Shown one piece after another: positions 1-64,000 of a DNA stretch of 64,000 nucleotides. Source of the DNA: Geobacter sp. AOG1 (GTDB lineage Bacteria > Desulfobacterota > Desulfuromonadia > Geobacterales > Geobacteraceae); NCBI RefSeq assembly GCF_019972315.1, contig NZ_BLIZ01000001.1, forward strand, positions 3,474,472-3,538,471. The letters run 5' to 3'. Each line of letters starts with the position of its first letter. The first letter of the stretch is position 1. Under the pieces are notes generated by a model, which saw only the letters and a program-made list of their open reading frames with translations, did not search any database and was not told where the DNA came from. Both the position numbers and the translations under genes were made by a program.

Positions 1-2061
1 AGCACGGTTGGCGTCGTCGTTCTCCAGGAACGGGATGAGAGAGGCGGCAACCGACACCAGCTGCATAGGCGCCACGTCCATCAGTTCCACCTCGTCCCGA
101 CCGACCAGAACGAACTCACCGCTTTTGCGGGCGGAAATGTAATCGGCGGCAAAGCGTCCGTCCTTGTCCATCTCGGCATTTGCCTGGGCAATGGCGTGCC
201 CTTCCTCCTCAAGTGCGGAGAAGAAGCGCACCTCGGAAGATACTTTCCCTTCCTTGACAAGGCGGTAAGGAGTCTCGACGAAACCATGTTCGTTGATACG
301 GGCATACGTGGAAAGGGACGCGATGAGACCGATGTTCGGCCCCTCCGGCGTTTCGATGGGGCAGACCCTCCCGTAATGGGTAGGATGGACGTCGCGGACC
401 TCGAATCCAGCACGTTCCCGGGTAAGACCGCCAGGTCCGAGTGCCGACAGACGGCGCTTGTGGGTAACTTCGGAAAGCGGGTTGGTCTGGTCCATGAACT
501 GAGAAAGCTGGGACGACCCGAAGAACTCCTTCACTACCGCAGAAACCGGCTTGGAGTTTATGAGGTCGTGTGGCATGAGGTTCTCGACCTCCTGCAGGCT
601 CATTCTTTCCTTGATGGCTCGCTCCATGCGGACAAGCCCGATACGGTACTGATTTTCCAGGAGCTCGCCCACCGCACGGACCCGCCGGTTGCCGAGGTGG
701 TCGATATCATCGATAGTCCCCTTGCCGTTCTTGAGATCGATGAGGTAGCGCACCACTTCCAGCACGTCTTCCTTGGTCAGGGTCTGGCAGTCGAGAGGGA
801 TGTTCAGCCCCAGCTTATAGTTCAGCTTGAGACGCCCCACAGCCGAAAGATCGTACCGTTCGGCGTTGAAGAAAAGATTCTCGAACAGGGCGAGGGCGCT
901 CTTCAGCGTAGGAGGATCACCCGGACGGAGGCGCCGGTATATCTCGATGAGGGCATCATCCGTGGAGGAAATCTTGTCCACCATAATGGTGTCCCTCAGG
1001 GATGAGGTGACATGCAGGTTATCTATGAAGAGCACTTTAAATGAAGCAATACCACGTGTCCTGATCTCTTCCAGGCGGGTCTGGGTAAGCTCCTCGTTGC
1101 ATTCCACGAGGACCTCGCCGGTAGCCGGATCGACAATGTCATGGGAGGCGAACTTACCCAGCAGGTCATCCGCCATGATCGGAATGGTCTTGATATCGTG
1201 CTCGGTCATCTTGCGAATGGCGGCCTTGGTGAACTTCCGGTTGGCCTTGACCAGCACTTCACCCGTTGCCGGATCGACAATGTCGATAGCAGCCTTCTGG
1301 GTGGCAAGGAGTTCCGGATCGGCACTCTTGAGCATCGTGTCACCGGTCAGGAAAATTTCTTCACTCCGGTAGTAATAATTGAGAAGCTCTTCGCCAGAAT
1401 AACCAAGCGCCTTCAGAAGGACTGTTGCCGGCATCTTGCGGCGGCGGTCAATACGTACGAAAAGGATATCTTTATGGTCAAACTCGAAGTCCAGCCAGGA
1501 ACCGCGGTATGGGATCACGCGCGCAGAATAGAGCACCTTGCCGCTGGAATGGGTCTTCCCCTTGTCATGGTCGTAAAAAACGCCCGGGGAACGGTGCAGC
1601 TGGCTGACGATAACCCGCTCGGTACCATTGATAATGAAGGTACCATTCTCGGTCATCAGCGGAATCTCGCCGAAATAGACCTCCTGCTCCTTGATGTCAC
1701 GGATGGAGCGGGAGCCACTCTCCTTGTTCACGTCCCAGACCACCAGCCGCACCTTGACCTTCATGGGGGCGGCAAAGGTCATGCCCCGCTGGTGACACTC
1801 CTCCACGTCATACTTGGGGGTGCCCAGGCCATAGGAGACGTACTCGAGGGATGCGGTTTCGCTGAAATCCCGGATGGGGAAGACACTCTTGAAAACCGCT
1901 TCGAGACCGCTGTTTTTGCGGGTTTCTGCAGGTACATCGAGTTGGAGAAATCGTTTGTAAGAGTTTTTCTGGATGTCAATCAGGTTGGGGATATCGATGA
2001 TTTTTTTGATTTTTGCAAAATTCTTACGCAGCAGGGGGTTATTCGCAATTGAATAAGCCAT
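1..2061 (-). CDS. rpoB: DNA-directed RNA polymerase subunit beta, N-terminal 687 codons (C-terminus lies beyond window start)
   Basis: Minus-strand translation from ATG at 2061 reads [40 protein letters not shown]..., a canonical RpoB N-terminus; no stop before window edge; sits downstream of rplL as in the rplKAJL-rpoBC operon. Confidence 0.95.
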
Positions 2062-2233
2062 TAAAGGGGTCTCCTTCGTTGCAATGCTCAAAAGGCGCTG
2101 GCGCTTTTGGCAGACTACCTGAACAGTAATCATTTCAAGTAGTTGGCGTCACGAAGCACTAGCCCGCCAACAAATAGAACAGCCAAGGCCGCACAGGGCG
2201 ACCTTGGCTCGTACCACTCCTACGAGGGGATAC

Positions 2234-2617
2234 TTATTTAACTTCCACTTCTGCGCCTGCTTCCAGCAGCTGCTTCTTGGCTTCTTCTGCTTCTTCCTTG
2301 GAAACGCCGGTCTTGAGGGGCTGGGGAGCGCCGTCCACCAAGTCCTTGGCTTCTTTGAGACCGAGGCTGGTAAGGGCACGGACAACCTTGATGACAGCGA
2401 TCTTGTTGGCGCCGGCAGCCTTGATAATCACGTCGAATTCAGTCTTCTCTTCAGCAGCTTCGGCAGCAGCACCCGGAGCGGCCACGGCGGCCACGGCAAC
2501 CGGAGCGGCGGCGGAGACGCCGAACTTCTCTTCCAGCTCTTTCACCATTTCGGCAAGGTCGAGCACGGACATCTTTTCGATAAAGCTGATTACATCGGCT
2601 TTGGTAATTTCTGCCAT
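2234..2617 (-). CDS. rplL: 50S ribosomal protein L7/L12
   Basis: 127 aa [34 protein letters not shown]... Ala-rich hinge, conserved C-terminal domain. Confidence 0.97.
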
Positions 2618-2686
2618 TTGTGTATTCCTCCATTAATAAAGTGTGTTTTAAATAGCGGGGAGCCTGGTGGCGTTCCCGATCTGGTT

Positions 2687-3211
2687 TCAGTTACCTTCTT
2701 TTTTGGCCCGGATAGCATCGAGTGCCCGCACGAAACTGCCGGGAACCGCTGCCAGCACGCCGACGAAGTTGGTAGCCGGGGCCTGCATGGAGCCAAGCAT
2801 TTTGGCAAGGAGCACTTCACGGCTCGGCAGGTCAGCCAGTGCCTGGATATCCGCCGGGCTGATCGTCTTGCCCGACAGCAGTCCCGCCTTAAGGGTAAAC
2901 GGGTTGGTCTGCTCCTTGGCAAACTTGGACAACACCTTGGCCGCGGCGACCGGATCGTCGTAGCTCAGGGCAATCGCGGTCGGACCGGCATAGTAGGGAT
3001 TCAGTGCTTCTTTGTCCGTATCCTTGGACGCCAGCTCAAGCAGCGTGTTCTTGACGACCTTGTACTCGACTTCTGCCTTGCGCAGTTCTTCACGCAGCGA
3101 CGTTGCCTGGGATACGGTCATACCGCGGTAATCGGCAAGGAACACCGCCTTGGCTCGCTGCAGCTTGTCGTGCATCTCGGTTACAACTTGCTTTTTGTTT
3201 TCTTTATTCAA
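2687..3211 (-). CDS. rplJ: 50S ribosomal protein L10
   Basis: 174 aa, L10 family similarity, located between rplA and rplL. Confidence 0.95.
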
Positions 3212-3389
3212 GCGCCTTCCTCCTTTCTTTTGGTATAAGGGCTTGCGCCCCTGCCAAAGTCAGGAAGCTGCAGGAATTGCATTCCTTCAACGACCCAAGT
3301 CTCGGCAGGCTGAAAATTTTAAGTCGTCACGCTCCGTGTCCGACGCCTGCTGTCTGTGACTTTGGCTTGCTGCTACTGCTTGTATATGA
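3212..3389 (-). promoter_or_regulatory. rplJ 5' leader (candidate L10(L12)4 autoregulatory leader)
   Basis: 178-nt untranslated spacer between rplA and rplJ, the position of the L10 leader in bacteria; no structure verified. Confidence 0.3.
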
Positions 3390-4091
3390 TTAAAGCTGTG
3401 CCGACACTTCCGACACATCAAGCCGAACACCAGGGCCCATGGTAGACGAAATGCAGATCTTTTTCATGTAGGTACCCTTGGCAGCCGGCGGTTTCGCTTT
3501 CATAAGCGCATCCAGCAGGGCCAGGATGTTTTCCTTCAGCTTCACCCCATCGAAAGAGACCTTGCCGACGGGCGCATGGATGATGCCGGCCTTCTCCACA
3601 CGGAATTCAACCTTGCCGGACTTGGACTCCTTGACGGCACGACCGACATCAAAGGTTACCGTCCCGACTTTCGGGTTTGGCATAAGACCGCGAGGGCCGA
3701 GGAGTTTGCCGATCTTGCCGACCACCCCCATCATGTCCGGTGTGGCAATAGCCGTATCGAAATCGAACCAACCCTCCTGGATCTTCGCCACCAGGTCCTC
3801 AGCCCCGACAAAGTCGGCACCGGCGTCCCGTGCTTCCTTCTCTTTCTCACCCTTGGCGAACACGAGAACCCGAACATCCTTCCCCAGGCCGTTAGGGAGA
3901 ACAACAGCACCACGAACCATCTGATCGGCATGGCGCGGGTCGACACCGAGTCGCACGGCCACGTCCACGGTTTCGTCAAACTTGACATAGGTGGAGCTCT
4001 TTACCAGATCTATCCCGTCCTGCAGGGGGTAACTCTTGGCTCTGTCCACCTTTGCAAGGGCCTCTTTAAGTTTTTTACCGTTCTTAGGCAT
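3390..4091 (-). CDS. rplA: 50S ribosomal protein L1
   Basis: 233 aa [31 protein letters not shown]... L1 family. Confidence 0.96.
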
Positions 4092-4113
4092 TTCTCGTCA
4101 CCCTCTCTTGTCT

Positions 4114-4536
4114 CTAAACAATATCCACGCCCATGCTGCGGGCGGTACCTTCGATGGTATTCATGGCGGCCTCAAGGCTGGCTGCATTGAGGTCCGGCAT
4201 CTTTTTCTGGGCAATTTCCCGCACCTGGTCCTTGGTCAGTTTCCCCACCTTGGTCTTGTTGGGGACACTGGAACCGCTTTCAATCCCGAGGGCCTTCTTG
4301 ATGAGGACCGAAGCCGGCGGCGTCTTGGTGATGAACGTGAATGAACGGTCGGCGAAGACCGTTATGACCACCGGCGTGATGGTCCCTTCGTCGCCCTGGG
4401 TCTTGGCGTTAAACGCCTTGCAGAATTCCATGATATTCACGCCATGCTGACCGAGGGCCGGACCGATTGGCGGAGACGGATTGGCTTTGCCAGCCGGTAC
4501 CTGCAGCTTGATATACCCTGTAATTTTTTTTGCCAT
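4114..4536 (-). CDS. rplK: 50S ribosomal protein L11
   Basis: 140 aa [44 protein letters not shown]... L11 signature. Confidence 0.97.
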
Positions 4537-4605
4537 TACTCTGCTCCTTTTGCGCTCTTCCTGAAAACTTTCGTATAGGATCGGTACGGGCGGTTCGACA
4601 CGCCT

Positions 4606-5133
4606 TTACTGTTTCTCTACCTGCATGAATTCGAGTTCTACCGGAGTGGCACGACCAAAGATACTGACCATGACCCGCAATTTTCCTTTTTCGGGTTTGA
4701 CATCCTCAACAACGCCAGCAAAGTTAAGGAACGGCCCGTCGATAACCCTGACCGTCTCCCCTACATCAAACAATACCTTGGGTCGCGGCTTTTCTGCACC
4801 TTCCTCCATACGACGGGTGATTTTGCCAACCTCCTCGTCAGGAATGGGAAACGGGTTGTTGCCGCCGACAAAGCCGGTCACCTTTGCGGTCTCCTTGACC
4901 ACATGCCAGGTGTCGTCATCCAACTCCATGTTGACCAGGATATACCCAGGGAAAAACTTGCGCGAGGAGGTCCGCTTTTCGCCTTTCTTGAGTTCGACAA
5001 CCGTTTCGGACGGTATCAGCACATCGCCAAAGGAATCCTCAAGCCCCAGATTCTTGATCCGCTCAAGGAGCGAAAGCCGCACTTTATTTTCAAAACCGGA
5101 ATACGTATGTACGCCGTACCACTTTTTCGCCAT
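4606..5133 (-). CDS. nusG: transcription termination/antitermination factor NusG
   Basis: 175 aa with NGN and KOW regions (MAKKWYGVHTYSGFENKV...), between secE and rplK. Confidence 0.95.
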   Translation of the reverse strand: MAKKWYGVHTYSGFENKVRLSLLERIKNLGLEDSFGDVLIPSETVVELKKGEKRTSSRKFFPGYILVNMELDDDTWHVVKETAKVTGFVGGNNPFPIPDEEVGKITRRMEEGAEKPRPKVLFDVGETVRVIDGPFLNFAGVVEDVKPEKGKLRVMVSIFGRATPVELEFMQVEKQ

Positions 5134-5143
5134 GGAAAGTTCC

Positions 5144-5329
5144 TTACCCCAGAATCCTGCGCATCAGCTTCGCCAGCACCACGTCACACGCCCCGAGATA
5201 GAGAGAGATGATGACGATGATCACCACTACGACCCATGTAGTAGCAACGGTTTCCTTGCGAGTCGGCCAGGTCACCTTCCCCAGCTCGACTTTTACCTCT
5301 TCCAGAAAATTCTTGGTTTTGGCCAGCAC
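5144..5329 (-). CDS. secE: preprotein translocase subunit SecE
   Basis: 61 aa, single C-terminal TM helix, immediately upstream of nusG. Confidence 0.85.
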   Translation of the reverse strand: MLAKTKNFLEEVKVELGKVTWPTRKETVATTWVVVVIIVIISLYLGACDVVLAKLMRRILG

Positions 5330-5359
5330 GCGTCACACCCCGTTACATTATTGGTAAAT

Positions 5360-5436
5360 TGGCAGGCCAGGAGGGATTCGAACCCCCAACATCCGGTTTT
5401 GGAGACCGGCGCTCTAGCCGTTAGAGCTACTGGCCT
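5360..5436 (-). tRNA. tRNA-Trp (anticodon CCA)
   Basis: Minus-strand read AGGCCAGTAGCTCTAACGGCTAGAGCGCCGGTCTCCAAAACCGGATGTTGGGGGTTCGAATCCCTCCTGGCCTGCCA; cloverleaf with CCA anticodon; canonical position between rpmG and secE. Confidence 0.9.
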
Positions 5437-5479
5437 GCAGCCAGTGATCACAGCTTGCACTGCGACCAGTTTTCCCAGC

Positions 5480-5629
5480 CTACTTTGTTTCCTTGTGGGG
5501 AGTATGCTTCTGACAGAAGCGGCAGTATTTGCTGAATTCCAGCTTTTCGGGCTTGGTCTTCTTGTTCTTGGTGGTGGTATAGTTTCTCTGCTTGCACTCG
5601 GTGCAGGCAAGCGTGATAATGTCTCTCAT
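5480..5629 (-). CDS. rpmG: 50S ribosomal protein L33 (49 aa; below the ORF-track length cutoff)
   Basis: Minus-strand [52 protein letters not shown] with the CxxC...CxxC zinc-ribbon of L33. Confidence 0.9.
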
Positions 5630-5690
5630 TGCTCTCTTCCTTTATGACATAGACGATATACAGGGGCGACCATGATCGCCCCTGCGGATT

Positions 5691-6881
5691 TTATTCAATG
5701 ATGGAGCTGACCACGCCGGCGCCGACCGTACGGCCACCTTCGCGGATCGCGAACCGCAGTCCTTCGTCCATGGCGATCGGGGTGATCAGGTTGACTGTCA
5801 CCGCTACGTTGTCACCGGGCATGACCATTTCGGTCCCCGCAGCAAGGTCTACGATCCCGGTCACGTCGGTCGTCCGGAAGTAGAACTGCGGACGATACCC
5901 GTTAAAGAACGGCGTGTGACGGCCACCCTCTTCTTTGGTCAGAATGTACGCTTCGGCCTTGAACTTGGTGTGCGGAGTAATGCTCCCCGGCTTGGCAAGT
6001 ACCTGGCCACGCTCGATGTCTTCACGCTTGACACCACGCAGCAGGGCACCGATGTTGTCGCCGGCACGACCTTCGTCCAGAAGCTTCCGGAACATCTCGA
6101 CGCCAGTAACGGTGGTCTTGGCGGTTGCCTTGATACCGACGATCTCGATCTCTTCGCCTACCTTGACAATGCCGCGCTCGACACGACCGGTGGCAACGGT
6201 ACCACGACCGGAGATGGAGAAGACGTCTTCTACCGGCATCAGGAACGGCTTGTCGATGGCGCGCTCCGGCTCGGGGATATAGGCGTCGACTGCATCCATG
6301 AGTGCCATGATGGCTGGCTCGGCCAGCTCACCCTTCTCACCGTTGAGGGCCTGGAGGGCGGAACCTTTGATGATGGGGATATCGTCACCAGGGAAGTCGT
6401 AGGAGGAGAGCAGCTCGCGGATCTCCAGCTCAACCAGTTCCAGGAGTTCGGCGTCGTCAACCATGTCGGCCTTGTTGAGGAACACGACGATGTAGGGAAC
6501 GCCCACCTGACGGGCAAGCAGGATGTGCTCCCGGGTCTGGGGCATGGGGCCGTCAGCGGCGGACACAACCAGAATGGCGCCGTCCATCTGCGCCGCTCCG
6601 GTGATCATGTTCTTGACGTAGTCGGCATGGCCCGGGCAGTCCACGTGCGCATAGTGACGCTTGTCGGTCTCGTATTCAACATGGGCGGTGGCGATGGTGA
6701 TGCCGCGCTCACGCTCTTCCGGGGCGTTGTCGATCTGGTCGAATGCCTTGAACTCGGCCTGACCCTTCCCCGCAAGTACCTTCGTGATCGCTGCCGTCAG
6801 TGTCGTCTTCCCGTGGTCTACGTGACCTATCGTCCCTATGTTTACGTGCGGTTTTGTTCTTTCAAATTTCGCCTTCGCCAT
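5691..6881 (-). CDS. tuf: elongation factor Tu
   Basis: [37 protein letters not shown]...; start placed at internal ATG (6881) preceded by GGAGGAAT; track ORF extends 24 codons further upstream. Confidence 0.97.
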
Positions 6882-6943
6882 GTCCGATTCCTCCCGGGTT
6901 CTCCCCAATGATGATGAAACAATTCTCGGTAGATCTGAAAAAA

Positions 6944-7019
<76 letters not shown>

Positions 7020-7031
7020 ATTGTGGAAAAT

Positions 7032-7108
7032 TGGAGCGGGAAACGGGACTCGAACCCGCGACCCTCAGCTTGGAAGGCTGACGCTCTAGCCAACTGAGCT
7101 ACTCCCGC
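7032..7108 (-). tRNA. tRNA-Gly (anticodon TCC)
   Basis: GCGGGAGTAGCTCAGTTGGCTAGAGCGTCAGCCTTCCAAGCTGAGGGTCGCGGGTTCGAGTCCCGTTTCCCGCTCCA on minus strand. Confidence 0.88.
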
Positions 7109-7220
7109 CAATTCTACGCGTATGAGGTTTTTTGAGATTGCAACCGCCAGCCCAACCCCAGTCCGATCGACCGGTGGTCTCCTGGGAGAGTGCCGCAGCT
7201 GCAAACTCTGTAGCATTTTA

Positions 7221-7306
7221 TGGTGGAGGGAGGAGGATTCGAACCTCCGAAGTCGTCCGACGACAGATTTACAGTCTGTTCCCTTTGGCCACTCGGGAAT
7301 CCCTCC
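7221..7306 (-). tRNA. tRNA-Tyr (anticodon GTA), long variable arm
   Basis: GGAGGGATTCCCGAGTGGCCAAAGGGAACAGACTGTAAATCTGTCGTCGGACGACTTCGGAGGTTCGAATCCTCCTCCCTCCACCA on minus strand. Confidence 0.88.
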
Positions 7307-7335
7307 AGACGAAGAACCAGCAAAAAACCGTTTAG

Positions 7336-7411
7336 TGGAGCTGGCGATGGGACTCGAACCCGCAACCTGCTGATTACAAGTCAGCTGCTCTACCAATTGA
7401 GCTACGCCAGC
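7336..7411 (-). tRNA. tRNA-Thr (anticodon TGT)
   Basis: GCTGGCGTAGCTCAATTGGTAGAGCAGCTGACTTGTAATCAGCAGGTTGCGGGTTCGAGTCCCATCGCCAGCTCCA on minus strand. Confidence 0.88.
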
Positions 7412-7570
7412 GCAAAGAATCTTTATATACACGATTATCGCAACCGGGTCAAGCAACAAAAAAGCGGAATCACTCTTATAACCAACCACGCCTTTTGTGT
7501 CAAGCGTTTTTTGTACACAATATATCCCGCAGGGGAATAATCAGTCGCAATGGTCAGGCAAACACCCTCT

Positions 7571-9379
7571 TCAGCGGCCAGCAGGGCGTTTTTGAGGCCT
7601 TCCTTTCAACGGACCTCCCGTCCCTCCCAGCAACGCCCCCGCAGCATCTTCCCGCCCGCATGCCCGCAGCGCCTGCAGAATGGTTGTCCGCTCCGCGGGG
7701 AGATGGGAGAGGAGCAGTGATTTCTGGAGCCGTTTTTCCCGATCGCCTCGCGGCACGTAAACGGCAGCGCCAGTCATGGGATCAAGGCCGGAGTGGTACA
7801 TGCAGGTGGCCAGGGTGCCCGGTGTGGGGGTGAAGTCCTGGACCTGTTCCACTCGAAGGTTGTAGCGCTTGAGAAACAACGCCAACTCGACCATATCGGC
7901 AAGAGTTGTACCGGGATGGCCTGATATGAAATAGGGCACCACATGCTGCCGCTTCTCCAGCCGGGCGCTTTCCCTGCGGAACACCTCCAGGAATGATTCG
8001 AAGACCTGTCGCCCCGGTTTGCGCATGAGGGCCGTAACCCTGTCGACGGCGTGTTCGGGGGCAACCTTGAGAAGCCCTCCCACGTGATGGGTGAGGAGTT
8101 CCTTCAAATACTCGGGCTGGCAGGTCAGCAGGTCATACCGCACTCCGGATGCCACGGCCACATGCTTGACACCGGAGATTCCGCGCACTTTCCGGAGCAG
8201 GTCGGCAGCAGACTTGCCGTTCACCACCAGATGCCGGCAGGGCCGCGGGTAAAGACAGCTTTCCCGCCTGCACACGGACCGGGCGGATGCATCACCGCAG
8301 CGCAGGCCATACATATTGGCCGTCGGGCCGCCGACGTCGCTGATGCTCCCCCGAAACCATTTCTGCTCCGTCAGCCTGCGCACCTCCTGCTGCACCGAAG
8401 AAGTGCTGCGCGACTGGATGAACCGTCCCTGGTGATGGGTGATGGCACAGAACGCGCAACCACCGAAACAACCGCGGTGGGTTGTCAGAGAGGTCTTGAT
8501 CTGCTCATAGGCAGGAATCGGCTCTCGATAGGAAGGATGGGGCGCCTTGGCGAACGGCAGGGCATACACCGCATCCATCTCGGACTCGGCAAGGGGCATT
8601 GCCGGTGGGTTGCAGACCAGCCAGCGATCGCCGTGCCGCTGCAGGACGGTCCGGGCGCAATGGGGATTCTGTTCCCCCGAAAGAAGGCGAAACGCCTCGG
8701 CATACCTGCCCTTATCCGAGGAGACAGCCTCAAAGGAAGGGATTTCGACGCCAGCATGACTCCCGGCCTCCGCTCCACTAAGTATGAGCGCCGTTCCGCG
8801 GATGTCTCTGATCTCCCCGAATGTCTCCCCTTGCCGCAATCGCTGGGCAAGCTCCAGAAGCGGACGCTCCCCCATCCCATAGAGAAGAAGATCGGCCTTA
8901 GCATCGAAGATGAGGGAGCGGCGTACCTTGTCCTCCCAGAAATCGTAGTGGGCAAAACGGCGCAGACTCGCCTCGATACCGCCGATTACCACCGGCACAT
9001 CCTTGTATGCCTCCTTGAGACGGGAGGTGTAAATGATGGTGGCGCGGTTGGGACGGGCGCCATGGCGGTTTCCCGGTGTATAGGCGTCATCGTGGCGAAG
9101 CTTGCGGGCGGGGGTGTAGTGGGCAACCATGGAATCCATCGCCCCCGCGGAAACGGCAAAAAAGAGACGCGGCCGTCCAAAGGCCATGAACGGCTCCCGA
9201 CTCTTCCAATCAGGCTGGGGAATGACCCCTACGCGGAAGCCGTGGAATTCAAGCCAGCGGGCAAGGAGTGGCACACCGAAGGCGGGATGGTCGATGTAGG
9301 CATCACCGGTGACGAAAATGACGTCCAGTTCGTCCCAGCCTCGCTTTCGGGCTTCTTCGCTATTTATGGGAAGGAACAT
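7571..9379 (-). CDS. ygiQ: YgiQ-family radical SAM protein (UPF0313)
   Basis: 602 aa; N-terminal [35 protein letters not shown] and CxxxCxxC region typical of YgiQ. Confidence 0.85.
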
Positions 9380-9455
9380 TTTTTCACCACAGGGGACGCA
9401 ATACTATCAGACATAAGCAGCGCTACAGTGAGACCGAGTCAAACAGCACGTTCAC

Positions 9456-10496
9456 TCACGGAAAGAGCGCCAGCCCATCTAGCCCCAGGTTCTCCGGAAA
9501 GCCGTACATGACATTCATGTTCTGCACCGCCTGTCCCGACGCCCCCTTCACCAGGTTGTCGATGGCGGAGACGATGATGACGCGGCCGGTCCGCTGGTCG
9601 ACGGTGACACCGATATCACAGAAGTTTGACCCCCTGACAAAGGAGGTGGAAGGAAACTGTCCCAAGGGGAGTATCCGGACAAATGCCTCGCCATGGTAGA
9701 ACTCGTTATAGAGGGTAACGAGCTGTTCAGTCGTAACCTTTTTCACCGGCCGCGCATAGATGGTGGAGAGTATCCCGCGGTCCATCGGTACCAGGTGCGG
9801 GGTGAAGGAAATGGTGAGTTTACCTCCCGCCAGAAGAGACAGTTCCTGCTCAATTTCCGGGATGTGCCGGTGGACACCGCCGACGCCGTAGGCCTTGAAA
9901 CCGTCGTTCACCTCGCAGTAGAGGTTGTCCACCTTGGCGCTCCGCCCGGCGCCGGAGACTCCCGACTTGGAATCGGCGATGATCGTGGCGGGATCAAGCA
10001 GTTTTTTCCGCAACAATGGCGCCAGCCCGAGGATGATGCTGGTCGGATAACAGCCGGGATTGGCTACCAGAGCCGCACCGGCGATCTTCTCCCGCCGCAG
10101 TTCGGGGATGCCGTACACGGCCTTTTTCAGGAGCGCTGGGCTCATGTGGGGCTCGTACCATTTTTCATACTCTCCGGCATCCTGCAACCGGTAGTCCGCA
10201 GAAAGATCGACGACCCGCTTCTTCAGCTTGAGAAAGGTGGGAATCACCTCCATTGCCGCCTTGTGGGGGAGCGCGGTAAAGATCAGTTCCGCCTTCTCCG
10301 CCACCCGTACCGGTTCAAGGTTTTCCAATACCTGGTCGCAACGGCCACGCAAGCTCGGGAAGAGGTCGGAGACCCGTTTCCCGGCGCTCTGTTCGGATGT
10401 GACGCAGGTCACCGCAACCTCCGGATGACCGTGGAGAATTCTCAGCAGTTCCACTCCCGTGTAACCGCTGGCACCGACGACGGCAACTTTCAGCAT
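9456..10496 (-). CDS. argC: N-acetyl-gamma-glutamyl-phosphate reductase
   Basis: 346 aa [27 protein letters not shown]..., ArgC family with catalytic Cys region. Confidence 0.93.
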
Positions 10497-10652
10497 TGGT
10501 TATCTCCTTTACCTATAGTTGAAACAACGTCCGATTTGAGATGATACCAAGGCGGCACGGAGGAGGCAACGAAGGCGTACTGGAGGTACGTCGAGGAAGC
10601 CAACGACGCGCCAACGCAGGTAGCGCTCAAATATGGCGTTGTCAAAAGAAAA

Positions 10653-10690
10653 GGGGAAACCCTTGCGGATTTCCCCCTCTGAAAGCATTC
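10653..10690 (-). terminator. intrinsic terminator downstream of rpsI
   Basis: Minus strand GGGGAAATCCGCAAGGGTTTCCCC hairpin followed by TTTTCTTTT. Confidence 0.7.
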
Positions 10691-10712
10691 TGCAGGCGAT
10701 GCTGCAAGCGGC

Positions 10713-11105
10713 TTAACGCTTGGAGAACTGGAAGCTGGCGCGAGCTGCTTTCTTGCCGTACTTCTTCCGCTCCTTGATACGGGAATCGCGGGTGATGAAG
10801 CCGGCCTTTTTCAAGGTGCCGCGCAGTTCGGCATCCACTTCCAGGAGAGCCTTGGTGATGCCATGCTTGATGGCCCCGGCCTGACCGGTATCACCGCCGC
10901 CGCACACCGTGACATAGACATCGAACTTACCGACGTTCTCGGTCAGCTCAAGAGGCTGTTTCACCACCATTTTGGAGGTTTCCCGACCAAAATACTCGTC
11001 GAGGGACTTGTTGTTCACCGTGATGTTACCGGCGCCCGGCTTCAGCCAGACCCTGGCCACGGAGGATTTTCTCTTGCCTGTACCGTAATAGCTTTTTGCT
11101 GCCAT
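10713..11105 (-). CDS. rpsI: 30S ribosomal protein S9
   Basis: 130 aa, C-terminal ...[17 protein letters not shown] typical of S9. Confidence 0.96.
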
Positions 11106-11138
11106 CGTCTATCTCCTGAACTGAAATAAAGACCGTTG

Positions 11139-11567
11139 TTAAATATCAAGCGCCTTGGGCTGCTGGGCTTTGTGCGGATGCTCGGAACCGGTATAGATCT
11201 TCAGCTTGCTCAGCATGTGCCGGGCCAGCTTGTTTTTGGGAAGCATTCCCTTCACCGCCTTGCGGATCAGCTCCTCCGGCTTCTTGTCAATCAGCTTTCC
11301 AGCGGTGATGGCCTTGATGCCACCGGGAAATCCGGAGTGGCTGTAGTAGACCTTGTCCGCCATCTTGTTGCCGGTGAGGGCAATTTTCTCGGCATTCACC
11401 ACGATGACGAAATCACCGGTGTCAACGCTCGGCGTAAACACCGCCTTGTTCTTGCCCCGCAGGATGTTGGCGATCTGGGTCGCCACACGGCCAAGGACCT
11501 TTTCTTCAACATTAACCAGGTACCAGTCTCTGGTCACCTGCTCTTTTTTCGCCACTTGCGTCTTCAT
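11139..11567 (-). CDS. rplM: 50S ribosomal protein L13
   Basis: [39 protein letters not shown]...; start at ATG 11567 (track ORF begins 4 codons upstream). Confidence 0.95.
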
Positions 11568-11659
11568 CGAAACCCTCACAATTTTTGCGTATATTCCACA
11601 AGGAAGCGTTCAACATAATGGAATCGCCTAGGCATGTCAAGAAAAATTTACGTCCCCGA

Positions 11660-12394
11660 TCAGTAATAAACTTCCACCAGACAGAGGCCACAGGCGGGGG
11701 CGGTGATCCCCGCCTTGCTCCGCTCGCCGGCGGCAAGCAGGTCGGGAATGGAATCGGCTGCCCGGCGACCCTGTCCCACTTCCACCAGCGTCCCGACCAT
11801 ATTCCGTACCATGTGCCTGAGAAAGCCGCTCCCCCGTACGTCGATCGTGACCAGCTCACCATGTTTTTCGATAACTACTCCATCGACCCGTCGCACGGTG
11901 GTTCTGGCGGCACACCCGGCCCCGCGCAGAGCGGCGAAATCATGCTCCCCTACCAGGCATGCCGCCGCACGGCGCATAACATCCAGATCGAGTTCACCCC
12001 GCAGGTGCCAGGAGTAGAGGCGGGAAAGGGGCGAACGGCGGCCACCGGCATGGATGGTATAACGGTAGAGCTTCCCCGTGGCAGCATACCGGGGATGGAA
12101 GTCCGTCGTCACCTCCGTCGCCTGCCGCACGACGACGTCCTGCGGCAGGAGGGTGTTGAGGCCGTCGCTGAAGGCCCGCAGTGGGATGGTCTTCTCAGTT
12201 GTGAAGCAGGCCACCATCCCCCGAGCGTGCACACCCGCATCGGTGCGCCCCGAGCCGTGGAGCCGGACCGGCTCGTGCAGCAGGGTCGCCAGCGCCTCTT
12301 CCAGTACCTGCTGGATGGTTACCCCGTTGGGCTGTAACTGCCAGCCGGCGTAGTTGGTACCGTCATATTCGATTATCAGCTTGATGTTTCGCAT
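11660..12394 (-). CDS. truA: tRNA pseudouridine(38-40) synthase
   Basis: 244 aa MRNIKLIIEYDGTNYAGWQLQPNGVTIQQVLEEAL...GSGRTDAGVHA motif. Confidence 0.93.
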   Translation of the reverse strand: MRNIKLIIEYDGTNYAGWQLQPNGVTIQQVLEEALATLLHEPVRLHGSGRTDAGVHARGMVACFTTEKTIPLRAFSDGLNTLLPQDVVVRQATEVTTDFHPRYAATGKLYRYTIHAGGRRSPLSRLYSWHLRGELDLDVMRRAAACLVGEHDFAALRGAGCAARTTVRRVDGVVIEKHGELVTIDVRGSGFLRHMVRNMVGTLVEVGQGRRAADSIPDLLAAGERSKAGITAPACGLCLVEVYY

Positions 12395-12404
12395 GGGGCA
12401 ATCG

Positions 12405-13424
12405 TTATTTCAGGTATTTTTCGATCAAAATCTCCGCAATCTGCACCGCGTTGGTCGCCGCGCCCTTGCGGATGTTGTCGGCCACCACCCAGAGATTGAG
12501 GCCGTTCTCAATGGACTCGTCCTCGCGGATACGTCCCACAAAGGTCAGGTCCTGGCCTGCGGCGTCGATCGGCATCGGGTAGACCCTGGTGGCCGGATCG
12601 TCCACCAGTTCCACACCGGCAGCGCTCTTCAGCAGTTCCCGGGCCTTGTCGACAGTGATCTTCTTGCCGGTTTCGATATTAACCGACTCGGAGTGGCCAT
12701 AGAAGACCGGCACCCGCACCGCGGTAGCAGTCACCCCGATCTCGGCCTCCATGATCTTGCGGGTCTCGTTGGCCATCTTCATCTCTTCGCCGGTATAGCC
12801 GTTCTCCAGGAAAGAATCGATCTGGGGGAGACAGTTGAAGGCGATCCGGTGGGGATAGACGGTGCACTCGGCCGGTTTCCCCTGCAACATGGCCCTGATC
12901 TGGTCGCGCAGCTCCTCGATCGCCTTCTTCCCGGTGCCGGAGACCGCCTGGTAGGTGGATACCACGATCCGTTTTATGGTGGCATAATCGTGGAGCGGCT
13001 TCAGAGCCACCACCATCTGGATGGTGGAGCAGTTGGGGTTGGCGATAATCCCTTTGTTTGTGTACCGGGCGATCGCCTGGGGGTTCACCTCCGGCACCAC
13101 CAGCGGTACGTCCGGATCCATTCGCCAGGCGCTGGAGTTATCGATGCAAACCGCCCCCGCCCGGGCCGCCGAGGGGCAGAACTCCCGGGAGCGGTCGCCG
13201 CCGGCGGAAAAGAGGGCAATGTCGATCCCCTCGAAGGAATCGTGGGTCAACTCCTCCACCACCACCGGTTTCCCCCTGAATTCCAGGAGTTCCCCGGCGC
13301 TCCGCGAACTTGCCAGGTATCTGATTTTCCCGACCGGGAAGCTGCGTTCCTCAAGACATTCAATCATCTGGGCGCCAACGGCACCGGTGGCACCGACGAC
13401 TGCGACATTCCATAACTTGCTCAT
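12405..13424 (-). CDS. asd: aspartate-semialdehyde dehydrogenase (Gram-positive/archaeal-type, 339 aa)
   Basis: MSKLWNVAVVGATGAVGAQMIECLEERSFPVGKIRYLASSRSAGE... B. subtilis-type Asd. Confidence 0.9.
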   Translation of the reverse strand: MSKLWNVAVVGATGAVGAQMIECLEERSFPVGKIRYLASSRSAGELLEFRGKPVVVEELTHDSFEGIDIALFSAGGDRSREFCPSAARAGAVCIDNSSAWRMDPDVPLVVPEVNPQAIARYTNKGIIANPNCSTIQMVVALKPLHDYATIKRIVVSTYQAVSGTGKKAIEELRDQIRAMLQGKPAECTVYPHRIAFNCLPQIDSFLENGYTGEEMKMANETRKIMEAEIGVTATAVRVPVFYGHSESVNIETGKKITVDKARELLKSAAGVELVDDPATRVYPMPIDAAGQDLTFVGRIREDESIENGLNLWVVADNIRKGAATNAVQIAEILIEKYLK

Positions 13425-13452
13425 CAGCCATTCTCCATTTCGTGTCAGTAGA

Positions 13453-13485
13453 AAAGAAAAGCGCCCCGTCCACGGGGCGCTTTAA
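13453..13485 (-). terminator. intrinsic terminator downstream of asd-2
   Basis: AAAGCGCCCCGTGGACGGGGCGCTTT hairpin followed by TCTTTTCTTTTC on minus strand. Confidence 0.7.
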
Positions 13486-13642
13486 CAAATAAACCCAGAG
13501 AGCGCGATTTTTTCGCTAGATCAAGGCTGTCAAGGAATGGTGCGGAGCCGTAGTACCCAAACATCGGGCATAAACAGCGCTACGGCGCACAAACCATTCC
13601 GCCGACTTACGCAGATATAGCGGAAAAGGCGCGTTCTCTCCG

Positions 13643-14743
13643 CTACTTCTCCATGAGGATGCGGAGCATCCTCCTCAACGGCTCCGCCGCCCCCCACAGG
13701 AGCTGATCCCCGCAAGTGAAGGCCTGGACATAGTGGGGTCCCATCTTCATCTTGCGTACCCGGCCGATGGGGACCGTCAGGAGTCCGGAGACCGCCGCAG
13801 GCGTCAGCTGCGCCAGGGAATCCGCCTTGGTGTTGGGAACAAACTTGACCCACTGGTTGTCATTGGCAATCAACTGCTCGATGTCGGCAAGGGGTACGTC
13901 CTTGTTCAGCTTGATAGTCATCGCCTGGCTGTGGCAGCGCATGGCCCCGACCCGGACGCAGATGCCGTCCACCGGAATCGGAGTATAGGTCCCGAGGATC
14001 TTGTTGGTCTCGGCGAACCCCTTCCACTCCTCCCGGCTCTGGCCGTCCTCCACCTCCCGGTCGATCCAGGGGAGCACGCTCCCCGCCAGCGGGAAACCGA
14101 ACTCCTTGGTCGGCATGGAACCGTCACGCAAGGCGGCGGTAACCTTTTTGTCGATTTCGAGGATGGCGGAGCCGGGATCCTTCAACTCCTCGGCAACGGT
14201 CCCCTGGAGAACCCCCATCTGGGAGAGAAGTTCGCGCATATTGGGGGCGCCGGCACCGGAAGCAGCCTGGTAGGTCATGGTGGAGAGCCACTCCACCAGA
14301 TTGGCGCGAAACAGCCCGCCGAGAGCCATCAGCATGAGACTGACGGTGCAGTTGCCGCCGATGAAGTCCTTCTGGCCATTGGCCAGAGCCTTGTCGATCA
14401 CGTTGCGATTCACGGGATCGAGGATGATGACCGCGTTGTCCTCCATCCGGAGCGTCGAGGCGGCATCGATCCAGTAGCCGTTCCACCCCTGCTTGCGCAA
14501 CTCCGGGTGCACCGCCTTGGTGTAGTCGCCACCCTGGCAGGTGATGATGATGTCGAGCTTTTTCAGCTCCGCAATATCATCGGCGCTCTTGAGGGTCCCG
14601 GCATTCATAGGTGCGGGCTGTCCGGCCTGCGACGTCGTGAAGAACACCGGCTCGAAGCCGAGGGCAAAATCATTCTCCTCCTGCATCCGCTGCATGAGGA
14701 CCGAACCAACCATACCGCGCCATCCGACAATTCCGACTTTCAT
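13643..14743 (-). CDS. asd: aspartate-semialdehyde dehydrogenase (E. coli/gamma-proteobacterial type, ~366 aa)
   Basis: [26 protein letters not shown]...[17 protein letters not shown]...[12 protein letters not shown] nearly colinear with E. coli Asd; start at ATG 14743. Confidence 0.9.
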
Positions 14744-14829
14744 AGTCTTTTCCTTTTTATTGGAAGTAGTCACTTTAGAATTTAAGCCACTCACAGGTTT
14801 CATGGGACCCATAGGACCTATGAGACCTA

Positions 14830-15918
14830 TTACAGGGCCGCGATGATCGCAGCTCCCATCTCTTTGGTGTTCACCAGCTTCTCGCCCGGCTTGCTCTGGT
14901 AGATATCCCGGGTCCTATATCCCTGGTCGAGCACTTTCGCCACGGCGTTGTCGATGGCGTCAGCCGCATCGACCATGCCGAAGGAGAATTTCAGCATCAT
15001 GCCCATGGAGAGGATCTGGGCGATGGGGTTGGCGATCCCCTGACCGGCGATGTCGGGAGCCGAGCCACCGGAGGGTTCGTACATGCCAAAAGTTCCTTCG
15101 GCCAGGGAAGCGGAGGGGAGCATCCCGAGGGAACCGGTCAGCATGGCCGCCTCGTCGGAGAGGATGTCGCCGAACATGTTCTCGCAGAGGATAACGTCGA
15201 ACTGCTTGGGCCAGCGCACCAGCTGCATGGCGGCGTTGTCCACGTACATGTGGGACAGCTCCACGTCCGGGTACTCTTTCGCAATGCCGGTCACCACTTC
15301 ACGCCAGAGCACCGAAGAGGAGAGGACGTTGGCCTTGTCGATGGAGCAGACCTTTTTCCCCCGTTTGCGGGCCGCCTGGAAGGCGACATGGGTGATCCGC
15401 TCGATCTCCGGGACGGAGTACTTCATGGTGTCTATGCCGATCCGCTCGCGCCCCTGGCCTTCGATCCCCTTCGGCTGGGAGAAGTAGATCCCCCCCGTCA
15501 GCTCGCGGATGACGAGGACATTGAAGCCCCCGGCGATCACCTCTTCCTTGAGGGACGAAGCGCCAGTAAGGGAGGGAAAGATGATGGCCGGCCGCAGGTT
15601 CGCATAAAGGCCGAATATTTTGCGCAGTGGCAACAACGCACCCCGCTCCGGCTGCTCGTCGGGAGGGAGGGTTTCCCATTTCGGGCCGCCTACCGAGCCG
15701 AACAGGATTGCGTCGGATGCCCTGCAGGTGTTCACGGTGGTTTCGGGGAGCGCCTTCCCCTCGTTGTCGATTCCCGCGCCCCCCACATTGGCATGGGATC
15801 GCTCGAACGTTACGTCGTACTTCTTCTCTACGGCGTCCAGCACCTTGAGCGCCTCGGCCATCACCTCCGGCCCGATGCCGTCACCCGGCAGAACCGCCAC
15901 CTTGAAAACTTTTGCCAT
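14830..15918 (-). CDS. leuB: 3-isopropylmalate dehydrogenase
   Basis: [27 protein letters not shown]... LeuB family; start at internal ATG 15918. Confidence 0.93.
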
Positions 15919-16034
15919 CTCCGTGAGCCCCCCAACCATGTTAATTGAATGGATAATCCCGTGATTTTATTTGGGGGGGCAACACCTTGTCAACAAAAAA
16001 AGCCGTCAGCCGGGTTGCGGGACCAGTTCGCACC

Positions 16035-17657
16035 TCACAGAATGAAATCGGTGGCAAGGAAGTTCGAACGCCGCTCCCGGACGATCCGGTCAATGAGGGC
16101 CTTGTTCGTTTCACTATCCTTGGCCGCCACCATGGTCCGGATGGAAAAAGAGCGCAGGGCATCGGAAACGGAAAGGGTCCCCACAGCGGAATCCTTCCGG
16201 CCGGTAAAAGGGAAGATATCGGGGCCGCGCTGGCACTGGCTGTTCAGGTTGACCCGGCAAACCTGGTTGACCAGGGGGTCGATGAGGCGGGCCAGCTGCT
16301 CCGCGTCCCGCCCGAACAGGCTCACCTGCTGGCCGTAGTCGGATTCGACAATGTAGCGAATCGGGGTTTCCAGGTCGTCGAAGGGAACCACCGGTATGAC
16401 CGGACCGAACTGCTCCTCCCGGTAGAGGCGCATCCGCTCGTCAACGGGATAGACAACAACAGGAGAAAAGAAACTCTCCTGCACCTTGCCTCCCCCTTCG
16501 TTGATTACCCTGGCACCCCTTTCGACGGCGTCGGCCACAATGCCGGTCAGGTAAGCCGGTTTGTCAGGCTCCGGCAGGGGGGTCACCATCATCCCCGGCT
16601 CCCACGGCATCCCGCCCGCAAGCTCATCGACGGCTGCGGCCAGACGGGCAACGAACTCGTCGGCGACGTCGGCATGGACAAAGGTGATCTTCAGGGCGGT
16701 GCAGCGCTGGCCGTTGAAGGACAAGCTGCCGGCGATGCACTCCGCCACCGCCAGGTCCAGGTCCGCATCGGGAAGGACGATGGCGGGGTTTTTCGCCTCC
16801 AGCCCGAGCACGAGCCTGAGGCGGTGCGGCTTGGGGTGGGCCTTCTGCAGCGCATCGGCAGCGGTGCTCGTGCCGATGAAGGCGAGCACGTCAACCCGGC
16901 CGTCGGCCATGAGCGGCGGGGTCACGGTCCGGCCGGCACCGTAGACCGTGTTCACCACGCCAGGGGGAAACGCCTCCCGGAAGGCATCCAGGAGCGGCTG
17001 GAACAGCAGCACGCCATGGCGGGGGGGCTTGAGGACGGTAGTGTTTCCCATGATGAGGGCCGGGATCAGGGTGGTGAAGGTCTCGTTCAGCGGATAGTTG
17101 TAGGGCCCCATGCAGAGCGCCACCCCCAGCGGTGCACGGCGGACCTGGCCGACGATACCCTGGGCGATGGTGAACCGGGAAGAGACCCGGTCCAGCTCCT
17201 TGAGGGCATCGATGGTATCCGTGATGTAGTCGATGGTCCGGTCGAACTCCTTCTCCGCATCCTTGAGGGTCTTGCCGATCTCCCACATGAGGAGGCGCAC
17301 CACCTCGTCCCGCACCCCCTTCATCCGCCGGGCAAACTCCTGAACGCAGGCAATCCGCCCCGCCACCGACAGGGTCGGCCATGCGCCCCGCCCGCAGTCG
17401 TAGGCCCGGGCCGCCGCATCCAGGGCGGTCAGCGACTCTTCGGGGGTGAGGAGCGGAAACCGGCCAACCAGCTGCCGCTCACGCCCCGAGGCCGTCCGGA
17501 CACAGACCGGCGACCGGACCTCCTGGAACGGGCCTCCCCACTGGCGCATCCGGCCATCGATCAGGTAGTCCGTCTGCTCCAGCGGCTCACTCAGCCTGTA
17601 TCGCTCCGGAATATCCGCTACCGTCGGGAAAAACCCATCATGACTGGCATGTTCCAT
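16035..17657 (-). CDS. NADP-dependent non-phosphorylating glyceraldehyde-3-phosphate dehydrogenase-like aldehyde dehydrogenase
   Basis: ALDH superfamily (…[20 protein letters not shown]…[10 protein letters not shown]…); start at ATG 17657 after GGGAGG. Confidence 0.8.
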
Positions 17658-17796
17658 ACTCGCCTCCCTGTTGACCTGTTTCGTGCCCCCGCCCGTATGG
17701 CAAACTACGCAAAACAAAAGAATTTTTTTTGTTTACGCAGACCGGACATCCATGTTACTCTGGCTAAAATATTTTAGCGTCAATTAAACGGTCCCC

Positions 17797-18039
17797 ATGC
17801 ATCTTGAATTTCACACCATCGCCGAAGAAGAAATCCCCACCGTCATCGCCGAATGCGATGCATGCGGCGGCGTCATCCAGATACCCGAACGCGACTTCCT
17901 CCTGAGCCGGCCCCTCGACTGCACCAGCTGTCACCACCAGCGCTACCTCAGTTACCGGGAGTACGTTACCCTCGCCGACGCCTTCGCCGCCCAACTCCTC
18001 AATTACGCCATCGCCCGCTGGAACAGGACAAAACAGTAA
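17797..18039 (+). CDS. hypothetical small Cys-containing protein (80 aa)
   Basis: ORF with high-GC third positions like neighbours; CDACGG...CTSCHH pattern suggests a zinc-ribbon; no recognizable family. Confidence 0.45.
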   Translation: MHLEFHTIAEEEIPTVIAECDACGGVIQIPERDFLLSRPLDCTSCHHQRYLSYREYVTLADAFAAQLLNYAIARWNRTKQ

Positions 18040-18084
18040 CCCCTTCCCTCCCCCAAATTCCATTGCCATCCCCCGCAGAATAGT

Positions 18085-20049
18085 TCAGAAAAGCTTCGCC
18101 GCGGCGACCAGTTGCTCGGGAGTCCCCAGGAGAAGCACGATATCCCCCTCCTGAAAATGCCAGATCGGGTCAGGATTTGGCACGATCTCCTCCCCCCGTT
18201 TGATCATGAGGAGGGAAGCTCCGGATTGTGTCCGCAACACCCCGTCCCGGAGGCTCGTCCCGGCCAGCTTCGACCCCGGTCTCAACCGGAAGGTGGCGAT
18301 CTCGGCACCGGCCAGGAAGCCGGCAATGCCGACGGCGTGGCTATGCCGCCGACTGAGGGAGCGGAACATCTCATAGGAATCCTTCCGCACTTCGGAGACA
18401 TATCCCTCTATTTCGTCGTGGGGAATCATGAAGCGGCGCAGCACGCGGGTAAGTATCTCTATGGCGGTTTCGAACTCTTCCGGGATGACTTCGTTGGCGC
18501 CAAGCTTGTAGAGCGGTTCCATCTCGGCTAGATACCTGGTCCGGACGATGATGTGGATGGCCGGGTTGAGCAGTCGCGCCAGGGACGCCACCCGTCGGCT
18601 CGCGGCGGCGTCGGAGATGGCGATCACCAGGATTCGGGCCTGTTCCACGCGGGTATGTTCCAGCACCTCCGGCCGGGTCGCATCGCCGAAGACGATCTTC
18701 GTTCCCTTGCGGCGCTCGCTGCTCACCGTAAACGGGTTCGTATCGATCACCGCATGCCGGATCTTCAGGTTGCGCAGCACACGCGACAGGTTGCGCCCGT
18801 TCATGCCGAAACCGACGATGATCACGTGATCGGACAGGGACAGCGGCCGTTCGCTCCCCGCCAGTTTTCCCCTCCCGCGGTTCCATCGGTGGGGGATGAT
18901 GTTATCCATCCAGTCTGCCACCGGCACGGAAATCTTGAGGCAGAGCGGCGTCAGCGCCATAGTCGCCACGGATGCCGCCAGAAAGAGCTGGTAGGTAGTA
19001 CCGGAGAGGATACCGTGCTTAACACCTGCCTGGGCAAGAAGAAAAGAAAATTCGCCGATCTGGGCAAGGGCAAGCCCCGACACCACGGCGATCCGCAGGG
19101 GAAGCCCCAGGGCCAGTACCGCCCCGCCGGCAAAAAGTGCCTTGACCAGCATGATCAGAGCGACGAGCCCCAGCACGAGGGGCAAATTCTTGACCAGAAT
19201 CTCCGGGTCCAAAAGCATCCCGACCGAAATGAAGAAGAGGCTCATAAAGGCTTCGCGAAACGGCATAATGTCGCCGAGGGCCTGCTGACTGTATTCGGAC
19301 TCCGAGATGGCCAGCCCGGCGATGAATGCTCCGAGGGCAAGCGACAGGCCGGCCAGGGATGTGAGCCAGGCGGTGCCGAAACCGATGAAGATGATGGTCA
19401 GAATGAAGAGATCGCGGCTGCGGGTCGTCACCACCTGTCGCAGTATCCACGGCACCAGGAAGCGGGCGCCGAAGTGGGCGGCGACCACCACCGCGGCGGC
19501 CTTGGAACAGACCACGAGTATTCCCGTCATGCCCGTGCCGCTGCCGGCCAGGGCGGGGGTCAGGAGCATGAGCGGCACAATGCAGAGGTCCTGGAATATC
19601 AGTATCCCGAGGATGGTCTTGCCGTGAGGGGTATCCATCTCCCCCGCATCGACGAAGAGCTTGAGGAGGATGGCCGTACTGGACAACGCCACCAGGAAGC
19701 CGGCAAAAATCGCTTCGCGGACCGGCATCCGGAAGAGAACGGCAATCCCGGTCACCGCAAGGATGGTGAGTCCGACCTGGAGACCGCCCCCCCAGATCAC
19801 CAGTTGCTTGATCCGGGCCAGTTCCTTGAGTGAAAATTCGATACCGATGGTGAAGAGGAGGAGTATGACGCCGACCTCGGCCAACTGCTCCACCTGATGG
19901 GTATCCCGGATGAGACCGAGGGCGGAGGGGCCGGCCAGGATGCCGGTTACCAGGAAACCTATTACCGACGGGAAGGAAAACCAGCGGAAAAAGACCACCG
20001 TGACGATCGCCAGGCCGAACAGGATGACCAGGTCGAGCAATACATCCAT
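18085..20049 (-). CDS. CPA2-family monovalent cation:proton antiporter with C-terminal RCK/TrkA domains (KefB/KefC-like)
   Basis: 654 aa; ~12 TM Na+/H+ exchanger domain followed by a TrkA-N Rossmann region (HVIIVGFGMNGRNL) and a TrkA-C region. Confidence 0.88.
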   Translation of the reverse strand: MDVLLDLVILFGLAIVTVVFFRWFSFPSVIGFLVTGILAGPSALGLIRDTHQVEQLAEVGVILLLFTIGIEFSLKELARIKQLVIWGGGLQVGLTILAVTGIAVLFRMPVREAIFAGFLVALSSTAILLKLFVDAGEMDTPHGKTILGILIFQDLCIVPLMLLTPALAGSGTGMTGILVVCSKAAAVVVAAHFGARFLVPWILRQVVTTRSRDLFILTIIFIGFGTAWLTSLAGLSLALGAFIAGLAISESEYSQQALGDIMPFREAFMSLFFISVGMLLDPEILVKNLPLVLGLVALIMLVKALFAGGAVLALGLPLRIAVVSGLALAQIGEFSFLLAQAGVKHGILSGTTYQLFLAASVATMALTPLCLKISVPVADWMDNIIPHRWNRGRGKLAGSERPLSLSDHVIIVGFGMNGRNLSRVLRNLKIRHAVIDTNPFTVSSERRKGTKIVFGDATRPEVLEHTRVEQARILVIAISDAAASRRVASLARLLNPAIHIIVRTRYLAEMEPLYKLGANEVIPEEFETAIEILTRVLRRFMIPHDEIEGYVSEVRKDSYEMFRSLSRRHSHAVGIAGFLAGAEIATFRLRPGSKLAGTSLRDGVLRTQSGASLLMIKRGEEIVPNPDPIWHFQEGDIVLLLGTPEQLVAAAKLF

Positions 20050-20378
20050 TGAAACCTCGCAGAAATCGACAGGAGTGAGAACGGAACCTGAAAAGCATAG
20101 ACAGGGGGGCTCCCGATGTCAAGCCGTGTGAACCCGGGGACAACGGCTCCTGACCTTTTTGACTCTGCTTGCGTATTGCAACCGGCAAACGGCTTTTACT
20201 CACGCGACGACGCAACGAACGCAACGAAATTCACATTCGTAATCCAACCGATCTGGTGGGGGGTTCAAACTGATAACCGTTTGATTTACGTCGCGTCGTC
20301 GCGTTCGTTGCGTGAAACCGCTTTTTACCACCGCAATGTTGGACAGCCTGCATGAAGATGGTATAGACTGCCCGCATT

Positions 20379-20693
20379 ATGGATGACAACGCATCGGATG
20401 AAATCACCGTACAACTTCCCATCGACGGGGCGCTCGATCTCCATACCTTCCGGCCGGCGGAGATGAAGGAACTGATCCCCGCCTACCTCGACGAATGCCG
20501 CCGGCGGGGAATACTCTCAGTGCGCATCGTCCATGGCAAGGGGATCGGCAACCTGCGTCGGACGGTGCACGCCATCCTGGGAAAGCTGCCGGAGGTGGCC
20601 GCCTTCCGGCTGGCCGGTTCGGAGGAAGGTGGCTGGGGGGCCACCCTGGTGGAACTCCGACCACTCGACGGTGAGGAATCCCATGGCAGCTGA
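20379..20693 (+). CDS. Smr-domain protein
   Basis: 104 aa ...LDLHTFRPAEMKELIPAYLDECRRRGILSVRIVHGKGIGNLRRTVHAILGK... small MutS-related domain. Confidence 0.8.
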   Translation: MDDNASDEITVQLPIDGALDLHTFRPAEMKELIPAYLDECRRRGILSVRIVHGKGIGNLRRTVHAILGKLPEVAAFRLAGSEEGGWGATLVELRPLDGEESHGS

Positions 20694-21534
20694 ACCGAAA
20701 CGGCGCGCCACGTCAATCCAGCTGACACCGGACCAGGTCGCGGCACTCCGCGGCCTCATCTACGACCACTACCGGGCCAACCCGCGACCCCTCCCCTGGC
20801 GGGACACCACCGATCCCTACCCCATCCTCGTTTCCGAAATCATGCTCCAGCAGACCCAGGTGGACCGGGTCAGGGAGAAATACGTCGCGTTCCTTGCAAC
20901 CTTCCCCGACCTCGCCACCCTGGCGGCGGCGCCACTGCCGGCAGTGCTCACCGCCTGGCAGGGTCTCGGCTACAACCGGCGCGCCATCGCCCTGCACCGC
21001 TGCGCCCAGACAGTTATGGCGGAGCACGACGGCCGCCTCCCCGCCGAGATTGCCACGCTGGAAACACTGCCGGGAATCGGTCCCTACACCGCCCGGGCCA
21101 TCGCCGCCTTCGCCTTCCGCCAGCCGACGGTCTTCATCGAAACCAACATCAGGACCGTCTTCATCCACCAGTTCTGCCACGACCGGCACGGCGTCCACGA
21201 CCGGGAAATCCTCCCCCTGGTGGAGCAGGTTCTCGACCGGGACAACCCCCGCGACTGGTACTATGCCCTCATGGATTACGGCGTCATGCTGAAAAAGGCC
21301 CATCCCAACCCGGGGCGCCGAAGCGCCCACCACGTCCGCCAGTCTCCCTTCAAGGGATCGAACAGGGAACTGAGGAGCCGCATTCTTAAACAGGTGTTGG
21401 CCGTCCCGGCGTGCACCGCCGCCGAACTGGCCGCGATGCTCGGGGTGGAACCAGCGGCAGTGGAAAAGAACCTGGTACAACTGGCCAGGGAAGGATTCAT
21501 CGTCGAACGGGACGGATGCCATTTCATAGGGTAA
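20683..21534 (+). CDS. HhH-GPD base-excision DNA glycosylase (MutY/EndoIII-like)
   Basis: ...LVSEIMLQQTQVDRV...WQGLGYNRRA...LPGIGPYTARAIAAFAF... helix-hairpin-helix GPD motif; start ATG 20683 overlaps smr stop by 11 nt; lacks obvious 4Fe-4S Cys cluster. Confidence 0.8.
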   Translation: MAAEPKRRATSIQLTPDQVAALRGLIYDHYRANPRPLPWRDTTDPYPILVSEIMLQQTQVDRVREKYVAFLATFPDLATLAAAPLPAVLTAWQGLGYNRRAIALHRCAQTVMAEHDGRLPAEIATLETLPGIGPYTARAIAAFAFRQPTVFIETNIRTVFIHQFCHDRHGVHDREILPLVEQVLDRDNPRDWYYALMDYGVMLKKAHPNPGRRSAHHVRQSPFKGSNRELRSRILKQVLAVPACTAAELAAMLGVEPAAVEKNLVQLAREGFIVERDGCHFIG

Positions 21535-21585
21535 ACTGGAGGAAAGAGAACCTCAACGGAAACCACCGCAGAAGGAGGCACGCAT

Positions 21586-22362
21586 ATGGAGAGGCAACCC
21601 GCCCAATCCGACGAATGGCCGACGGCACGACACTACGGGAGGATTCTCCCCATCGCAGCGGTGGCGCTGGCCCTGATTGCCGCCATGAGTCTGGTGGCGG
21701 CCGGTTTCGGTACCCGCCTCGGTTTCTGGCACTTCCGCACCGGCTTTGCCATCCTGAAATACGGCGCCTACGGCGGTTTGCTCAGCACCATGCTGGCCCT
21801 GGTGGCAGTGATTGTCGCATTCAAGGGGAAGTTCCTTCCCGGCTTCGTCCTCTCCCTCATCGCCCTCGCCATAGGGATTACCGTCTTTGCCCTCCCCTTC
21901 TCCTGGCAATCGACTGCCAAAAAAATGCCGCGTATCCACGACATCACCACGGACATCGTCAACCCGCCCCGCTTCGTCGCCATCCTCCCCCTCCGCGCGA
22001 ACGCCCCCAATCCGGCCGAGTACGGCGGCCCCGAAATTGCCGCCAAGCAACTGGCAGCCTATCCCGATGTGAAGACCCTCGTCCTCAACGTACCGAACGA
22101 TCAGGCCTTCGCCCTGGCTCTCGATGGGGCGAACAAGCTGGGATGGCGGGTCGTCGCCGCCATTCCCGCAGAAGGGAGGATCGAAGCGACAGACTCCACC
22201 TTCTGGTTCGGCTTCACCGACGACATCGTCGTCCGGATCACCCCCGCCGGCAACCGCTCCCTGGTTGATGTCCGCTCCGTCTCCCGGGTCGGCATCAGCG
22301 ACGTGGGGACCAATGCCCGGCGCATACGGGGCTTTTTGAAGAAACTGGAGGGACGCAACTGA
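21586..22362 (+). CDS. DUF1499-family membrane protein
   Basis: 258 aa, two N-terminal TM segments then conserved ...IHDITTDIVNPPRF... region. Confidence 0.7.
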   Translation: MERQPAQSDEWPTARHYGRILPIAAVALALIAAMSLVAAGFGTRLGFWHFRTGFAILKYGAYGGLLSTMLALVAVIVAFKGKFLPGFVLSLIALAIGITVFALPFSWQSTAKKMPRIHDITTDIVNPPRFVAILPLRANAPNPAEYGGPEIAAKQLAAYPDVKTLVLNVPNDQAFALALDGANKLGWRVVAAIPAEGRIEATDSTFWFGFTDDIVVRITPAGNRSLVDVRSVSRVGISDVGTNARRIRGFLKKLEGRN

Positions 22363-22602
22363 GAGGCTGCGTTTGATTCACAAATGGTTATTCACACATT
22401 TCCGGACTTCCGTCGCGGCCTCTGGAGTGGAGGGAAAGCCTGAGCGGCGAGCGGACACCCGCCTGAATTCTCCATAAAAGAGCCATGCCGGACTCGCCAC
22501 TGCATGACCTTCCGGCTGCCATCGGTCAGGGTCCGCAGCGAAGGGCCGACCGCAACGGAGGAGACCGCGACGGATGTCCAGAGCAGGCGAATTCATTAAC
22601 AC

Positions 22603-22643
22603 GTAAAAAGGGGGGAGACGGTGACAAACCGTTTCCCCCCTTT
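22603..22643. terminator. bidirectional intrinsic terminator between DUF1499 gene and msrA
   Basis: AAAAAGGGGGGAGACGGTGACAAACCGTTTCCCCCCTTTT. Confidence 0.75.
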
Positions 22644-22665
22644 TCCATCGATCTCCCCACGAAAC

Positions 22666-23292
22666 TCAATGCCCCGCGGCACTCCCCCACAGCTCCGTCA
22701 GCCGCCGGTCCCGGCCGCACCCCCCGCGGTAGTACTTGTAGCGGAGCGGATTCTTCCTGTAGTAGTGCTGGTGGTACTCCTCGGCGGGATAGAACGTACT
22801 GGCGGCGGTGATCTCCGTGACGATCGGCTCTCGAAACGGCTTGCTCTTCTCCAACGCCGCTTTTGAGGCAAGCGCCAGACGACGCTGCTCGGCGCTGTGG
22901 TAGAAGATGGCGCTCCGGTACTGGTGCCCCACGTCGCAGAACTGGCGGTCCTTGACGGTCGGGTCGATGTTGTGCCAGTAGACGTCCAGGAGTTTCTCGT
23001 AGGATACCCGGGCCGGATCGTACACCACCTGCACCGATTCGGCGTGACCGGTCCCGCCGGCGGAGACCTCCTCGTAGGTGGGGTTCTTCTTCTGGCCGCC
23101 GGTGTAGCCGGAGGTGACCGAAATCACCCCGGGAAGCTCGTCGAAGGGGTGTTCCATGCACCAGAAACAGCCCCCCGCGAAGGTCGCCGTCTCCTGCTTC
23201 GGCGCCGCGGCGGTTGCCGGTCCGACGATGGTGAACAGCGCCAGGACGAGGCTGGCGACGATGTGCCGCGCAACGTTGCGTTTCATAGACAT
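22666..23292 (-). CDS. msrA: peptide-methionine (S)-S-oxide reductase MsrA with signal peptide
   Basis: 208 aa ...ATFAGGCFWCMEHPF... GCFWC active site. Confidence 0.93.
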   Translation of the reverse strand: MSMKRNVARHIVASLVLALFTIVGPATAAAPKQETATFAGGCFWCMEHPFDELPGVISVTSGYTGGQKKNPTYEEVSAGGTGHAESVQVVYDPARVSYEKLLDVYWHNIDPTVKDRQFCDVGHQYRSAIFYHSAEQRRLALASKAALEKSKPFREPIVTEITAASTFYPAEEYHQHYYRKNPLRYKYYRGGCGRDRRLTELWGSAAGH

Positions 23293-23349
23293 CTACCCTC
23301 CCCCGCAAGACTTCCTGCTGTGAGAAGGATAGCCCGGATGCTCACATTA

Positions 23350-24507
23350 TCAAGCAGGGGGGACCATTTCCTCCATCCGGCCGCCGGGGAGGAGACGGTA
23401 GAGGTGGCCGCGCCAGCGGACCCGGTTTCCCAGGAAGGCGAGCCCCCAGGTGGCAAAGGCGAGCCCGTCCCGGACCGGCAAGAGCCAGAGCCAGCGGGGA
23501 AGGATGCTATCCCGGAGGAAGGAACGGCTGTACATGGTCGCCACGGAGCAGCGGACCAGGTAGAGGAACCCGGCGGCGGCAAGGCCGGCAGGAGCGAAGC
23601 CGGCGATGAGGAGGGCAAGGCAGGCCGCCGGGAACGGCTGGGTGATGCCGGAGGCGAAGTAGCCACCGGGTCGGGAGACCCGCATGGTCCGGGCCCAGCG
23701 GAGCTGCCGGGACAGGATGTTTGCCAGGCTCTCCCGGTGCATGACGCTCTCCACGCAGTAATCCGAAAGTGCCAGCCGCCAGCCGGCACGGTGCACCTTG
23801 TTACCCAGCTGGTAGTCGTCCGCCAGGTAATCGACCAGCGCCCCGAACCCGCCGATGGACTCCAGTGCCTCCCGTCGTACCGCCATGGAGGCGCCAAGGG
23901 CGAAGGATAACCCTTCCAGTCGGAGGGCGACCATGACGTTGGGGACCATCTCGGCGGTGAACCCCATCGCCTCGATGGCACAGGCTCCCCCCTCGAAGCG
24001 GGAGGTGCGGTAGAGGGAGGTGACGAGGCCGACGGCGGGATCGGCAAAGGGGGCACAGACCTCCCGCAGGTAGCGCTCCCCCACCCGGATGTCGCTGTCG
24101 CAGACGATGATGAGGTCGTGCTTCGCCTTCGGAAAGGCGTTCATCAGGTTGCAGACCTTGTAGTTGGGGCCGTAGATGCGGTCGTTGATAACGAGTTCGA
24201 TGTCGTGGGAAGGATAGGTCGCCATCAGTTCCCGGATCACCGGGATCACCGGATCGCTCGCGGAGGCGCAGGCGAAGACGATCTGGTAGCAGGGGTAATC
24301 CTGGCGGCAGAAGGAGGCGAAATTCTCCAGGCTGTCGGCGTCCATCCCCTTCACCGGCTTCAGGATGGTGACCGGCGGGGCATGGTCGGCAGCCTCCCGG
24401 CTCCGGCCGAAGTACGCCCGACCGCACCAGAGCGCGATGAGGGCGTAGGCCAGGGGGGGAAGAATGATGAGAAATGGGAGAATGAAGCGGAGCACGGCAG
24501 GTCCCAA
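23350..24507 (-). CDS. GT2-family glycosyltransferase, ceramide glucosyltransferase-like (HpnI-like)
   Basis: 385 aa, N-terminal TM, ...ILKPVKGMD...DSD...QLRWARTMR... pattern of ceramide glucosyltransferase/HpnI. Confidence 0.75.
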   Translation of the reverse strand: MGPAVLRFILPFLIILPPLAYALIALWCGRAYFGRSREAADHAPPVTILKPVKGMDADSLENFASFCRQDYPCYQIVFACASASDPVIPVIRELMATYPSHDIELVINDRIYGPNYKVCNLMNAFPKAKHDLIIVCDSDIRVGERYLREVCAPFADPAVGLVTSLYRTSRFEGGACAIEAMGFTAEMVPNVMVALRLEGLSFALGASMAVRREALESIGGFGALVDYLADDYQLGNKVHRAGWRLALSDYCVESVMHRESLANILSRQLRWARTMRVSRPGGYFASGITQPFPAACLALLIAGFAPAGLAAAGFLYLVRCSVATMYSRSFLRDSILPRWLWLLPVRDGLAFATWGLAFLGNRVRWRGHLYRLLPGGRMEEMVPPA

Positions 24508-24574
24508 GGATTGATTTTCAGGCCGGATCGGTTCTGAAGGGGGATACTACGACAGGGGCGATGCCCGTGTAAAG

Positions 24575-25132
24575 TTATTTGCAGCAGGGAATGGAGGGAT
24601 TCGGGAGGAGAAGTTCCCAATACCCCACGTCGAGCCACTGGCCGAACTTCCAGCCGACCTCCCTGAAATGTGCAACCTTGACGAATCCCATGCGTTCATG
24701 CAGAGCCACACTCCCCTCGTTCGGCAGGCTGATCCCGGCAATGACTCCATGGATGGAGCGGCTGCGCAGCCCGGACAGCAGGGATTCATACAGCTGTCGC
24801 CCTATCCCCTTGCCGATACAGTTGGCATGGAGATACACACTGCTTTCCACCGAAAACCGATAGGCGCTGCGGCTCTTCCATCTGCTCGCATAGGCGTACC
24901 CGATGACATTTCCGTCTTCCTCCCACACATACCACGGCAAAGAAGCCGTCACTTCCGCGATACGGCCCCGCATCTCGTCGAGGGAAACGGGCTTTTCCTC
25001 GAAGGTGATCGTCGTGTTCAGAACGTAATGGTTGTATATGTCGCAAAGCGCCCCTGCATCTTCGATCGTTGCATTACGTATCAATGGTTTTCCTCCCGTC
25101 CGCACACTACTTCCCGCATTTCGTCGTGGCAT
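24575..25132 (-). CDS. GNAT-family N-acetyltransferase
   Basis: 185 aa; ...NCIGKGIGRQLYESLL... acetyl-CoA binding motif; 5' end overlaps next gene by 26 nt so true start uncertain. Confidence 0.75.
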   Translation of the reverse strand: MPRRNAGSSVRTGGKPLIRNATIEDAGALCDIYNHYVLNTTITFEEKPVSLDEMRGRIAEVTASLPWYVWEEDGNVIGYAYASRWKSRSAYRFSVESSVYLHANCIGKGIGRQLYESLLSGLRSRSIHGVIAGISLPNEGSVALHERMGFVKVAHFREVGWKFGQWLDVGYWELLLPNPSIPCCK

Positions 25133-25892
25133 CGACGACGGCCCCCGCCTGCTGCAGCTCGCTGCATTTCACCGGCGCGTCGATTTCCACCAGCCCTTTT
25201 GGCGGCTCGTATACCGTTATCTTGCCGCCAAGGGTTGCGCCGCGCAAATCCGCGCCACTGAAGTCCGCCTTGTTCAGTTTCGCTCCGGTCAGCTGGACAC
25301 CGTCGAGCAGTGCGCCCCGGAAATTGACCCCTTCGAGATTCGTGGCACTGAAATCCACACCGGTCAGGTCCGCATAGGAAAAATTCACGCCGGTCAGGAC
25401 GGCATCCTTCAGTTTCGCGTATTTCAGCTTCGCCGCGGCGAAGTTCGCCCCGGTCAGATTGGCACCCGCGAAATTCCCCTTGGATATGTCAGTTTTCCTC
25501 ATGTCGGCGTTGGACAGGTTCGCTCCCGCCAGGCGTGCATGGTGGATATAGGCGCCGCTGCACTTTGCCGCGGCCAGATCGGCCCTGTCGAAAACTATTT
25601 CATCAAGGCTCGCCTGTTCCATAACGGCGGCCGTCAGGATTGCCCCGGTCATGTCGCACTCGCCGCAATCCTCGATCCTGGCCCCGGCGAGGTCGGCGCC
25701 CGTGAACTTCGACCCATCCAGCTTGACCCCCCTGAAATCGACCCCTTTCAGGGCGGCATTCGTGAAATCGCACTCTTCGCACTCCTTCAAGGCACCGGCT
25801 TTTGCCCGCTCCACCAACACCGGGTCAAAGGCATAACCGGTCAGGGCCGCACTCAATGCGCAATAGACGACCGCAGCGATCACTTTGTTCAT
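25107..25892 (-). CDS. secreted pentapeptide-repeat protein
   Basis: Signal peptide MNKVIAAVVYCALSAALTGYA then many A(D/N)LxG pentapeptide repeats. Confidence 0.85.
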   Translation of the reverse strand: MNKVIAAVVYCALSAALTGYAFDPVLVERAKAGALKECEECDFTNAALKGVDFRGVKLDGSKFTGADLAGARIEDCGECDMTGAILTAAVMEQASLDEIVFDRADLAAAKCSGAYIHHARLAGANLSNADMRKTDISKGNFAGANLTGANFAAAKLKYAKLKDAVLTGVNFSYADLTGVDFSATNLEGVNFRGALLDGVQLTGAKLNKADFSGADLRGATLGGKITVYEPPKGLVEIDAPVKCSELQQAGAVVDATTKCGK

Positions 25893-25935
25893 GGTGGTAT
25901 CCCCCTTTTGGAACTGACTGAGTTGATGCAATTAC

Positions 25936-27561
25936 TCAAACCGGCAGCCGAATGCGGAAGCAGGCACCCGGTTCGCTCGGTTCAAGGCTGATCGTGCCGC
26001 CGTGGGCGGTTACGAGCGACTGCACGATGGAGAGCCCCAGACCGCTCCCGCCCCGGTCGCGGGCGGTGGTGAAAAAGGGACGGAATATCCGTTCCCGGTT
26101 TCCGTCGGAAATGCCGGGACCACTGTCCCGAACCAGCAGCTCCAGCATCCTGCCGGCGTCCGCTTCCGCGACAGCAATGGTCACCTCCACTCCGTCCCCC
26201 CCGTGTTGGCGGGCATTGTCGAGCAGGTTCGAGATGATCGATTCAACGGTTTCCCGGCCCATATGGACCCTGGTTACCGCCGACCGGTAGTCGATTGAAA
26301 CCCTGACGCCCGCCTTGGCAAAGCGATCTGCCAGTGTGTCCAGCACGTCGGTGAGCGCTGTTTGCTCATCGCCCGACGTGAGCGTGTCCGCCCGAGCCAG
26401 GTCGAGGAGCCTTCGCACCAGCCGGTCGAGGCGCTCGGTGTCGTCGGCAATGATCTGGAGAAAGCGGCTCCGTTCGGCCGGACTCATCTCCACCAGGTGG
26501 TCCTGGAGAAGTTCCACGGTGCCCCTGATGGAGGTCAGCGGGGTCTTGAACTCGTGGGACACGTTGGCGGCAAAGGTGCGGATATAGTCGGCCCGCTCTT
26601 CGAGGGTTTTCGCCATCGTGGAAACTGCCTGGGAGAGCAGCTCTATCTCATGGGTACCAGGATTTTCCAGAGGAGCGGCAGCTCCTTTCTCCCCACGCAC
26701 GATCCGTTCCGCCTGGCGGATAAGTGCCGTGAGCGGTCGATTGATGGTTATGGATGTGAAGAGCGTAAGAAGGACAACGACGGAGACGAGCACTGCCATG
26801 GCGATACCGACCTGCTTTTGCACCATGAAGAGGGCCTTGCGGATGTCGAGCGGGGTTCTGGAGAGAATCGTCGCCCCCACTACCCGCCCCTCGTGAATGA
26901 TCGGCATACCGACGAAGACGCGCACCGTTTTCCCGCGGCTGATGGAGGAGACGGGAGGGACCGCCTTGTCGGAAAGACGCTGGCGCAGGAGGCTGACATA
27001 TTCGCCGGTGAGGGCACGGGAGGTCTCTTCCCGGTTCAGCAGCGAAAGCCCCATTTCCTCACTGGTACTGGCAACCACCTTGCCGTTGAAATCCACCACG
27101 CGGATGCCGACAAGGGTGACATCCTTCGTGGCGAGGAGGAGTGGGGCGATCCCTTTGCCAGCCTGGACGGCCAGGGGATCGGGAGGGGTCGCCGGTGGCA
27201 GGGGGGGAGGTGCCGGCGGCCTGATGGTCTCCCCCGCTAAGTTGAGTCTCGCCAGGGTCGGGTGGTATTTTTGCGCCGGGCCGTCATCCGTCACAGGTCG
27301 AGCCGTTACGGGGAGGCCGTACTCCCGGCTGCCGGCCCCCCCCTTTGGGGAGCGGACACCATCCCCGGGAGAGAGCTGGCGGATAAGTTCCTCGCGATAT
27401 GCCGCGCCGACCAGGGTTCCCTGGGCAATCAACTCCGATTCGGTACGGCGGACCAGTTCGCTCTCATAGAGCCGCAGAGCGCCAATCCCCCCCAGGGGCA
27501 GGAGCAGGATGACCAGGTTGATTATGAGGAGGACCGTCCGCAGACGGGGTTTCCAGCGCAT
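25936..27561 (-). CDS. sensor histidine kinase (two TM, HAMP, HisKA, HATPase_c)
   Basis: 541 aa; ...ANVSHEFKTPLTSI... H-box and C-terminal G-boxes (DSGPGI, GGSGLGLSIV). Confidence 0.9.
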   Translation of the reverse strand: MRWKPRLRTVLLIINLVILLLPLGGIGALRLYESELVRRTESELIAQGTLVGAAYREELIRQLSPGDGVRSPKGGAGSREYGLPVTARPVTDDGPAQKYHPTLARLNLAGETIRPPAPPPLPPATPPDPLAVQAGKGIAPLLLATKDVTLVGIRVVDFNGKVVASTSEEMGLSLLNREETSRALTGEYVSLLRQRLSDKAVPPVSSISRGKTVRVFVGMPIIHEGRVVGATILSRTPLDIRKALFMVQKQVGIAMAVLVSVVVLLTLFTSITINRPLTALIRQAERIVRGEKGAAAPLENPGTHEIELLSQAVSTMAKTLEERADYIRTFAANVSHEFKTPLTSIRGTVELLQDHLVEMSPAERSRFLQIIADDTERLDRLVRRLLDLARADTLTSGDEQTALTDVLDTLADRFAKAGVRVSIDYRSAVTRVHMGRETVESIISNLLDNARQHGGDGVEVTIAVAEADAGRMLELLVRDSGPGISDGNRERIFRPFFTTARDRGGSGLGLSIVQSLVTAHGGTISLEPSEPGACFRIRLPV

Positions 27562-27570
27562 AATGGCTCT

Positions 27571-28278
27571 CTATCGGCACGGGCCGAGCTTGTAACCGAC
27601 ACCGTGGACGGTCTCGACGGGATCGCCGCCCGCATCATTGAACTTGCGCCGTATCCGCCGCACATGGCTGTCGATGGTGCGGTCGGTGATATACGTATCA
27701 TTACTGTATGCGCCGGCGATCAGTTCATCGCGCGTGAAGACTTTCCCGGGATAACCGAGGAGCGTCCGGAGGATGCCGAACTCGGTCACGGTCAGCACCA
27801 CCTGGCATTCGCCCCAGAAGGCCTGAAACCGGTCGGTATCGATGACAAGCCGGCCGTACGTGACCGTCCCTGCCGGCTGAGGCGATGCAACGGATGACAC
27901 CGCTGCTGCGGCCCAGCGCCTCAGGACTGCCCGTACCCGCGCCACCAGTTCGCGAGGGCTGAACGGTTTGCTCACATAATCGTCTCCCCCCAGTTCCAAT
28001 CCGATGATGCGGTCGATCTCATCGTCCTTGGACGATAGGAATACTATCGGCACGGAGGAAATGGCCCGGATGGACCGGCAGACATCGGTGCCGTCCATCT
28101 CCTTCATCATGACGTCGAGGATGATCAGATCGGGCTTGAGTTCATGAAACCGCGTCAGGGCTTCCCGACCATCGCCGGCTTCGGCCGTGCGAAAGCCCCC
28201 CTTCTCCAGGGCAAACCTGACTACTTCGAGAATATGCGGGTCGTCGTCCACGACAAGGATCAACTGTTCCTGCGCCAT
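27571..28278 (-). CDS. OmpR-family DNA-binding response regulator
   Basis: 235 aa; receiver (DDDPHILE...DVMM) plus winged-helix C-terminus (VHGVGYKL); 10 nt downstream of the kinase start. Confidence 0.92.
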   Translation of the reverse strand: MAQEQLILVVDDDPHILEVVRFALEKGGFRTAEAGDGREALTRFHELKPDLIILDVMMKEMDGTDVCRSIRAISSVPIVFLSSKDDEIDRIIGLELGGDDYVSKPFSPRELVARVRAVLRRWAAAAVSSVASPQPAGTVTYGRLVIDTDRFQAFWGECQVVLTVTEFGILRTLLGYPGKVFTRDELIAGAYSNDTYITDRTIDSHVRRIRRKFNDAGGDPVETVHGVGYKLGPCR

Positions 28279-28469
28279 ACCTTTCCCTTCATGCGTTCAT
28301 CGTGCCGTGAGTGAGTCTCCCCCGGGGCAACGGATTGCCTTGCACCATTTCTGCACCAAAATTTCATCACTATTCCTTCTTCCCGCCGCAACAGCGTCAC
28401 ATGGTTCCGCTATACCTTTATCCACGCCATGGCCGCTTCTGCCAAATATATGGCTACGGAGAAATCTGC

Positions 28470-29954
28470 ATGGGAACAACGGAACAGCGAATACTGGGCA
28501 TTGCCGGAGCCGGCCTCATCCTGGGTATACTCGGCGACCTTCTCCTGAGAACCGCGCCATGGGGGATCAACGTCATGCTCTGGACCGGGGCATTTCTCGG
28601 TGCAGCGGCTGTCCTGATCCGCTGGCAGGGGATACGTGTCGCACCTGAAACCTTCTGGCTCTCCCTGCCGGTCGTCTTATTCTCCGCCGCAATCGCCTGG
28701 CGCGATTCCAACACCCTCAAGCTCCTGAACGTCACGGCAATCTGCGTGGCGTTCGCGCTGGCCGCACTCCGCAGTCAAAGCGGACGGCTTGTCTTCGGCG
28801 GAGTGCTGGAATATTCAATCGGGCTCTTGGGTGCCCTGCTCCGGGCGATTCCCGGATTCGCCGCCGGAATGAACGGGGTGTGCAGCCGGCTGTCCCTGAC
28901 CAAGGGGTTCCCCAAGGGCAAAACCATGGCGGTTGGCCGGGGGATTCTCATCGCCATCCCCTTGCTGCTCCTGTTCGGGAAACTGCTGACCGACGCGGAT
29001 GCCTCCTTCGAACAACTCGTCAGGGAGCTCTTAACCTGGGATTTCCCCAGCCTCTTTCTCCATCTTGGCTGGATCACACTCTGCGGTGCAATCGGCTGCG
29101 GAATCCTGTACCGGATCCTGCTGGCGAACGACATCCCCGACCCCTTGCCCGAGCGTCCCTCATTCCTGTCCCTCGGCGTCATCGAAGCCGGCGTGGTGCT
29201 CATCACGCTCAATCTGCTCTTTTCAGGATTCATCGCCGCGCAATTCGGCTATTTTTTCGGTGGCGCCGACGTGGCGGCAAGCTCGCACGCATTGTCCATC
29301 GCAGACTACGCCCGGCGCGGCTTTTTCGAACTGGTCGCCGTGACGCTCCTCGTGCTTCCTCTGCTCCTCTCCATGCACTGGCTGTTCCGCATCGAATCCG
29401 CCCGAGACAACCGGACCTTCGGCATCTTGTCCGGCCTGCTGGTGGCCATGCTTTTCGTTGTCATGACATCAGCCCTCCACCGCATGTTCCTGTATCAAGA
29501 CATGTATGGTCTGACGGAACTGCGCCTCTATACGACGGTCTTCATGGGGTGGCTCGCCCTGCTCTTCGTCTGGTTCCTTCTGACCGTGCTGCGCGGCAAG
29601 CGGGAACGGTTTGCCTTCGGAGCGGTGGCTGCCGGTCTCGCGCTCCTTGCGATGCTCAACATCATCAATCCCGACGGGCTGATCGTCCTGATAAACACCG
29701 GCCGGGCTTCCAGCGGAAAAGATGTGGACATCTGCTACCTGGCCACACTCAGCGACGACGCGCTCCCTGGGCTCATCGGTGCACTCCCCCGAGCTAAACA
29801 GCCGACCCGTAGCTACCTGTCGCAGAAACTGCTCGCGTCTCTCCCGGAAAGGCAGTCTGCAGACTGGCGCGGCTGGAACTGGGGGGCCGGCCGGGCGATG
29901 AAGGAGATCAGGAGACGCCAGATAGAACTGATGAGGATGGTGAGTACGCCATGA
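28470..29954 (+). CDS. DUF4153/DUF4173-family polytopic membrane protein
   Basis: ~494 aa, >10 predicted TM helices; start at ATG 28470 after GGAGAAAT; divergent from the two-component pair. Confidence 0.7.
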   Translation: MGTTEQRILGIAGAGLILGILGDLLLRTAPWGINVMLWTGAFLGAAAVLIRWQGIRVAPETFWLSLPVVLFSAAIAWRDSNTLKLLNVTAICVAFALAALRSQSGRLVFGGVLEYSIGLLGALLRAIPGFAAGMNGVCSRLSLTKGFPKGKTMAVGRGILIAIPLLLLFGKLLTDADASFEQLVRELLTWDFPSLFLHLGWITLCGAIGCGILYRILLANDIPDPLPERPSFLSLGVIEAGVVLITLNLLFSGFIAAQFGYFFGGADVAASSHALSIADYARRGFFELVAVTLLVLPLLLSMHWLFRIESARDNRTFGILSGLLVAMLFVVMTSALHRMFLYQDMYGLTELRLYTTVFMGWLALLFVWFLLTVLRGKRERFAFGAVAAGLALLAMLNIINPDGLIVLINTGRASSGKDVDICYLATLSDDALPGLIGALPRAKQPTRSYLSQKLLASLPERQSADWRGWNWGAGRAMKEIRRRQIELMRMVSTP

Positions 29955-29983
29955 CCCTCATCTCGTCAAGGTCAGGTCCTCTC

Positions 29984-30718
29984 TCACTCGGCGCTAAACT
30001 TCTGCTGCATCTCCCTGAAACCGAGGAGTGCCGCCTTGTCAGGCAGGTATGGCGTGATAACCAACTTGTCTTTTGCCCACTCAAGCTTATAGGCGTTTCC
30101 CGATTTGGTCAGGCCCCAGCCTATTTCCCATACCGCCTTGCGTTTGCCGAGTGCCGAGTCCAATTCCTTCTTGAAACCTCTCACGATTCCCGCTTCGGCA
30201 CCCCACCTGTTGTTTTCTTTTATCCAGGAGAGCGCTTTCTCGTAGGCCGCATTTTTCGAGAGCTTGGCGCAGGCCTGTTTAGTACCGGCCGGCGCGGTTA
30301 CCCGCCTGATAAACATGGGAACCGGTTTGTCGGTCACGCGCGCGATGACGACGTAGTCGGCCTTTTTGGGGTCGTCTTTGGGGCTGTATCGGCAAAAGGC
30401 CTGCGCAGCATTTTGAATGCAGGCGATATCGGCATGTTCCCGCCAGTCCTCGGGAAAGTACGTTTCAAGTTCGGCCTGGGTCGTAGTCGTGTACTCACAG
30501 CCGCTGTCGCAGCTGATGTTTTTCCATGTGCCACGCGGTTCCTTGCCTTCCATCACCCATTTACCGTCCGTCTTGCTCAGGCGATAGAACAGGTCGGTTG
30601 CCTTTTTGTCCTTGTCCAGCAGGACAAACGTACCGGCGTCAGATTCGGTAATTTCAGCCGCCATGACCGGGCTAGTGCCGAGCAGAAGCAACGACAATGT
30701 TGCCAAGAGTAACTTCAT
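29984..30718 (-). CDS. hypothetical secreted protein (signal peptide)
   Basis: 244 aa MKLLLATLSLLLLGTSPVMAAE...; no recognizable domain; last gene of the minus-strand flotillin operon. Confidence 0.6.
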   Translation of the reverse strand: MKLLLATLSLLLLGTSPVMAAEITESDAGTFVLLDKDKKATDLFYRLSKTDGKWVMEGKEPRGTWKNISCDSGCEYTTTTQAELETYFPEDWREHADIACIQNAAQAFCRYSPKDDPKKADYVVIARVTDKPVPMFIRRVTAPAGTKQACAKLSKNAAYEKALSWIKENNRWGAEAGIVRGFKKELDSALGKRKAVWEIGWGLTKSGNAYKLEWAKDKLVITPYLPDKAALLGFREMQQKFSAE

Positions 30719-30742
30719 CTAGTGAGTCTCCTAACTACAGGA

Positions 30743-33259
30743 TTATGACCGCACCGCTTCCGGATGCGTCGCCGGTACCGCGGGGGCCGGCTTGTTCAGG
30801 AGTGCGGGAATGTCGATCCCGGGGAGGAGCTTCGCCAACGTCCCCATCAGCCCGTCGGCAGCATTGCCACCACCCGTGACCAACACATCCGGGACGATCT
30901 TGATGCTGCCGTTCTGGATGGCAGCCGCTATAAGTTCCACGATCTTGATCTGCTTGATGGCCTCTTCGCCGATCGCCTCCTGCTGCTTGTTGTAGGCCTG
31001 GGCGGTCGCTTCACCGATGGCGGCGATCTTGGATGCCTCGCCGTCGCCGATGGCCTTCAGCCGCTTCCCTTCGCCGGTACCCTCAAGCGCCTTAGCCTCC
31101 GCCGAACCTTCGGCAAGGGTGATCATCTCGGTCTTCTTCTGGGTCGCCACCTTCACGGCGATTTCCGAGGCCACCAGGGTCGGCTGCTGGTCGGCGGTGG
31201 CGCGCATCTTCTCCATCTCGGTCCGTTCCGCCTGGGACTTCTGCTCCATCTTGTACATCTCCTGCTGCTGCTCGGCGATGATCCGCTTGGTCTGGGTCTG
31301 CATCAGGTCTTCGGGGAGCTTGATCTGGCAGATCAGGACCGACACGCACTCCACGTGATATTTCTCCAGGTCGATGCGGGCACGGGTTTCGGCCTTGGTC
31401 TGCTCTTCCGAGCGGCTCTGGAGAAAGTTCATCGCCGAGGCGGTGGAGGCCTGGTTCCGGAACGACGAGTCGATCATCGGATGGATGACGTGCTGGATCA
31501 GGTTGTCGATGGAGCCGACTTTGGCCACCATGTAGGGTGCCTGGTCCGGCCGGACGCGGATGACCACCTTGACCGCGACCTGGATCGGGAAACCGTCCTT
31601 GGAGATGACCGTCAACTGGTCGAAGCGGGTGTCCTCCTGGTCGTCCCAGTCGATGGTGATGTTGGTGGTGTCGATGATATAGGCCATGAAGGCCCGCCGG
31701 TTGAGGTAATAGCGCCCCGGACCGGCCACTTCTTCCTGGATGCCGCGGTAGCCTTTGGGCACCACGTACTTCTCTTTTCCCTCTTCTATGGAAGCCCCGT
31801 TCTGGGACGATCCCAGGCGTTTCTTCATCTCCTCCGTCGGGTCCTCGCCGACGTTCGACACGATGACCCCGACCTGTCCCCGCTCGACGACGGCAACATC
31901 ATCGGTTTCCACGCTGAACATGAACGGGTTGATGTAATAGGTTCCCGGCCGGAGCACGTCCAGCTGCGGACCGCGCTGTCCCTGCTTGGTCAGGAAGGCG
32001 GAGCCGTCCTGGTAATCGTTATGACCGGTGACGGGACTGGCCACGTATTCCCGTTCCGGCAGCGGGATGCCGTCCAGGGCGGTCACCAGCCCGATCTTGT
32101 TGGCCTCGACGACCACCGCGGGGGCGATCTGGATCTGGAACAGGTTCAGGTTGATCCGGTAGGTGCCGGGGAGCAGCACGTCGATCTGCGGCCCCTTCTG
32201 CCCGCCGTTTTTCAGGAACGACTCACCGTTCTCGTAATTGGAGTGCCCCGGCACGCTCTGCGCCAGGAGCCGCCCCATGGGGATGGGGGCGCCGTCCTGG
32301 GCGGTGACCATTCCCACCTCCCCCTTGGCGATCACCACGGCCGCGGCCTTGGTGATCTTGAACAGGTTCGGATGGATACGGTAGACACCCGGCGGCAGGA
32401 TCTCCGTCTGCGGCCCCTTCTGCCCGCCGTTCTTGATGAAATCCTGGCCGGACTGGAAGGAGTTGTGCCCCGGTACCACATTGGCAAAAATGCGCCCGGC
32501 CGGGATGGCCGAACCGTCGGCGGATTCGACCATGCCGATCTCCCCTTCGCTGATCTTGGTGGCCGAGCTCTTGGTCACCTTGAACAGGTAGGGATTGATG
32601 CGGTAGTTCCCCGGCGGGATGATCTCGATCTGCGGTCCCTTCTGGCCGCCGTTCCCGATGAAGGCTTCACCGTTCTGGAAAGATGAATGCCCCTCCACCG
32701 CCTGGGCGAAGATCTTCCCTTCCGGGATGGCGGCGCCGTCCACCGACTCCACGATGCCGATCTCGAAATCCTTGATCTCGGTAACTTCCCCCTTGGTCAG
32801 CTTGAACAGGTAGGGGTTGATCCGGTACTTGCCCGGAGGGAGCACCTCGATCTGCGGCCCCTTCTGGCCGCCGTTCTTGATGAACGCCTCGCCGTCCTGG
32901 AAGGAATTGTGGCCGGCCACCACCGCGGCAAAGATCCTCCCGGCCGGGATGGACGAGCCATCCACCGACTCGATGAGGCCGATCTCGTTTTCCAGTATCT
33001 CGGTAAAAACGCTCTTGGTCGCCTTGTAGATGAACGGGATCAGGAAGTGCAGGCCGGGGCCCAGCGTCCGGGCCTGGATACCGACTTCGTTCCCCAGCGC
33101 CACGACCCGCCCCTGGGGCATCTTGCTGCCGAACCACCGGCGCTCGATCAGGGCAATCTCGTTCCCCCCCACAATGACAACGGATGCATACAGCAGGACG
33201 GCTGCGGGAACCAGCAGGGCGAAATACCCCCAATGCTTGACTACAAAATCGAGAACCAT
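30743..33259 (-). CDS. flotillin/YqiK-like SPFH protein with seven tandem ~74-aa N-terminal repeats
   Basis: 838 aa; N-terminal TM; repeats ...IPxGRIFAxxVxGHxxFQxGExFIKNGGQKGPQIEVLPPGxYRINPYLFKxTK...; then flotillin-like region with EA-rich coiled coil (…AEQQQEMYKMEQKSQAERTEMEKMRA…). Confidence 0.8.
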   Translation of the reverse strand: MVLDFVVKHWGYFALLVPAAVLLYASVVIVGGNEIALIERRWFGSKMPQGRVVALGNEVGIQARTLGPGLHFLIPFIYKATKSVFTEILENEIGLIESVDGSSIPAGRIFAAVVAGHNSFQDGEAFIKNGGQKGPQIEVLPPGKYRINPYLFKLTKGEVTEIKDFEIGIVESVDGAAIPEGKIFAQAVEGHSSFQNGEAFIGNGGQKGPQIEIIPPGNYRINPYLFKVTKSSATKISEGEIGMVESADGSAIPAGRIFANVVPGHNSFQSGQDFIKNGGQKGPQTEILPPGVYRIHPNLFKITKAAAVVIAKGEVGMVTAQDGAPIPMGRLLAQSVPGHSNYENGESFLKNGGQKGPQIDVLLPGTYRINLNLFQIQIAPAVVVEANKIGLVTALDGIPLPEREYVASPVTGHNDYQDGSAFLTKQGQRGPQLDVLRPGTYYINPFMFSVETDDVAVVERGQVGVIVSNVGEDPTEEMKKRLGSSQNGASIEEGKEKYVVPKGYRGIQEEVAGPGRYYLNRRAFMAYIIDTTNITIDWDDQEDTRFDQLTVISKDGFPIQVAVKVVIRVRPDQAPYMVAKVGSIDNLIQHVIHPMIDSSFRNQASTASAMNFLQSRSEEQTKAETRARIDLEKYHVECVSVLICQIKLPEDLMQTQTKRIIAEQQQEMYKMEQKSQAERTEMEKMRATADQQPTLVASEIAVKVATQKKTEMITLAEGSAEAKALEGTGEGKRLKAIGDGEASKIAAIGEATAQAYNKQQEAIGEEAIKQIKIVELIAAAIQNGSIKIVPDVLVTGGGNAADGLMGTLAKLLPGIDIPALLNKPAPAVPATHPEAVRS

Positions 33260-33313
33260 GCCCTCTCCTTTCGTGGTGCCATAGAAATTAACATGAACAT
33301 AAAAAACGGGTCG

Positions 33314-33847
33314 TCACTCAGGGTCACCGGCATCGAAAGGAATCTTTTCTCCGCCCAGTAACCGCTCTATCTCCCCCACCTTGGCGCCGCCGACCTTCAC
33401 CCCGTTGATGACGTAAGTCGGCGTGCCGACTGCTCCAAGCCTTGCCGCGATGTCCCGGTGCAGATCCTGCACCCCCTTGACGTCGCACGACCGGTCAGCC
33501 GCCTTCTCGTCGAAATCGAGCTTGCCGGCGTACACCTCCCGGTAGGCGGCCGCCCGGTCCGGGGCGCAAAGGATATAGCGCACCTTCTCCGCCGCGTCGG
33601 GGTGGTTCTTCAGGGCGACCAGGAAGACATACCGGGTGACATCCCGCCGCAGGTCCCAGTAGCGGACCATCCGGCGACTGAACCGGCAGTCCGGGTCGGA
33701 AACCTCGATCACCACCTGCCGGCCGGTGCCGATCCGGATCGCCTTGTCGAGCGGGACACCCGTGAGCCAGGCCGCGTCGGTATCGGCCGCGAACAGCAGC
33801 GATGGCAGGCAGACCAGGATGCAGAGTGCAAGCAGGAAACGTGACAT
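33314..33847 (-). CDS. DsbA/thioredoxin-fold-like periplasmic protein
   Basis: Signal peptide MSRFLLALCILVCLPSLLFAAD; start at ATG 33847 (track ORF extends 51 codons upstream with no signal peptide); thioredoxin-like spacing of Cys. Confidence 0.55.
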   Translation of the reverse strand: MSRFLLALCILVCLPSLLFAADTDAAWLTGVPLDKAIRIGTGRQVVIEVSDPDCRFSRRMVRYWDLRRDVTRYVFLVALKNHPDAAEKVRYILCAPDRAAAYREVYAGKLDFDEKAADRSCDVKGVQDLHRDIAARLGAVGTPTYVINGVKVGGAKVGEIERLLGGEKIPFDAGDPE

Positions 33848-33864
33848 AGTATGCCTTTTTTCAA

Positions 33865-34677
33865 TCACAGATACGCAATCAGTTCGGAAATACGGGTGAC
33901 GCCGGGGAAGTACCGATGCATAAGATACCCGGCCAGAAGCGCCAAGGCAAGCGTTATGGCAAAAGGTACGCCGGTGGTCTTGAAGACGCTTCCCATCCAC
34001 TCCGCACTATCCATGCGCCGGGTTCCGCGGACGAGACTTGCGGCGAGGACGAACTCGAACGCCGCTTCGGAGAGGATGAACGGGGCTTCGTAGACCAGGT
34101 AGACGCCGGCACCGACGACCACCGCCACAATAGCGGCCAGCACCGCAAAAATAACCACGGCCACGATGCCTCCCTCGTCACCGAGCGCCGACGACACCGC
34201 TTCCCCGGCCACATCCCCCACCGCGTCACCGATACCACCCCCCGTGTCGATGCCGCCGGGAAGGACGCTCGTCCCGCTCTCCGCTACTGCATCAAAACTT
34301 CCCGATGCCCCCGCACCGGAGAACTCTCCGCCGCCACCCTGAAACACCTCGCCGACGTTAAAATTGCCGCCTGAAATCGGCATGTCGGGCAGCACGTCGA
34401 GCAGATCGGGTGAATTGTCACGGACCTGTGCAGCGGGGGTGTACGCAATGTATTTCAGCCAGAGCTTCACCGCTGTGAAGAAGATCACATAGGCGAAGAC
34501 GACGGCAAGGGGATAACGGATCATGACGTTATCCAGATCCAGGCCAAGCATGATGCGCGTCGCCAGAAACCCGGCGCATACCGTCGCCAGGAGGATCAAC
34601 GACATATGGAAGCGCAAGGAATGGCGGCGCTTGAAGCGCTCGGTGAAATTGATTTTGTGGTGGAATAGGTTTTTCAT
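33865..34677 (-). CDS. hypothetical membrane protein with Gly/Asp-rich linker
   Basis: 270 aa, 2 N-terminal and 2-3 C-terminal TM helices around a GGGxG-rich acidic segment; start codon 12 nt after the last attC-like element. Confidence 0.55.
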   Translation of the reverse strand: MKNLFHHKINFTERFKRRHSLRFHMSLILLATVCAGFLATRIMLGLDLDNVMIRYPLAVVFAYVIFFTAVKLWLKYIAYTPAAQVRDNSPDLLDVLPDMPISGGNFNVGEVFQGGGGEFSGAGASGSFDAVAESGTSVLPGGIDTGGGIGDAVGDVAGEAVSSALGDEGGIVAVVIFAVLAAIVAVVVGAGVYLVYEAPFILSEAAFEFVLAASLVRGTRRMDSAEWMGSVFKTTGVPFAITLALALLAGYLMHRYFPGVTRISELIAYL

Positions 34678-34686
34678 TTTTTGTCT

Positions 34687-34746
34687 GGCGAACGTCTGTG
34701 GGCGCTGACCTGACAGATTTCGGTCAGGTCGTGCGCCTGGTTAGCG
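34687..34746 (-). repeat. attC-like site A (plus strand GGCGAAC ... GTTAGCG)
   Basis: Internal perfect 8-bp stem GACCTGAC/GTCAGGTC; GTTAGCG is the reverse complement of CGCTAAC in site A2. Confidence 0.75.
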
Positions 34747-34755
34747 AATGCTTTG

Positions 34756-35274
34756 CTAAAGAAATTTGAAGTAATTCCAGCCAGTATTCTTTTTCCCAAA
34801 AAAATACGAATAAAAGAGTATCAACGAGAATAGCATTAGAAATATGAGCCCAACGCTGTCCATGTTTTTTATGGTTATAACTGCATATATAGTCAGGGTT
34901 ATAATTGAATAAAGGATAATACTTCTTAGGAATACGTACCTATTCTTGCCTTTATACACGCCAGTGATTTCTCTTGCCCATTTAACCCAAATAAAGTGAA
35001 AAAGCATTGGAATAAGAAGCATTAGATCTGCTGCACTTGATGTGCTTCCAGTATCGCCAAGTGAAAGTAAAAATCCTATTGTAGACAGGATAAATATCGC
35101 GAAATAAACGCAAGCGAATGTACGTTTAATCATATCATCCACTGAACCCTGTGATGCCTCGGTTATATGAACTTTTCCGCTTAGTTCATTGTCGCAGTTG
35201 TAGCAGAAAGATGGCCCCCCCTGTTCTATGTCATTTTCAGCGCCGCAAACTGTGCAATAAATTTTGGTTGTCAT
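34756..35274 (-). CDS. cassette ORF: zinc-ribbon (CxxC...CxxC) plus 4-TM membrane protein (172 aa)
   Basis: MTTKIYCTVCGAENDIEQGGPSFCYNCDNEL... then hydrophobic helices; AT-rich codon usage; start 35274 (track ORF extends upstream through the attC). Confidence 0.6.
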   Translation of the reverse strand: MTTKIYCTVCGAENDIEQGGPSFCYNCDNELSGKVHITEASQGSVDDMIKRTFACVYFAIFILSTIGFLLSLGDTGSTSSAADLMLLIPMLFHFIWVKWAREITGVYKGKNRYVFLRSIILYSIITLTIYAVITIKNMDSVGLIFLMLFSLILFYSYFFGKKNTGWNYFKFL

Positions 35275-35282
35275 TCTATTCT

Positions 35283-35341
35283 CGCTAACGGCTTTGCGCT
35301 TGACCTGACGGGCGGGCTTATGCCCGTTCATGGTCCGAGCG
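35283..35341 (-). repeat. attC-like site A2 (CGCTAAC ... GTTCGGT)
   Basis: Contains GACCTGACGGGC...GCCCGT...GGTC palindrome; boxes complementary to sites A and B. Confidence 0.75.
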
Positions 35342-35475
35342 CTGGTTCGGTGTGTCTTCTTCCCAGTCATTTCTGAATGGTCAAAACCATTTCAGCCATT
35401 CACCTAATTTCTCCATAAACTTTTCGCCGAAAATTGCCCCTATTCCCACAAAAACTCCGAATGTTAAGACCAAAG

Positions 35476-35643
35476 CTAATTTAGAAGTGTTTTGAACTCA
35501 GAATGAGACAGATTCATAACATAAGAACCGACAACGAAGGAGCCAAGTACAAGCCCCCAAATAACCCCGCCATAATGACGTGTGGATTTTTGTTCTTCAA
35601 GTTTGGTCGGTTCATCGATTCTATTTTGATTATGGTCTGTCAT
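35476..35643 (-). CDS. cassette ORF: 55-aa single-TM peptide (below track cutoff)
   Basis: MTDHNQNRIDEPTKLEEQKSTRHYGGVIWGLVLGSFVVGSYVMNLSHSEFKTLLN; ATG 9 nt after attC B. Confidence 0.45.
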   Translation of the reverse strand: MTDHNQNRIDEPTKLEEQKSTRHYGGVIWGLVLGSFVVGSYVMNLSHSEFKTLLN

Positions 35644-35650
35644 CTTATTC

Positions 35651-35705
35651 ACCGAACGCCGTGGGCGCTGACCTGACGGGTTTTAGGTCTAGCGTCTGGT
35701 TGGGT
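35651..35705 (-). repeat. attC-like site B (ACCGAAC ... GTTGGGT)
   Basis: Shares GTGGGCGCTGACCTGAC core with site A; boxes complementary to A2 and C. Confidence 0.75.
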
Positions 35706-35706
35706 G

Positions 35707-36018
35707 CTACCTTATTGCCTCTAATACCATTAAGCCGAAATTGACGATGAATGCGGCAATACCGACATACCAAGAAATACGATTCAAATGGGGTATCAAC
35801 CGGCCTTTCTTGATTTCAAAATATCGCTGACGCAAGTAACCAAAAAGCTTCAGATTAAAGCTGATCGAGAAACTGCTTTCGGCAAACATTAAAATTGGGT
35901 TTTCTCCGTTAAGGCGAATAATCAAAAACATATATGCCGTCGTTATTGGGAAAATTACTCCGACAATGACGAGGATTTGGTTACATATGCCAATTGCTTG
36001 ATGAATGTTATTGTTCAT
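35707..36018 (-). CDS. cassette ORF: 103-aa 3-TM membrane protein
   Basis: MNNNIHQAIGICNQILVIVGVIFPITTAYMFLIIRL...; AT-rich. Confidence 0.55.
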   Translation of the reverse strand: MNNNIHQAIGICNQILVIVGVIFPITTAYMFLIIRLNGENPILMFAESSFSISFNLKLFGYLRQRYFEIKKGRLIPHLNRISWYVGIAAFIVNFGLMVLEAIR

Positions 36019-36030
36019 TTTATTTTATCC

Positions 36031-36101
36031 ACCCAACGTGCGAGAGCGCAGCGGCGGGCGCGGGGTTATCGCGACCGACCGCCTGCCGCGCTTAGTTAGA
36101 T
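36031..36101 (-). repeat. attC-like site C (ACCCAAC ... GTTAGAT)
   Basis: GC-rich imperfect palindrome GCGCAGCGGCGGGCG / CGCCTGCCGCGC; boxes complementary to B and D. Confidence 0.75.
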
Positions 36102-36115
36102 TTCTTTTCGTGCTC

Positions 36116-36619
36116 CTATCTTACAAACGTCTTTTTCACTCGGGCAGAGACAAAGAAGTAAGTAACCCAGATACAACAACCAATGAAAGTTAGCGCCAAA
36201 ACATCAATGGCGTTATTCAACGTCTTGATCTTTTCAGGTGTGTCTGGCGATGCTTTGATTGATAGGAAGTTAAGATATGCGACGATTAAGTTGGCGAGAT
36301 ACCACAATTTTATGTACCTCGGAAATGATCGCTTTCTTTTGAACAGTAGCATGAGCAAGCCGATTGGTATTATGACTATAATTGCTCCGATAATCATGAT
36401 CGCGAATCTTTCTCCACCTGCTGCAAATGCTACCGCATCGGTAAATGATGAAAGGATCGTGATGACTGAGATTATAAGGCCAACCGCTACAAATATAAGG
36501 GCTCCGTCAATTTTGTTGAAGTTAGGTGCCTCATAGACCAGATTTTCGTGGCCGCAAGAACATCGCAATGTTTCATCATCATTTCCAGTGTACCCGCAAG
36601 AAGGGCAATCCCAAGCCAT
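36116..36619 (-). CDS. cassette ORF: zinc-ribbon (CPSC...CSCGH) plus 4-TM membrane protein (167 aa)
   Basis: MAWDCPSCGYTGNDDETLRCSCGHENLVYEAP... same architecture as the 34756-35274 product. Confidence 0.6.
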   Translation of the reverse strand: MAWDCPSCGYTGNDDETLRCSCGHENLVYEAPNFNKIDGALIFVAVGLIISVITILSSFTDAVAFAAGGERFAIMIIGAIIVIIPIGLLMLLFKRKRSFPRYIKLWYLANLIVAYLNFLSIKASPDTPEKIKTLNNAIDVLALTFIGCCIWVTYFFVSARVKKTFVR

Positions 36620-36639
36620 AAAGCCTCCATTTTCATTTC

Positions 36640-36704
36640 ATCTAACGGGGCTGCGGCGCAGCGGCGTAGCGTAGCGAAGACCGTCTGCCGCCGAGTGGTT
36701 GGTG
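36640..36704 (-). repeat. attC-like site D (ATCTAAC ... GTTGGTG)
   Basis: Body AACGGGGCTGCGGCGCAGCGGCGTAGCGTAGCGAAGACCGTCTGCCGCCG is ~95% identical to site D-prime. Confidence 0.75.
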
Positions 36705-36707
36705 CTT

Positions 36708-37478
36708 TCACCTACCTTTGATGACTTTCATTACAGGCTGATTCAACACTAACTTCTTACGTTTATAGATTTCGACCTCTCCGGGAGGAGTATCCGCGTC
36801 TCCGATTACCCACACTAAGCATCGATAAAGAACCTCGCCACTCTTGAAATCATAATGGTGATTCCCACCACTCCCGTCGAAGGTGAGAGTCCCATTTCGT
36901 AAAATTAAGTCTGGTGTTTCTGAGGATTTTTTTTGAACCGGCCAGACGGCATATCGGAATGTAACGTCAGTAATTTTATCGATACGAATTCTATATTTGG
37001 CAGTTTCCCACTCCAGAATCGGCTCAATAAAATCACGTAGACTGGCATGTAGCTTTTGCTTATCCGCTTCAATCAGCTCAGCTCGCTTACGCTTACCTTT
37101 TTCTGTCTGGTAGTTGATGGCGGTTATTTTTCCTTCCTCATCAAGCCACAATGGCCCGTTTTGGAACATAATTCCTCTCCATCCCATTTCAGACCAATCG
37201 GCTGAAACCTTGGAAGTGGAAATCGATTTTATGATCTTTTCGTCTACTATTTCGTCGTAAGCTTCCAAGAATTGTTTCGGGTTGTCTATGCTTGAAAGGG
37301 GAACCCTCCGTTGTAGCGGGTACGAAACTAAATTTGCTAAAGCCTTTCGGTCTTTACGGGCCACAACTTTTATGAATTTTTTGACCGTGTTTTCAAAACT
37401 CGGCTCAGCACTCCAAAGTGGGCAGGAAAAGGAAAGTATTATTGCAAAGGCAAGTATTGTTGCTGTAATCAGTTTCAT
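36708..37478 (-). CDS. cassette ORF: secreted hypothetical protein (256 aa, signal peptide)
   Basis: MKLITATILAFAIILSFSCPLWSAEP...; start at ATG 37478 (track ORF 36708-37622 runs through the attC repeat). Confidence 0.6.
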   Translation of the reverse strand: MKLITATILAFAIILSFSCPLWSAEPSFENTVKKFIKVVARKDRKALANLVSYPLQRRVPLSSIDNPKQFLEAYDEIVDEKIIKSISTSKVSADWSEMGWRGIMFQNGPLWLDEEGKITAINYQTEKGKRKRAELIEADKQKLHASLRDFIEPILEWETAKYRIRIDKITDVTFRYAVWPVQKKSSETPDLILRNGTLTFDGSGGNHHYDFKSGEVLYRCLVWVIGDADTPPGEVEIYKRKKLVLNQPVMKVIKGR

Positions 37479-37487
37479 TCTTATCCT

Positions 37488-37551
37488 CACCAACGGGGCT
37501 GCGGCGCAGCGGCGTAGCGTAGCGAAGACCGTCTGCCGCCGCGTGTTAGGA
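37488..37551 (-). repeat. attC-like site D-prime (CACCAAC ... GTTAGGA)
   Basis: Near-identical body to site D; boxes complementary to D and to TCCTAAC at 38366. Confidence 0.75.
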
Positions 37552-38352
37552 CATTTTTGCCTTATAATGCTCTGCCATGGCTTCATTTTTAAGCTCTTTC
37601 GCCATGTAGTAGAGTTTTTCAAACTTACCGGGACAATCTCGTTCTTTTTCTATTTCATGGAACGCAGTTTCGAGATCTTCATAGGAAGCGAACCATGCCG
37701 GCGCAGTTGCTAGAAAAGCCGCTACAAGATCAAGGACCATATCTTCAGCATTAGAACCATCACGTTCTACCCACCAGACATCTTTACGAGTAGCATTTGC
37801 AGGGTTATCTATACTCTGACGGCACTTCTGTTTCGAAAAATCGAAGTTTTCAAGGCGAAGAGATTGATGAAGGTAGATACCAACTGGCAGGCCATCTTTG
37901 TCATACTCAATTCCCTTTCCTTCTGGGTCGTACTTATTGATGACAAATGGGAAATATACTCCCAAGGTGCACATGAAGGAAGAAGGAGTAAAGCCGGTAA
38001 CGTCCGAGAAATGCTTGCCTACAGCCTCGACACTGACGACAAATACCGAGGATATATTGTATTTGTAGCTTCTTTTACCTTTAAACTTTGTAAATCCATG
38101 CTGACGTATGACTGGGAACAGATGTCTTTTTAAGGCTTTATTTATCTCCGCAGTGCCGACTGATTTCACACCAATTTCAGTTGTTACATTTGCTTCGGCT
38201 TTAATCTGCCTCTTTTTATGTTTCCAATTGTCCCATAGTATGTAAATTCCGAAAATAAGCAGTAATGGAGACAGCAATAACCCCAGGAAAATTGCAATGA
38301 TGAATCCAGGAATTCTCCACGGTTGTTTTATCAGTTTCTCGAAAATTTTCAT
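37546..38352 (-). CDS. cassette ORF: N-terminally membrane-anchored hypothetical protein (268 aa)
   Basis: MKIFEKLIKQPWRIPGFIIAIFLGLLLSPLLLIFGIYILW...; ATG 14 nt after the core box at 38366-38372. Confidence 0.6.
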   Translation of the reverse strand: MKIFEKLIKQPWRIPGFIIAIFLGLLLSPLLLIFGIYILWDNWKHKKRQIKAEANVTTEIGVKSVGTAEINKALKRHLFPVIRQHGFTKFKGKRSYKYNISSVFVVSVEAVGKHFSDVTGFTPSSFMCTLGVYFPFVINKYDPEGKGIEYDKDGLPVGIYLHQSLRLENFDFSKQKCRQSIDNPANATRKDVWWVERDGSNAEDMVLDLVAAFLATAPAWFASYEDLETAFHEIEKERDCPGKFEKLYYMAKELKNEAMAEHYKAKMS

Positions 38353-38365
38353 TTTCCTTTTATTG

Positions 38366-38440
38366 TCCTAACTAGCTATTGATCAGTTCGCGCGCGTGCG
38401 CGTGAACTGGTCATTCACCCAATTGGAACATTTCTCCACC
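38366..38440 (-). repeat. E-type element: core box TCCTAAC plus 26-bp GC palindrome plus conserved tail
   Basis: TCCTAAC is the exact partner of GTTAGGA (site D-prime); followed by CAGTTCGCGCGCGTGCGCGTGAACTG and ACCCAATTGGAACATTTCTCC; a related copy is at 40905-40990. Confidence 0.6.
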
Positions 38441-38442
38441 GC

Positions 38443-38913
38443 TTACAACTTCTCCAGCAGCGCACCGAACCGCTCCACAAGAATGTCCACTTCCTTCCCG
38501 ATCCGCTCGTCCGGCGCCCCGATGGCGACCGGCCCGAAATGTCCTATCCCCGTGAGTCCCTGCACGACGCAGCCGTGGATCAGGAAGCATTTGAGGATAT
38601 CCAGCAGCACCGCGTCCCCCCCGCCGCCGATGACCCCTTCGGAGGTGAAGGCCGCCGCAGCCTTCCCCTCCAGCTTCTTGTAGTACTTGACGCTCTCGTC
38701 GACGAACTTTTTGATGGGCCAGGCCATGGTGCCGAAGTAGTTGGGCGAACCGACGATGTAGCCGTCGTAGCCCGGCAGGGAATCAATCGGCACCTCCTCC
38801 ACCGGTATCAGGTCAGCCTTTATGCCGCGGACAACCAGCCCCTTGGTGATCATCTCCGCCATTTTCTTCGTATTGCCGCTGCGGGAATAGTAGGTGACGA
38901 GCACGGTTTTCAT
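38443..38913 (-). CDS. flavodoxin-like FMN-binding protein
   Basis: 156 aa MKTVLVTYYSRSGNTKKMAEMI... flavodoxin fold signature; GC-rich, native-like codon usage. Confidence 0.8.
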   Translation of the reverse strand: MKTVLVTYYSRSGNTKKMAEMITKGLVVRGIKADLIPVEEVPIDSLPGYDGYIVGSPNYFGTMAWPIKKFVDESVKYYKKLEGKAAAAFTSEGVIGGGGDAVLLDILKCFLIHGCVVQGLTGIGHFGPVAIGAPDERIGKEVDILVERFGALLEKL

Positions 38914-38925
38914 CGACAGTTCTCC

Positions 38926-40071
38926 TTATGGTGCCGGTGACGCGGCTATGAATGAACTTCTGGCTTCATTCACGACGCCGAGTATCTTCTTCATGCCGAA
39001 GCCGCTGAACCGGATGCTCGACGGTACATCCGGCAGGTCTGACTTGATCAGGATGCCCGTACTGAAGAAGCCGATTTTGTTGGGAAAGTCTTCCATCCGG
39101 TCAAATGGGATCAGGAAGCGGTGAAACATCACCCGTACTTCAAGAGCATCGCCGTAGACCATGAGCCTGAAGAAGGGGACTGATCCATGGAATAGGAAAA
39201 TTGAACCGCCACCGGTGAAGCTCGCGAGAAGTTTTCGGTTTTTCTCAAAGGGGGAGGGAAGATAGTTGAAGATCGTCGGTCCCAGAAATACGAACAGGAT
39301 TATCCCGGGAAATACCAATCCGATCGACTCGGGCCCCACATACTTCTCCGTTGCGAATACCAGCAGTAGCGGCACTGCTATCAACAAGGGGAAGGTCCCC
39401 ATTATCCCGAAGGGAAACGGAGAATCTTTGTATTTGGCTTCGACAGTCTGGCTGGTTGTCCTCTCATTCATCCTTTCGGAGAGCGAACGAGAGATGTTTT
39501 CCGGGTTATACTGAGCTACGTCGTACGGTTCGTCCTTGACAGGAAGGCGGCCCAAGTACCTGAACCCGAAATAGGCTGGCAACCCGAACTGGGCTAGTGC
39601 GATAGCAAAAAAAACATACGGGATGTTCTTGGATATCCCGCCGCCGGCAGGGAATTGCATGAACTCAGGCAGTATCATAAGCGGAAAAAGAATTATCTCG
39701 GCAAGAAGCAGAATGACTGCCGCCTGACCAAACCTTTTCCCCCACGGCTCCAATTCCAGAACCCCACGTGCAGCGATAAGAAACAAAACACCGACGGCAA
39801 TAAAGGCAATCAGTGCTACATACGGATACGACGCGGGAATGTGAAAATCCGCCTTAAACGGTTCGGTTTGGGGAAGGATGAAATTCCAAAGCCCGCCGAA
39901 AAGGCATCCCCAACCAAGAAACTTCATGGTCTTTGCCGCTTTTTTCGGATTCGGTGCGCCTGTCCGCAACTCCTGAATCAAATCGATAAATCCCATACAC
40001 GCCTTTCTCGCCAAGAAAAGGAAAAGAGGAAAAGGGACATCCATGATAAGTAAAGTCAAGGGGAACTGCAA
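38926..40071 (-). CDS. hypothetical polytopic membrane protein (381 aa)
   Basis: ~8 predicted TM helices, no recognizable domain. Confidence 0.55.
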   Translation of the reverse strand: MQFPLTLLIMDVPFPLFLFLARKACMGFIDLIQELRTGAPNPKKAAKTMKFLGWGCLFGGLWNFILPQTEPFKADFHIPASYPYVALIAFIAVGVLFLIAARGVLELEPWGKRFGQAAVILLLAEIILFPLMILPEFMQFPAGGGISKNIPYVFFAIALAQFGLPAYFGFRYLGRLPVKDEPYDVAQYNPENISRSLSERMNERTTSQTVEAKYKDSPFPFGIMGTFPLLIAVPLLLVFATEKYVGPESIGLVFPGIILFVFLGPTIFNYLPSPFEKNRKLLASFTGGGSIFLFHGSVPFFRLMVYGDALEVRVMFHRFLIPFDRMEDFPNKIGFFSTGILIKSDLPDVPSSIRFSGFGMKKILGVVNEARSSFIAASPAP

Positions 40072-40142
40072 TCGTGTCAGGCTTGCAATTGTGTAATTAT
40101 AAATTGCAAAACTGCAAACCTGACACCACTATCGTTCCATTC

Positions 40143-40829
40143 TTACTTTTGAGCTTGAGATTGAGAAACTTTATCAGCCGTTTTCTGTATAACTTGTTGT
40201 GCTACTTTTTTAAAAACTCGATTCATAAGCTTTTCAATATTTGTTGAGTGCATTACCCCCATTCCTTCCCCTTCGCGGTCTGTTTCATTGATGACCGTAT
40301 CAATAAGTACATCTGAGCTTTTGCCATCAAACAGATTTAAGTTAAGAGTTGCGTTTCTCCGACTGGTAACAGTCAAAAACCCTGTTTCATTGACAAACTC
40401 GAACGACAGTAATTGCCCACCTATTATGTAATCACTAGTCTGCTCTTTGTTTAATTCTTTGATGCTTTGTGCATTGGACTTTGAGAGCACCTTGTCCAGC
40501 GCCTTTGCCTTAAAGCCAGCTTTTGTCAATTCTTGAACCAGAAGTTCTTGGAGTAAGTCTTTGACTGGTATGTAATCAGTTTCTTTGTACGTCATGCCAA
40601 ATTTCCAAGGGCCTTGTAATGCAACAAAACTTTCGCTTTTAACATTACCCTCCTCGACCCACGCCCTTTTATCCTCAAACTTAGCAACACCTAAAGAATA
40701 TTTTTCTAATTCTGTTGCGTTTGATAGACGTGCAGCATCAGCTTGATAAGCGACATCAAATGACCGCGTACACCCGCTTGAGAACGCAACTACAATTAAA
40801 CCAATCACAACCAACCATTTCATTTTCAT
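40143..40829 (-). CDS. hypothetical lipoprotein (228 aa; lipobox FSSGC)
   Basis: MKMKWLVVIGLIVVAFSSGC...; start at ATG 40829 after AAGGAG; AT-rich. Confidence 0.6.
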   Translation of the reverse strand: MKMKWLVVIGLIVVAFSSGCTRSFDVAYQADAARLSNATELEKYSLGVAKFEDKRAWVEEGNVKSESFVALQGPWKFGMTYKETDYIPVKDLLQELLVQELTKAGFKAKALDKVLSKSNAQSIKELNKEQTSDYIIGGQLLSFEFVNETGFLTVTSRRNATLNLNLFDGKSSDVLIDTVINETDREGEGMGVMHSTNIEKLMNRVFKKVAQQVIQKTADKVSQSQAQK

Positions 40830-40904
40830 CGTCTTGTCTCCTTTTTGTTTGATACTCCAAGAGATACTGTTGACCACCTAAACGGAGCTTTTGCCTTGGC
40901 GCGC

Positions 40905-40990
40905 AACACGTTATTGAGCGGTTCACGCACACGCGCGTGAACCGCTGATCTACCCAAATGGAACATTTCTCCCGTGAAACGCTTCTTTCC
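40905..40990 (-). repeat. F-type element (second copy of the E-type palindromic element)
   Basis: GCGCAAC box, CGGTTCACGCACACGCGCGTGAACCG palindrome, then ACCCAAATGGAACATTTCTCC; aligns with 38366-38440. Confidence 0.55.
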
Positions 40991-41027
40991 ACCCCGGTTT
41001 CAAGTGCGGGCGTACCTTCACGCAAAA

Positions 41028-41175
41028 AACCGCCCAGCCGGCATATTGCCAGCATGGGCGGTCTCGATGGGGTACAGGGGCCTGCTCATGGCGCGCTCCC
41101 AGACAGTGCAGTATTCAGAAGAATGAGACTTTTGTAACCCTCCGCGCATCGGCTGTCAAGGAGAAACTGTCACCG
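41028..41175 (-). repeat. Copy 1 of a ~150-nt repeat: promoter-like boxes, RBS, 23-codon micro-ORF (41028-41099), intrinsic terminator (41034-41072)
   Basis: ~88% identical to 47445-47595; minus strand has TTGACA-17nt-TACAAA, GGGAG-6nt-ATG, MSRPLYPIETAHAGNMPAGRFFA, then ACCGCCCATGCTGGCAATATGCCGGCTGGGCGGT hairpin plus TTTTTT. Confidence 0.6.
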
Positions 41176-41388
41176 GGAAATGCTGAAGGCCGGCAGCTCC
41201 AGCCACCGACCCTCCTCCCGCACCCTCATAATTCCTGACTTCTTGCCTGCCGAATTGTCATGCAGGCAGGCCCCTTAAGCTTTTCCTAAGGCTTGAACAA
41301 CAAAAATACATTCTCATTGAGATTATTTTGTAGTATGGTCGCAGTCGATGCGTGATACCTGGCAAAGCCAGCAAACAAGGAGGGGTAC

Positions 41389-42336
41389 ATGATGCACGGG
41401 TTGAGAATCATTCTGACAGCGGTAGTGACCGCCACTTGCCTGGCGGCATGCGGTGGTGGCGGGAGCGGGAGCAGCGGAGGGAGTACCTCAAGCGGCAGCT
41501 ACAGCGGAGCGACCAATCAGGCTACACTGAGCACCGCCAACGCCAGAGCGGTATCAGTGGATGCATACAACGGGGCACAAGCCAGCGCTACCCTGGGGTC
41601 GGTCGGCGTGGTTACGGCCGGCAACGGGGGTGCGACCACCGACGCTCCGCTGGTACAGGTGGTTGCGGATACCCTGGCCGCCTCGGTACAGCGGCTCGAT
41701 CCCAAAGGTGCGACCGGTCCGGCTGCTACGGGGGCATCCGTGCAGGTCAGCATTCCCGGCACTTACGGAGGCACCCTCAGCTACGTGCTCAATGTCAACG
41801 AGACGAACGGTTCCTTCAGCGGCACCTTCACCTACACGAATTTCCAGGAGGTCCAGAACGGCCCCTTCATCTCCGGCGTGGTGACGTTTTCCGGGGTGTA
41901 TGACCAGACGAGCGGGAAGTTCTCCTCGTTCAGCCTGAGTTTCACGGACTTCGCCGCCACCGAATCGGGCAAAACCTTCACCATGTCCGGCACGATAAGC
42001 TGGAGCCTGAGTAGCACCGGTACCAGGGCCGTGACCGCCAACCTGTTCCTGCGCAACAACACCACCGGCGCCATCAGCTGGGTGAAGGACTATACCTTCA
42101 CTCTCACCGCCCAGTGGGCGCTCACCATCACCGGCAGGTACTACGATCCGGTCTACGGCTACGTGGACATTTCGACCCCGGTCCCGCTCCAGGTATCGTC
42201 TCTCTCCGGGCAGCCGACCTCCGGCGTGCTCCTGTTCACCGGCGCCAGCGGCACCAGTGCGAGAATAACGTTCAACGCCACCGGCTACACGGTGGAGGTC
42301 GATACGGGCACCGGGACCTTCGTTACCGCCCCGTAA
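41389..42336 (+). CDS. hypothetical lipoprotein (315 aa; lipobox LAAC, Gly/Ser-rich linker)
   Basis: MMHGLRIILTAVVTATCLAACGGGGSGSSGG...; Thr/Ser/Gly-rich beta-rich body; GC-rich. Confidence 0.65.
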   Translation: MMHGLRIILTAVVTATCLAACGGGGSGSSGGSTSSGSYSGATNQATLSTANARAVSVDAYNGAQASATLGSVGVVTAGNGGATTDAPLVQVVADTLAASVQRLDPKGATGPAATGASVQVSIPGTYGGTLSYVLNVNETNGSFSGTFTYTNFQEVQNGPFISGVVTFSGVYDQTSGKFSSFSLSFTDFAATESGKTFTMSGTISWSLSSTGTRAVTANLFLRNNTTGAISWVKDYTFTLTAQWALTITGRYYDPVYGYVDISTPVPLQVSSLSGQPTSGVLLFTGASGTSARITFNATGYTVEVDTGTGTFVTAP

Positions 42337-42359
42337 CGCTCACGCGACAACCAGTCCCA

Positions 42360-42390
42360 CAAAAAAAGCCTGCATATGCAGGCTTTTTTT
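42360..42390. terminator. bidirectional intrinsic terminator
   Basis: AAAAAAAGCCTGCATATGCAGGCTTTTTTTG between convergent genes. Confidence 0.8.
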
Positions 42391-42439
42391 GTGGCGTTTC
42401 CGAGGCGACAGGACGGGTCCGATTGCCTGGTGGCATATT

Positions 42440-43378
42440 TCATATAACCAGATGCCCTTTTTTTTCTGCCACCGAGATCATGGCAAGTGTTCCCGAATTG
42501 AACTCAAGGAAATCATTTTCTATCCCGTCACTAAAGATCACTCCATGCTCAGGCATGTGAGAGATGAGCTTGAGGGGTTTCTTTGGGGTGATTTTGCCAA
42601 AGGTGGTCTCGGCAGATGATGTCTTGCTTGGCCACGGCTCACGAACCGAGAAATACAAATAGTTTGCATCCCATTCAAAATTATCCTGCAGTTTCCCTGG
42701 CAGTTTTTTGCCGGAAAGGCGGGACGCAATGCCTGTAGCACCAGCAAGTATGCTCCTGAACCAACCGGTCGACCCGAGCCCGGTTGAAACAATGATTCCA
42801 CTGGAAGAATGCGTCTCCAAACGGTCGTCGATCTGTAGTTCATAGTGGGCAGACGTATGCGATTTCGGCCCTATGAACAGATCGTTCACGCCGTAAAGCG
42901 TCTGGCCGTTGTTGAGTTCAGCCTTTGCCATTGTTACTTCGCGGACCGGTCGGCTTTCAGAGAACACGGCAGGAATAATCCCCGGCAAGTCAGACACCGT
43001 AAATGGCAGGAGGACTCCCTCCCATCGATCCGGATCGGGATTTACTCCCACAACAGACTGGCCATTCAGGTATTTGATGACGTTGGCAACCAGCCCATCC
43101 TGGCCAAGAACGACGACAGTGTCGGTGTGACCAAAGATGAAATTTGTAATAAACTCCCTGTCAACAGTTTGCAGGCGACCTATGTGCGAAAGAAGTCGCT
43201 GGGCATCTTGGACGGAGGCTTTGTATTTCTCGTGCTCACGCTTGTAATCGGAGAAATCAGCCCCGAGATGCTCGACGTAAAATCGTGCCTGTGCCTCCGT
43301 ATTGAAACGCGCAATGAGTTCGTCCAACCGGGTTTTTCTGACGATCAGTACAATCTTGTTTTCGCTGGTACGATCCAT
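42440..43378 (-). CDS. divergent NAD kinase-like (ATP-NAD kinase/DAGK_cat fold) protein
   Basis: 312 aa; N-domain VVVLGQDGLVANV...VVGVNPDP (cf. GGDGT...GINxG) and C-domain ...LQIDDRLETHSSSGIIVSTGLGSTGWFRSI (cf. [21 protein letters not shown]); start overlaps SPFH stop by 1 nt (TAATG). Confidence 0.65.
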   Translation of the reverse strand: MDRTSENKIVLIVRKTRLDELIARFNTEAQARFYVEHLGADFSDYKREHEKYKASVQDAQRLLSHIGRLQTVDREFITNFIFGHTDTVVVLGQDGLVANVIKYLNGQSVVGVNPDPDRWEGVLLPFTVSDLPGIIPAVFSESRPVREVTMAKAELNNGQTLYGVNDLFIGPKSHTSAHYELQIDDRLETHSSSGIIVSTGLGSTGWFRSILAGATGIASRLSGKKLPGKLQDNFEWDANYLYFSVREPWPSKTSSAETTFGKITPKKPLKLISHMPEHGVIFSDGIENDFLEFNSGTLAMISVAEKKGHLVI

Positions 43379-44400
43379 TACTTGGGTGTTCCCTTTGACA
43401 TGAGCTCGCGCAACAGCTCCGGCGAAATATTTAACTGGCCGATTTTATCTGCATTCTCGGCCAGCTCTTTAAAAGCGCTCGCCACAAGCTGGCCGGGATT
43501 CATTCCGACACTCGCCAATGCCTGCAGCGTCTTGGGATCGGTCTTCGCTAGCGCCCCCATGACAGCTGAAATGCCATATGCCTTTGCATCTGCCTCCTGC
43601 TTTGTGTTCTCGGAAGCAAGGGTGACAAATTCGCGGTTTTTCTCTTCGAGCGCGATCTTCGCCGACATTTCTGCCTCGCTTAATTCGCGCATTTTTTTCT
43701 GAACTGACTTTTCAGCATCCATCTGCGTTTCTCTGATCTGCCGTTTTTTGTTTTCAACGGCAATTTCCGTGTTCAACTCATTTTCCTTTATCGCCCGTTC
43801 CTGCTCCACCGCCGCATTTCTCCGTGTATAGACTGCATCGTCCGCTTCACGAAGTATCTGCTCTCGTATCTCCGCCTCAAGGGCGCGTGAAGTCTCGGGT
43901 GTCGGTTTGATGGCTAAAATCGACAAGCCCAGAATCTCTATCCCCAGGGAGGTCGTTTCCTCCGATTGCCGCATCCCCTCCCGCAACGCATTTACAAGGC
44001 CGTCAGAGCTCCCGAGTGCCTGGCGCAGGGACATTTTTTTCAAGGAAGATCGTGTTAATACCTGGGCATGGTTGATGAGCCGTTGCGAAAGTTTTTGCGG
44101 ATCATCCGACGTATAATCTTTCCCGTTTGGTGCTAACGAGAAATTCATCAATTGCGATAGTTTTTTCGGGTCGGTTATGCTGTAGGTGAGCTGTCCTTGT
44201 ACCGTTACCTCCTGAAAATCTGACGTGACCTCTTTGAAAATAAAAGGGACATCAGTGCTTGCGACCGGTATGCGTACTATCGAAGAAGCTGGCGCAAAAT
44301 AAAAAAAGGCCAGGCCAACACCTTCCCTCACCAATTGCCCATTTCGGTAAAGCAGCACATAATCGGTTGGCTGGACTTTAATGAACTTGATCCCTAACAT
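43378..44400 (-). CDS. SPFH/band-7 (stomatin/HflC-like) protein
   Basis: 340 aa; band-7 core then long coiled-coil tail (…KENELNTEIAVENKKRQIRETQMDAEKSVQKKMRELSEAEMSAKIA…). Confidence 0.8.
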   Translation of the reverse strand: MLGIKFIKVQPTDYVLLYRNGQLVREGVGLAFFYFAPASSIVRIPVASTDVPFIFKEVTSDFQEVTVQGQLTYSITDPKKLSQLMNFSLAPNGKDYTSDDPQKLSQRLINHAQVLTRSSLKKMSLRQALGSSDGLVNALREGMRQSEETTSLGIEILGLSILAIKPTPETSRALEAEIREQILREADDAVYTRRNAAVEQERAIKENELNTEIAVENKKRQIRETQMDAEKSVQKKMRELSEAEMSAKIALEEKNREFVTLASENTKQEADAKAYGISAVMGALAKTDPKTLQALASVGMNPGQLVASAFKELAENADKIGQLNISPELLRELMSKGTPK

Positions 44401-44493
44401 GTGGTCTCCTCGCTTTATGTCAGATTACATTCCATGTAAGCGAACCCCTGGCCCCTCACTCGTGTGCCAGGAGGTGCATGGTTGAACACTCCC

Positions 44494-45501
44494 CTATGCG
44501 ATGTGCAATACCGATTTTTTGGGTTTCCCGTTGATGCGCTCTATCCTGCGCCAGCTACTGTTGTCATTCATCGTAATCCAGCGCCTCTCTTCTCCCCGAT
44601 AGAACCAATCCTTGTCTTCCTGATAATATATCTGATGATCCGAAGCCTCCCAGATATTCAGTATCTCGTTACCATGTGCCCGTATTTCGTCAAAGTCCGT
44701 CGTGGCTTTTTGCCCCATTTCACTGTACAGCTCGTTGAGTTCGAGCAGGAGCGTATTGACGTGGGGAGTCATGCGGACAACGTTTAAGCCGATCCGCTGT
44801 GCTTCATCGAAAAGAATGGGATAATTATGCGAGGGGTAATTCGAATTGAGGGTATTGGCTATACGGTCCGCGGTCTCCCCATCGGCGATGTGATAGTTCA
44901 GCAGCTCCTTGCACAGCATTATGGATAGGGATTCCGCGCGATTTACCGCTCCGACAACCAGTGGATGGACATACTGGAACAGTACCTTATAGGGGTTTTC
45001 CTTTATGTCGGATTGCTCCGCCTTCCACAGGCTGATGAGACGGGTTAGTTCATCAAGGCTGACACTTACCCGATCGTTGTCACGATCTACGGGTGAAAGA
45101 TCGTGGGTGAGAGAGGTATCAACCGCGGTCAGATATGCCATCGGACCCATCTGGATCTCGTCAGCGCCCAATGCCAGCATGGTTGCCGCTGAGGCGCATT
45201 GCAGGGGGACAAGAACAACCAATCTGTCGCAATATTGTCGCATCAGATTGACCAAGCGAAGGGCGGCCTGCCCATTTCCCCCGCTTGACTTGATGTACAG
45301 ATAGACGGTTTCGTGCTTGTTGAGCCTTTCCAGGATCGCATAGAGAGCTATCACGTCATTGTTACAGACTTCGCCCTTGCGGTTATTCCAATACGTAATG
45401 AACTTCCCGCCTAGGATCGTACTTATTTTGGTAATTATGGCCTGCGTTTTATTGAACAAAACGGGCGGTTGCTTCACTTTTTGTGGTTCTTGGTTTTCCA
45501 T
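44494..45501 (-). CDS. SDH-family ClpP-fold serine protease (S49/NfeD-STOPP-like)
   Basis: 336 aa from ATG 45501 (AAGGAA RBS); ...YIKSSGGNGQAALRLVNLMRQYCDRLVVLVPLQCASAATMLALGADEI... ClpP/crotonase-fold nucleophile region; track ORF start 45564 falls inside an upstream hairpin. Confidence 0.7.
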   Translation of the reverse strand: MENQEPQKVKQPPVLFNKTQAIITKISTILGGKFITYWNNRKGEVCNNDVIALYAILERLNKHETVYLYIKSSGGNGQAALRLVNLMRQYCDRLVVLVPLQCASAATMLALGADEIQMGPMAYLTAVDTSLTHDLSPVDRDNDRVSVSLDELTRLISLWKAEQSDIKENPYKVLFQYVHPLVVGAVNRAESLSIMLCKELLNYHIADGETADRIANTLNSNYPSHNYPILFDEAQRIGLNVVRMTPHVNTLLLELNELYSEMGQKATTDFDEIRAHGNEILNIWEASDHQIYYQEDKDWFYRGEERRWITMNDNSSWRRIERINGKPKKSVLHIA

Positions 45502-45545
45502 TCGGGGTTCCTTTGCGGAGGTTCGACTCGTTATTGTCATGAAGG

Positions 45546-45592
45546 GGGCAGACCCGCACTTCAAATTTTACATGTGCAGGTCTGCCCTTTCC
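45546..45592 (-). terminator. hairpin between NHL-lipoprotein gene and protease gene (candidate terminator/attenuator)
   Basis: GGGCAGACC(T)GCAC ... GTGCGGGTCTGCCC 14-bp stem; weak T tract. Confidence 0.4.
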
Positions 45593-45606
45593 TCAGGATA
45601 ATCCAA

Positions 45607-47322
45607 TCATTGCATCTTTCGTATGCGACCGTTATCGCCATCGGCTATGAAGAGGCTCTTGCCATCCGTGGTGATGCACCGGGGATGGTTGAATCTCACC
45701 GCGGTTCCGGTCCCGTCGGCATACCCCATCGTTTGACCCGGGAGGGTACCGGCGGGAGCGCCTGCCAGGGTGGTGACGGCTTTCGTGGAGAGGAGCATCC
45801 TGCGAACGTTGCCGGCGGCCTGGTCCGCGATATAGAGGTATGCGCCATCGGTAATGATCCCCATGGGTTCCTGGAAACGTGCCGCCGTGCCGATACCGTC
45901 CGTCCCCCCCGTGGCCAAGGGAGCGCCTGCCAGGGTGGTGACCTCTCCGGTGGCGATCACCACTTTTCTGATAGTGCAATTGTACGTGTCCGCCACGTAG
46001 AGATACGTGCCGTCCGTGGTGATCCCCTCAAGCCCGTTGAACCTCACTGCAGCGCCGATTCCGTCAGCAGAACCGACGGTACCCGCCGTACCGGCCAGAG
46101 TGGTGACTTCACCGGTGGCGATCACAATCTTCCTGATTGAGGAATAGCCGAAATCCGCCACATAGAGGTTCGTGCCGTCCGTGGTGATTCCCTGGGGTTT
46201 TCCGAAGCGCGCCGCCGTGCCGATCCCGTCAATCGGCGTGGGGGGGGGATAGTCCGTGGTCTGGCCTGCCAGGGTGGTGACTTCTCCGGTGGCAATGACT
46301 ATCTTCCGGACATTGAGGTTCTTTGAGTCGGTCATATAGAGGTTGGTGCCATCCGTGGTGATGCCTGCAGGTCTTCCGAACTGGGCCGCCGGTCCCGTCC
46401 CGTCCGCATAGCCATTAAGATTGAAAGTACCCGCCAGGGTGGTGACGACGCCGGTGGCGATTACCGTTTTGCGGACCGTGCCGTTGATCTCCGTTACGTA
46501 GAGGTTGGCGCCATCCGTGGTGATGCCGAATACTTGTCCGAAAGACGCCGCCGTTCCCGTCCCGTCGATTGACCCCCACGTGCTGCCTGCAAGGGTGCTG
46601 ACGGTGACGGGTGCCTTGCTGAGCGGGATTCCCTGAACTGCGCCACCCATGAGCCTGGGTGTCACCGGTGTCACACTGCCGGATGCCGCTGAGACGACGC
46701 TCGTTCCAATGGCATTTGTCGCCGTCACGGTAAAGGTATAGGCGGTGCCGTTGGTCAGGCCTGTCACGGTTATCGGACTTGTCGTACCTGTTGCCGTGAT
46801 GCCGCCGGGGATCGAGGTCACGGTGTAACCGGTTATCGTGCTGCCGCCGCTGGGCGGAGCCACAAAGCTCACTACCGCCAGGCGATCTCCAAATGTGGCG
46901 GTAACCCCGGTCGGCGCCCCGGGTGCCGTCGCCACCGGCGTCACGCTGTTGGATGCCGCCGATGGGGCACTGGTTCCCGCGACATTCGTTGCCGTCACGG
47001 TAAAGGTGTAGGGAGTGCCGTTGGTCAGGCCTGTCACGGTTATCGGACTTGCCGCGCCTGTTGCGCTCAGGCCGCCGGGGTTAGAGGTTACGGTGTATGC
47101 TAAAATTGGCATGCCGCCATCAGAGGCAGGTGCCGTAAAATTCACGGTTGCCTGTGTATTTCCCTCTATGGCACTGCCGATGGTCGGCGCCCCGGGAGAG
47201 GTTCCCATACCAGTACTGGAAGAGCTGGAGGGAGAGTAAAAGTACGATCCGTTGGAACTGCCACTTCCACAACCGGTTACCGTCATCACACACAAAACCA
47301 GCATTACATAGAGCAATTTCAT
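45607..47322 (-). CDS. lipoprotein with two fibronectin-III-like domains and NHL beta-propeller repeats
   Basis: 571 aa; lipobox VTGCGSG; duplicated ...ITVTGLTNGT(P/A)YTFTVTATN... then six NLY(V/M)(T/A)D...IRK(I/V)VIATG repeats. Confidence 0.8.
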   Translation of the reverse strand: MKLLYVMLVLCVMTVTGCGSGSSNGSYFYSPSSSSSTGMGTSPGAPTIGSAIEGNTQATVNFTAPASDGGMPILAYTVTSNPGGLSATGAASPITVTGLTNGTPYTFTVTATNVAGTSAPSAASNSVTPVATAPGAPTGVTATFGDRLAVVSFVAPPSGGSTITGYTVTSIPGGITATGTTSPITVTGLTNGTAYTFTVTATNAIGTSVVSAASGSVTPVTPRLMGGAVQGIPLSKAPVTVSTLAGSTWGSIDGTGTAASFGQVFGITTDGANLYVTEINGTVRKTVIATGVVTTLAGTFNLNGYADGTGPAAQFGRPAGITTDGTNLYMTDSKNLNVRKIVIATGEVTTLAGQTTDYPPPTPIDGIGTAARFGKPQGITTDGTNLYVADFGYSSIRKIVIATGEVTTLAGTAGTVGSADGIGAAVRFNGLEGITTDGTYLYVADTYNCTIRKVVIATGEVTTLAGAPLATGGTDGIGTAARFQEPMGIITDGAYLYIADQAAGNVRRMLLSTKAVTTLAGAPAGTLPGQTMGYADGTGTAVRFNHPRCITTDGKSLFIADGDNGRIRKMQ

Positions 47323-47444
47323 TTAATCCTCCTCGCGATTTAATAGGAACAAACCCGCGCATCTTTTGGCGGGCAAGATCAACCGGCATAGGCATGCCCC
47401 ACGCCTGAAAAAGGCCCGAGTATTTTCAGCGGCAAATCTACCCT

Positions 47445-47595
47445 TCATAACGCAAAAAACCGCCCAGCCGGCATATTGCCGGCATGGGCGGTTTGGATGG
47501 GGTACAGGGGCCTGCTCATGGCGCGCTCCCAGGCGGTGCGTTATTCAAAAGGGTGAAATGTTTGTAACCCTCCGCGCATCGGCTGTCAAGGAGAA
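47445..47595 (-). repeat. Copy 2 of the ~150-nt repeat: promoter-like boxes (47561-47589), RBS, 24-codon micro-ORF (47445-47519), terminator (47451-47492)
   Basis: Minus strand TTGACA-17-TACAAA, GGGAGCGCGCC-ATG, MSRPLYPIQTAHAGNMPAGRFFAL, hairpin ACCGCCCATGCCGGCAATATGCCGGCTGGGCGGT plus TTTTTT; 123 nt upstream of the NHL lipoprotein start. Confidence 0.6.
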
Positions 47596-47655
47596 TCAAC
47601 AGCCGCGGGCTATGCCCCTTCGCTCCTCTTCACCATTCGGGCCAGGGGAAATCAG

Positions 47656-48117
47656 TCACTGTGCCGGTTCGGCCTTCCCTTCTTCCGGATCCTTCATGTC
47701 CCTGTTGGCTTTGGCAACCGCCTTCAACGCCTCGGCCTGGATCGTCGGCATCAGCTCTCCCATGAACGCCCCCATCTTCTTCGTGGCGGACACCCCGACG
47801 GGGGAACCGTAGAAGTCGGCCAGGGCGGCCAGCTCATCGGCGGTAAAGATCTTGACCATGGAATCCTTCATGGATTTCGTGACCGCCTCGATATCCAGAT
47901 ACTTGGTCATGATGTTCCTGAATTGCTCCCGCTGGTCCGGCGGCAGGTTGAGAGCCATCTGATCCGCCACGTCCTGGAACATCACCCGCGGCGGCGTAAC
48001 CGCAAGATAGCGCTCGGCTTCGGCATTCCTGTTCTGCACCGTATCCTGGACCGCGAATGCCGTGCTGCTCACGAGCCCCATCATGATAACCAGTACAAGT
48101 TTTTTCATGGTCTGCAT
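47656..48117 (-). CDS. DUF2059-family periplasmic protein
   Basis: 153 aa with signal peptide MQTMKKLVLVIMMGLVSSTAFA. Confidence 0.65.
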   Translation of the reverse strand: MQTMKKLVLVIMMGLVSSTAFAVQDTVQNRNAEAERYLAVTPPRVMFQDVADQMALNLPPDQREQFRNIMTKYLDIEAVTKSMKDSMVKIFTADELAALADFYGSPVGVSATKKMGAFMGELMPTIQAEALKAVAKANRDMKDPEEGKAEPAQ

Positions 48118-48154
48118 CCTTTCGTCGCTTGAGTGTCACAACGGGAACATCAGC

Positions 48155-48784
48155 TCATGGCGTACCCGAACCTGCCGGCGCGCCCCGTTCTGCCTTGATC
48201 CGCGCAATCCTGTCCATCTCGATCTTGAGGCAGTCGGGGCAAAAACCATGGGTGAAGTCCACGTCCCAGCTGTTCTTGAAATAGGCCTCGACCTGCATCC
48301 AGGACTCCTTGTCGTCCCGCACTTTCCGGCAAACGGAACAGATGGGGATGAGGCGATGGAGTTCGGCTATCTCGCTGATGTCCTCGATCACGAGCAGTGC
48401 ATGGGGTTTCCCTTGGAAGAGAAAGGGAGACGCGGTGATGAGTGTGTACATCACCACCCTGTCCCCGTCCCGGTCACGTACCAGTTTTGTGCGGAGGCGC
48501 ACGACCCGGTTTCCCCGAAAAGCTTCGCCGACGGAATTCCTGATGATGCAGTCTTTACAGGACGGGGCTCTGCCACACCCTTCCGGCACGTCGTGGGAAT
48601 GGACGCAATGGAGGATGTCGCCGGCTCGCTGCTTGAGGATTGTTGTCCTGCCGGCCACGAGGAGTTCGGCGGCGGCAGCGTTGTACTCCTGGATTTTCAC
48701 GTCCTCGTCGACCACGAAGACCATGGAGGGGAGCACGTCGAACACCGCCCTGAGCATGTCGTGCGTTTCCGTTTCGTTCATCAT
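48155..48784 (-). CDS. PAS-domain protein with C-terminal Cys4 zinc-finger-like motif
   Basis: 209 aa; PAS-like N-region; C-terminal CSVCRK...CPDC. Confidence 0.65.
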   Translation of the reverse strand: MMNETETHDMLRAVFDVLPSMVFVVDEDVKIQEYNAAAAELLVAGRTTILKQRAGDILHCVHSHDVPEGCGRAPSCKDCIIRNSVGEAFRGNRVVRLRTKLVRDRDGDRVVMYTLITASPFLFQGKPHALLVIEDISEIAELHRLIPICSVCRKVRDDKESWMQVEAYFKNSWDVDFTHGFCPDCLKIEMDRIARIKAERGAPAGSGTP

Positions 48785-48829
48785 CTGATCCTCACAGGGT
48801 GAACCGACAGGGGAATGATTCGTCGGGGA

Positions 48830-49420
48830 CTACGCCCCACGCTTCTCCACCAGCACCAGATAGGGGGCGGTGGGGGGACGGTTGAGCTGGCGGCTTGTCC
48901 AGACATTGAACGCCTTCGGATCGAGGCCGCTCCCCCAGACGAGGACGGCCTTTTCTTCTTCCGTGGCACCGTCATGACCGGTGTAGACCGCCACCAGGAG
49001 CATGCCGCCGGGAAGGAGAAGGTCAAGGGCACCGTTGAGTGCCCTGAGGGTGGTTACCGGCCGGGTGACGACCTCCTTGTCGCCACCGGGGAGGTAGCCG
49101 AGGTTGAAGACTACCGCCGTCAGCGGTTCCGTCACAAACTCCCCGAGCCGCTCATGCCCGGCCCGGATCAGTTCCACCGGGGAAAGACACCCCTCTGCAG
49201 TCAGGAGCTCGCGGGTGGCATCCAGCGCCCGGTCCTGGAGATCGAATCCCCAGACCCGACCCGTTGGTCCCACCAGTTGGGCAAGGAGGAGCGTGTCGTT
49301 GCCGTTGCCACAGGTGGCGTCCACCACCCGGTCCCCCGCCCGCACCCGCTGCCGCAGGAGAAGGTGGGAGAGGGCGACGGCACCGCGCAGAGAGACATGT
49401 TGTGCACTATCCTGGTTCAT
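48830..49420 (-). CDS. class I SAM-dependent methyltransferase (YtqB/rRNA methylase-like)
   Basis: 196 aa ...VVDATCGNGNDTLLLA... motif I. Confidence 0.75.
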   Translation of the reverse strand: MNQDSAQHVSLRGAVALSHLLLRQRVRAGDRVVDATCGNGNDTLLLAQLVGPTGRVWGFDLQDRALDATRELLTAEGCLSPVELIRAGHERLGEFVTEPLTAVVFNLGYLPGGDKEVVTRPVTTLRALNGALDLLLPGGMLLVAVYTGHDGATEEEKAVLVWGSGLDPKAFNVWTSRQLNRPPTAPYLVLVEKRGA

Positions 49421-49445
49421 GGTCTCATCCTATCGGAGCCGCATT

Positions 49446-52109
49446 CTATTTCTTACCCGCCAGCTCCAGTACCGCCGGCAATACCACAATAAACGCAATC
49501 TGGCACGCCACCATCCCGAGACACATCACCGCACCGATGCTGAACACCCCCTGGTGCCGGGCAACCATGAGGGCGCCGAAGCTGGCCATGATGGTGAGGG
49601 TGTTGAGGAAGACGCCGATGCCGGTGCTGGAGAGGACCACCTGGCGCGGCGTTTCGTCCTCGCGCCGGTACCGGTTGATGAGGTAGATACCCGAATCGAC
49701 GGCGATGCCGAGGACCAGGGGGAGGACGATGACGTTGGCGGAGTTGAAGCTGATGCCGAAGAGCCGCATGCCGGCCACCATGAAGAGGAGACCCACCGCC
49801 AGGGGAACCAGCCCGATCAGGGCGTAGCGGACGCTCCGGAAGGCGACGAGCAGGATGGCGGCGATGGCGGCGATGGCGTAGAAGAAGGCGTTTCGGTAAG
49901 AGTCCCGGAGGACGGTCATGGATTCGTAGACCATCACCGGCTCACCGGTGGCAGCCGGATCGACGGAGCGGACATCGTCAAGGAACCGTTTGAGTGGCTC
50001 CCGGGCGAATATCTCCTCCTTCGGGGCCACCTGGAGGAGGTATTTGCCGGTCTTGCCGACAAAGCGCTGCATGAGCTGGGGGGGAACATCGGCCGCCTGT
50101 ACCGGCCTGGCGGCCAGGCTCTGGCGCAGCATGCCGATCCGCACGGGCATCTCGGCGAACATCCCCCCCTGGAAGTCCTTGAGCATCCCGACCGCGCTGG
50201 TGTCCTTCTTCTTCTCCAGGGTGGCGAAGAAGCGGTCAAGGGTGGCGAGGAAGTCACCCACCGGTTTTACCTCCGGCCGTTTTTCCTGCTCCAGGCGGCT
50301 CTTCAGCTTCGCCACCCGATTCCGGAAATTCTCGAAGACCGTCGGCAACTCCATGAGCCGCAGGTCCTCCTCATAGGGGGCCGTCTTGATCCCGTCCAGG
50401 GACTGACGGGCGGCCGCCAGGAGGCGGAGCTTCTCCCCCTGGTCGTCGGGGACGAAGGTGCGGGCCCAGACCACGTGATCGACGGTGGGGAGCTTCTCCA
50501 GCCGCCGCGCCTTCTCCGCCGCCTCGGCCTCCGTTGCCGCCATGACCACGGCGAAGTAGCCGGCGTTTTCCTTGCTCCGCATCAACTTGTAGGCGTAGGT
50601 AACCGATTCGAGCCCCCGGGCCTGGAGGTTCATCAGGTTGTAGTCGAACTCGCTCCGGGCAAGGGGGTAGACGCAGGCGAGGGAGAGGACCAGGGCGGCG
50701 GCCAGGACGGCGCGGGGACGGCCGAAAACGAGCCGCTGCCAGGCCGGCTCCCCCACTGACGCACGAGGTTTCGGCATACGGGCCGGGAAGATTGTGAGAA
50801 GAGCCGGCAGGACGGTGAAGGTGACGATGACGCAGATGGCGATGCCACCGGCGGCGATGATCCCGAGCTCGGCGATCCCCTTGAAGTCGGTGAAGGCGAA
50901 GGTGGCAAAGGCGGCCGCCACGGTGGCCGCCGCCATGGTGATGGGCCAGCCGTTGCGGGCGAGGGCGGTCCGGAGCGCCTCGTTCTTCTGCGCGCCGCGC
51001 CCCAGTTCCTCCTGCATCCGGAGAATGATCTGGATGCCGTACTCGATGCCGATGCCGATGAGCATGACGGCGAAGACCGAGGAGAGGATGTTCAGGTGGC
51101 CAATCGCCAGGGTGGCGAAGCCGAAGGAGCAGCAGATGGCGACCCCCAGGGCAATCATGGCGGCGACGGTGTTGATGATGCCGCGGAAGGCTACCAGGAG
51201 CAGGATAACGGTCAGCACGAGGGTTATCGCCGTGGCGAGGGTGATATCGTGCTTGCTGGTGACCATCTCCTCGTGCTCCAGTACCGGCGTGCCGGTAATC
51301 CCCACCGATACCCCGGCGAACTCGGGGAGCTTGCGCAGGGCGGCGATCTCGGTCCGCAGGGCGTCGATGGCGGCTGCCGACTGCATGAAGCTCGATTCGT
51401 CCTTGACCGGAAGGACCGTCAGCACCTGCTGGCGGCCGGCGGTGGCAAAGGATGACTCACTCCCGTCGGGGCGGCGGAACATGACACTCTCCAGGGAAAG
51501 CCCGGCCCCACCACCCTTGCTGAAGCTGCCGATCCCGTCCCCCAGGGCGCCGAGCATGAAGACGAGACGATCGAGACGCGCCTGTTCGGTGGACGCTGCG
51601 GGAGCCGCCAGCAGGTCATCCATCTCACCGGTAAGGTGGGTGAAAAGGGTCTGTACCGACGGGGCGGCTGCCAGCGCCTTCAGGGTCGGCGCAGCCTTGG
51701 TCAGGTTGGCGGTGAAGGTGGCAAGCTCCTCCCGGGGCATGAGAAGGAGACCGTTCTGCTGGAAAAAGGGGAGACCGAAGGGGAAGAACACCTCGCGGAA
51801 GTGCTTCCTGTCCGCGGTGAGGCGCTGTGCCAGCCGTTCGCCGAAACGGCCGGCCAAGGTGCTGTCGCTGCTTTCGATGACAACGGCAATCTCTTCCTGG
51901 TCGCCGAATTCGGCCCGGTAAGCCTGGTAATCCCGGTTGAAGGCGGTATTGGCCGGCATCAGCTGGTCGCGGCCGGTGAGGAACTGGAGCCGCTGCTGCG
52001 TGACGACGATCGCCAGCAGCGAAACGAGAAGCGCCACCGTCAGGATCAGGCGGGGATGCCTGGTGATTACGCCATAAAAGCCATGATATGCCCTGGTATC
52101 CGTTTTCAT
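49446..52109 (-). CDS. hpnN: RND/MMPL-family hopanoid transporter
   Basis: ~887 aa, two MMPL 6-TM bundles with large periplasmic loops; divergent from shc; start at ATG 52109 after GGAGAGAGG. Confidence 0.85.
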   Translation of the reverse strand: MKTDTRAYHGFYGVITRHPRLILTVALLVSLLAIVVTQQRLQFLTGRDQLMPANTAFNRDYQAYRAEFGDQEEIAVVIESSDSTLAGRFGERLAQRLTADRKHFREVFFPFGLPFFQQNGLLLMPREELATFTANLTKAAPTLKALAAAPSVQTLFTHLTGEMDDLLAAPAASTEQARLDRLVFMLGALGDGIGSFSKGGGAGLSLESVMFRRPDGSESSFATAGRQQVLTVLPVKDESSFMQSAAAIDALRTEIAALRKLPEFAGVSVGITGTPVLEHEEMVTSKHDITLATAITLVLTVILLLVAFRGIINTVAAMIALGVAICCSFGFATLAIGHLNILSSVFAVMLIGIGIEYGIQIILRMQEELGRGAQKNEALRTALARNGWPITMAAATVAAAFATFAFTDFKGIAELGIIAAGGIAICVIVTFTVLPALLTIFPARMPKPRASVGEPAWQRLVFGRPRAVLAAALVLSLACVYPLARSEFDYNLMNLQARGLESVTYAYKLMRSKENAGYFAVVMAATEAEAAEKARRLEKLPTVDHVVWARTFVPDDQGEKLRLLAAARQSLDGIKTAPYEEDLRLMELPTVFENFRNRVAKLKSRLEQEKRPEVKPVGDFLATLDRFFATLEKKKDTSAVGMLKDFQGGMFAEMPVRIGMLRQSLAARPVQAADVPPQLMQRFVGKTGKYLLQVAPKEEIFAREPLKRFLDDVRSVDPAATGEPVMVYESMTVLRDSYRNAFFYAIAAIAAILLVAFRSVRYALIGLVPLAVGLLFMVAGMRLFGISFNSANVIVLPLVLGIAVDSGIYLINRYRREDETPRQVVLSSTGIGVFLNTLTIMASFGALMVARHQGVFSIGAVMCLGMVACQIAFIVVLPAVLELAGKK

Positions 52110-52360
52110 GCAACCTCTCTCCACCGATTTTCACAAACGGTGGCACCGTAGCATAGAGTGGAGGGGGAAATCAACCGCGACCCCCCTCGCACGGTAAAAC
52201 CACCTTGAATCATTACAGCAAAGTGTCGGCTACATGAAAATGGTGTACCTCGACGGCAAAATATGTTAGAAATAACCGCTTATTGGTAAATTACAACCAA
52301 TCCCGCACCACGCGGCGGCGAAAACCCGTTCGCTGCGTGCCCCAAGGAGAATCCGAGACG

Positions 52361-54400
52361 ATGAAGTCTTGCAAATACCCCATTTCCCACGCCCTCACGT
52401 CGTTCAACGGTGTAAATGGAGAATCGGCAGTTCCGGCAGACAAGAAACCGGCGGCAAAAATACACCATCTCCCCGCATCCATCTGGAAAAAGAAGGAAGG
52501 AGAGGCACAGAGCCCCCTCGACCAGGCCATCGAGCGGAGTCGCGACTTCTTCTTCCGCGAACAGCTCCCCGCCGGCTACTGGTGGGCGGAACTGGAGTCC
52601 AACTGTACCATCACCGCCGAGTACATCATGCTCTTTCATTTCCTCGGCATGGTGGACAAGCAGAAAGAGCGGAAGATGGCCAACTACCTCCTCTCCAAGC
52701 AGACGGAGGAGGGGTTCTGGACCATCTACTACGGTGGCCCCGGCGACCTCTCCACCAGCGTGGAGGCCTATTTCGCCCTCAAGCTGGCCGGGTATTCTGC
52801 CGACCACCCGGCCATGGTCAAGGCCCGGGCGTTCATCCTGAACAACGGCGGGATCATCAAGACCCGGGTCTTCACCAAGATATTCCTTGCCCTGTTCGGC
52901 GAGTTCGCCTGGTTCGGCGTCCCCTCCATGCCGATCGAGCTGATGCTCCTCCCCAACTGGGCCTACTTCAACCTCTACGAGTTCTCCAGCTGGTCCCGGG
53001 CAACCATCATCCCCCTCTCCATAGTCATGACGGAGCGACCGGTACGCAAGCTCCCCCCGCGGGCGCGGGTGCAGGAACTGTACGTCCGACCGCCGCGCCC
53101 CATCGATTACACCTTCACCAAGGAAGACGGCATCCTCACCTGGAAGAACTTCTTTATCGGCGTGGACCACATGCTCAAGGTGTATGAGAGCAGCCCGATC
53201 CGGCCGTTCAAGAAGAAGGCGCTGTCCATCGCCGAACAGTGGGTCCTGGACCACCAGGAACCGACGGGGGACTGGGGAGGGATCCAGCCGGCCATGCTCA
53301 ACTCCGTCCTGGCGCTCCACTGCCTCGGCTACGACAACGACCACCCGGCGGTAGCAAAGGGGCTGGAAGCCCTGGCCAACTTCTGCATCGAGGATGACGA
53401 CGGCCTCGTGCTCCAGTCGTGCATCTCTCCCGTCTGGGACACGGCCCTGGCCCTCAAGGCGCTCGTCGACGCCGGCGTACCGACCGACCACCCCTCACTG
53501 GTCAAGGCGACCCAATGGCTGATCGATCGCGAAGTCCGGAAGGACGGGGACTGGAAGATAAAATCCCCGGACCTGAAACCGGGTGGATGGGCGTTCGAGT
53601 TCCTCAACGACTGGTATCCCGACGTGGACGACTCCGGCTTCGTCATGATGGCCATCAAGGATGTGCCGGTAAAGAATAGCAAGTCGAAGGACCAGGCTAT
53701 CAAGCGGGGCATCGCCTGGTGCCTCGGCATGCAGAGCAAGAACGGTGGCTGGGGCGCCTTCGACAAGGACAACACCAAGCATCTCCTGAACAAGATCCCC
53801 TTCGCCGACCTGGAAGCCCTCATCGACCCGCCGACCGCCGACCTGACGGGGCGGATGCTGGAGCTTATGGGGACCTTCGGTTACGGCAAGGAGTATCCGG
53901 CGGCGGTCCGCGCCCTCGACTTCGTCAAGCAGAACCAGGAACCGGACGGAAGCTGGTGGGGACGCTGGGGAGTCAATTACATCTATGGCACCTGGTCGGT
54001 CCTCTGCGGCCTGGCGGCCATCGGGGAAAATCTCTCCCAGTCCTACATCCAGCGGGCGGTCAACTGGCTCAAGTCGAAACAGAACCTGGACGGCGGCTGG
54101 GGTGAGACCTGCGAATCGTACCACGATCCGACCCTTGGCGGTTGCGGCGAAAGCACCCCCTCCCAGACCGCCTGGGCGCTCCTGGCATTGATGGCGGCGG
54201 GAGAAGTGGATTCATCCACCGTCAGCAGGGGGATCCAGTATCTGCTCGACCAGCAGAAGGGGGACGGAACGTGGGACGAGGACCAGTACACCGGCACCGG
54301 TTTCCCCAAGTTCTTCATGATCAAGTACCATATCTACCGGAACTGCTTCCCCCTCACCGCCCTCGGCACCTACCGCAACCTGACCCGGAAACGGCAATAG
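52361..54400 (+). CDS. shc: squalene-hopene cyclase
   Basis: 679 aa; QW repeats and DxDD-type motif region (…YPDVDDSGFVMMA…); start at ATG 52361 after AAGGAG. Confidence 0.95.
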   Translation: MKSCKYPISHALTSFNGVNGESAVPADKKPAAKIHHLPASIWKKKEGEAQSPLDQAIERSRDFFFREQLPAGYWWAELESNCTITAEYIMLFHFLGMVDKQKERKMANYLLSKQTEEGFWTIYYGGPGDLSTSVEAYFALKLAGYSADHPAMVKARAFILNNGGIIKTRVFTKIFLALFGEFAWFGVPSMPIELMLLPNWAYFNLYEFSSWSRATIIPLSIVMTERPVRKLPPRARVQELYVRPPRPIDYTFTKEDGILTWKNFFIGVDHMLKVYESSPIRPFKKKALSIAEQWVLDHQEPTGDWGGIQPAMLNSVLALHCLGYDNDHPAVAKGLEALANFCIEDDDGLVLQSCISPVWDTALALKALVDAGVPTDHPSLVKATQWLIDREVRKDGDWKIKSPDLKPGGWAFEFLNDWYPDVDDSGFVMMAIKDVPVKNSKSKDQAIKRGIAWCLGMQSKNGGWGAFDKDNTKHLLNKIPFADLEALIDPPTADLTGRMLELMGTFGYGKEYPAAVRALDFVKQNQEPDGSWWGRWGVNYIYGTWSVLCGLAAIGENLSQSYIQRAVNWLKSKQNLDGGWGETCESYHDPTLGGCGESTPSQTAWALLALMAAGEVDSSTVSRGIQYLLDQQKGDGTWDEDQYTGTGFPKFFMIKYHIYRNCFPLTALGTYRNLTRKRQ

Positions 54401-54564
54401 AAGGCTGCCTCCCGGCAGCTTTCCCGGACACAAACCCGAGCGGAAGACCGGAAGAATCCTGCATTCTTCCTGCCTTCCGCTCTTCCACTTTCTGGTGCGC
54501 CACAGGCACGGAGTTATTTGTTTGCAGGCCGGACGCCAGATAAGATAGGATAGACGGTAAATTC

Positions 54565-55551
54565 ATGAAGGTATTCGTCACCGGTGCCACCGGTTTCATA
54601 GGCGCCAGCCTGGCAAGGGAGCTACTCCAGGATGGCTGCACGGTCAGGGCGCTGGCCAGACCCGGTTCCGACCTACGCAACCTGCAGGGAGTGGATGTCG
54701 AGATATGTACCGGCGACCTGCGGGACCCGGACTCCCTCGAACGGGGGATGCGAGGGTGCGAGCGGCTCTTTCACGCCGCCGCCGACTACCGCCTCTGGAC
54801 CAGGGACCCTGCAGCCATGTATGCCAGCAATGTGGCCGGAACCCGCAACATACTGGAAGTGGCCCTGAAGCTCGGGATGTCCCGCGTGGTCTATACGAGC
54901 AGCGTCGGCACCCTAGGAAACCCGGGAGACGGGACGCCGGGATCGGAGTCCACCCCAGTCACCCTGGCCGACATGGTGGGGCACTACAAGAAGAGCAAGT
55001 TCCTGGCGGAACGGGAGGCGGAGAGCTTCATTCCCCGCGGCCTGCCGCTGGTCATCGTCAATCCGTCCACCCCTGTCGGCCCCCGGGACGTGAAACCGAC
55101 TCCGACCGGCAAGATCATCGTCGACTTCCTCAACCGGAAAATGCCCGCCTACTTGGACACCGGCCTCAACCTCATCGACGTGGAGGATTGCGCCCGGGGG
55201 CACATCCTTGCTGCCGACAAGGGGCGGGTCGGTGAGAAATACATCCTGGGGAACGAGAACCTGACCCTGCGGCAGATATTCGCCCTGCTGGAGGAACTGA
55301 CCGGCCTACCTGCCCCCCGGCTCCGTCTCCCCCACACCCCGATTCTCCTTGCCGCCTATCTGAACGAGGGATTGTCGCGACTGACCGGGAAGGAGCCGCT
55401 CATCCCCCTGGCCGGGGTGCAGATGGCGAAGAAGTTCATGTATTTCGATGCCCACAAGGCGGTGCGGGAACTGGGCCTTCCCCAACGGCCGGCCGGGGAG
55501 GCGTTGGCGCGGGCGGTAGAATGGTTCCGTGGCAACGGCTACGCAAAGTGA
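54565..55551 (+). CDS. hpnA: hopanoid-associated NAD-dependent sugar epimerase/dehydratase
   Basis: 328 aa MKVFVTGATGFIGASLAREL... YxxxK; between shc and dxs. Confidence 0.88.
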   Translation: MKVFVTGATGFIGASLARELLQDGCTVRALARPGSDLRNLQGVDVEICTGDLRDPDSLERGMRGCERLFHAAADYRLWTRDPAAMYASNVAGTRNILEVALKLGMSRVVYTSSVGTLGNPGDGTPGSESTPVTLADMVGHYKKSKFLAEREAESFIPRGLPLVIVNPSTPVGPRDVKPTPTGKIIVDFLNRKMPAYLDTGLNLIDVEDCARGHILAADKGRVGEKYILGNENLTLRQIFALLEELTGLPAPRLRLPHTPILLAAYLNEGLSRLTGKEPLIPLAGVQMAKKFMYFDAHKAVRELGLPQRPAGEALARAVEWFRGNGYAK

Positions 55552-55626
55552 AACCGTTCAAGGTTCAACGTTCAAGGTTGCGTTGCTCGATTGTTGACCA
55601 GAGAATGCGGTTTGAGGAGAACGTTT

Positions 55627-57534
55627 ATGTATCCATTGCTTGACCGAATAGAGAGTCCGGCAGACCTTAAAAAGCTTCCCCAGGAGAAGCTGGTAGAACT
55701 GGCAGCCGAAATCCGCCAGTTCCTGCTGGCAAATGTTTCCCAGACCGGCGGCCACCTGGCATCCAATCTGGGATGCGTGGAACTCACCCTGGCCATCCAT
55801 TACTGCTTCAACTCGCCGGCCGACCGGATCATCTTCGACGTCGGGCATCAGGCTTACACCCACAAGATTCTCACCGGCCGCCGCGACCAGTTCCCTACCC
55901 AGCGTCAGTACCAGGGGATCAGCGGTTTCCCGAAAAGGTCCGAGTCTCCCTACGACGCATTCGGTGCCGGGCACTCCGCCACCTCCATCTCCGCCGGGCT
56001 CGGGATGGCGGTCGGCCGGGACCTGCAGGGGGGTGACAACAAGGTTATCGCCGTCATCGGCGACGGCTCCATGACCGGCGGCATGGCCTTCGAGGCCCTC
56101 AACCAGGCCGGCCACCTGAAAAAAAACCTGATCGTCATCCTGAACGACAACGAGATGTCCATCTCCAAAAATGTCGGCGCATTCTCCAGCTTCCTCTCCA
56201 AGAAGCTGACCGGCAACTACTACCGGGACCTGAAGAAGGAGATGAAGGAACTTCTGGAGGGTATCCCCGCCATCGGTGGCAACATCCTCCATTTCGCCCG
56301 GAAGGCGGAGAACTCACTCAAGGGGTTTCTCACCCCCGGCGCCCTCTTCGAGGCCCTGGCTTTCGACTACTTCGGCCCTCTCCAGGGGCACAATCTCCCC
56401 CATTTGATTGAAATGCTGGAAAACGCCCGCGCGCTGGAGGGGCCGGTCCTTATCCACGTCATGACCACCAAGGGAAAAGGATATCCTCCTGCGGAAAAGA
56501 ACCCGGACCAGTTTCACGGCGTCGGCCCCTTCGACGTGGCGACCGGCAAGGTAACCGCCGGCAAGGGAGGAGCCAAGTCCTACACCGGCATCTTCGGCGA
56601 AACGCTCGTCAAACTGGCCGGAGATGACCCGAAAATCGTGGCCATAACCGCCGCCATGCCCGACGGTACCGGACTCACCCCCTTTGCCCAGGCATACCCG
56701 GAACGGTTCTTCGACGTGGGAATCGCCGAACAGCATGGCCTCACCTTCGCTGCCGGACTCGCCGCCGACGGGTTCCGGCCGGTGGCCGCCATCTACTCGA
56801 CCTTTGTCCAGAGGGCCTACGACCAGGTATTCCACGACATCTGTCTGCAGAAGCTCCCCGTCACCCTGGCACTGGACCGGGCAGGGCTCGTGGGTGACGA
56901 CGGTCCCACCCACCACGGCGTGTTCGACCTTTCCTATCTCCGCCACCTGCCGGAAATGACCCTCATGGCGCCAAAGGACGAAAACGAGTTGCAGCACATG
57001 CTGAAGACCGCCATCTACGCCGACCGCCCCATGGCCCTCCGCTATCCCCGCGGTAACGGCTACGGGGTCAGGCTGGACCAGGAGATCACGGAACTCCCCA
57101 TCGGCAAAGGGGAGATGCTCGCCGACGGCAACGACCTGGCTATCATCGCCATCGGCTGCACCGTCTACCCGGCACTGGAAGCGGCAACGTTGCTCGCGGA
57201 GCAGGGTATCCGCGCGACCGTTATCAATGCCCGTTTCGTCAAGCCCCTGGACCGTGAACTGATCCTGGCGGCGGCCAACCGGACCGGCTGCCTCATCACC
57301 GTGGAGGAAAACGCCCTGCAGGGGGGCTTTGGCTCCGCGGTCCTGGAACTCCTGGAGCAGGAAGAGGTCACGGGGGTGCGGGTCAAACGGCTCGGCATCC
57401 CCGACCGGTACATCGAACAAGGGCCCCAGCCCCGGCTGCGGGCCGACCTCGGCCTCGACGCGGCCGGCATCGCCGCCACTGCAGAGGCGTTTCTCCAGCA
57501 TAACGGAAAACCGGCCCTGGCCCGGGTGAAGTAA
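55627..57534 (+). CDS. dxs: 1-deoxy-D-xylulose-5-phosphate synthase
   Basis: [17 protein letters not shown]...GHLASNLG...[15 protein letters not shown]... TPP-binding; start ATG 55627 after GAGGAGAA. Confidence 0.95.
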
Positions 57535-57577
57535 GGAAAACTAAACACCCACCACAGAGCCACGGAGGGAAACCATT

Positions 57578-57690
57578 AACCCCGAATTAACAGGGATGAA
57601 CAGGATATACAGGATAAAGCATGAACCCAATGAGCTGGTTATGTTATCCTGATTATCCTGAATATCCCTGTTAATATTCGCGTCAGTTTT
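57578..57690. repeat. ~100-nt imperfect palindrome in the dxs-hpnH intergenic region
   Basis: ATTAACAGGGAT..CAGGATA..CAGGATAA / TTATCCTG..TATCCTG..ATCCCTGTTAAT arms around a ~26-nt centre. Confidence 0.7.
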
Positions 57691-57751
57691 TTCTCTGTCT
57701 GTCCGCAGCAGATTTTCGAAAGACTTTATCCATGAAAGGAAGTACCGTTAC

Positions 57752-58750
57752 ATGCGTTTTCCCTGGAAATTGAACTACGACCTCACCAAATACATCATCG
57801 CCAACAAGCTGAACAAAACCGACAAATACCCGCTGGTGCTGATGCTGGAACCGACCCACCTCTGCAACCTGGCCTGCTCGGGGTGCGGCCGGATCCGCGA
57901 GTACGCCGACACCATCCAGGAGATGATGACCCTGGAGGAGTGCCTCGCCTCGGTTGACGAGTGCCCGGCCCCGGTGGTCACCATCACCGGCGGCGAGCCG
58001 TTCCTCTACCCCCCCATCTTCGACCTCATCAAGGGAGTCCTGGACCGGGGGAAGCACATCTACTTCTGCACCAACGGCCTGCTCCTGGAAAAGGCCCTGG
58101 ACAGCATGGAGCCCCACACCAACTTCACCCTCAACGTCCACATGGACGGCCTGGAGGAGACCCACGACCGGATTCTGGAGCGGAAGGGGACTTTCAGGAC
58201 CGCCATGTCGGCAATCGCCAAGGCCAAGGCGCGGGGCTTCCGGGTCTGCACCAACACCACCATCTTCAAGGAGACCGACCTCGTCGAGATCGAGATGCTT
58301 TTCTCCCAACTGACCGACCTGGGAGTGGACGGCATCCTGGTGGCCCCCGGCTTCGGCTACGAGGCTGTTGGCGAGAAACTCTTCCTTGAGCGGCGGGATA
58401 TCGAGCGGAAGTTCGAGCAGGTCTACGAGATGAGCAAGCGGTTCCGCTTCTACTCCACCCCCATGTACCTCAAGTTCCTCAAGGGAGAGCGAAAGCTGGA
58501 GTGCACGCCGTGGGGGAACCCGACCCGCAACCCTCGTGGCTGGAAGGCCCCCTGCTACCTCATCACCGACACCCACTATCCCTCATTCCGGGAGATGATG
58601 GAAAAGACCGACTGGAGCAAGTACGGGGTCGGCAAGGACGAGCGCTGCGCCCAATGCATGATGCACTGCGGCTTCGAGCCGACTGTCGTCACCGAGGTGG
58701 GGAAGAGCTGGAAAGATATCTGGGAGATGATCGTCTGGAACCTGACCTAG
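57752..58750 (+). CDS. hpnH: hopanoid-biosynthesis radical SAM protein (adenosylhopane synthase)
   Basis: 332 aa ...LMLEPTHLCNLACSGCGRI... CxxxCxxC; HpnH-like. Confidence 0.9.
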   Translation: MRFPWKLNYDLTKYIIANKLNKTDKYPLVLMLEPTHLCNLACSGCGRIREYADTIQEMMTLEECLASVDECPAPVVTITGGEPFLYPPIFDLIKGVLDRGKHIYFCTNGLLLEKALDSMEPHTNFTLNVHMDGLEETHDRILERKGTFRTAMSAIAKAKARGFRVCTNTTIFKETDLVEIEMLFSQLTDLGVDGILVAPGFGYEAVGEKLFLERRDIERKFEQVYEMSKRFRFYSTPMYLKFLKGERKLECTPWGNPTRNPRGWKAPCYLITDTHYPSFREMMEKTDWSKYGVGKDERCAQCMMHCGFEPTVVTEVGKSWKDIWEMIVWNLT

Positions 58751-59151
58751 CAGGATTGCCGACGAGTTAGAGCGGCTTATAGATTCAATCTCGCAAGAAG
58801 GCAGTTCTCCGGCGATTAAGAACTTGTCCGTACATAACTTTATCAGGGATTGCGTCCGGATTTATGGCAGATTTGACCGGCTTGATTGAGCAAAACCACA
58901 GGCGTAGCCGGGTCTACGTCGAGGATTTTGCGATTGAAAGCCGGACAAAGATGCCGTGAAGACGGAATGCAAGGATAGAAAGCTTATGTGCGGATAAGTT
59001 CTTAGCATTCAAAGGGGCGCTGCTTGCCGCGCTTCGTTTGGACGGAGCAAGCGCCACCCCTAAAGTTCATATGTTCGACCACCACTACAATGTGCCGGCC
59101 AACAGCAGCAACGGTTAAGCATCGACAGACAATGGGCAAACCAATACATTT

Positions 59152-60213
59152 ATGACAAGAATTCACTTTATTTTGCCGAACCGCATAGGCGATTCGATTC
59201 TGGCCTTACCTTCTCTCCTTTGTCTGAAACAACTATTACATAACCACAAGCAAGATCCTGTTGAAATAACTGTATTTTCCCATTTCCCTCTCAACCGATT
59301 CTTCCAAGCGTTAAATCTGTTTGAATTCAGAAACTTTGACTTTTTCTCCAAGGTTATGTCTTGGGTCCATCCGCCAGACAAGGCGTACTTTCTCTCGACA
59401 ACCAGCAAGAACATCGGCTACCAGGCGAAAACCAGGTATGGTCTCCGACTGCCTAACAAAAAGCATGTGCATTATGACATTAATTTGCCCTATCTCGGCA
59501 TGTCACCGCTGGACTCCGAATTGCCGGACGATTTAGTCTCCTTCCTGCAATCAAATTTCTCCCTGCCAATGTACTCAATCAAACATTTTGGCATCTGCCT
59601 TGAGTTTGGCTTTTCAGTCGAACAGATAATCAATGAATTCAGGTTCGATAGTTCCAGCCTCTTGGCCACCAACCAGTATTTCACCAACGATCCGTTGTTT
59701 ACCTCCGAATACATGGTTTTCTGCATGGAAGCGGCATACAACAAAAATCGTGCAGCCTATCGACGCTGGAATGAAGAAAATTTCCTCGCTTTTGCAGAGA
59801 AGCTTTACCTGCACTACGGAATTGAAAGTATTTTCATAGGACTGCAGAACCATCCGCAGATCATGCAGAAGAGTTATTTTAAAGATATGCGGGGGAAACT
59901 CACCTTAGACCAGATTGTACAGCTACTGAGCCATTCACGTGGATACATTGGCAATGACACCGGGCCCCTACATTTGGCTAACCTGTTGAGAAAAAAATCG
60001 ATCGGCATCTATGCCTCCGATGGAGCTATCGCCTATAGACCTCTGTTCCCGGAATTGAACAGGGCATGCCTAAATACACAAACTCCGGAAGAGATTTATT
60101 CTTGTACAGAGTTTCTCATAGCGGATGACTGTCCTCCGGCCCGGGGGAAACAGTCATGCCCCAACCAGAATACGCCAGATCCAACCTGCATACCTTCAAC
60201 TCCGTGTCGTTAA
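59152..60213 (+). CDS. GT9-family glycosyltransferase (heptosyltransferase-like)
   Basis: 353 aa MTRIHFILPNRIGDSILALPSL... and C-terminal ...IGNDTGPLHLANLL...; markedly lower GC than neighbours. Confidence 0.75.
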   Translation: MTRIHFILPNRIGDSILALPSLLCLKQLLHNHKQDPVEITVFSHFPLNRFFQALNLFEFRNFDFFSKVMSWVHPPDKAYFLSTTSKNIGYQAKTRYGLRLPNKKHVHYDINLPYLGMSPLDSELPDDLVSFLQSNFSLPMYSIKHFGICLEFGFSVEQIINEFRFDSSSLLATNQYFTNDPLFTSEYMVFCMEAAYNKNRAAYRRWNEENFLAFAEKLYLHYGIESIFIGLQNHPQIMQKSYFKDMRGKLTLDQIVQLLSHSRGYIGNDTGPLHLANLLRKKSIGIYASDGAIAYRPLFPELNRACLNTQTPEEIYSCTEFLIADDCPPARGKQSCPNQNTPDPTCIPSTPCR

Positions 60214-60242
60214 TCAGCATATTTTTCCGGCGGGGCATCATG

Positions 60243-60860
60243 TCATGAACGCTGGAAGATCAGCCGGGCAACGGGAACATCAGCCCCGGGCAGTTCTTCA
60301 TAATGGATGATCTTTCCATGCTGGGAGGAAAACAACGTAGGTAGTTCCCCCGGCTGGAGGAGAAAGTGGCGGGTGTGGTACCCCTGGAGAGTGGGGGTAT
60401 CGAGAATCGATTCGAAGAGAAACAGCCCGCGGGGATTGAGGGCGGCCACGGCCAGGGGGATCAGTTCCCGTAACAGGAAGTTGATGTTGACGATGAGGTC
60501 GTAGGTGGCGGTGAAGCGGTACGTCTCCAGGTCGGCCTGCAGGAAATCTATAGCCAGCGACCCTGCAGCGGCCCGCTCCCGCCCCTTGGCCAGCCCCACC
60601 GGTGAAATGTCCACCCCCGTCACCCGGAAACCGTGACGGGCCAGGAAGATACTGTTACGCCCCTCCCCGCAGGCGATATCGAAGGCTTCCTGTCCCGGAC
60701 AAACGGACAGTATCTGATCGATCCGCTCCACCAGGAAACGGGAGGGTTCTTCTCCCATCGCCAGTTCCGCCCCTGCATAGCGGTCGTCCCATTTGATGCG
60801 GTCGCTCTCCACCGTCACCCTCCCATCAAGGAGAAGTCTCTCTTCCCCTTCGCCTGCCAA
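60243..60860 (-). CDS. class I SAM-dependent methyltransferase (TehB-like)
   Basis: 205 aa ...AFDIACGEGRNSIFLARHGFRVTGVDIS... Confidence 0.75.
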   Translation of the reverse strand: MAGEGEERLLLDGRVTVESDRIKWDDRYAGAELAMGEEPSRFLVERIDQILSVCPGQEAFDIACGEGRNSIFLARHGFRVTGVDISPVGLAKGRERAAAGSLAIDFLQADLETYRFTATYDLIVNINFLLRELIPLAVAALNPRGLFLFESILDTPTLQGYHTRHFLLQPGELPTLFSSQHGKIIHYEELPGADVPVARLIFQRS

Positions 60861-60932
60861 CAGAGTACTACACGCCGTTAGTACCGCAACTCCCCATCTA
60901 TATTTCCGGAACCTGTCTCTTTCTGCCGAATC

Positions 60933-60946
60933 TTGACCAAGGTCAA
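60933..60946. promoter_or_regulatory. CRP/FNR-family (HcpR-like) palindromic site upstream of hcp
   Basis: TTGACCAAGGTCAA (TTGAC-N4-GTCAA) 133 nt upstream of the hcp start. Confidence 0.5.
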
Positions 60947-61078
60947 GGAATCGCCCATCCGCCCGGTGTATGTTCGGTACCAGGCAAGTTGCAAAACAAC
61001 GCCAGCGGGCTATAGTTGAAGAGCCCTGAACCTACACGCGGGGGGATTCCCCCCACTATTCTACCAAGGAGGACGTCC

Positions 61079-62731
61079 ATGTCAGAAATGTTTTGTAACC
61101 AGTGTGAGCAGGCAGCAAAGGGAACCGGCTGCGAAGTGATCGGTGTCTGCGGCAAGAATCCGGAAGTCGCCGCCCTTCAGGACCTGATGCTGTACGGGCT
61201 GAAGGGGGTTGCCATCTATGCCGACAAGGCGCGGGAGCTGGGCGCCAAGGACGAGACGGTCGACCTGTTCCTGATCGAGGGGCTCTTCACCACTGTCACC
61301 AACGTGGACTTCGACCCGGTCAGCATCGCCGGCAAGCTCCGTAAATGCTACGACAGCAAGGAAAAGATTAAGGCGATCTACGAGACCGCCTACCGCACCA
61401 AGAACGGCGCCAGTGCCCCCCCGATCACCACCGGCCCCGCAGCCTGGGTCATCGCCGGCGACCTGGCAGGGCTCGTCACACAGGGGAAAGAGCACGGCAT
61501 CAGCACCCAGCACACCGACCAGGACATCCTCTCCGCCATCGAGATCCTCATCTACGGTCTCAAGGGTATGGCCGCCTATGCCGACCACGCCTTTATCCTC
61601 GGCAGAAAGGACGAGGAAGTCTTCGCCTTCTTCCACAAGGCGCTGGCCACCACCACCGATCCGGCCAAGGGACTGATGGACTTCGTCGGCCTCACCATGG
61701 AGTGCGGCAAGCTGAACATCAAGGTGATGGGAATGCTCAACGAGGGGCACATCGCCCACTACGGCAAGCCGGTACCGACCAAGGTCCCGATCGGCACCAG
61801 GAAGAACAAGGGAATCCTCGTCTCCGGTCACGACCTGCGCATGCTTGAGGAGCTCCTGAAACAGACCGAGGGGAAAGGGATCGACATCTATACCCACGGC
61901 GAGATGCTCCCGGCCCACGCCTACCCGGAACTGAAGAAGTATTCCCATCTCTACGGCAACTTCGGCGGCGCCTGGCAGGACCAGCACAAGGAGTTCCCCA
62001 ACTTCCCCGGCGCCATCATCTTCAACACCAACTGCATCCAGCGTCCGGCCGACTCCTACAAGGATCGCCTCTTCTCTTGGGGACAGGTGGGGTGGCCCGG
62101 CATCAAGCACATCACCGGCTGGAACTTCAGCGAAGTGATCAACAAGGCCCTCGAATGTCCCGAACTCGCCGATGCTCCGGACAAGGAGATCCTCACCGGC
62201 TTCGGCCATGACGCAGTTCTCAGTGTCGCCGACAAGGTCATAGACGGGGTTAAAGCGGGTGCCATCAAGCACTTCTTCCTCATCGGCGGCTGCGACGGCG
62301 CCAAACCGGGACGCAACTACTACACCGAACTGGCGGAAAAGGTTCCCAGCGACTGCGTCATCCTGACCCTGGCCTGTGGCAAGTACCGCTTTAACAAGCT
62401 GGAGTTCGGCGACATCGGCGGCATTCCACGGCTCCTGGACGTGGGACAGTGCAACGACGCCTATTCGGCGGTGCAGATCGCCCTGGCCCTGGCGGGCGCC
62501 TTCAACTGCGGCGTCAACGACCTGCCGCTCTCCATTATCCTCTCCTGGTATGAGCAGAAGGCGGTTGTCATCCTCCTGTCCCTCCTCCACCTGGGGATCA
62601 AAAACATCAAGATCGGCCCCGCGCTGCCGGCCTTCATTACCCCCAACGTCCTCAACTTCCTGGTGGAAAACTTCAACCTCGGCCCCATCACCACCCCGGA
62701 AGCAGACCTCAAGGTGGCCCTGGGGCAGTAA
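61079..62731 (+). CDS. hcp: hybrid-cluster protein / hydroxylamine reductase
   Basis: MSEMFCNQCEQAAKGTGCEVIGVCGK... N-terminal Cys cluster of Hcp; start at ATG 61079 after AAGGAGG. Confidence 0.93.
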   Translation: MSEMFCNQCEQAAKGTGCEVIGVCGKNPEVAALQDLMLYGLKGVAIYADKARELGAKDETVDLFLIEGLFTTVTNVDFDPVSIAGKLRKCYDSKEKIKAIYETAYRTKNGASAPPITTGPAAWVIAGDLAGLVTQGKEHGISTQHTDQDILSAIEILIYGLKGMAAYADHAFILGRKDEEVFAFFHKALATTTDPAKGLMDFVGLTMECGKLNIKVMGMLNEGHIAHYGKPVPTKVPIGTRKNKGILVSGHDLRMLEELLKQTEGKGIDIYTHGEMLPAHAYPELKKYSHLYGNFGGAWQDQHKEFPNFPGAIIFNTNCIQRPADSYKDRLFSWGQVGWPGIKHITGWNFSEVINKALECPELADAPDKEILTGFGHDAVLSVADKVIDGVKAGAIKHFFLIGGCDGAKPGRNYYTELAEKVPSDCVILTLACGKYRFNKLEFGDIGGIPRLLDVGQCNDAYSAVQIALALAGAFNCGVNDLPLSIILSWYEQKAVVILLSLLHLGIKNIKIGPALPAFITPNVLNFLVENFNLGPITTPEADLKVALGQ

Positions 62732-62756
62732 TCACGATCCTGCCGTCACGGACGAC

Positions 62757-62792
62757 AAAAGGCGCGGAGCCTCAAGCTCCGCGCCTTTTTCG
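62757..62792. terminator. bidirectional intrinsic terminator downstream of hcp
   Basis: AAAAGGCGCGGAGCCTCAAGCTCCGCGCCTTTTTCG. Confidence 0.8.
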
Positions 62793-62827
62793 TTTACGCA
62801 CCATCGACGGGATATGCACGAACAAAT

Positions 62828-63990
62828 TCATCCGTGGGGAGAGCGGGTCGGCTTCTTCATCTTCATGCCAAGCCGCGGCCCAAGGTCCCATGCCATGGCA
62901 TCGAACGGGTCGAGTTCCAGCGCCCGCGAAATCTCGGCCCTGGCCTGCTCGGCGAACCCTTGCTCCGCCAGAAGAAACGCAAGGGCGGAATGTTTCATGG
63001 CCAGGTCGGGGCGCAGCGGCATGGCAGCCCTGACAGCCTCGAGGGCGGTCGGATAGGCTGCGGGCCCCTGCTGGTAGAGAAGGAAAGCCTTGGCAAGGTA
63101 GGGCTCCTGGTTGGCCGGATTGAGGGCGATCTCCCGGTTGACGGACGACAGCGCAGCCCGGACCGCCGCGGGTTCCCGGTAGCGGCCGAGGTAGGAAAAA
63201 TTGTAAAAGTTCGGTCGGGTGACCCGGTACTCGTAGTGGTCAATGACCGGCTGGTTTGCGGGGGTCCGCTTCAGATAGACCACCGCATGGTTGTCCCAGT
63301 AGACCAGGGCCCAGTCGGGGTTGTCGGCCAGGTGACGGGGGAAATTCCGGCTCTTCAGATCGTACTCAAACAGGGCATAGTCGAAACCGTACCGCTGCGT
63401 CGCCGTCCGCCAGGCATCGGCGCTCGACAGGGCATCGTTGTAGAGTCGGTAAAAATCGGGATTGTAGAGCCGGGCATAGCGTCCGTCGAAAAAGACCTTC
63501 CGTTCCGGTGCCGTCCAGATGAGGTAGCCGCCGAAGGAATAGCTATTGAACATCCGGCCGGCAACATGTTCCCGGTCCAGGAACGCCAGGGCACCGTCGG
63601 GGAAGGCATCCTGCTTGAGACCGTAACCGAAGACATAGGTCCGGTTCCCCACAACCGATACCGGTATGACACCGACCAGTACGAGTGCGACGGCGACAGG
63701 GATGAACCGCGCGCCCCCCTTGAGAAACCGTGCGACAGGGGAGATCAGCTGTGCCACCGGCGTAACGGCACAAAGACCTGCAGCCAGGGTAGCCAACTCT
63801 ATCATCCGGACCTGCTGTACCGTCTCGTAAAGGAAGAAGGCAACGAGGAGGAGATGGAACAGGTTGCGCCACCCCCGACAGAGGACGAAATAGAGCGTCG
63901 CCACAACGACCAGTATCTGGAACGGAAGGGTATATCTGAGCCCGTATCCCCAAAGGATCTGGGCGGTGAGTGGCTGGTACTCGCCGACAA
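62828..63990 (-). CDS. membrane protein with C-terminal TPR-like region, 5' end beyond window end
   Basis: Open reading frame continues in-frame from 63904 to the window edge; multiple TM helices then ...YLAKAFLLYQQG...AMAWDLG... TPR-like. Confidence 0.6.
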
Positions 63991-64000
63991 ACGCCTTGAA

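Follow-up and report, generated by a model that had tools for sequence, protein, structure and literature searches.

A window of 64,000 nt from Geobacter sp. AOG1 (GCF_019972315.1 NZ_BLIZ01000001.1:3474472-3538471) was analysed, and all coordinates refer to its first nucleotide. Between positions 34687 and 38372, six GC-rich imperfect palindromes of 55–71 nt, each with the ends xxxxAAC and GTTxxxx, alternated with six low-GC ORFs on the minus strand. GC content was 0.43 over the array region and 0.37–0.43 in the six ORFs, compared with 0.58–0.60 in the flanks. As an earlier sequence-only reading had described, all 6 junctions showed an exact 7/7 match between a GTTxxxx box and the reverse complement of the xxxxAAC box that follows: GTTAGCG (34740) with CGCTAAC (35283), GTTCGGT (35345) with ACCGAAC (35651), GTTGGGT (35699) with ACCCAAC (36031), GTTAGAT (36095) with ATCTAAC (36640), GTTGGTG (36698) with CACCAAC (37488), and GTTAGGA (37545) with TCCTAAC (38366). 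With AAC and GTT held fixed, the chance of six exact 4-nt matches is (1/256)^6 = 3.6e-15. ORFs started 7–20 nt past the upstream site, each behind a purine-rich Shine–Dalgarno (SD)-like stretch, and the distances from stop codon to the ORF's own element were 9, 124, 1, 14, 3 and −6 nt for cassettes 1 to 6.

All six ORFs lie on the minus strand and are numbered by increasing coordinate. The cassette 1 ORF (34756..35274, 172 aa, GC 0.37; cassette 34693-35288) encodes a protein with a Cys-rich zinc-ribbon-like N-terminal motif and a hydrophobic C-terminal part; it matched no family in Pfam or NCBIfam, and a 36% identical homologue, itself a cassette of an intI-linked array, was found at L044 336-821, between attCs 132-232 and 853-914 upstream of intI. 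The ORF of cassette 2 (35476..35643, 55 aa; cassette 35289-35656) ends 124 nt before its attC, its product had no credible match in Pfam or NCBIfam, and its coding status is the least certain among the six. Cassette 3 (35657-36036) carries an ORF for a hydrophobic protein (35707..36018, 103 aa) and cassette 5 (36646-37493) one for a protein with a signal-peptide-like N-terminus (36708..37478, 256 aa); neither product matched a Pfam or NCBIfam family. In cassette 4 (36037-36645) the ORF (36116..36619, 167 aa) combines a zinc-ribbon-like N-terminus with a DUF2569 membrane domain (Pfam PF10754, E 3e-18). The two zinc-ribbon proteins had been read as paralogues, and BLASTP returned E = 31, no detectable paralogy. 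The cassette 6 ORF (37546..38352, 268 aa; cassette 37494-38371) encodes a protein with an N-terminal transmembrane segment, has its stop codon inside its own attC, and was found as an exact protein only on a 3.5-kb Logan contig (run DRR200237).

The elements were scored with three covariance models. Model R3 was trained only on 18 sites from metagenome contigs, each located upstream of a bona fide integron-integrase gene; in its alignment (A5) 88% of the structure was paired, against 29–50% when slid, and compensatory cells numbered 48, compared with 19 in shuffles. Models R1 and R2 were built from 6 and 11 class 1 attCs, respectively. When R3 was run over the whole window, its top six matches were the six elements, at full length, with exactly the boundaries proposed before and all on the plus strand, at 35.7 to 14.7 bits over window noise of at most 13.5; five sites reached E ≤ 0.006 and the sixth E 0.17. 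The best match in the window was D-prime (37488..37551, site of cassette 6; 35.7 bits, E 9e-7), followed by A2 (35283..35351, cassette 2; 31.2 bits, E 1e-5), D (36640..36704, cassette 5; 29.1 bits, E 4e-5), B (35651..35705, cassette 3; 27.5 bits, E 1e-4), C (36031..36101, cassette 4; 20.4 bits, E 0.006) and A (34687..34746, GGCGAAC...GTTAGCG on the plus strand; 14.7 bits, E 0.17), the site of cassette 1 at the distal end of the array. As attCs, all six are assigned to the minus strand. No R3 copy rose above noise outside the array within the 64-kb window, and to that extent the possibility of dispersed repeats raised by the sequence-only reading was answered. With R1 and R2 no element scored at E ≤ 10, except for C, which was the best full-length match of R1 at a non-significant 11.4 bits on the minus strand. 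Class 1 models also missed the same type of site beside intI (L035, L041), so that the lack of a score is a property of the models, not of the elements. The covariance-model check proposed earlier thus had a divided outcome: no significant score with the class 1-trained models, and all six elements as top matches with the clade-specific one.

All six elements folded as imperfect hairpins, in keeping with the attC-like stems noted in the sequence-only reading. Read 5' to 3' on the bottom strand, the layout was xxxxAAC (R'), about 5 nt of spacer, about 7 bp of stem, a single extrahelical base in the 3' arm, then a further stem, a 2–3-nt spacer and GTTxxxx. Among 66 intI-linked candidate sites the 5' spacer exceeded the 3' spacer in 42 and the opposite held in 10, and the bulge favoured the 3' arm (45 versus 8). 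On the plus strand the window sites agreed with this polarity (longer 5' spacer, 3'-arm bulge), with the exception of A, in which the bulge is on the 5' arm. In intI loci outside the training set, 13/13 R3 matches lay upstream of intI and on the intI strand. The plus strand of the window is accordingly assigned, from fold and sequence, as the recombinogenic bottom strand, from which it follows that the cassettes are read on the minus strand, as the ORFs are.

Related sites were found in other genomes. The pattern common to A and B occurred at 20 loci in Geobacteraceae/Desulfuromonadales genomes, mostly in arrays; A itself is the GTGCG variant of this family, which was also present in L016 and L018. 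A2 closely resembled an intI-linked site (L035 5400-5469). D and D-prime were 95% identical to each other (repeat family D11), a 92% identical copy of the D core was on the intI strand of L038 (8515-8553), 1.5 kb upstream of that gene, and D-like sites were present in L020 (7094-7156) and L041 (1773-1836). In the complete integron L020 (JARKOR010000210.1), the IntI scored 344.5 bits on TIGR02249 (cut-off 265), and the three sites, one A/B-type, one D-type and one canonical attC (34.8 bits with a class 1 model), were all on the strand predicted by the orientation of intI. Homologous sites thus stand in arrays beside a genuine integron integrase, in matching orientation, in L020, L035, L038 and L041. 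On these homologies and predicted folds, the six elements are classed as attC sites of a structurally distinct Geobacteraceae/Desulfuromonadales type.

The seventh element of the earlier description, which begins with the box at 38366, proved to be of another kind. This element, E1 (38366..38440, minus strand), reads TCCTAAC-TAGCTATTGA-[14-bp palindrome]-...CCCAATTGGAACATTTCTCC, marks the upstream, promoter-proximal end of the array, and has as its left AAC box the crossover with cassette 6. A second such element, E2 (40901..40975, minus strand), reads GCGCAAC-ACGTTATTGA-[13-bp palindrome]-...CCCAAATGGAACATTTCTCC. E1 and E2 were 78% identical, and the family is about 100 nt long. E1 was matched by neither R3 nor R2. 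In 8 intI loci, and also in Geotalea uraniireducens, the core xxxxAAC-NNRTTATTGA preceded the intI match by 610–1034 nt, and an attI at the head of the array is indicated by the similarity of E1 to this core; judged by that similarity to the attI of the Geobacteraceae integrase clade, E1 is attI-like and not an attC. Other members of the E family (L005, L008, L013, L017, L047) were always at an array end, and in four other genomes the array was closed by an E element with no intI within 0.9–6.4 kb. The left box followed the chain rule at 4/4 positions in the window (E1), L005 and L013, and at 3/4 in L008 and L017.

Two genes precede E1 on the minus strand, a flavodoxin-like gene (38443-38913; Pfam Flavodoxin_1) and a gene for a 381-aa membrane protein (38926-40071). 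The pair (38443..40071) has a GC content of about 0.51 and the same direction as the cassettes, and reads into E1. These may be host genes or one large cassette; a GGGGAAC inverse core near E1, as partner for a GTTCCCC start, was absent from the sequence. A further element is F (40058..40142), an AT-rich inverted repeat of 77–85 nt (GGGGAAC...GTTCCAT) that folded, to which no strand was assigned. F was matched by none of R1, R2 and R3, Rfam gave spurious miRNA hairpin matches only, and F could be the attC, of a different type, of the adjoining low-GC gene. At 40958, E2 contains ATGGAAC, the reverse complement of the GTTCCAT end of F, a coincidence with a chance of about 1–2%. Between F and E2, a lipoprotein-like ORF (40143..40829, minus strand, 228 aa, GC 0.42) with a weak FlgT_M match under the cut-off is a possible seventh cassette. 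Related material, comprising E2 and this candidate, extends to about 41.0 kb.

Integrase sequences were sought by tblastn of IntI1 and the L020 and L047 IntI proteins against the whole 64-kb window. No integrase-like coding sequence or remnant was detected (best E 0.18–0.4, in unrelated genes), which bears out, for these three queries over 64 kb, the original remark that the window holds no integrase. Where a complete integron has intI beside attI and array, the neighbours of E1 are the flavodoxin-like and membrane-protein genes. The nearest relatives, in which the neighbouring SPFH protein is 88–93% identical, were not syntenic at the array region.

A cluster of attC sites lacking an integron integrase was defined as a CALIN for IntegronFinder, with a reported mean size of 5 attC sites; the definition covers attC sites only, and attI was catalogued for classes 1–3 only (Cury et al. 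2016, PMC4889954). With no integrase in cis, the locus is a CALIN by this current definition, and CALINs are a known and common kind of arrangement. The array shares with them the spacing (310–880 nt between its six attCs, the criterion being at least two attCs with under 4 kb between them), cassettes of one ORF each in a common orientation and mostly of unknown function, the absence of intI or an intI pseudogene within 10 kb, and a number of sites near the mean. It departs from the definition in beginning at an attI-like element, of a kind that also heads arrays without an integrase in other Geobacteraceae; this start at what appears to be an orphan attI-like site is its one unusual detail.

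Chromosomal integrons of Geobacteraceae/Desulfuromonadales (JARKOR010000210.1 (L020), the metagenome contigs L035, L038, L039 and L041, and Geotalea uraniireducens Rf4 CP000698.1 (L119)) have in common with the window the A/B, A2-like and D-like attC families, the strand polarity, the attI core xxxxAAC-NNRTTATTGA and low-GC cassettes for small proteins. They differ in carrying beside attI an intI that passes TIGR02249, whereas the window has none, and in the sequence after the attI core, which in E1 and E2 is a perfect 13–14-bp palindrome with AAATG-N3-CATTT. Class 1 attCs (59-base elements, e.g. aadA2, aadB, blaVIM-2 and aac(6')-Ib) share with the window sites the RYYYAAC/GTTRRRY-type ends, an imperfect hairpin with extrahelical base(s) on the bottom-strand 3' arm, bottom-strand spacers of which the 5' one is the longer, and stop codons located at the inverse core or inside it. 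Their geometry is a 3-bp L box, an extrahelical G, 6 bp and an extrahelical T with spacers of 6 and 5 nt, whereas in the window sites about 7 bp of stem precede a lone extrahelical base and the spacers measure about 5 and 2–3 nt. The core-box chain, exact in the window, lacked an exact inverse core in several of the class 1 arrays examined.

Taken together, 34687-38372 is very probably a set of six integron cassettes inserted successively by IntI at the attI-like E1, and three other accounts were weighed against this. That the elements are self-spreading REP/MITE-like palindromes between genes, their AAC/GTT ends being target-site or terminal features, would suit their short, GC-rich, intergenic and imperfectly palindromic nature and the lack of recognition by class 1-trained attC models. 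Independent insertion would not, however, yield variable 4-nt boxes that are exactly complementary between neighbours, the same families occur in ordered arrays of fixed strand polarity directly upstream of integron integrase genes, and the flanked ORFs are of foreign GC. Since these observations, together with the absence of any R3 copy beyond the array in 64 kb, contradict it, this account was rejected as highly improbable. A low probability, if a somewhat higher one, was given to the array being a distal part separated, by rearrangement or inserted DNA, from a larger complete integron with its intI and attI outside the 64-kb window. It is accepted that CALINs can arise when rearrangement splits an integron (Cury et al. 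2016, PMC4889954), and several intI genes are possible in Geobacter species (PMC2426708). The array nevertheless has its own proximal end in E1, with the clade attI core and an AAC box that forms the cassette 6 junction; beyond E1 follow about 25 kb of non-integron genes with neither R3 matches nor IntI-like sequence; and the intI-less arrays of the four other genomes likewise end in an E element. Of the origin suggested by the sequence-only reading, the integron-type cassette array, or CALIN, without integrase was therefore retained, and the distal part of a larger integron is disfavoured by E1.

A third account, in which the array is an inert fossil whose capturing integrase has since been lost from the lineage and whose sites can no longer recombine, concerns present activity only, its origin being that of the preferred explanation. 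It is the less likely state of the locus, although a serious one: the window has neither intI nor an intI pseudogene, half of the known CALINs come from genomes that lack IntI (PMC4889954), and the lowest R3 scores belong to the distal sites A and C. Against it, the six junction boxes are still exact and four sites score 27–36 bits with R3, which speaks against long neutral decay, and integrases of this clade are widespread across the family, with examples in Geotalea uraniireducens and Pelobacter propionicus.

The sequence shows each cassette to be a unit of a single promoter-less low-GC ORF, behind an SD-like stretch and ahead of an attC that belongs to it; under successive capture by IntI, these units would have been added in turn at E1 (38366-38440). 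The bottom strand is the one that folds and is cut between A and C of AAC (G|TT on the top strand), and the chained boxes are the trace left by such G|TT crossovers. The cassettes are read on the minus strand from E1 towards lower coordinates. For excision or insertion at the present day, a Geobacteraceae-clade IntI would have to come from another part of the genome or from an incoming element. A simple scan for one promoter type, sigma-70, gave no site in or near E1, and because of this the cassettes are proposed to be expressed, probably, by read-through from the co-oriented flavodoxin operon into E1.

More tentatively, E1 and E2 could belong to a class of orphan attI platforms conserved in Geobacteraceae, supplied in trans by an integrase encoded elsewhere and expressed by host read-through, a proposal that we consider possible and less probable than its converse. 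The platform would consist of the clade attI core, the perfect 13–14-bp palindrome and the AAATG-N3-CATTT motif, and in several genomes these parts are found with no integrase, downstream of co-oriented unrelated genes. On the same reading, the exact match between GTTCCAT of F and ATGGAAC of E2 would suggest that E itself is movable by the integrase. If such platforms exist, one integrase could serve several satellite cassette arrays per genome, and some CALINs, rather than being debris, would function as capture sites.

Six GC-rich elements, 55-71 nt in length, are interleaved with six minus-strand ORFs at 34687-38372. Each element runs xxxxAAC...GTTxxxx on the plus strand: A (34687-34746), A2 (35283-35351), B (35651-35705), C (36031-36101), D (36640-36704) and D' (37488-37551), D and D' being 95% identical. 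Every GTT box is exactly reverse-complementary to the AAC box that follows, the last pairing being with TCCTAAC at 38366, and the chance of six exact 4-nt matches is 3.6e-15 with AAC and GTT held fixed. The array of chained core boxes proposed in the sequence-only reading was thus confirmed at all junctions, as was the claim that the elements are imperfect palindromes, 6/6 folding into imperfect hairpins. GC content was 0.43 in the array region versus 0.58-0.60 in the flanks, and 0.37-0.43 in the cassette ORFs. The ORFs (cassettes 1-6, numbered from A) start 7-20 nt past the upstream site, each preceded by a purine-rich stretch, and end 1-14 nt before their own site or inside it, with the exception of a 55-aa ORF (124 nt).

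The pattern common to A and B, AACG-N2-3-GTGGGCGCTGACCTGAC, was searched in a species-representative genome collection, in which the matches did not include the window's own genome. Twenty loci were obtained, almost all from Geobacteraceae or Desulfuromonadales and including Geomonas oryzae S43. Apart from the outer tetranucleotides, which vary, the A/B family is strongly conserved as xxxxAAC-GNN-GTGGGCGCTGACCTGAC-loop-GGTCAGGTC-T-AGCG-GCCTG-GTTxxxx. Among the 20 loci is a complete integron, L020 (contig JARKOR010000210.1), whose integrase shares 41% identity with IntI1 and scored 344.5 bits with the NCBIfam model TIGR02249 'integron integrase' (cut-off 265). Opposite-strand cassettes lie downstream of this integrase, with A/B-type, D-like and canonical attC sites. 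In the same locus, a GC-rich element of ~150 nt beginning GTTCTGCGGTCGCTGCGCTCCCGCAGAACGGGGCCGCGAGC directly follows two different attCs (~3120-3270 and 7850-7981), and may be a small mobile element targeting attC sites.

Covariance models R1 (6 sites) and R2 (11 sites) were built from bona fide class 1 attCs taken from plasmid integrons. Neither gave a significant match to any of the six elements in the window, the best class 1-model score being obtained for C (R1, minus strand, full length, 11.4 bits, E = 3). In controls, R1 missed the genuine arr-3, dfrA5 and dfrA14 sites. R2 recognized canonical-looking sites on the expected strand upstream of intI in loci L054, L104 and L110 (29-47 bits), found no sites in the arrays next to intI in L035 and L041, and gave no more than weak matches in L038 (up to 21.7 bits; 12.8 on an A/B-like site). 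Taken alone, the class 1 result would match the refuting condition named in the sequence-only reading (non-attC scores from attC covariance models); as the models also missed genuine and intI-linked sites in the controls, their failure was taken as a limit of the models and not as a refutation. The integrases beside the L035, L038 and L041 arrays are 77-81% identical to that of L020, and the sites at these loci form a divergent Geobacteraceae class missed by the class 1 model; L054, L104 and L110, whose IntI shares 58-70% identity with the L020 integrase, have class 1-like canonical attCs. Within one integrase family, the geometry of attC seems to follow the integrase subclade.

For analysis of strand polarity, 80 metagenome loci with relatives of the L020 integrase were gathered, and sites upstream of intI were harvested by the chain rule and hairpin formation, yielding 66 candidates. 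Read on the intI strand, 42 of them had a longer 5' than 3' spacer versus 10 with the opposite, and bulged bases were favoured on the 3' arm (45 versus 8). The same polarity is seen in class 1 attC bottom strands and in the window elements on the plus strand, except for A, which has a single bulge on the 5' arm. Judged against the L020 integrase, the strand matching the window plus strand is likewise the attC bottom strand, and L038 has a D-type core (92% identity) on the expected strand, 1.5 kb upstream of its intI. From the shared polarity on the plus strand, the cassettes are therefore read on the minus strand, like their ORFs.

A single model across all 30 harvested sites was dropped owing to its inconsistent register (60% paired in the main helix), and training of the clade-specific model R3 was therefore limited to 18 aligned Geobacteraceae-class sites, which came exclusively from metagenome arrays linked to intI, with the window left out. 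In this alignment the proposed structure was 88% paired versus 29-50% for slid partners, and contained 48 compensatory cells versus 19 in shuffles, 0/500 shuffles reaching 48. The entire window was searched with filters off. The top six R3 matches were exactly the six elements, each at full length, with the ends first read from the sequence and on the plus strand: D' (35.7 bits, E = 9e-7), A2 (31.2 bits, E = 1e-5), D (29.1 bits, E = 4e-5), B (27.5 bits, E = 1e-4), C (20.4 bits, E = 0.006) and A (14.7 bits, E = 0.17). The seventh-ranked match, at 13.5 bits, was noise. In intI loci outside the training set, 13/13 R3 matches lay upstream of intI on the intI strand, and in L020, with intI on the other strand, all three R3 matches were also on the other strand. 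The class 1 models thus gave no significant recognition of the elements, and R3 ranked all six at the top, A only marginally. The Geobacteraceae sites are a separate structural class of attC.

The TCCTAAC box at 38366, counted as a seventh site in the sequence-only reading, opens an element of another kind, E1 (38366-38440), which is 78% identical over 68 nt to E2 (40901-40975). E1 and E2 were rejected as attCs: the far side is without a GTT box, the stem is perfect and without bulges, ~50 nt are conserved past the stem, R2 and R3 gave no match, and the position is always at an array end. Using an E profile, more copies were found in L005, L008, L013, L017 and L047, in the same orientation as the adjoining attCs and at the upstream array end. 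The family spans ~100 nt, with a variable xxxx, AAC-TCGTTATTGA, a perfect 13-14-bp palindrome and then TGATCTACCCAAA-GGAACATTT; in other genomes it extends with AG.CTGTGATCAT.AAAAA, beyond which the flanks are unrelated. Geobacter LexA boxes have the form GGTT-N2-C-N4-G-N3-ACC, and the E palindrome, checked by hand on the sequence, was rejected as such a box on spacing.

In eight intI loci the E core, xxxxAAC-NNRTTATTGA, lies on the same strand as intI and 610-1034 nt upstream of the match to it, and the core is also present upstream of intI in Geotalea uraniireducens Rf4; ~0.05 matches were expected by chance in those upstream intervals. The first cassette junction in intI loci coincides with the core position. 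Judged from sequence, the E core has the position and behaviour of attI, and E is attI-like. Its left box pairs with the adjoining attC by the chain rule at 4/4 positions in the window, L005 and L013, and at 3/4 in L008 and L017. No integrase was found beyond E within 0.9-6.4 kb in L005, L008, L013 and L017. L047 has a normal attI adjoining intI and, 0.7 kb beyond it, an E copy; the two small ORFs separating them appear BrnT/BrnA toxin-antitoxin-like by eye. Genes beyond E are unrelated between genomes but in every case run in the same direction as the cassettes; those in the window encode a flavodoxin-like protein and a 381-aa membrane protein (GC 0.51). No promoter was found in E1 by sigma-70 scan, so read-through from these two genes is the most plausible source of cassette transcription.

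Between intI and attI, L020 (1591-2091) and the Rf4 locus L119 (9441-9827) contain a conserved small ORF, co-oriented with the cassettes and beginning MKTRL(I/K)LKPGQKGTK, beside which several iteron-like repeats (ATCTAC.T.TAGATG and relatives) adjoin the attI core. The ORF is absent from L039 and L041. This feature could be an accessory factor or regulator in this integron clade.

The interval between E1 and E2 holds a low-GC lipoprotein-like ORF (40143-40829) and an AT-rich inverted repeat, F (40058-40142; GGGGAAC...GTTCCAT), which was not matched by R1, R2 or R3. Instead of pairing with the E2 left box GCGCAAC, the GTT box of F is exactly complementary to an ATGGAAC at 40958 within E2; chance (~1-2%) or a crossover at a second E2 site could account for this. 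Only one public contig, Logan contig DRR200237_335 (L001, 3538 nt), encodes identical cassette 6 and flavodoxin proteins; it ends just past E2 and just past the cassette 6 ORF start, near attC D'. Repeated sites such as these appear to break up short-read assemblies.

The cargo is unremarkable, consisting of small membrane or secreted proteins of unknown function. The cassette 4 product is a DUF2569 membrane protein (E = 3e-18), and the remaining five products gave no Pfam or NCBIfam family. Cys-rich motifs are present at the start of the products of cassettes 1 and 4, which had been described as paralogous zinc-ribbon proteins; paralogy was rejected, no homology being detectable (BLASTP E = 31). 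A cassette 1 homologue in L044 (36% identity) is bounded by R3 sites upstream of intI, and is therefore a cassette there too.

An integrase was sought in the 64 kb by tblastn using IntI1 and the L020 and L047 integrases. Nothing was obtained below E = 0.18, in agreement with the earlier claim for this window, and the best matches fell in unrelated genes. A weak IntI1 match at 61811-61897 was rejected as an integrase remnant, lying inside a 571-aa ORF whose product, judged from its sequence, looks like a hybrid-cluster protein. Readings of the sites as pdif/Xer modules or as CRISPR-like repeats were likewise rejected, as neither accounts for the site length, the AAC/GTT cores or the linkage to intI. 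Rfam searches of 34.6-41.3 kb gave nothing relevant, with chance miRNA-hairpin matches on F only. In this Geobacteraceae chromosome the locus represents a genuine integrase-less array of integron cassettes, and the original CALIN-type interpretation (a cluster of attC sites lacking an integron integrase) was right in substance. Under the definition given by Cury et al. 2016 (PMC4889954) it qualifies as a CALIN, a kind of array already known and common; in that paper CALINs are reported as abundant, with a mean of five sites, and 95% as lying away from any intI pseudogene.

The 838-aa SPFH protein encoded next to the array is 88-93% identical to Geobacter and Geomonas proteins, so the source genome probably belongs to the same family; synteny searches via this gene showed unrelated neighbours and no array in these relatives, and some orthologue neighbourhoods are rich in small toxin-antitoxin genes. 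Within this SPFH/band-7 gene are four tandem 222-nt repeats (32125-33037; 66-74% identical), which give the protein repeated domains. A 146-nt repeat (41020-41165 and 47450-47595; 91% identical) brackets ~6.3 kb. On the minus strand, its copies begin with a promoter-like TTGACA...TTACAA and end with a strong GC-rich hairpin and T run, resembling a putative small RNA gene of ~110 nt; the first copy matched no Rfam family and had a fold z-score of only -1.5. Six repeats of ~165-nt period in a coding region (45641-46569) resemble beta-propeller-type protein repeats, and further repeats follow at 46663-47118. A second low-GC island (59152-60213; GC 0.45) with a 353-aa plus-strand ORF has no flanking attC-like sites, weak model matches at 59617-59700 being noise. 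Five minus-strand tRNA genes (Trp, and Thr-Gly-Tyr-Thr) are clustered at 5360-7411, and a 32-nt inverted repeat (57586-57675; 84% complementary, ACAGGAT-like units) adjoins, just upstream, a 332-aa ORF starting at 57752.

A clean, well-delimited integrase-less cassette array is thus added for an environmentally important iron-reducing lineage. Two features go slightly beyond the ordinary: an attC class poorly seen by class 1-trained models, and an orphan attI-like head element. As clinical class 1 attC models miss the Geobacteraceae class, counts of arrays of this kind may be too low where neither broader nor clade-specific models are applied. Because the head element recurs across genomes, both the origin of CALINs and their possible continued servicing in trans can be put directly to the test in this clade.

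What the first reader, a model, noticed from the sequence alone, without database searches (positions are those of the whole stretch)
41028..41175. Duplicated ~150-nt element encoding promoter, RBS, proline-rich micro-ORF and terminator (second copy 47445-47595)
Two copies about 88% identical sit 6.4 kb apart. Read on the minus strand, each has TTGACA-17 nt-TACAAA and a strong RBS (GGGAG, 6-nt spacing). A 23-24-codon ORF follows, encoding MSRPLYPI(E/Q)TAHAGNMPAGRFFA(L). Its last third is embedded in a GC-rich hairpin followed by TTTTTT, an intrinsic terminator. A variable ~30-nt patch lies between the promoter and the RBS. Copy 2 is 123 nt upstream of the Fn3/NHL lipoprotein start. Copy 1 abuts the F element upstream of the lipoprotein gene at 40143-40829. 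This architecture is that of a translation-coupled attenuator, where ribosomes translating the Pro-rich peptide would melt the terminator. It could also be a small RNA or small-protein gene. It matches none of the common riboswitch consensus sequences I can recognise by eye; GEMM was considered and rejected.
Basis: seen in the sequence. Interest (0 to 1): 0.55.

Follow-up and report, generated by a model that had tools for sequence, protein, structure and literature searches.

The report
Repeated promoter-leader-terminator cassette in Geobacter
Two near-identical 146-base units in this Geobacter genome each carry a promoter, a ribosome-binding site with a start codon and a strong terminator. 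Six more copies in close relatives sit in front of envelope-protein genes, so this is probably an unannotated regulatory leader, not a gene for the proposed peptide.

Summary
The duplication is real: 41020-41165 and 47450-47595 (minus strand) are 91% identical over 146 nt, and the window has no third copy. The source is Geobacter sp. AOG1. The same locus in three related Geobacteraceae genomes or contigs gave six more copies, making eight distinct sequences, plus one internally deleted remnant and two empty sites.

Homology always runs from 6 nt upstream of TTGACA to about 10 nt past the T-tract, which is one promoter-to-terminator unit. The proposed 23-24-residue peptide is not conserved. Two copies have premature stops and three have 1-nt frameshifts.

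The most conserved transcribed block is GGGAGCnCnCCATGAGCAG, a Shine-Dalgarno sequence, a 6-nt spacer, AUG and the next five bases. The terminator 5' arm is also invariant. No central RNA structure is supported, no antiterminator is conserved, and Rfam has no match.

In three genomes the T-tract lies 36 nt upstream of a lipocalin start codon, so that gene must be transcribed by read-through. My best reading is a cis-acting attenuator in which a ribosome loaded at the conserved AUG covers the terminator. The peptide sequence would not matter. A trans-acting small RNA remains a serious rival. The family is new, restricted to one clade, and untested experimentally.

The parts
41020..41165 (-). 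Copy 1, whole cassette (TTCTCC, -35 through terminator, to GCGT)
   Evidence: Repeat family D5. blastn and nhmmer hits. CM hit of 137.6 bits. It is orthologous to the lipocalin-linked copies L093_a, L095 and L089_a, judged by shared upstream flank.
47450..47595 (-). Copy 2, whole cassette
   Evidence: 138.2 bits. A strain variant, L094, is 99% identical. The same site is empty in L095 and L100 and holds a deleted remnant in L089.
41131..41159 (-). Copy 1 promoter-like site: TTGACA, 17 nt, TACAAA
   Evidence: Read from sequence. The motif TTGAC-N-TTACAAA occurs only at the two copies in the window, against 0.02 expected. It occurs only at the element in related loci. The consensus scanner did not call it.
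47561..47589 (-). Copy 2 promoter-like site, 100% identical to copy 1 including the spacer
41081..41101 (-). Copy 1 invariant block UGGGAGCGCGCCAUGAGCAGG: Shine-Dalgarno GGGAG 41100-41096 and AUG 41089-41087
   Evidence: 17 of 19 positions are invariant across 8 copies. By chance, a strict SD-N5-9-ATG falls inside a given 21-nt block at a rate of 0.007.
47511..47531 (-). Copy 2 invariant SD-AUG block (GGGAG 47530-47526, AUG 47519-47517)
41018..41089 (-). Copy 1 leader ORF, 23 codons plus TGA. It runs through the terminator.
   Evidence: The frame is not conserved in relatives.
47445..47519 (-). Copy 2 leader ORF, 24 codons plus TGA
41024..41062 (-). Copy 1 intrinsic terminator: bulged 14-15-bp GC hairpin (41062-41029) plus T-tract (41029-41024)
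   Evidence: Folds at -29.0 kcal/mol. The consensus hairpin has z = -6.4. 94.6% of cells pair across the copies.
47454..47492 (-). Copy 2 intrinsic terminator
   Evidence: Folds at -30.8 kcal/mol.
41102..41130 (-). Copy 1 variable 5' patch of the transcript
   Evidence: 64% identical to copy 2, against 100% for the promoter and 96% for the core plus terminator.
47532..47560 (-). Copy 2 variable 5' patch. It is complementary to the 21 nt after the T-tract (47433-47453).
   Evidence: Duplex of -20.4 kcal/mol, seen only in copy 2.

Best explanation
Each copy is a self-contained cis-regulatory cassette. It holds a sigma-70-like promoter, a roughly 40-nt untranslated 5' stretch, a canonical translation-initiation region (GGGAG, 6 nt, AUG), and 27 nt further on a strong intrinsic terminator.

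**Proposed mechanism.**
- Transcription starting at the cassette stops at the terminator, giving an RNA of about 105 nt.
- It reads through only if a ribosome has loaded at the leader AUG and occupies the 5' arm of the hairpin when RNA polymerase reaches the T-tract.
- Read-through then expresses the downstream envelope gene.

**Downstream genes.** They are a lipocalin in relatives, the Fn3/NHL lipoprotein for copy 2, and the 228-aa lipoprotein for copy 1. Only the act of translation matters, not the peptide.

**Shown.**
- The family and its boundaries.
- The invariant SD-AUG block and terminator arm.
- Loss of the peptide frame.
- The position directly upstream of genes.

**Inferred.**
- The promoter and transcription start.
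- That the AUG is used.
- That ribosomes cause read-through.
- What signal modulates initiation.
For: 1. **A conserved family.** Eight distinct copies occur in four Geobacteraceae lineages: AOG1, MAG GCA_003575145, Geomobilimonas luticola and a JGI contig. Homology begins 6 nt before the -35 and ends about 10 nt after the T-tract. The core is 82-99% identical, while flanks are unalignable or about 58% identical. The neighbouring DUF2059 proteins are only 77-85% identical. This points to strong purifying selection on the DNA or RNA.
2. **No room for a second promoter.** In L093_a, L089_a and L095 the T-tract is 36 nt from the lipocalin ATG, with only an RBS between them. The lipocalin gene must therefore be transcribed through the terminator.
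3. **The conserved block looks like a ribosome-binding site.** The most conserved transcribed block is SD + spacer + AUG + 5 nt, with 17 of 19 positions invariant. The next 19 nt have 5 invariant positions. A strict SD-ATG falls in a given 21-nt block by chance at 0.007.
4. **No RNA-only alternative.** No conserved antiterminator pairs with the terminator 5' arm in truncated folds. The central hairpin is no more stable than shuffles, z = -0.14. Rfam gives no hit.
5. **Every copy lets a ribosome reach the terminator.** In all eight, an ORF from the conserved AUG either traverses the terminator or stops 0-12 nt before it. In L093_a and L095 it ends in ATGA, overlapping the lipocalin start.
6. 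**Decay tracks loss of the downstream gene.** L089_b, the one copy with no co-oriented downstream gene, is the most decayed, with a terminator of -12.7 kcal/mol.
7. **The remnant loses both functions together.** The L089 remnant has lost the -10, the TIR and the 5' arm in one deletion.
Against: - All three reading frames are open through the GC-rich hairpin, so 'the ORF traverses the terminator' carries no statistical weight.
- No pause site or U-rich sensing tract precedes the hairpin. It is unclear how a ribosome could catch up within about 66 nt.
- The SD can pair weakly with the downstream C-tract.
- The -10 hexamer lacks the consensus final T, and there is no transcript evidence.
- In AOG1, copy 1 lies 194 nt from the next start codon. 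In between sits a separate conserved upstream element (F) that serves other genes without the cassette. Yet copy 1 is perfectly maintained. That fits a trans-acting RNA, or gene conversion from copy 2, better than cis control.
- Only eight closely related sequences are available, with zero compensatory changes.
Confidence: 0.45

Rival explanations
1. Each copy is a gene for a trans-acting small RNA of about 105 nt: promoter, conserved single-stranded block acting as seed, and a Rho-independent terminator with a U tail. The copies form a paralogous sRNA family clustered in one locus. Read-through into downstream genes would be incidental or secondary.
For: - Homology is bounded exactly by promoter and terminator.
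- The terminator is strong and no antiterminator is conserved.
- AOG1 copy 1 is fully conserved although it is separated from the next gene by 194 nt and an independent upstream element.
- The 5' patch differs between paralogues, as expected for diversified targeting.
- The promoter and core are homogenised within the AOG1 genome, 100% and 96%.
Against: - The conserved block is SD-like with an AUG, not an anti-SD seed.
- Three orthologous copies leave no room for a separate lipocalin promoter.
- The copy with no downstream gene is the decayed one.
- No site in the 64-kb window pairs with the core better than with shuffled cores. This is a weak test.
Confidence: 0.25
2. The cassette is a cis-acting attenuator whose read-through is set by a protein or small-molecule ligand that binds the invariant GGGAGCnCnCCAUGAGCAG block or the terminator 5' arm. 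This would be riboswitch-like or antiterminator-protein-like. The AUG would not be translated.
For: - The cis position is the same as in the best explanation.
- Primary-sequence invariance extends beyond what an SD and AUG alone need, covering the spacer and codons 2-3.
- C->U changes on the C-rich arm keep G-U pairs with the SD arm in L093_b and L089_a.
Against: - No Rfam family matches even at E <= 10.
- No multi-helix aptamer is apparent.
- The central hairpin has z = -0.14.
- There is no covariation.
- No conserved alternative pairing involves the terminator.
- No RNA-binding antiterminator gene is seen in the neighbourhood. Pfam finds only PAS, receiver, PilZ, DUF2059 and a methyltransferase.
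Confidence: 0.2
3. The micro-ORF encodes a functional 23-24-residue peptide, making this a small-protein gene or a sequence-specific sensor peptide.
For: - A good SD and AUG are present.
- The first seven codons (MSRPLYP) are kept in 5 of 8 copies.
Against: - The frame is broken in 5 of 8 copies. There are 1-nt deletions in L093_a, L095 and L089_c, a stop at codon 9 in L093_b, and a stop at codon 6 in L089_b.
- The frameshift shared by L093_a and L095 has persisted through speciation.
- 5 of 6 codon differences between those two copies are non-synonymous.
- No similar protein turned up in 1.84 billion representatives when the translation of the antisense strand across the element was used as query.
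Confidence: 0.02
4. The unit is selfish or neutral repeated DNA, or a decaying remnant of a gene's 5' end that was copied around the locus by recombination, with no regulatory role.
For: - There is presence/absence polymorphism at one site: filled in AOG1 and L094, a deleted remnant in L089, and empty in L095 and L100.
- Copies occur at rearrangement boundaries of a variable locus.
Against: - About 90% nucleotide identity is kept between genomes whose neighbouring proteins are 77-85% identical.
- Conservation is block-wise, following promoter hexamers, TIR and terminator.
- No terminal inverted repeats or target duplications are present.
- There are no hits in plasmids, phages or IMG/VR.
Confidence: 0.05

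Closest known systems
pyrBI (and pyrE) attenuators of Escherichia coli (from established knowledge, not tested here)
   Same: A leader ORF with its own SD runs through an intrinsic terminator. A ribosome following RNA polymerase closely prevents hairpin formation. The peptide sequence is irrelevant.
   Different: pyrBI has UTP-sensitive U-rich pause sites before the terminator that set the coupling. No such tract or pause signal is visible here. The genes controlled here are envelope lipoproteins, not nucleotide biosynthesis genes. There is no sequence homology.
ampC attenuator of E. coli K-12 (Jaurin et al. 1981, recalled from memory)
   Same: A terminator sits in the leader of an envelope-related gene. 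A ribosome-binding site with AUG in the leader is proposed to block the hairpin simply by ribosome occupancy, with no meaningful peptide.
   Different: ampC has an AUG-UAA mini-ORF and is a single-copy chromosomal leader. Here the ORFs are 5-38 codons and the cassette, promoter included, is duplicated upstream of different genes.
Amino-acid operon leader-peptide attenuators (trp, his, leu, thr)
   Same: Promoter, short leader ORF, and an intrinsic terminator before the structural genes.
   Different: Those have runs of regulatory codons, a conserved peptide frame, a leader stop upstream of the terminator, and a defined antiterminator (2:3) helix. Frame conservation and an antiterminator were tested here and not found. 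No regulatory codon run was evident.
Multi-copy trans-acting sRNA families (e.g. Qrr1-5, PrrF1/2, OmrA/B)
   Same: Paralogous units of about 100 nt, each with its own conserved promoter and Rho-independent terminator. One block is conserved and one part is variable.
   Different: In those families the conserved block is an anti-SD or target-pairing seed, and the genes stand alone. Here the block looks like an SD-AUG site, and three copies abut the next gene's RBS.
Terminator-type riboswitches (e.g. GEMM-I/c-di-GMP, common in Geobacter)
   Same: A cis leader with an intrinsic terminator upstream of envelope or surface-protein genes. Several copies occur per genome.
   Different: No match to any Rfam model. 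There is no multi-helix aptamer, no covariation and no expression-platform alternative pairing. The copies share even their promoter, which riboswitch copies normally do not.

Membership tests
Leader-ORF transcription attenuator, ribosome-occupancy type (pyrBI/ampC-like) | Leader ORF with a functional-looking SD and start codon | tested here: met
   GGGAG, 6 nt, AUG is invariant in 8 of 8 copies. The chance rate for a given 21-nt block is 0.007.
Leader-ORF transcription attenuator, ribosome-occupancy type (pyrBI/ampC-like) | Intrinsic terminator lying within or just after the leader ORF and upstream of the regulated gene | tested here: met
   The hairpin folds at -25 to -31 kcal/mol with 6-7 U in the 6 intact copies. 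The ORF covers it or stops 0-12 nt before it. It lies 36 nt from the lipocalin start in 3 copies.
Leader-ORF transcription attenuator, ribosome-occupancy type (pyrBI/ampC-like) | Pause or sensing signal that sets ribosome-polymerase coupling | tested here: not met
   No U-rich tract and no supported pause hairpin lie between the AUG and the terminator. The central hairpin has z = -0.14.
Leader-ORF transcription attenuator, ribosome-occupancy type (pyrBI/ampC-like) | Leader is translated, and translation changes read-through | not testable with these tools
   This needs Ribo-seq or reporter fusions.
Amino-acid-type leader peptide attenuator | Conserved peptide frame with regulatory codons and an antiterminator helix | tested here: not met
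   The frame is broken in 5 of 8 copies. No conserved antiterminator is present.
Riboswitch or other Rfam cis-regulatory RNA | Match to a curated covariance model | tested here: not met
   Nothing at gathering threshold, and only noise at E <= 10.
Riboswitch or other Rfam cis-regulatory RNA | Conserved aptamer structure supported by covariation | tested here: inconclusive
   0 compensatory pairs in 21 pairs over 8 sequences. The sequences are too similar, and shuffles equal the observed values.
Trans-acting sRNA gene | Own promoter and Rho-independent terminator delimiting a short transcript | tested here: met
   Sequence-level only.
Trans-acting sRNA gene | Conserved seed complementary to target mRNAs | tested here: inconclusive
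   No site in the window pairs better than with shuffled controls. The rest of the genome was not available.
Small-protein gene | Reading frame and peptide conserved among homologues | tested here: not met
MITE/REP-like mobile repeat | Terminal inverted repeats, target-site duplication, many dispersed copies | tested here: not met
   By eye, the two ends share no terminal inverted repeat or target duplication. There are only 1-3 copies per 20-kb locus, all in one neighbourhood. No hits in plasmids, phages or IMG/VR.

The most novel reading that the evidence does not exclude
The cassette is a portable 'translation-gated transcription switch'. This is one ~150-nt module of promoter, ribosome-loading site and terminator that a Geobacteraceae lineage copies in front of different envelope-protein genes by recombination. 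It would put those genes under one shared signal, and its terminated product might also act as a small RNA. A regulatory unit that spreads with its promoter attached, and works without a conserved peptide or an RNA aptamer, would be a distinct way of building a regulon.
Probability: 0.15. Interest if true: 0.6.

Novelty: new member of a known kind. Interest (0 to 1): 0.35.

Why it matters
If the model holds, this is an undescribed leader family absent from Rfam. It would control outer-membrane and lipoprotein genes (a Blc-type lipocalin, an Fn3/NHL lipoprotein and others) in a Geobacteraceae subclade.

- It would be a clean natural example of terminator control by ribosome occupancy without a conserved peptide.
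- The whole regulatory module, promoter included, has been duplicated, deleted and homogenised within one variable locus.
- It is small enough to test directly with reporter fusions and could serve as a compact regulatory part.

Its reach is limited. Only eight copies in four close lineages were found, and nothing is known about the signal.

Tried and rejected
**Searches that found nothing useful**
- Rfam at gathering threshold and at E <= 10 gave only noise.
- An exact 20-mer from the core had 0 hits in genome contigs.
- The same 20-mer had 2 hits in metagenome contigs. L007 lies inside an apparent protein-coding stretch. L008 is a high-GC contig with no other similarity. I judged both to be chance.
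- Homologues of the downstream 228-aa lipoprotein have no element upstream.
- I spent the last genome-contig scan on the ClpP-like protease. Its relatives are in Chloroflexota and Burkholderiales, not Geobacter, and none carries the element. This suggests the protease block is a horizontally acquired insertion but was useless for synteny.
- The translation of the strand opposite copy 2 against 1.84 billion representatives gave 0 hits.
- An IMG/VR pattern scan, plasmid blastn and phage blastn gave 0 hits.
- DUF2059 homologues at or below 73% identity (L096-L099) have no copies.

**Structural ideas that failed**
- A long-range helix between the 5' patch and the post-terminator flank is strong only in copy 2. 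Cognate pairs (mean -10.4) are no better than non-cognate pairs (mean -10.8).
- I looked by eye for a loop/5'-patch pseudoknot and for an antiterminator between the SD region and the terminator 5' arm. I also folded truncated leaders. No conserved pairing appeared.
- I compared the sequence by eye with ANTAR, JUMPstart/ops, sigma-54 and ECF promoter consensus sequences. Nothing fitted.

**Literature**
- Searches for Geobacter plus lipocalin plus riboswitch, and for strain AOG1, returned nothing relevant.

Full report
**1. Observation**

The two copies are real. The repeat finder reports 41020-41165 and 47450-47595 as a two-member family at 91% identity over 146 nt. blastn gives E = 1.8e-55 and finds no further copy in the 64-kb window. 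An nhmmer profile and a covariance model run with filters off also find nothing more.

Read on the minus strand, each copy contains these features in order:
- TTCTCC followed by TTGACA, 17 nt, TACAAA.
- A roughly 30-nt patch that differs between the copies.
- A 37-nt block identical in both copies, containing GGGAG, 6 nt, ATG.
- A bulged GC-rich hairpin followed by TTTTTT.

The ORFs are 23 and 24 codons and end 3-6 nt after the T-tract. The hairpin is very stable, at -29 to -31.7 kcal/mol with z = -6.4.

Two cautions apply. TACAAA lacks the consensus final T. The simple consensus scanner called neither the promoter nor the bulged terminator.

**2. Source and context**

The downstream lipoprotein is 100% identical to a protein of Geobacter sp. 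AOG1.

Copy 2 lies between a DUF2059 gene (47656-48117) and an Fn3/NHL lipoprotein gene (45607-47322). That gene is followed by a ClpP-like protease, an SPFH protein and a 312-aa protein.

Copy 1 lies in a divergent intergenic region. On one side is a plus-strand lipoprotein gene (41389-42336). On the other is the minus-strand 228-aa lipoprotein gene (40143-40829), and a separate palindromic repeat (40905-40972) sits between copy 1 and that gene.

**3. Finding relatives**

Rfam has nothing, either at gathering threshold or at E <= 10. An exact 20-mer of the core is absent from the genome collection. It gave only two apparently fortuitous metagenome hits. Homologues of the 228-aa lipoprotein and of the protease carry no element.

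The contexts of DUF2059 homologues did:

| Locus | Source | What it carries |
|---|---|---|
| L094 | ENA contig | A 99% strain variant of copy 2 |
| L093 | Geomobilimonas luticola | Two copies |
| L089-L092 | MAG Geobacter sp. GCA_003575145 | Three copies plus an internally deleted remnant |
| L095 | JGI contig | One copy |

More distant DUF2059 loci (<= 73% identity) have none. There are no hits in IMG/VR, plasmids or phages. No spurious ORF over the element exists among 1.84 billion protein representatives. The family therefore stands at eight distinct sequences in four close lineages, all in one variable locus.

**4. Anatomy of the family**

In every copy, homology starts at TTCTCC, six bases before the -35, and ends about ten bases after the T-tract at GCGTYAWGAAG. 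That is exactly a promoter-to-terminator unit. The promoter motif occurs nowhere else in the window or in 100 fetched loci.

Conservation is block-wise:
- The -35 and -10 regions are invariant, while the spacer varies between genomes.
- The 5' patch is 32-93% identical.
- Seventeen of 19 positions of GGGAGCnCnCCATGAGCAG are invariant.
- The next 19 nt have only 5 invariant positions.
- The terminator 5' arm AAACCGCCCA is invariant.
- The loop is free to vary.

The neighbouring DUF2059 proteins are only 77-85% identical, and orthologous flanks are about 58% identical. The 82-99% identity of the core therefore reflects selection.

Within AOG1 the promoter (100%) and core (96%) of the two copies are more alike than copy 1 is to its orthologues. 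The patch (64%) is not. This mosaic suggests gene conversion between the paralogues.

**5. The micro-ORF**

Starting from the invariant AUG:

| Copies | Fate of the AOG1 frame |
|---|---|
| AOG1 c1, AOG1 c2, L089_a | Frame kept |
| L093_a, L095 | Shared 1-nt deletion after codon 6. Both read a different 34-codon frame that ends in ATGA on the lipocalin start. |
| L089_c | A different 1-nt deletion |
| L093_b | TAA at codon 9, immediately before the hairpin |
| L089_b | TAA at codon 6 |

Between L093_a and L095, 5 of 6 codon differences are non-synonymous. The peptide is therefore not under selection, and the small-protein and proline-rich sensor-peptide readings fall.

All three frames are open through the GC-rich hairpin. 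Openness of the ORF is therefore not evidence by itself.

**6. RNA structure**

RNAalifold predicts a small hairpin that pairs GGGAGC with GCCCC, followed by the terminator. There are no compensatory changes in 21 pairs, and shuffles match the observed values. The sequences are simply too similar to test this.

The only changes in intact copies are C->U substitutions that keep G-U pairs. The central hairpin is no more stable than shuffled sequence, z = -0.14. Folding leaders truncated before the 3' arm shows no conserved partner for the terminator 5' arm, so no RNA-encoded antiterminator exists.

A strong helix between the 5' patch and the post-terminator flank exists only in copy 2.

**7. Cis or trans?**

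Evidence for cis action:
- In L093_a, L089_a and L095 the T-tract is 36 nt from the lipocalin ATG. Only an AAGGGAGAA ribosome-binding site lies between them. There is no room for a promoter, so lipocalin transcription must pass the terminator.
- Seven of eight copies are co-oriented with the next gene (lipocalin x3, receiver-PilZ, Fn3/NHL lipoprotein, 228-aa lipoprotein, a 153-aa protein).
- The exception, L089_b, faces a convergent gene and is the most decayed copy. Its terminator is -12.7 kcal/mol and it has an early stop.
- The L089 remnant lost the -10, the patch, the SD-AUG block and the 5' arm in one deletion. That removes the promoter and the terminator together.

Evidence for a trans role:
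- AOG1 copy 1 lies 194 nt from its gene.
- A separate conserved upstream element occupies that gap, and the same element serves other genes without the cassette.
- Copy 1 is nevertheless intact.

**8. Mechanism**

The best-conserved transcribed block is a textbook translation-initiation region. Such a motif falls in a given 21-nt block by chance at 0.007, and in a 105-nt stretch at 2-7%. No RNA alternative structure is encoded.

The simplest model is that a ribosome loaded at the leader AUG covers the terminator 5' arm, which begins 27 nt after the AUG, and allows read-through. This matches the geometry of the E. coli pyrBI and ampC attenuators, which I cite from established knowledge.

Weak points:
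- No pause or sensing tract was found.
- The input signal is unknown.
- There is no transcript evidence.

I give this model 0.45. The rivals are a trans-acting sRNA at 0.25, a factor- or ligand-dependent attenuator without translation at 0.20, neutral or mobile DNA at 0.05, and a small protein at 0.02.

**9. Evolution**

The site between DUF2059 and the Fn3/NHL gene is filled in AOG1 and L094. It holds a deleted remnant in the MAG. It is empty in L095 and L100, where the junction reads GGCTGTTGAT|G(GT)GAGCGGATTTGC. No terminal inverted repeats or target duplications are present. The cassette has therefore been gained and lost by recombination, not transposition.

The protease-SPFH block between the two AOG1 copies has its closest relatives outside Geobacter, so it is probably an acquired insertion.

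**10. Verdict**

The attenuator architecture is supported, but the peptide is not. This is an unannotated, clade-restricted leader or small-RNA family not in Rfam and unmatched in the phage, plasmid and IMG/VR collections searched, and most likely a new member of the ribosome-occupancy attenuator kind. Interest is moderate at 0.35, because the family is small, the signal is unknown and nothing has been tested experimentally.

Noticed in passing
It reads GGAGAAATGTTCCAWTTGGGT followed by a 12-bp palindrome, AGCGGTTCACGC...GCGTGAACCGCT. It always lies just upstream of a co-oriented small gene, in AOG1 and in three related loci. It could be an operator, a promoter or an RNA element. It has no T-tract.
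   Followed up: partly
window 42440-45564 (minus strand): The operon of a ClpP-like (SDH-type) protease, an SPFH/Band-7 protein and a 312-aa protein has its nearest relatives (62-78% aa identity) in Chloroflexota, Acidobacteriota and Burkholderiales genomes. None of the 80 best loci is from Geobacter. It looks like a horizontally acquired block inserted between the Fn3/NHL gene and copy 1.
   Followed up: partly
window 47433-47453 with 47537-47560 (minus strand): In copy 2 and its strain variant L094 only, the variable 5' patch is complementary to the 21 nt right after the T-tract (AUAACGC/GCGUUAU plus ACCCUU/AAGGGU). The duplex is -20.4 kcal/mol, and the whole leader has z = -4.3. In a read-through transcript this helix would enclose the entire leader. 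It is not conserved in the other copies.
   Followed up: partly
L089 10490-10530: This is an internally deleted remnant of the cassette. TTGACA is fused directly to the hairpin loop, 3' arm and T-tract. It lies downstream of DUF2059 and upstream of a DUF2846 gene. Its downstream flank matches that of copy L089_c.
   Followed up: yes
window 41166-41270 (minus strand); L095 2430-2525; L093 11120-11207: About 100 nt upstream of the -35 of the lipocalin-type copies is also conserved between genomes. It includes the hairpin GGCCGGCGGCTGGAGCTGCCGGCC and the stretch AAGTCAGGAATTA-GAGGGTG. This could be an upstream regulatory site for this promoter or for the divergent gene.
   Followed up: no
window 45641-47118: The Fn3/NHL lipoprotein gene contains internal tandem repeats, with periods of about 165-174 nt and 270 nt. 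They correspond to its NHL and Fn3 domain repeats. This is ordinary.
   Followed up: no
window 5363-7411 (minus strand): A cluster of five tRNA genes.
   Followed up: no

Follow-up and report, generated by a model that had tools for sequence, protein, structure and literature searches.

An SPFH gene and a NAD-kinase-fold gene of Geobacter sp. AOG1 form a two-gene module that probably corresponds to nrtX-nrtY

Genes and boundaries of the locus

The window analysed here is a 64-kb stretch of the Geobacter sp. AOG1 genome, and its minus strand carries three co-directional open reading frames at the positions given by an earlier note on this DNA. The note had assigned their products to the ClpP-fold SDH-type proteases, the SPFH/Band_7 proteins and the NAD-kinase fold, and the open reading frames, the Pfam matches and the folds bore this out. 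The region contains the following features:

42357..42394, no strand assigned: bidirectional intrinsic terminator, common to the kinase gene and the convergent plus-strand gene at 41389..42336
42440..43378, minus strand: nrtY-like gene; its product is a 312-aa NAD-kinase-fold protein of the NADK2-like type, with the motifs GQDG, NPDP, ND, SSG and STGLGSTGW
43378..44400, minus strand: nrtX-like gene; its product is a 340-aa SPFH/Band_7 protein without a membrane anchor, laid out as SPFH domain, 118-residue helix and C-terminal helical region
44401..44493, minus strand: protease/SPFH spacer of 93 nt, with the ribosome-binding site GAGGAG
44494..45501, minus strand: protease gene; its product is a 335-aa ClpP-fold SDH-type serine protease, a neighbour outside the conserved module

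The protease gene starts with ATG, and an alternative TTG at 45564 is also open. No terminator-like hairpin was found in the spacer behind it (fold z-score -0.5; no site in the terminator scan), and read-through from the protease gene into the SPFH-kinase pair is possible. The stop codon of the SPFH gene and the start codon of the kinase gene overlap in the sequence TAATG at 43376-43380, the coupling that the earlier note had described. The low GC content that it had pointed out is also present, since each of the three genes has a GC of 0.50, whereas the window as a whole has 0.58 and the flanking genes have 0.61-0.63 (about 0.60 in the note), and their GC3 is 0.55-0.61 against 0.69-0.80.

The strong bidirectional terminator is a perfect 19+19 nt palindrome, CCACAAAAAAAGCCTGCAT/ATGCAGGCTTTTTTTGTGG, flanked by an A7 run and, on the opposite side, a T7 run. 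The DNA common to related genomes does not include it, stopping at the stop codon of the kinase gene. A 146-nt repeated element, placed on one side only by the earlier note, flanks the region on both sides (41020-41165 and 47450-47595). No attC-like repeats flank the protease gene or the SPFH-kinase pair, palindrome-containing repeats being confined to 36-41 kb, and an origin of the protease gene and the pair as integron cassettes was rejected on this ground. An Rfam scan of 34-50 kb gave no match at the gathering threshold.

Conservation of the pair and its link to NrtR

Among 80 genome loci of the kinase family, which represent about 15 phyla, 79 could be evaluated for gene order, and in 78 of these the SPFH gene immediately precedes the kinase gene on the same strand. 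The pair occurs in Desulfobacterota, Planctomycetota, Verrucomicrobiota, Acidobacteriota, Chloroflexota, Bacillota, Cyanobacteria, Nitrospirota, Bacteroidota, Gamma- and Betaproteobacteria and others, as well as on Rhizobium, Ralstonia, Acinetobacter and Kitasatospora replicons, and in Kitasatospora it is kept even at 33% identity. It is spread patchily, in a manner suggestive of HGT, and identity across phyla is 60-70%. Near-abutting or overlapping junctions are the general rule: of 77 loci, 66 have distances of -4 to +16 nt and 29 have an overlap, and the coupling of the two genes is thus far more general than the one locus could tell. One locus (L067) has the kinase gene and no recognisable SPFH gene, and at another (L029) a 1.2-kb gap separates the two genes.

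DNA similarity with related Geobacteraceae covers exactly the SPFH and kinase genes. It starts at about 44425-44434, 25-35 nt upstream of the SPFH start and inside the 93-nt spacer, which is therefore the edge of the conserved module. The functional unit is very probably these two genes, window positions 42440-44400, together with their ribosome-binding site.

The protease gene stands apart from the pair. Its product matched the Pfam models SDH_protease (3e-11; 43.3 bits, cut-off 31.3) and CLP_protease (1e-6); in the same scan NfeD1b_N stayed below threshold (20 bits, cut-off 40), and neither an NfeD OB domain nor any further domain was found. The protein has no membrane segment, its hydropathy peak coinciding with a buried strand at the catalytic Ser. 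The residue aligned with the ClpP nucleophile is Ser104, in LxCASAATM; in 22 sequences Ser104 and His133 are invariant and Asp187 is kept in at least 90%. The best phage family for the protease is phrog_11747 (8e-30). Elsewhere it is a solo gene in variable contexts, and its closest relatives (81% and 79% identity) have unrelated gene contexts. The protease family was found in 0 of the 80 kinase/SPFH loci, and the SPFH or kinase gene of the pair in 0 of 85 protease-family loci. In 7 of those 85, a different 383-aa Band_7 gene adjoins the protease gene on the same strand, in two arrangements; these seven loci represent about four related lineages.

The earlier note had seen a core of protease and SPFH gene of the NfeD/STOPP type, with the kinase gene as a possible passenger. 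Our results show the reverse: the kinase gene is co-conserved with the SPFH gene but not with the protease gene, a conserved triad was not found in either set of loci, and the protease is the outsider. An NfeD/STOPP identity was rejected because the domains do not fit, membrane segments are lacking and the genes are not co-conserved. The triad of Geobacter sp. AOG1 is most probably a product of chance, its members lying side by side inside a horizontally acquired patch.

In other genomes the pair is linked to a regulator. Genes of the NrtR type (Nudix plus NrtR_WHD, E 1e-18 to 1e-24) adjoin it in 18 of the 80 genome loci, in several phyla, and also in plasmid loci. Often the adjacent gene points away from the pair, and palindromic boxes (AGTTG..CAACT and GTGTC..GACAC) lie in the spacer between them. 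ADP-ribosylglycohydrolase genes are near the pair in five loci. At a Proteus mirabilis locus (L179), an nrtR-like gene (2e-68) diverges from the SPFH (6e-84) and kinase (5e-104) genes. An 'nrtR<>nrtX-nrtY' divergon, with a two-gene operon of unknown function, was listed by Rodionov et al. (2008, NAR 36:2047, PMC2330246), whose Table 1 names Proteus mirabilis, Streptomyces, Kineococcus, Frankia and Hahella as hosts and whose main text gives neither a domain description nor locus tags (PMC2330246). Relatives are carried by Streptomycetaceae replicons, as the pair in Kitasatospora and as a kinase match only in Streptomyces. As deduced from species and layout, not from locus tags, the pair matches nrtX-nrtY. 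Since the P. mirabilis layout is as published, the combination, which the earlier note took to be undescribed, is not entirely so; a function was never assigned to it there. Literature searches on SPFH with NAD kinase, on NrtR with stomatin or NAD kinase, and on follow-ups to nrtX/nrtY gave nothing beyond the 2008 table. No NrtR-like open reading frame is present anywhere in the 64-kb window, and inspection of the 93-nt spacer by eye showed no AGTTG..CAACT or GTGTC..GACAC box; the regulatory logic discussed below is therefore borrowed from other genomes.

Fold and motifs of the two products

The SPFH protein matched Band_7 in Pfam (5e-17; 62.9 bits, cut-off 23.6) and has no transmembrane segment (hydropathy maximum 1.48 in a 19-residue window). 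It opens directly with the SPFH strands, its N-terminus is disordered in the predicted structure, and the SPFH domain is followed there by a 118-residue helix at 168-285. A PDB sequence search with this protein gave nothing at E 0.01 or better, and relatives emerged by fold search: Foldseek returned HflK/C, erlin, stomatin, QmcA, prohibitin, flotillin and MVP cage subunits (E 1e-8 to 3e-10), every one a subunit of a ring or cage assembly. Among these matches, those with solved assemblies form closed rings or cages from subunits in which an SPFH domain precedes a very long helix and a C-terminal cap. The protein is probably soluble or peripheral, and we infer that it may form a ring or cage by analogy with the architecture of other SPFH proteins, all of which are membrane-attached. 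To our knowledge, the roles and clients of bacterial SPFH proteins are largely unknown beyond HflK/C-FtsH and the NfeD pairs.

The kinase-like protein has the two-domain NAD kinase fold. A PDB search with the family profile matched NADK2 only, and NADK2 (PDB 7n29, 7r4j) was the best match in both structure and sequence, at 18-22% identity. Pfam NAD-kinase models were not reached (NAD_kinase_C 13.7 bits against a cut-off of 23.7; no match for the N-domain), nor was an NCBIfam cut-off (best match 30 bits against 219), and the NCBI annotation reads 'sugar kinase'. A lipid, DAG or sphingosine kinase identity was rejected, these being farther in structure than the NAD kinases.

Conservation of motifs was assessed over 87 diverged representatives and motif counts were made on 88 sequences. 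The earlier note had read GQDG and NPDP as substitutions in the phosphate-binding motif. Both are present, at residues 92-95 and 113-116, and are invariant among close relatives, but NPDP, within GVNPDPDRWEG, aligns with GVNTDPERSEG of human NADK2 and on this alignment is an NADK2-type motif rather than a degenerate one. In the alignments Asp94 falls opposite D161, the catalytic Asp within GGDG of NADK2 (PMC9245612). Family-wide, the phosphate loop keeps this Asp and the last Gly, and the second Gly is replaced by Q, P or R (GQDG in 43 sequences, GPDG in 25, GRDG in 7); GGDG itself is not among the eight commonest variants. The altered loop could change the phosphoryl donor or the substrate, or abolish activity. 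The NE/D motif is ND at residues 165-166 (ND or NE in 85 of 88), SSG is kept in 86 of 88, and S/A-T-G-x-G-S/A-T-G-W is conserved. The NADK2/C5orf33 subfamily has Ser, Lys and Trp where Ppnk has Asp189, Thr200 and Tyr202, with Ser306 and Trp319 of C5orf33 forming the Ser...Trp signature (PMC3535332). The kinase-like protein matches the Ser and the Trp, and its middle residue is Thr in place of Lys317 of NADK2. The aligned Asp, the ND motif and the Ser...Trp signature are all kept among the 87 diverged representatives.

Proposed role, alternatives and known systems

Gene order, coupling, distribution, folds, motif conservation and the NrtR neighbourhood were computed here, and together they suggest the following reading. 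The module would pair a soluble or peripheral nrtX-like SPFH protein with a translationally coupled nrtY-like kinase, and the SPFH assembly would scaffold, sequester or gate the kinase in a complex, perhaps a cage. The proposed reaction is phosphorylation of NAD(H), or of an adenine dinucleotide very close to it, at the 2'-OH, with NADP(H) as the product, and the module would be an accessory, horizontally spread supplement to the housekeeping NAD kinase. It is probably under the control of an adjacent NrtR in many other genomes. Because ADP-ribose releases this repressor, the module would be on in genomes with nrtR when NAD is consumed. In Geobacter sp. AOG1 the pair would have come without nrtR, into a low-GC patch beside an unrelated solo ClpP-fold protease gene, from which it may be read through. 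We give this reading as a whole, a mobile two-gene module for an SPFH-scaffolded auxiliary NAD(H) kinase, a rough probability of 0.55, which is a blended figure. Its biochemical part, NAD(H) kinase activity under SPFH control, is drawn from sequence and predicted fold and is put forward tentatively, at slightly under even odds.

The kinase-like protein may instead make no NADP, acting on another substrate (ADP-ribose, NaAD, a lipid or a sugar) or serving as a non-catalytic, ligand-binding subunit of the SPFH assembly. The change from GGDG to G[QPR]DG throughout the family, the NAD kinase sequence models that were not reached, the 'sugar kinase' name and the ADP-ribose-related neighbours (NrtR, ADP-ribosylglycohydrolase) are consistent with this; we hold it to be unlikely. 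The three genes could also cooperate in Geobacter sp. AOG1, as a local innovation within one operon in which the protease processes or regulates the SPFH protein, much as the STOPP/NfeD protease PH1510 cleaves its stomatin partner. They share strand and GC, the spacer is short and terminator-free, the nucleophile Ser104 is kept, and the other Band_7 gene beside some protease genes hints at a family affinity for SPFH proteins. However, those Band_7 loci reduce to a few related lineages, the closest protease relatives sit in unrelated contexts, protease and pair are absent from each other's loci, and homology among Geobacteraceae ends just upstream of the SPFH start. The NfeD OB domain is also missing, as are membrane segments in both the protease and the SPFH protein, and such cooperation appears improbable.

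If the pair were a defence or abortive-infection module, the kind of role suggested in the earlier note, it would act on the NAD pool, for instance by depleting NAD+ through conversion to NADP+ once an SPFH sensor is triggered. PADLOC-DB 2.0 gave no match for the protease or the kinase, and its sole match for the SPFH protein was a weak, chance-level one to ZorC in the coiled-coil region (E 0.0036). No relatives were found in 50,697 phage records (tblastn) or in IMG/VR contigs (pattern scan). The annotated neighbourhoods that were read contain metabolic or regulatory genes and, by Pfam or record annotation, no defence genes; they are not defence islands, and NrtR control indicates homeostasis, not infection sensing. 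The patchy, HGT-like spread at high identity across phyla, the position within a low-GC patch, a BrnT toxin gene adjoining one locus and the links to NAD and ADP-ribose genes, NAD being a common battleground in phage defence, do not lift this idea above the very improbable.

The reading of an SPFH-scaffolded auxiliary NAD(H) kinase can be carried further, to a free or peripheral SPFH nanocage that encloses or gates an NADK2-like kinase. Compartmentalisation would then control NADP(H) synthesis, NrtR would switch it on once ADP-ribose signals NAD consumption, and the kinase family would stand as the bacterial sister group of mitochondrial NADK2, or as its source. This extension is a long shot, but if true it would be a new type of SPFH-client system, in which the client is a defined, soluble enzyme. 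An anchor-less SPFH protein tied to one soluble enzyme in about 15 phyla makes a tractable case for studying how SPFH proteins control their clients. The kinase family is relevant to where NADK2 came from. It also raises the question whether NADP(H), or a phosphorylated dinucleotide related to it, is made in bacteria by a second route that is regulated and tied to ADP-ribose sensing. A function for the pair would fill a gap standing since 2008, the role of nrtX-nrtY in the NrtR regulon.

Among known systems, the pair resembles the SPFH-NfeD/STOPP modules (P. horikoshii PH1511-PH1510, E. coli QmcA-YbbJ) in joining an SPFH gene to a dedicated partner in a tight operon and in an SPFH fold that matches QmcA and stomatin, with a ClpP-fold serine protease adjoining by chance. 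Unlike in those modules, the conserved partner is a kinase and not NfeD, the protease has neither the NfeD OB domain nor membrane segments and is not co-conserved with the pair, and the SPFH protein lacks an N-terminal membrane anchor. With HflK/C-FtsH, erlin, prohibitin, flotillin and vault it shares the SPFH domain, the very long helix and the C-terminal cap region, but it is anchor-less, its putative client is a soluble metabolic kinase, and it is known here from sequence and predicted fold. With NADK2/C5orf33 the kinase-like protein has in common the helical region after strand 1, GVNxDPxRxEG, the Ser...Trp signature of the NAD site, the ND/NE motif and the catalytic Asp; it differs in its low identity (18-22%), in GQDG for GGDG, in Thr for Lys317, and in being bacterial and obligately paired with an SPFH gene. 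The counterpart in layout is nrtX-nrtY (PMC2330246): the Geobacter sp. AOG1 window is without nrtR and without a recognisable operator, but the same divergent arrangement of nrtR and the two genes was found at the P. mirabilis locus.

Gene content of the locus

The features considered here are the following.

44494..45501, minus strand: gene for an SDH-type ClpP-fold protease, 335 aa from the ATG chosen in the earlier note
43378..44400, minus strand: SPFH gene, 340 aa
42440..43378, minus strand: NAD-kinase-like gene, 312 aa
42357-42394: terminator serving both the kinase gene and its convergent neighbour 41389..42336; perfect palindrome of 19+19 nt, arms A7 and T7
41020-41165 and 47450-47595, read on the minus strand: 146-nt direct repeat, 91% identity
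36644-36702 and 37492-37550: palindrome-containing repeat family, 95% identity
38370-38437 and 40905-40972: another palindrome-containing repeat family, 78% identity

Our results agree with the earlier note on the layout of the locus: the three co-directional ORFs lie where it placed them and carry the expected domains, the SPFH stop overlaps the kinase start in a TAATG, and the strong bidirectional terminator that it described is the perfect palindrome listed here. Its estimate of about 50% GC against about 60% in the neighbours was also borne out, with 0.50 in the three genes, 0.58 in the window and 0.61-0.63 in the flanking genes (GC3 of 0.55-0.61 versus 0.69-0.80). Database entries from Geobacter sp. 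AOG1, the source of the window, are 100% identical to the protease and to the SPFH protein. In Pfam, the protease matches SDH_protease (3e-11) and CLP_protease (1e-6) and the SPFH protein matches Band_7 (5e-17); the kinase has only a sub-threshold match to NAD_kinase_C (E 0.054), and its matches to NCBIfam NAD-kinase models reach 2e-7, yet fall far under the model cut-offs. Between the stop of the NHL/fn3 gene and the protease start, a 14-bp inverted repeat (GGGCAGACCTGCAC..GTGCGGGTCTGCCC, 45510-45600) has no T-run.

The 146-nt repeat shows a promoter-like start (TTGACA-17 nt-TACAAA), about 100 nt, a GC-rich hairpin and T6 on the minus strand, and each copy lies 130-150 nt 5' of a minus-strand lipoprotein gene (40143..40877, and the NHL/fn3 gene 45607..47322). 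No Rfam family matched this repeat, which could be a leader, an attenuator or a small RNA. The two palindrome-containing families are spaced along the low-GC region between 36 and 41 kb (GC 0.47), where they look like cassette boundaries.

The conserved unit and its boundary

Relatives of the kinase gene were gathered from 80 genome loci (59-92% identical) in roughly 15 phyla, running from Geobacteraceae to Planctomycetota, Verrucomicrobiota, Acidobacteriota, Chloroflexota, Bacillota, Cyanobacteria and Nitrospirota. In 78 of 79 evaluable loci the kinase gene is preceded, in the same orientation, by a gene for a homologue of the SPFH protein; the distance from SPFH stop to kinase start is -4 to +16 nt in 66/77 and the reading frames overlap in 29/77. 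The pair is also carried by Rhizobium, Ralstonia and Acinetobacter replicons, and a Kitasatospora replicon retains it at 33% identity with a 4-nt overlap. DNA similarity with related Geobacteraceae begins at the kinase stop codon (42440-42447) and ends 0-35 nt 5' of the SPFH start (44400-44434), and none was found in those loci past these two ends. The SPFH-kinase pair is widespread and strongly conserved. In one close relative (L001-L003 and L007, kinase 89% identical), only the last 140 SPFH codons are left beside an intact kinase gene, and DNA homology to the window begins only at 43795.

The protease does not share this distribution. It was absent from all 80 kinase loci and, conversely, neither the SPFH nor the kinase gene of the window was present at any of 85 protease loci, 59 of which extend 1.2 kb or more downstream; the closest protease relatives (81% and 79% identity) adjoin unrelated genes, as do further ones. 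Since the kinase-centred and protease-centred surveys agree, we conclude that the unit consists of two genes, SPFH and kinase, with a probability of roughly 0.9. Of the triad described in the earlier note, only the SPFH-kinase adjacency is conserved, and the three-gene combination is a chance juxtaposition. A three-gene operon that functions locally would suit the 93-nt protease-SPFH spacer, in which no terminator was found, so that read-through of the pair from the protease gene is possible; set beside both surveys, such an operon is very unlikely.

The protease is an independent solo gene, and probably a mobile one. Seven of the 85 protease loci, in about four lineages and two arrangements, have a different, 383-aa Band_7 gene adjoining it, and the family may be loosely drawn to SPFH proteins. 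Its members are 70-80% identical across very different metagenomes (loci L086-L090 and L099-L182) and occur as solo genes in unrelated settings, such as beside an NTase/HEPN pair; among phage families, phrog_11747, which has no assigned function, matches best (8e-30).

NrtR neighbourhood and mobility

What most often adjoins the pair is a gene for a protein of 220-240 aa with Nudix and NrtR winged-helix domains (E 1e-18 to 1e-24), present at 18 of the 80 genome loci (Proteobacteria, Bacillota, Nitrospirota, Chloroflexota, Planctomycetota and Omnitrophota) and at Rhizobium, Ralstonia, Acinetobacter and Proteus loci; the 64-kb window has no NrtR gene. Where this gene diverges from the pair, palindromes occur in the spacer between them, for example AGTTG-N5-9-CAACT, with GTGTC..GACAC at the Proteus locus, and ADP-ribosylglycohydrolase genes occur at five loci of the pair. 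NrtR was described as a regulator family governing NAD synthesis genes by Rodionov et al. 2008 (PMC2330246), whose Table 1 lists 'nrtR<#>nrtX-nrtY' in Proteus mirabilis, Streptomyces, Kineococcus, Frankia and Hahella, nrtX and nrtY being termed 'of unknown function'. Because the P. mirabilis layout, nrtR-like <> SPFH - kinase, matches this divergon exactly, we conclude that the SPFH gene corresponds to nrtX and the kinase gene to nrtY; the module is already catalogued in that table, without description or function. Our searches found no later literature on nrtX/nrtY and no papers joining SPFH proteins with NAD kinases.

At five Bacillota loci (L048, L061, L067-L069) an 820-aa protein is encoded directly 5' of the SPFH gene, with a C-terminal class I methyltransferase domain and 560 N-terminal residues without a Pfam match; NrtR-like genes lie farther upstream in L048, L068 and L069, and L067 has no recognisable SPFH gene.

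In P. mirabilis the divergon also lies some 0.7 kb 5' of tet(J), and in pAST2 (uncultured bacterium) and Acinetobacter lwoffii pALWED1.1 it directly touches tetR(H)-tet(H). Among the plasmid matches, whole or truncated kinase genes accompany tetR(H)-tet(H) on Acinetobacter plasmids and pAST2, and truncated copies occur on small Actinobacillus and Psychrobacter plasmids; the kinase fragment therefore marks where these tet genes were captured.

The earlier note's option of a stress or abortive-infection module finds no support on the defence side. PADLOC gave nothing for the three proteins beyond a weak, chance-level ZorC match of the SPFH protein, PHROG had no match for the pair, no relatives of it were found in 50,697 phage genomes or IMG/VR, and its annotated surroundings are metabolic or regulatory, varying by genome. 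That the pair is a defence system is hardly to be credited.

Kinase fold, SPFH model and possible function

The similarity to NAD kinases reported earlier was confirmed as a fold. The AlphaFold prediction, for which 30 relatives were used, is a confident one (pLDDT 84.7). Its Foldseek search returned mitochondrial NAD kinase 2 (NADK2, C5orf33) at E 8e-19 and followed the order of the structural ranking, and NADK2 was the sole match of the family profile among PDB sequences (2e-9). By structure, the kinase thus belongs to the NAD-kinase superfamily and comes nearest to NADK2. GVNPDPDRWEG lines up with GVNTDPERSEG of NADK2, and SSGIIVSTGLGSTGW with SSGLNLCTGTGSKAW; the NPDP region, previously read as degenerate, is therefore an NADK2-type feature, and the altered GGDG stands as a real substitution. 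Asp94 aligns with the Asp of that motif, D161 of NADK2, whose D161N mutant is nearly dead (PMC9245612). The invariant Arg14 aligns with an NADK2 Lys that we take to be the diphosphate contact K76, on the assumption that residue numbers are shifted as in the construct that was crystallised.

With an E limit of 1e-30, about 300 clusters at 50% identity match the kinase. In 87 such clusters, each represented by a full-length sequence, the NADK2-matching positions are kept. GGDG is the exception: its second Gly is replaced by Q (43 sequences), P (25) or R (7), and this replacement is thus a family hallmark. A kinase-like protein that acts on a substrate other than NAD, or that serves as a subunit without catalysis, would be in keeping with this altered motif and with the missed curated thresholds; we consider it unlikely.

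The SPFH protein lacks a transmembrane segment, its hydropathy peaking at 1.48. Its model, of moderate confidence (mean pLDDT 72.7, pTM 0.45), shows an SPFH domain, a single unbroken helix (168-285) and short C-terminal helices. No PDB sequence matched, and Foldseek returned HflK/C, erlin, stomatin, QmcA, prohibitin, flotillin and major vault protein, the solved structures of which are large ring or cage assemblies.

ADP-ribose is the effector that frees NrtR. We propose that the module is a mobile accessory unit in which an SPFH assembly, possibly a cage, would form a complex with the NADK2-like kinase and scaffold or gate it. The kinase would phosphorylate NAD(H), or else a dinucleotide that resembles it very closely, and in many other genomes the module would be expressed under NrtR control, on an ADP-ribose signal of NAD turnover. 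NAD(H) kinase activity under SPFH control is a tentative reading, to which we give slightly less than even odds.

C5orf33/NADK2 has Ser306, Lys317 and Trp319 in place of the Asp, Thr and Tyr of canonical kinases and retains GGDG and an NE/D motif (Ohashi et al., PMC3535332); the present family has Ser, Thr, Trp and ND. The NfeD/STOPP class was considered for the pair and rejected, since its three defining features (OB domain or membrane segments in the protease, protease and SPFH genes as conserved neighbours, SPFH membrane anchor) were sought and not found. The pair would act like other SPFH-partner operons, SPFH-NfeD and HflK/C-FtsH.
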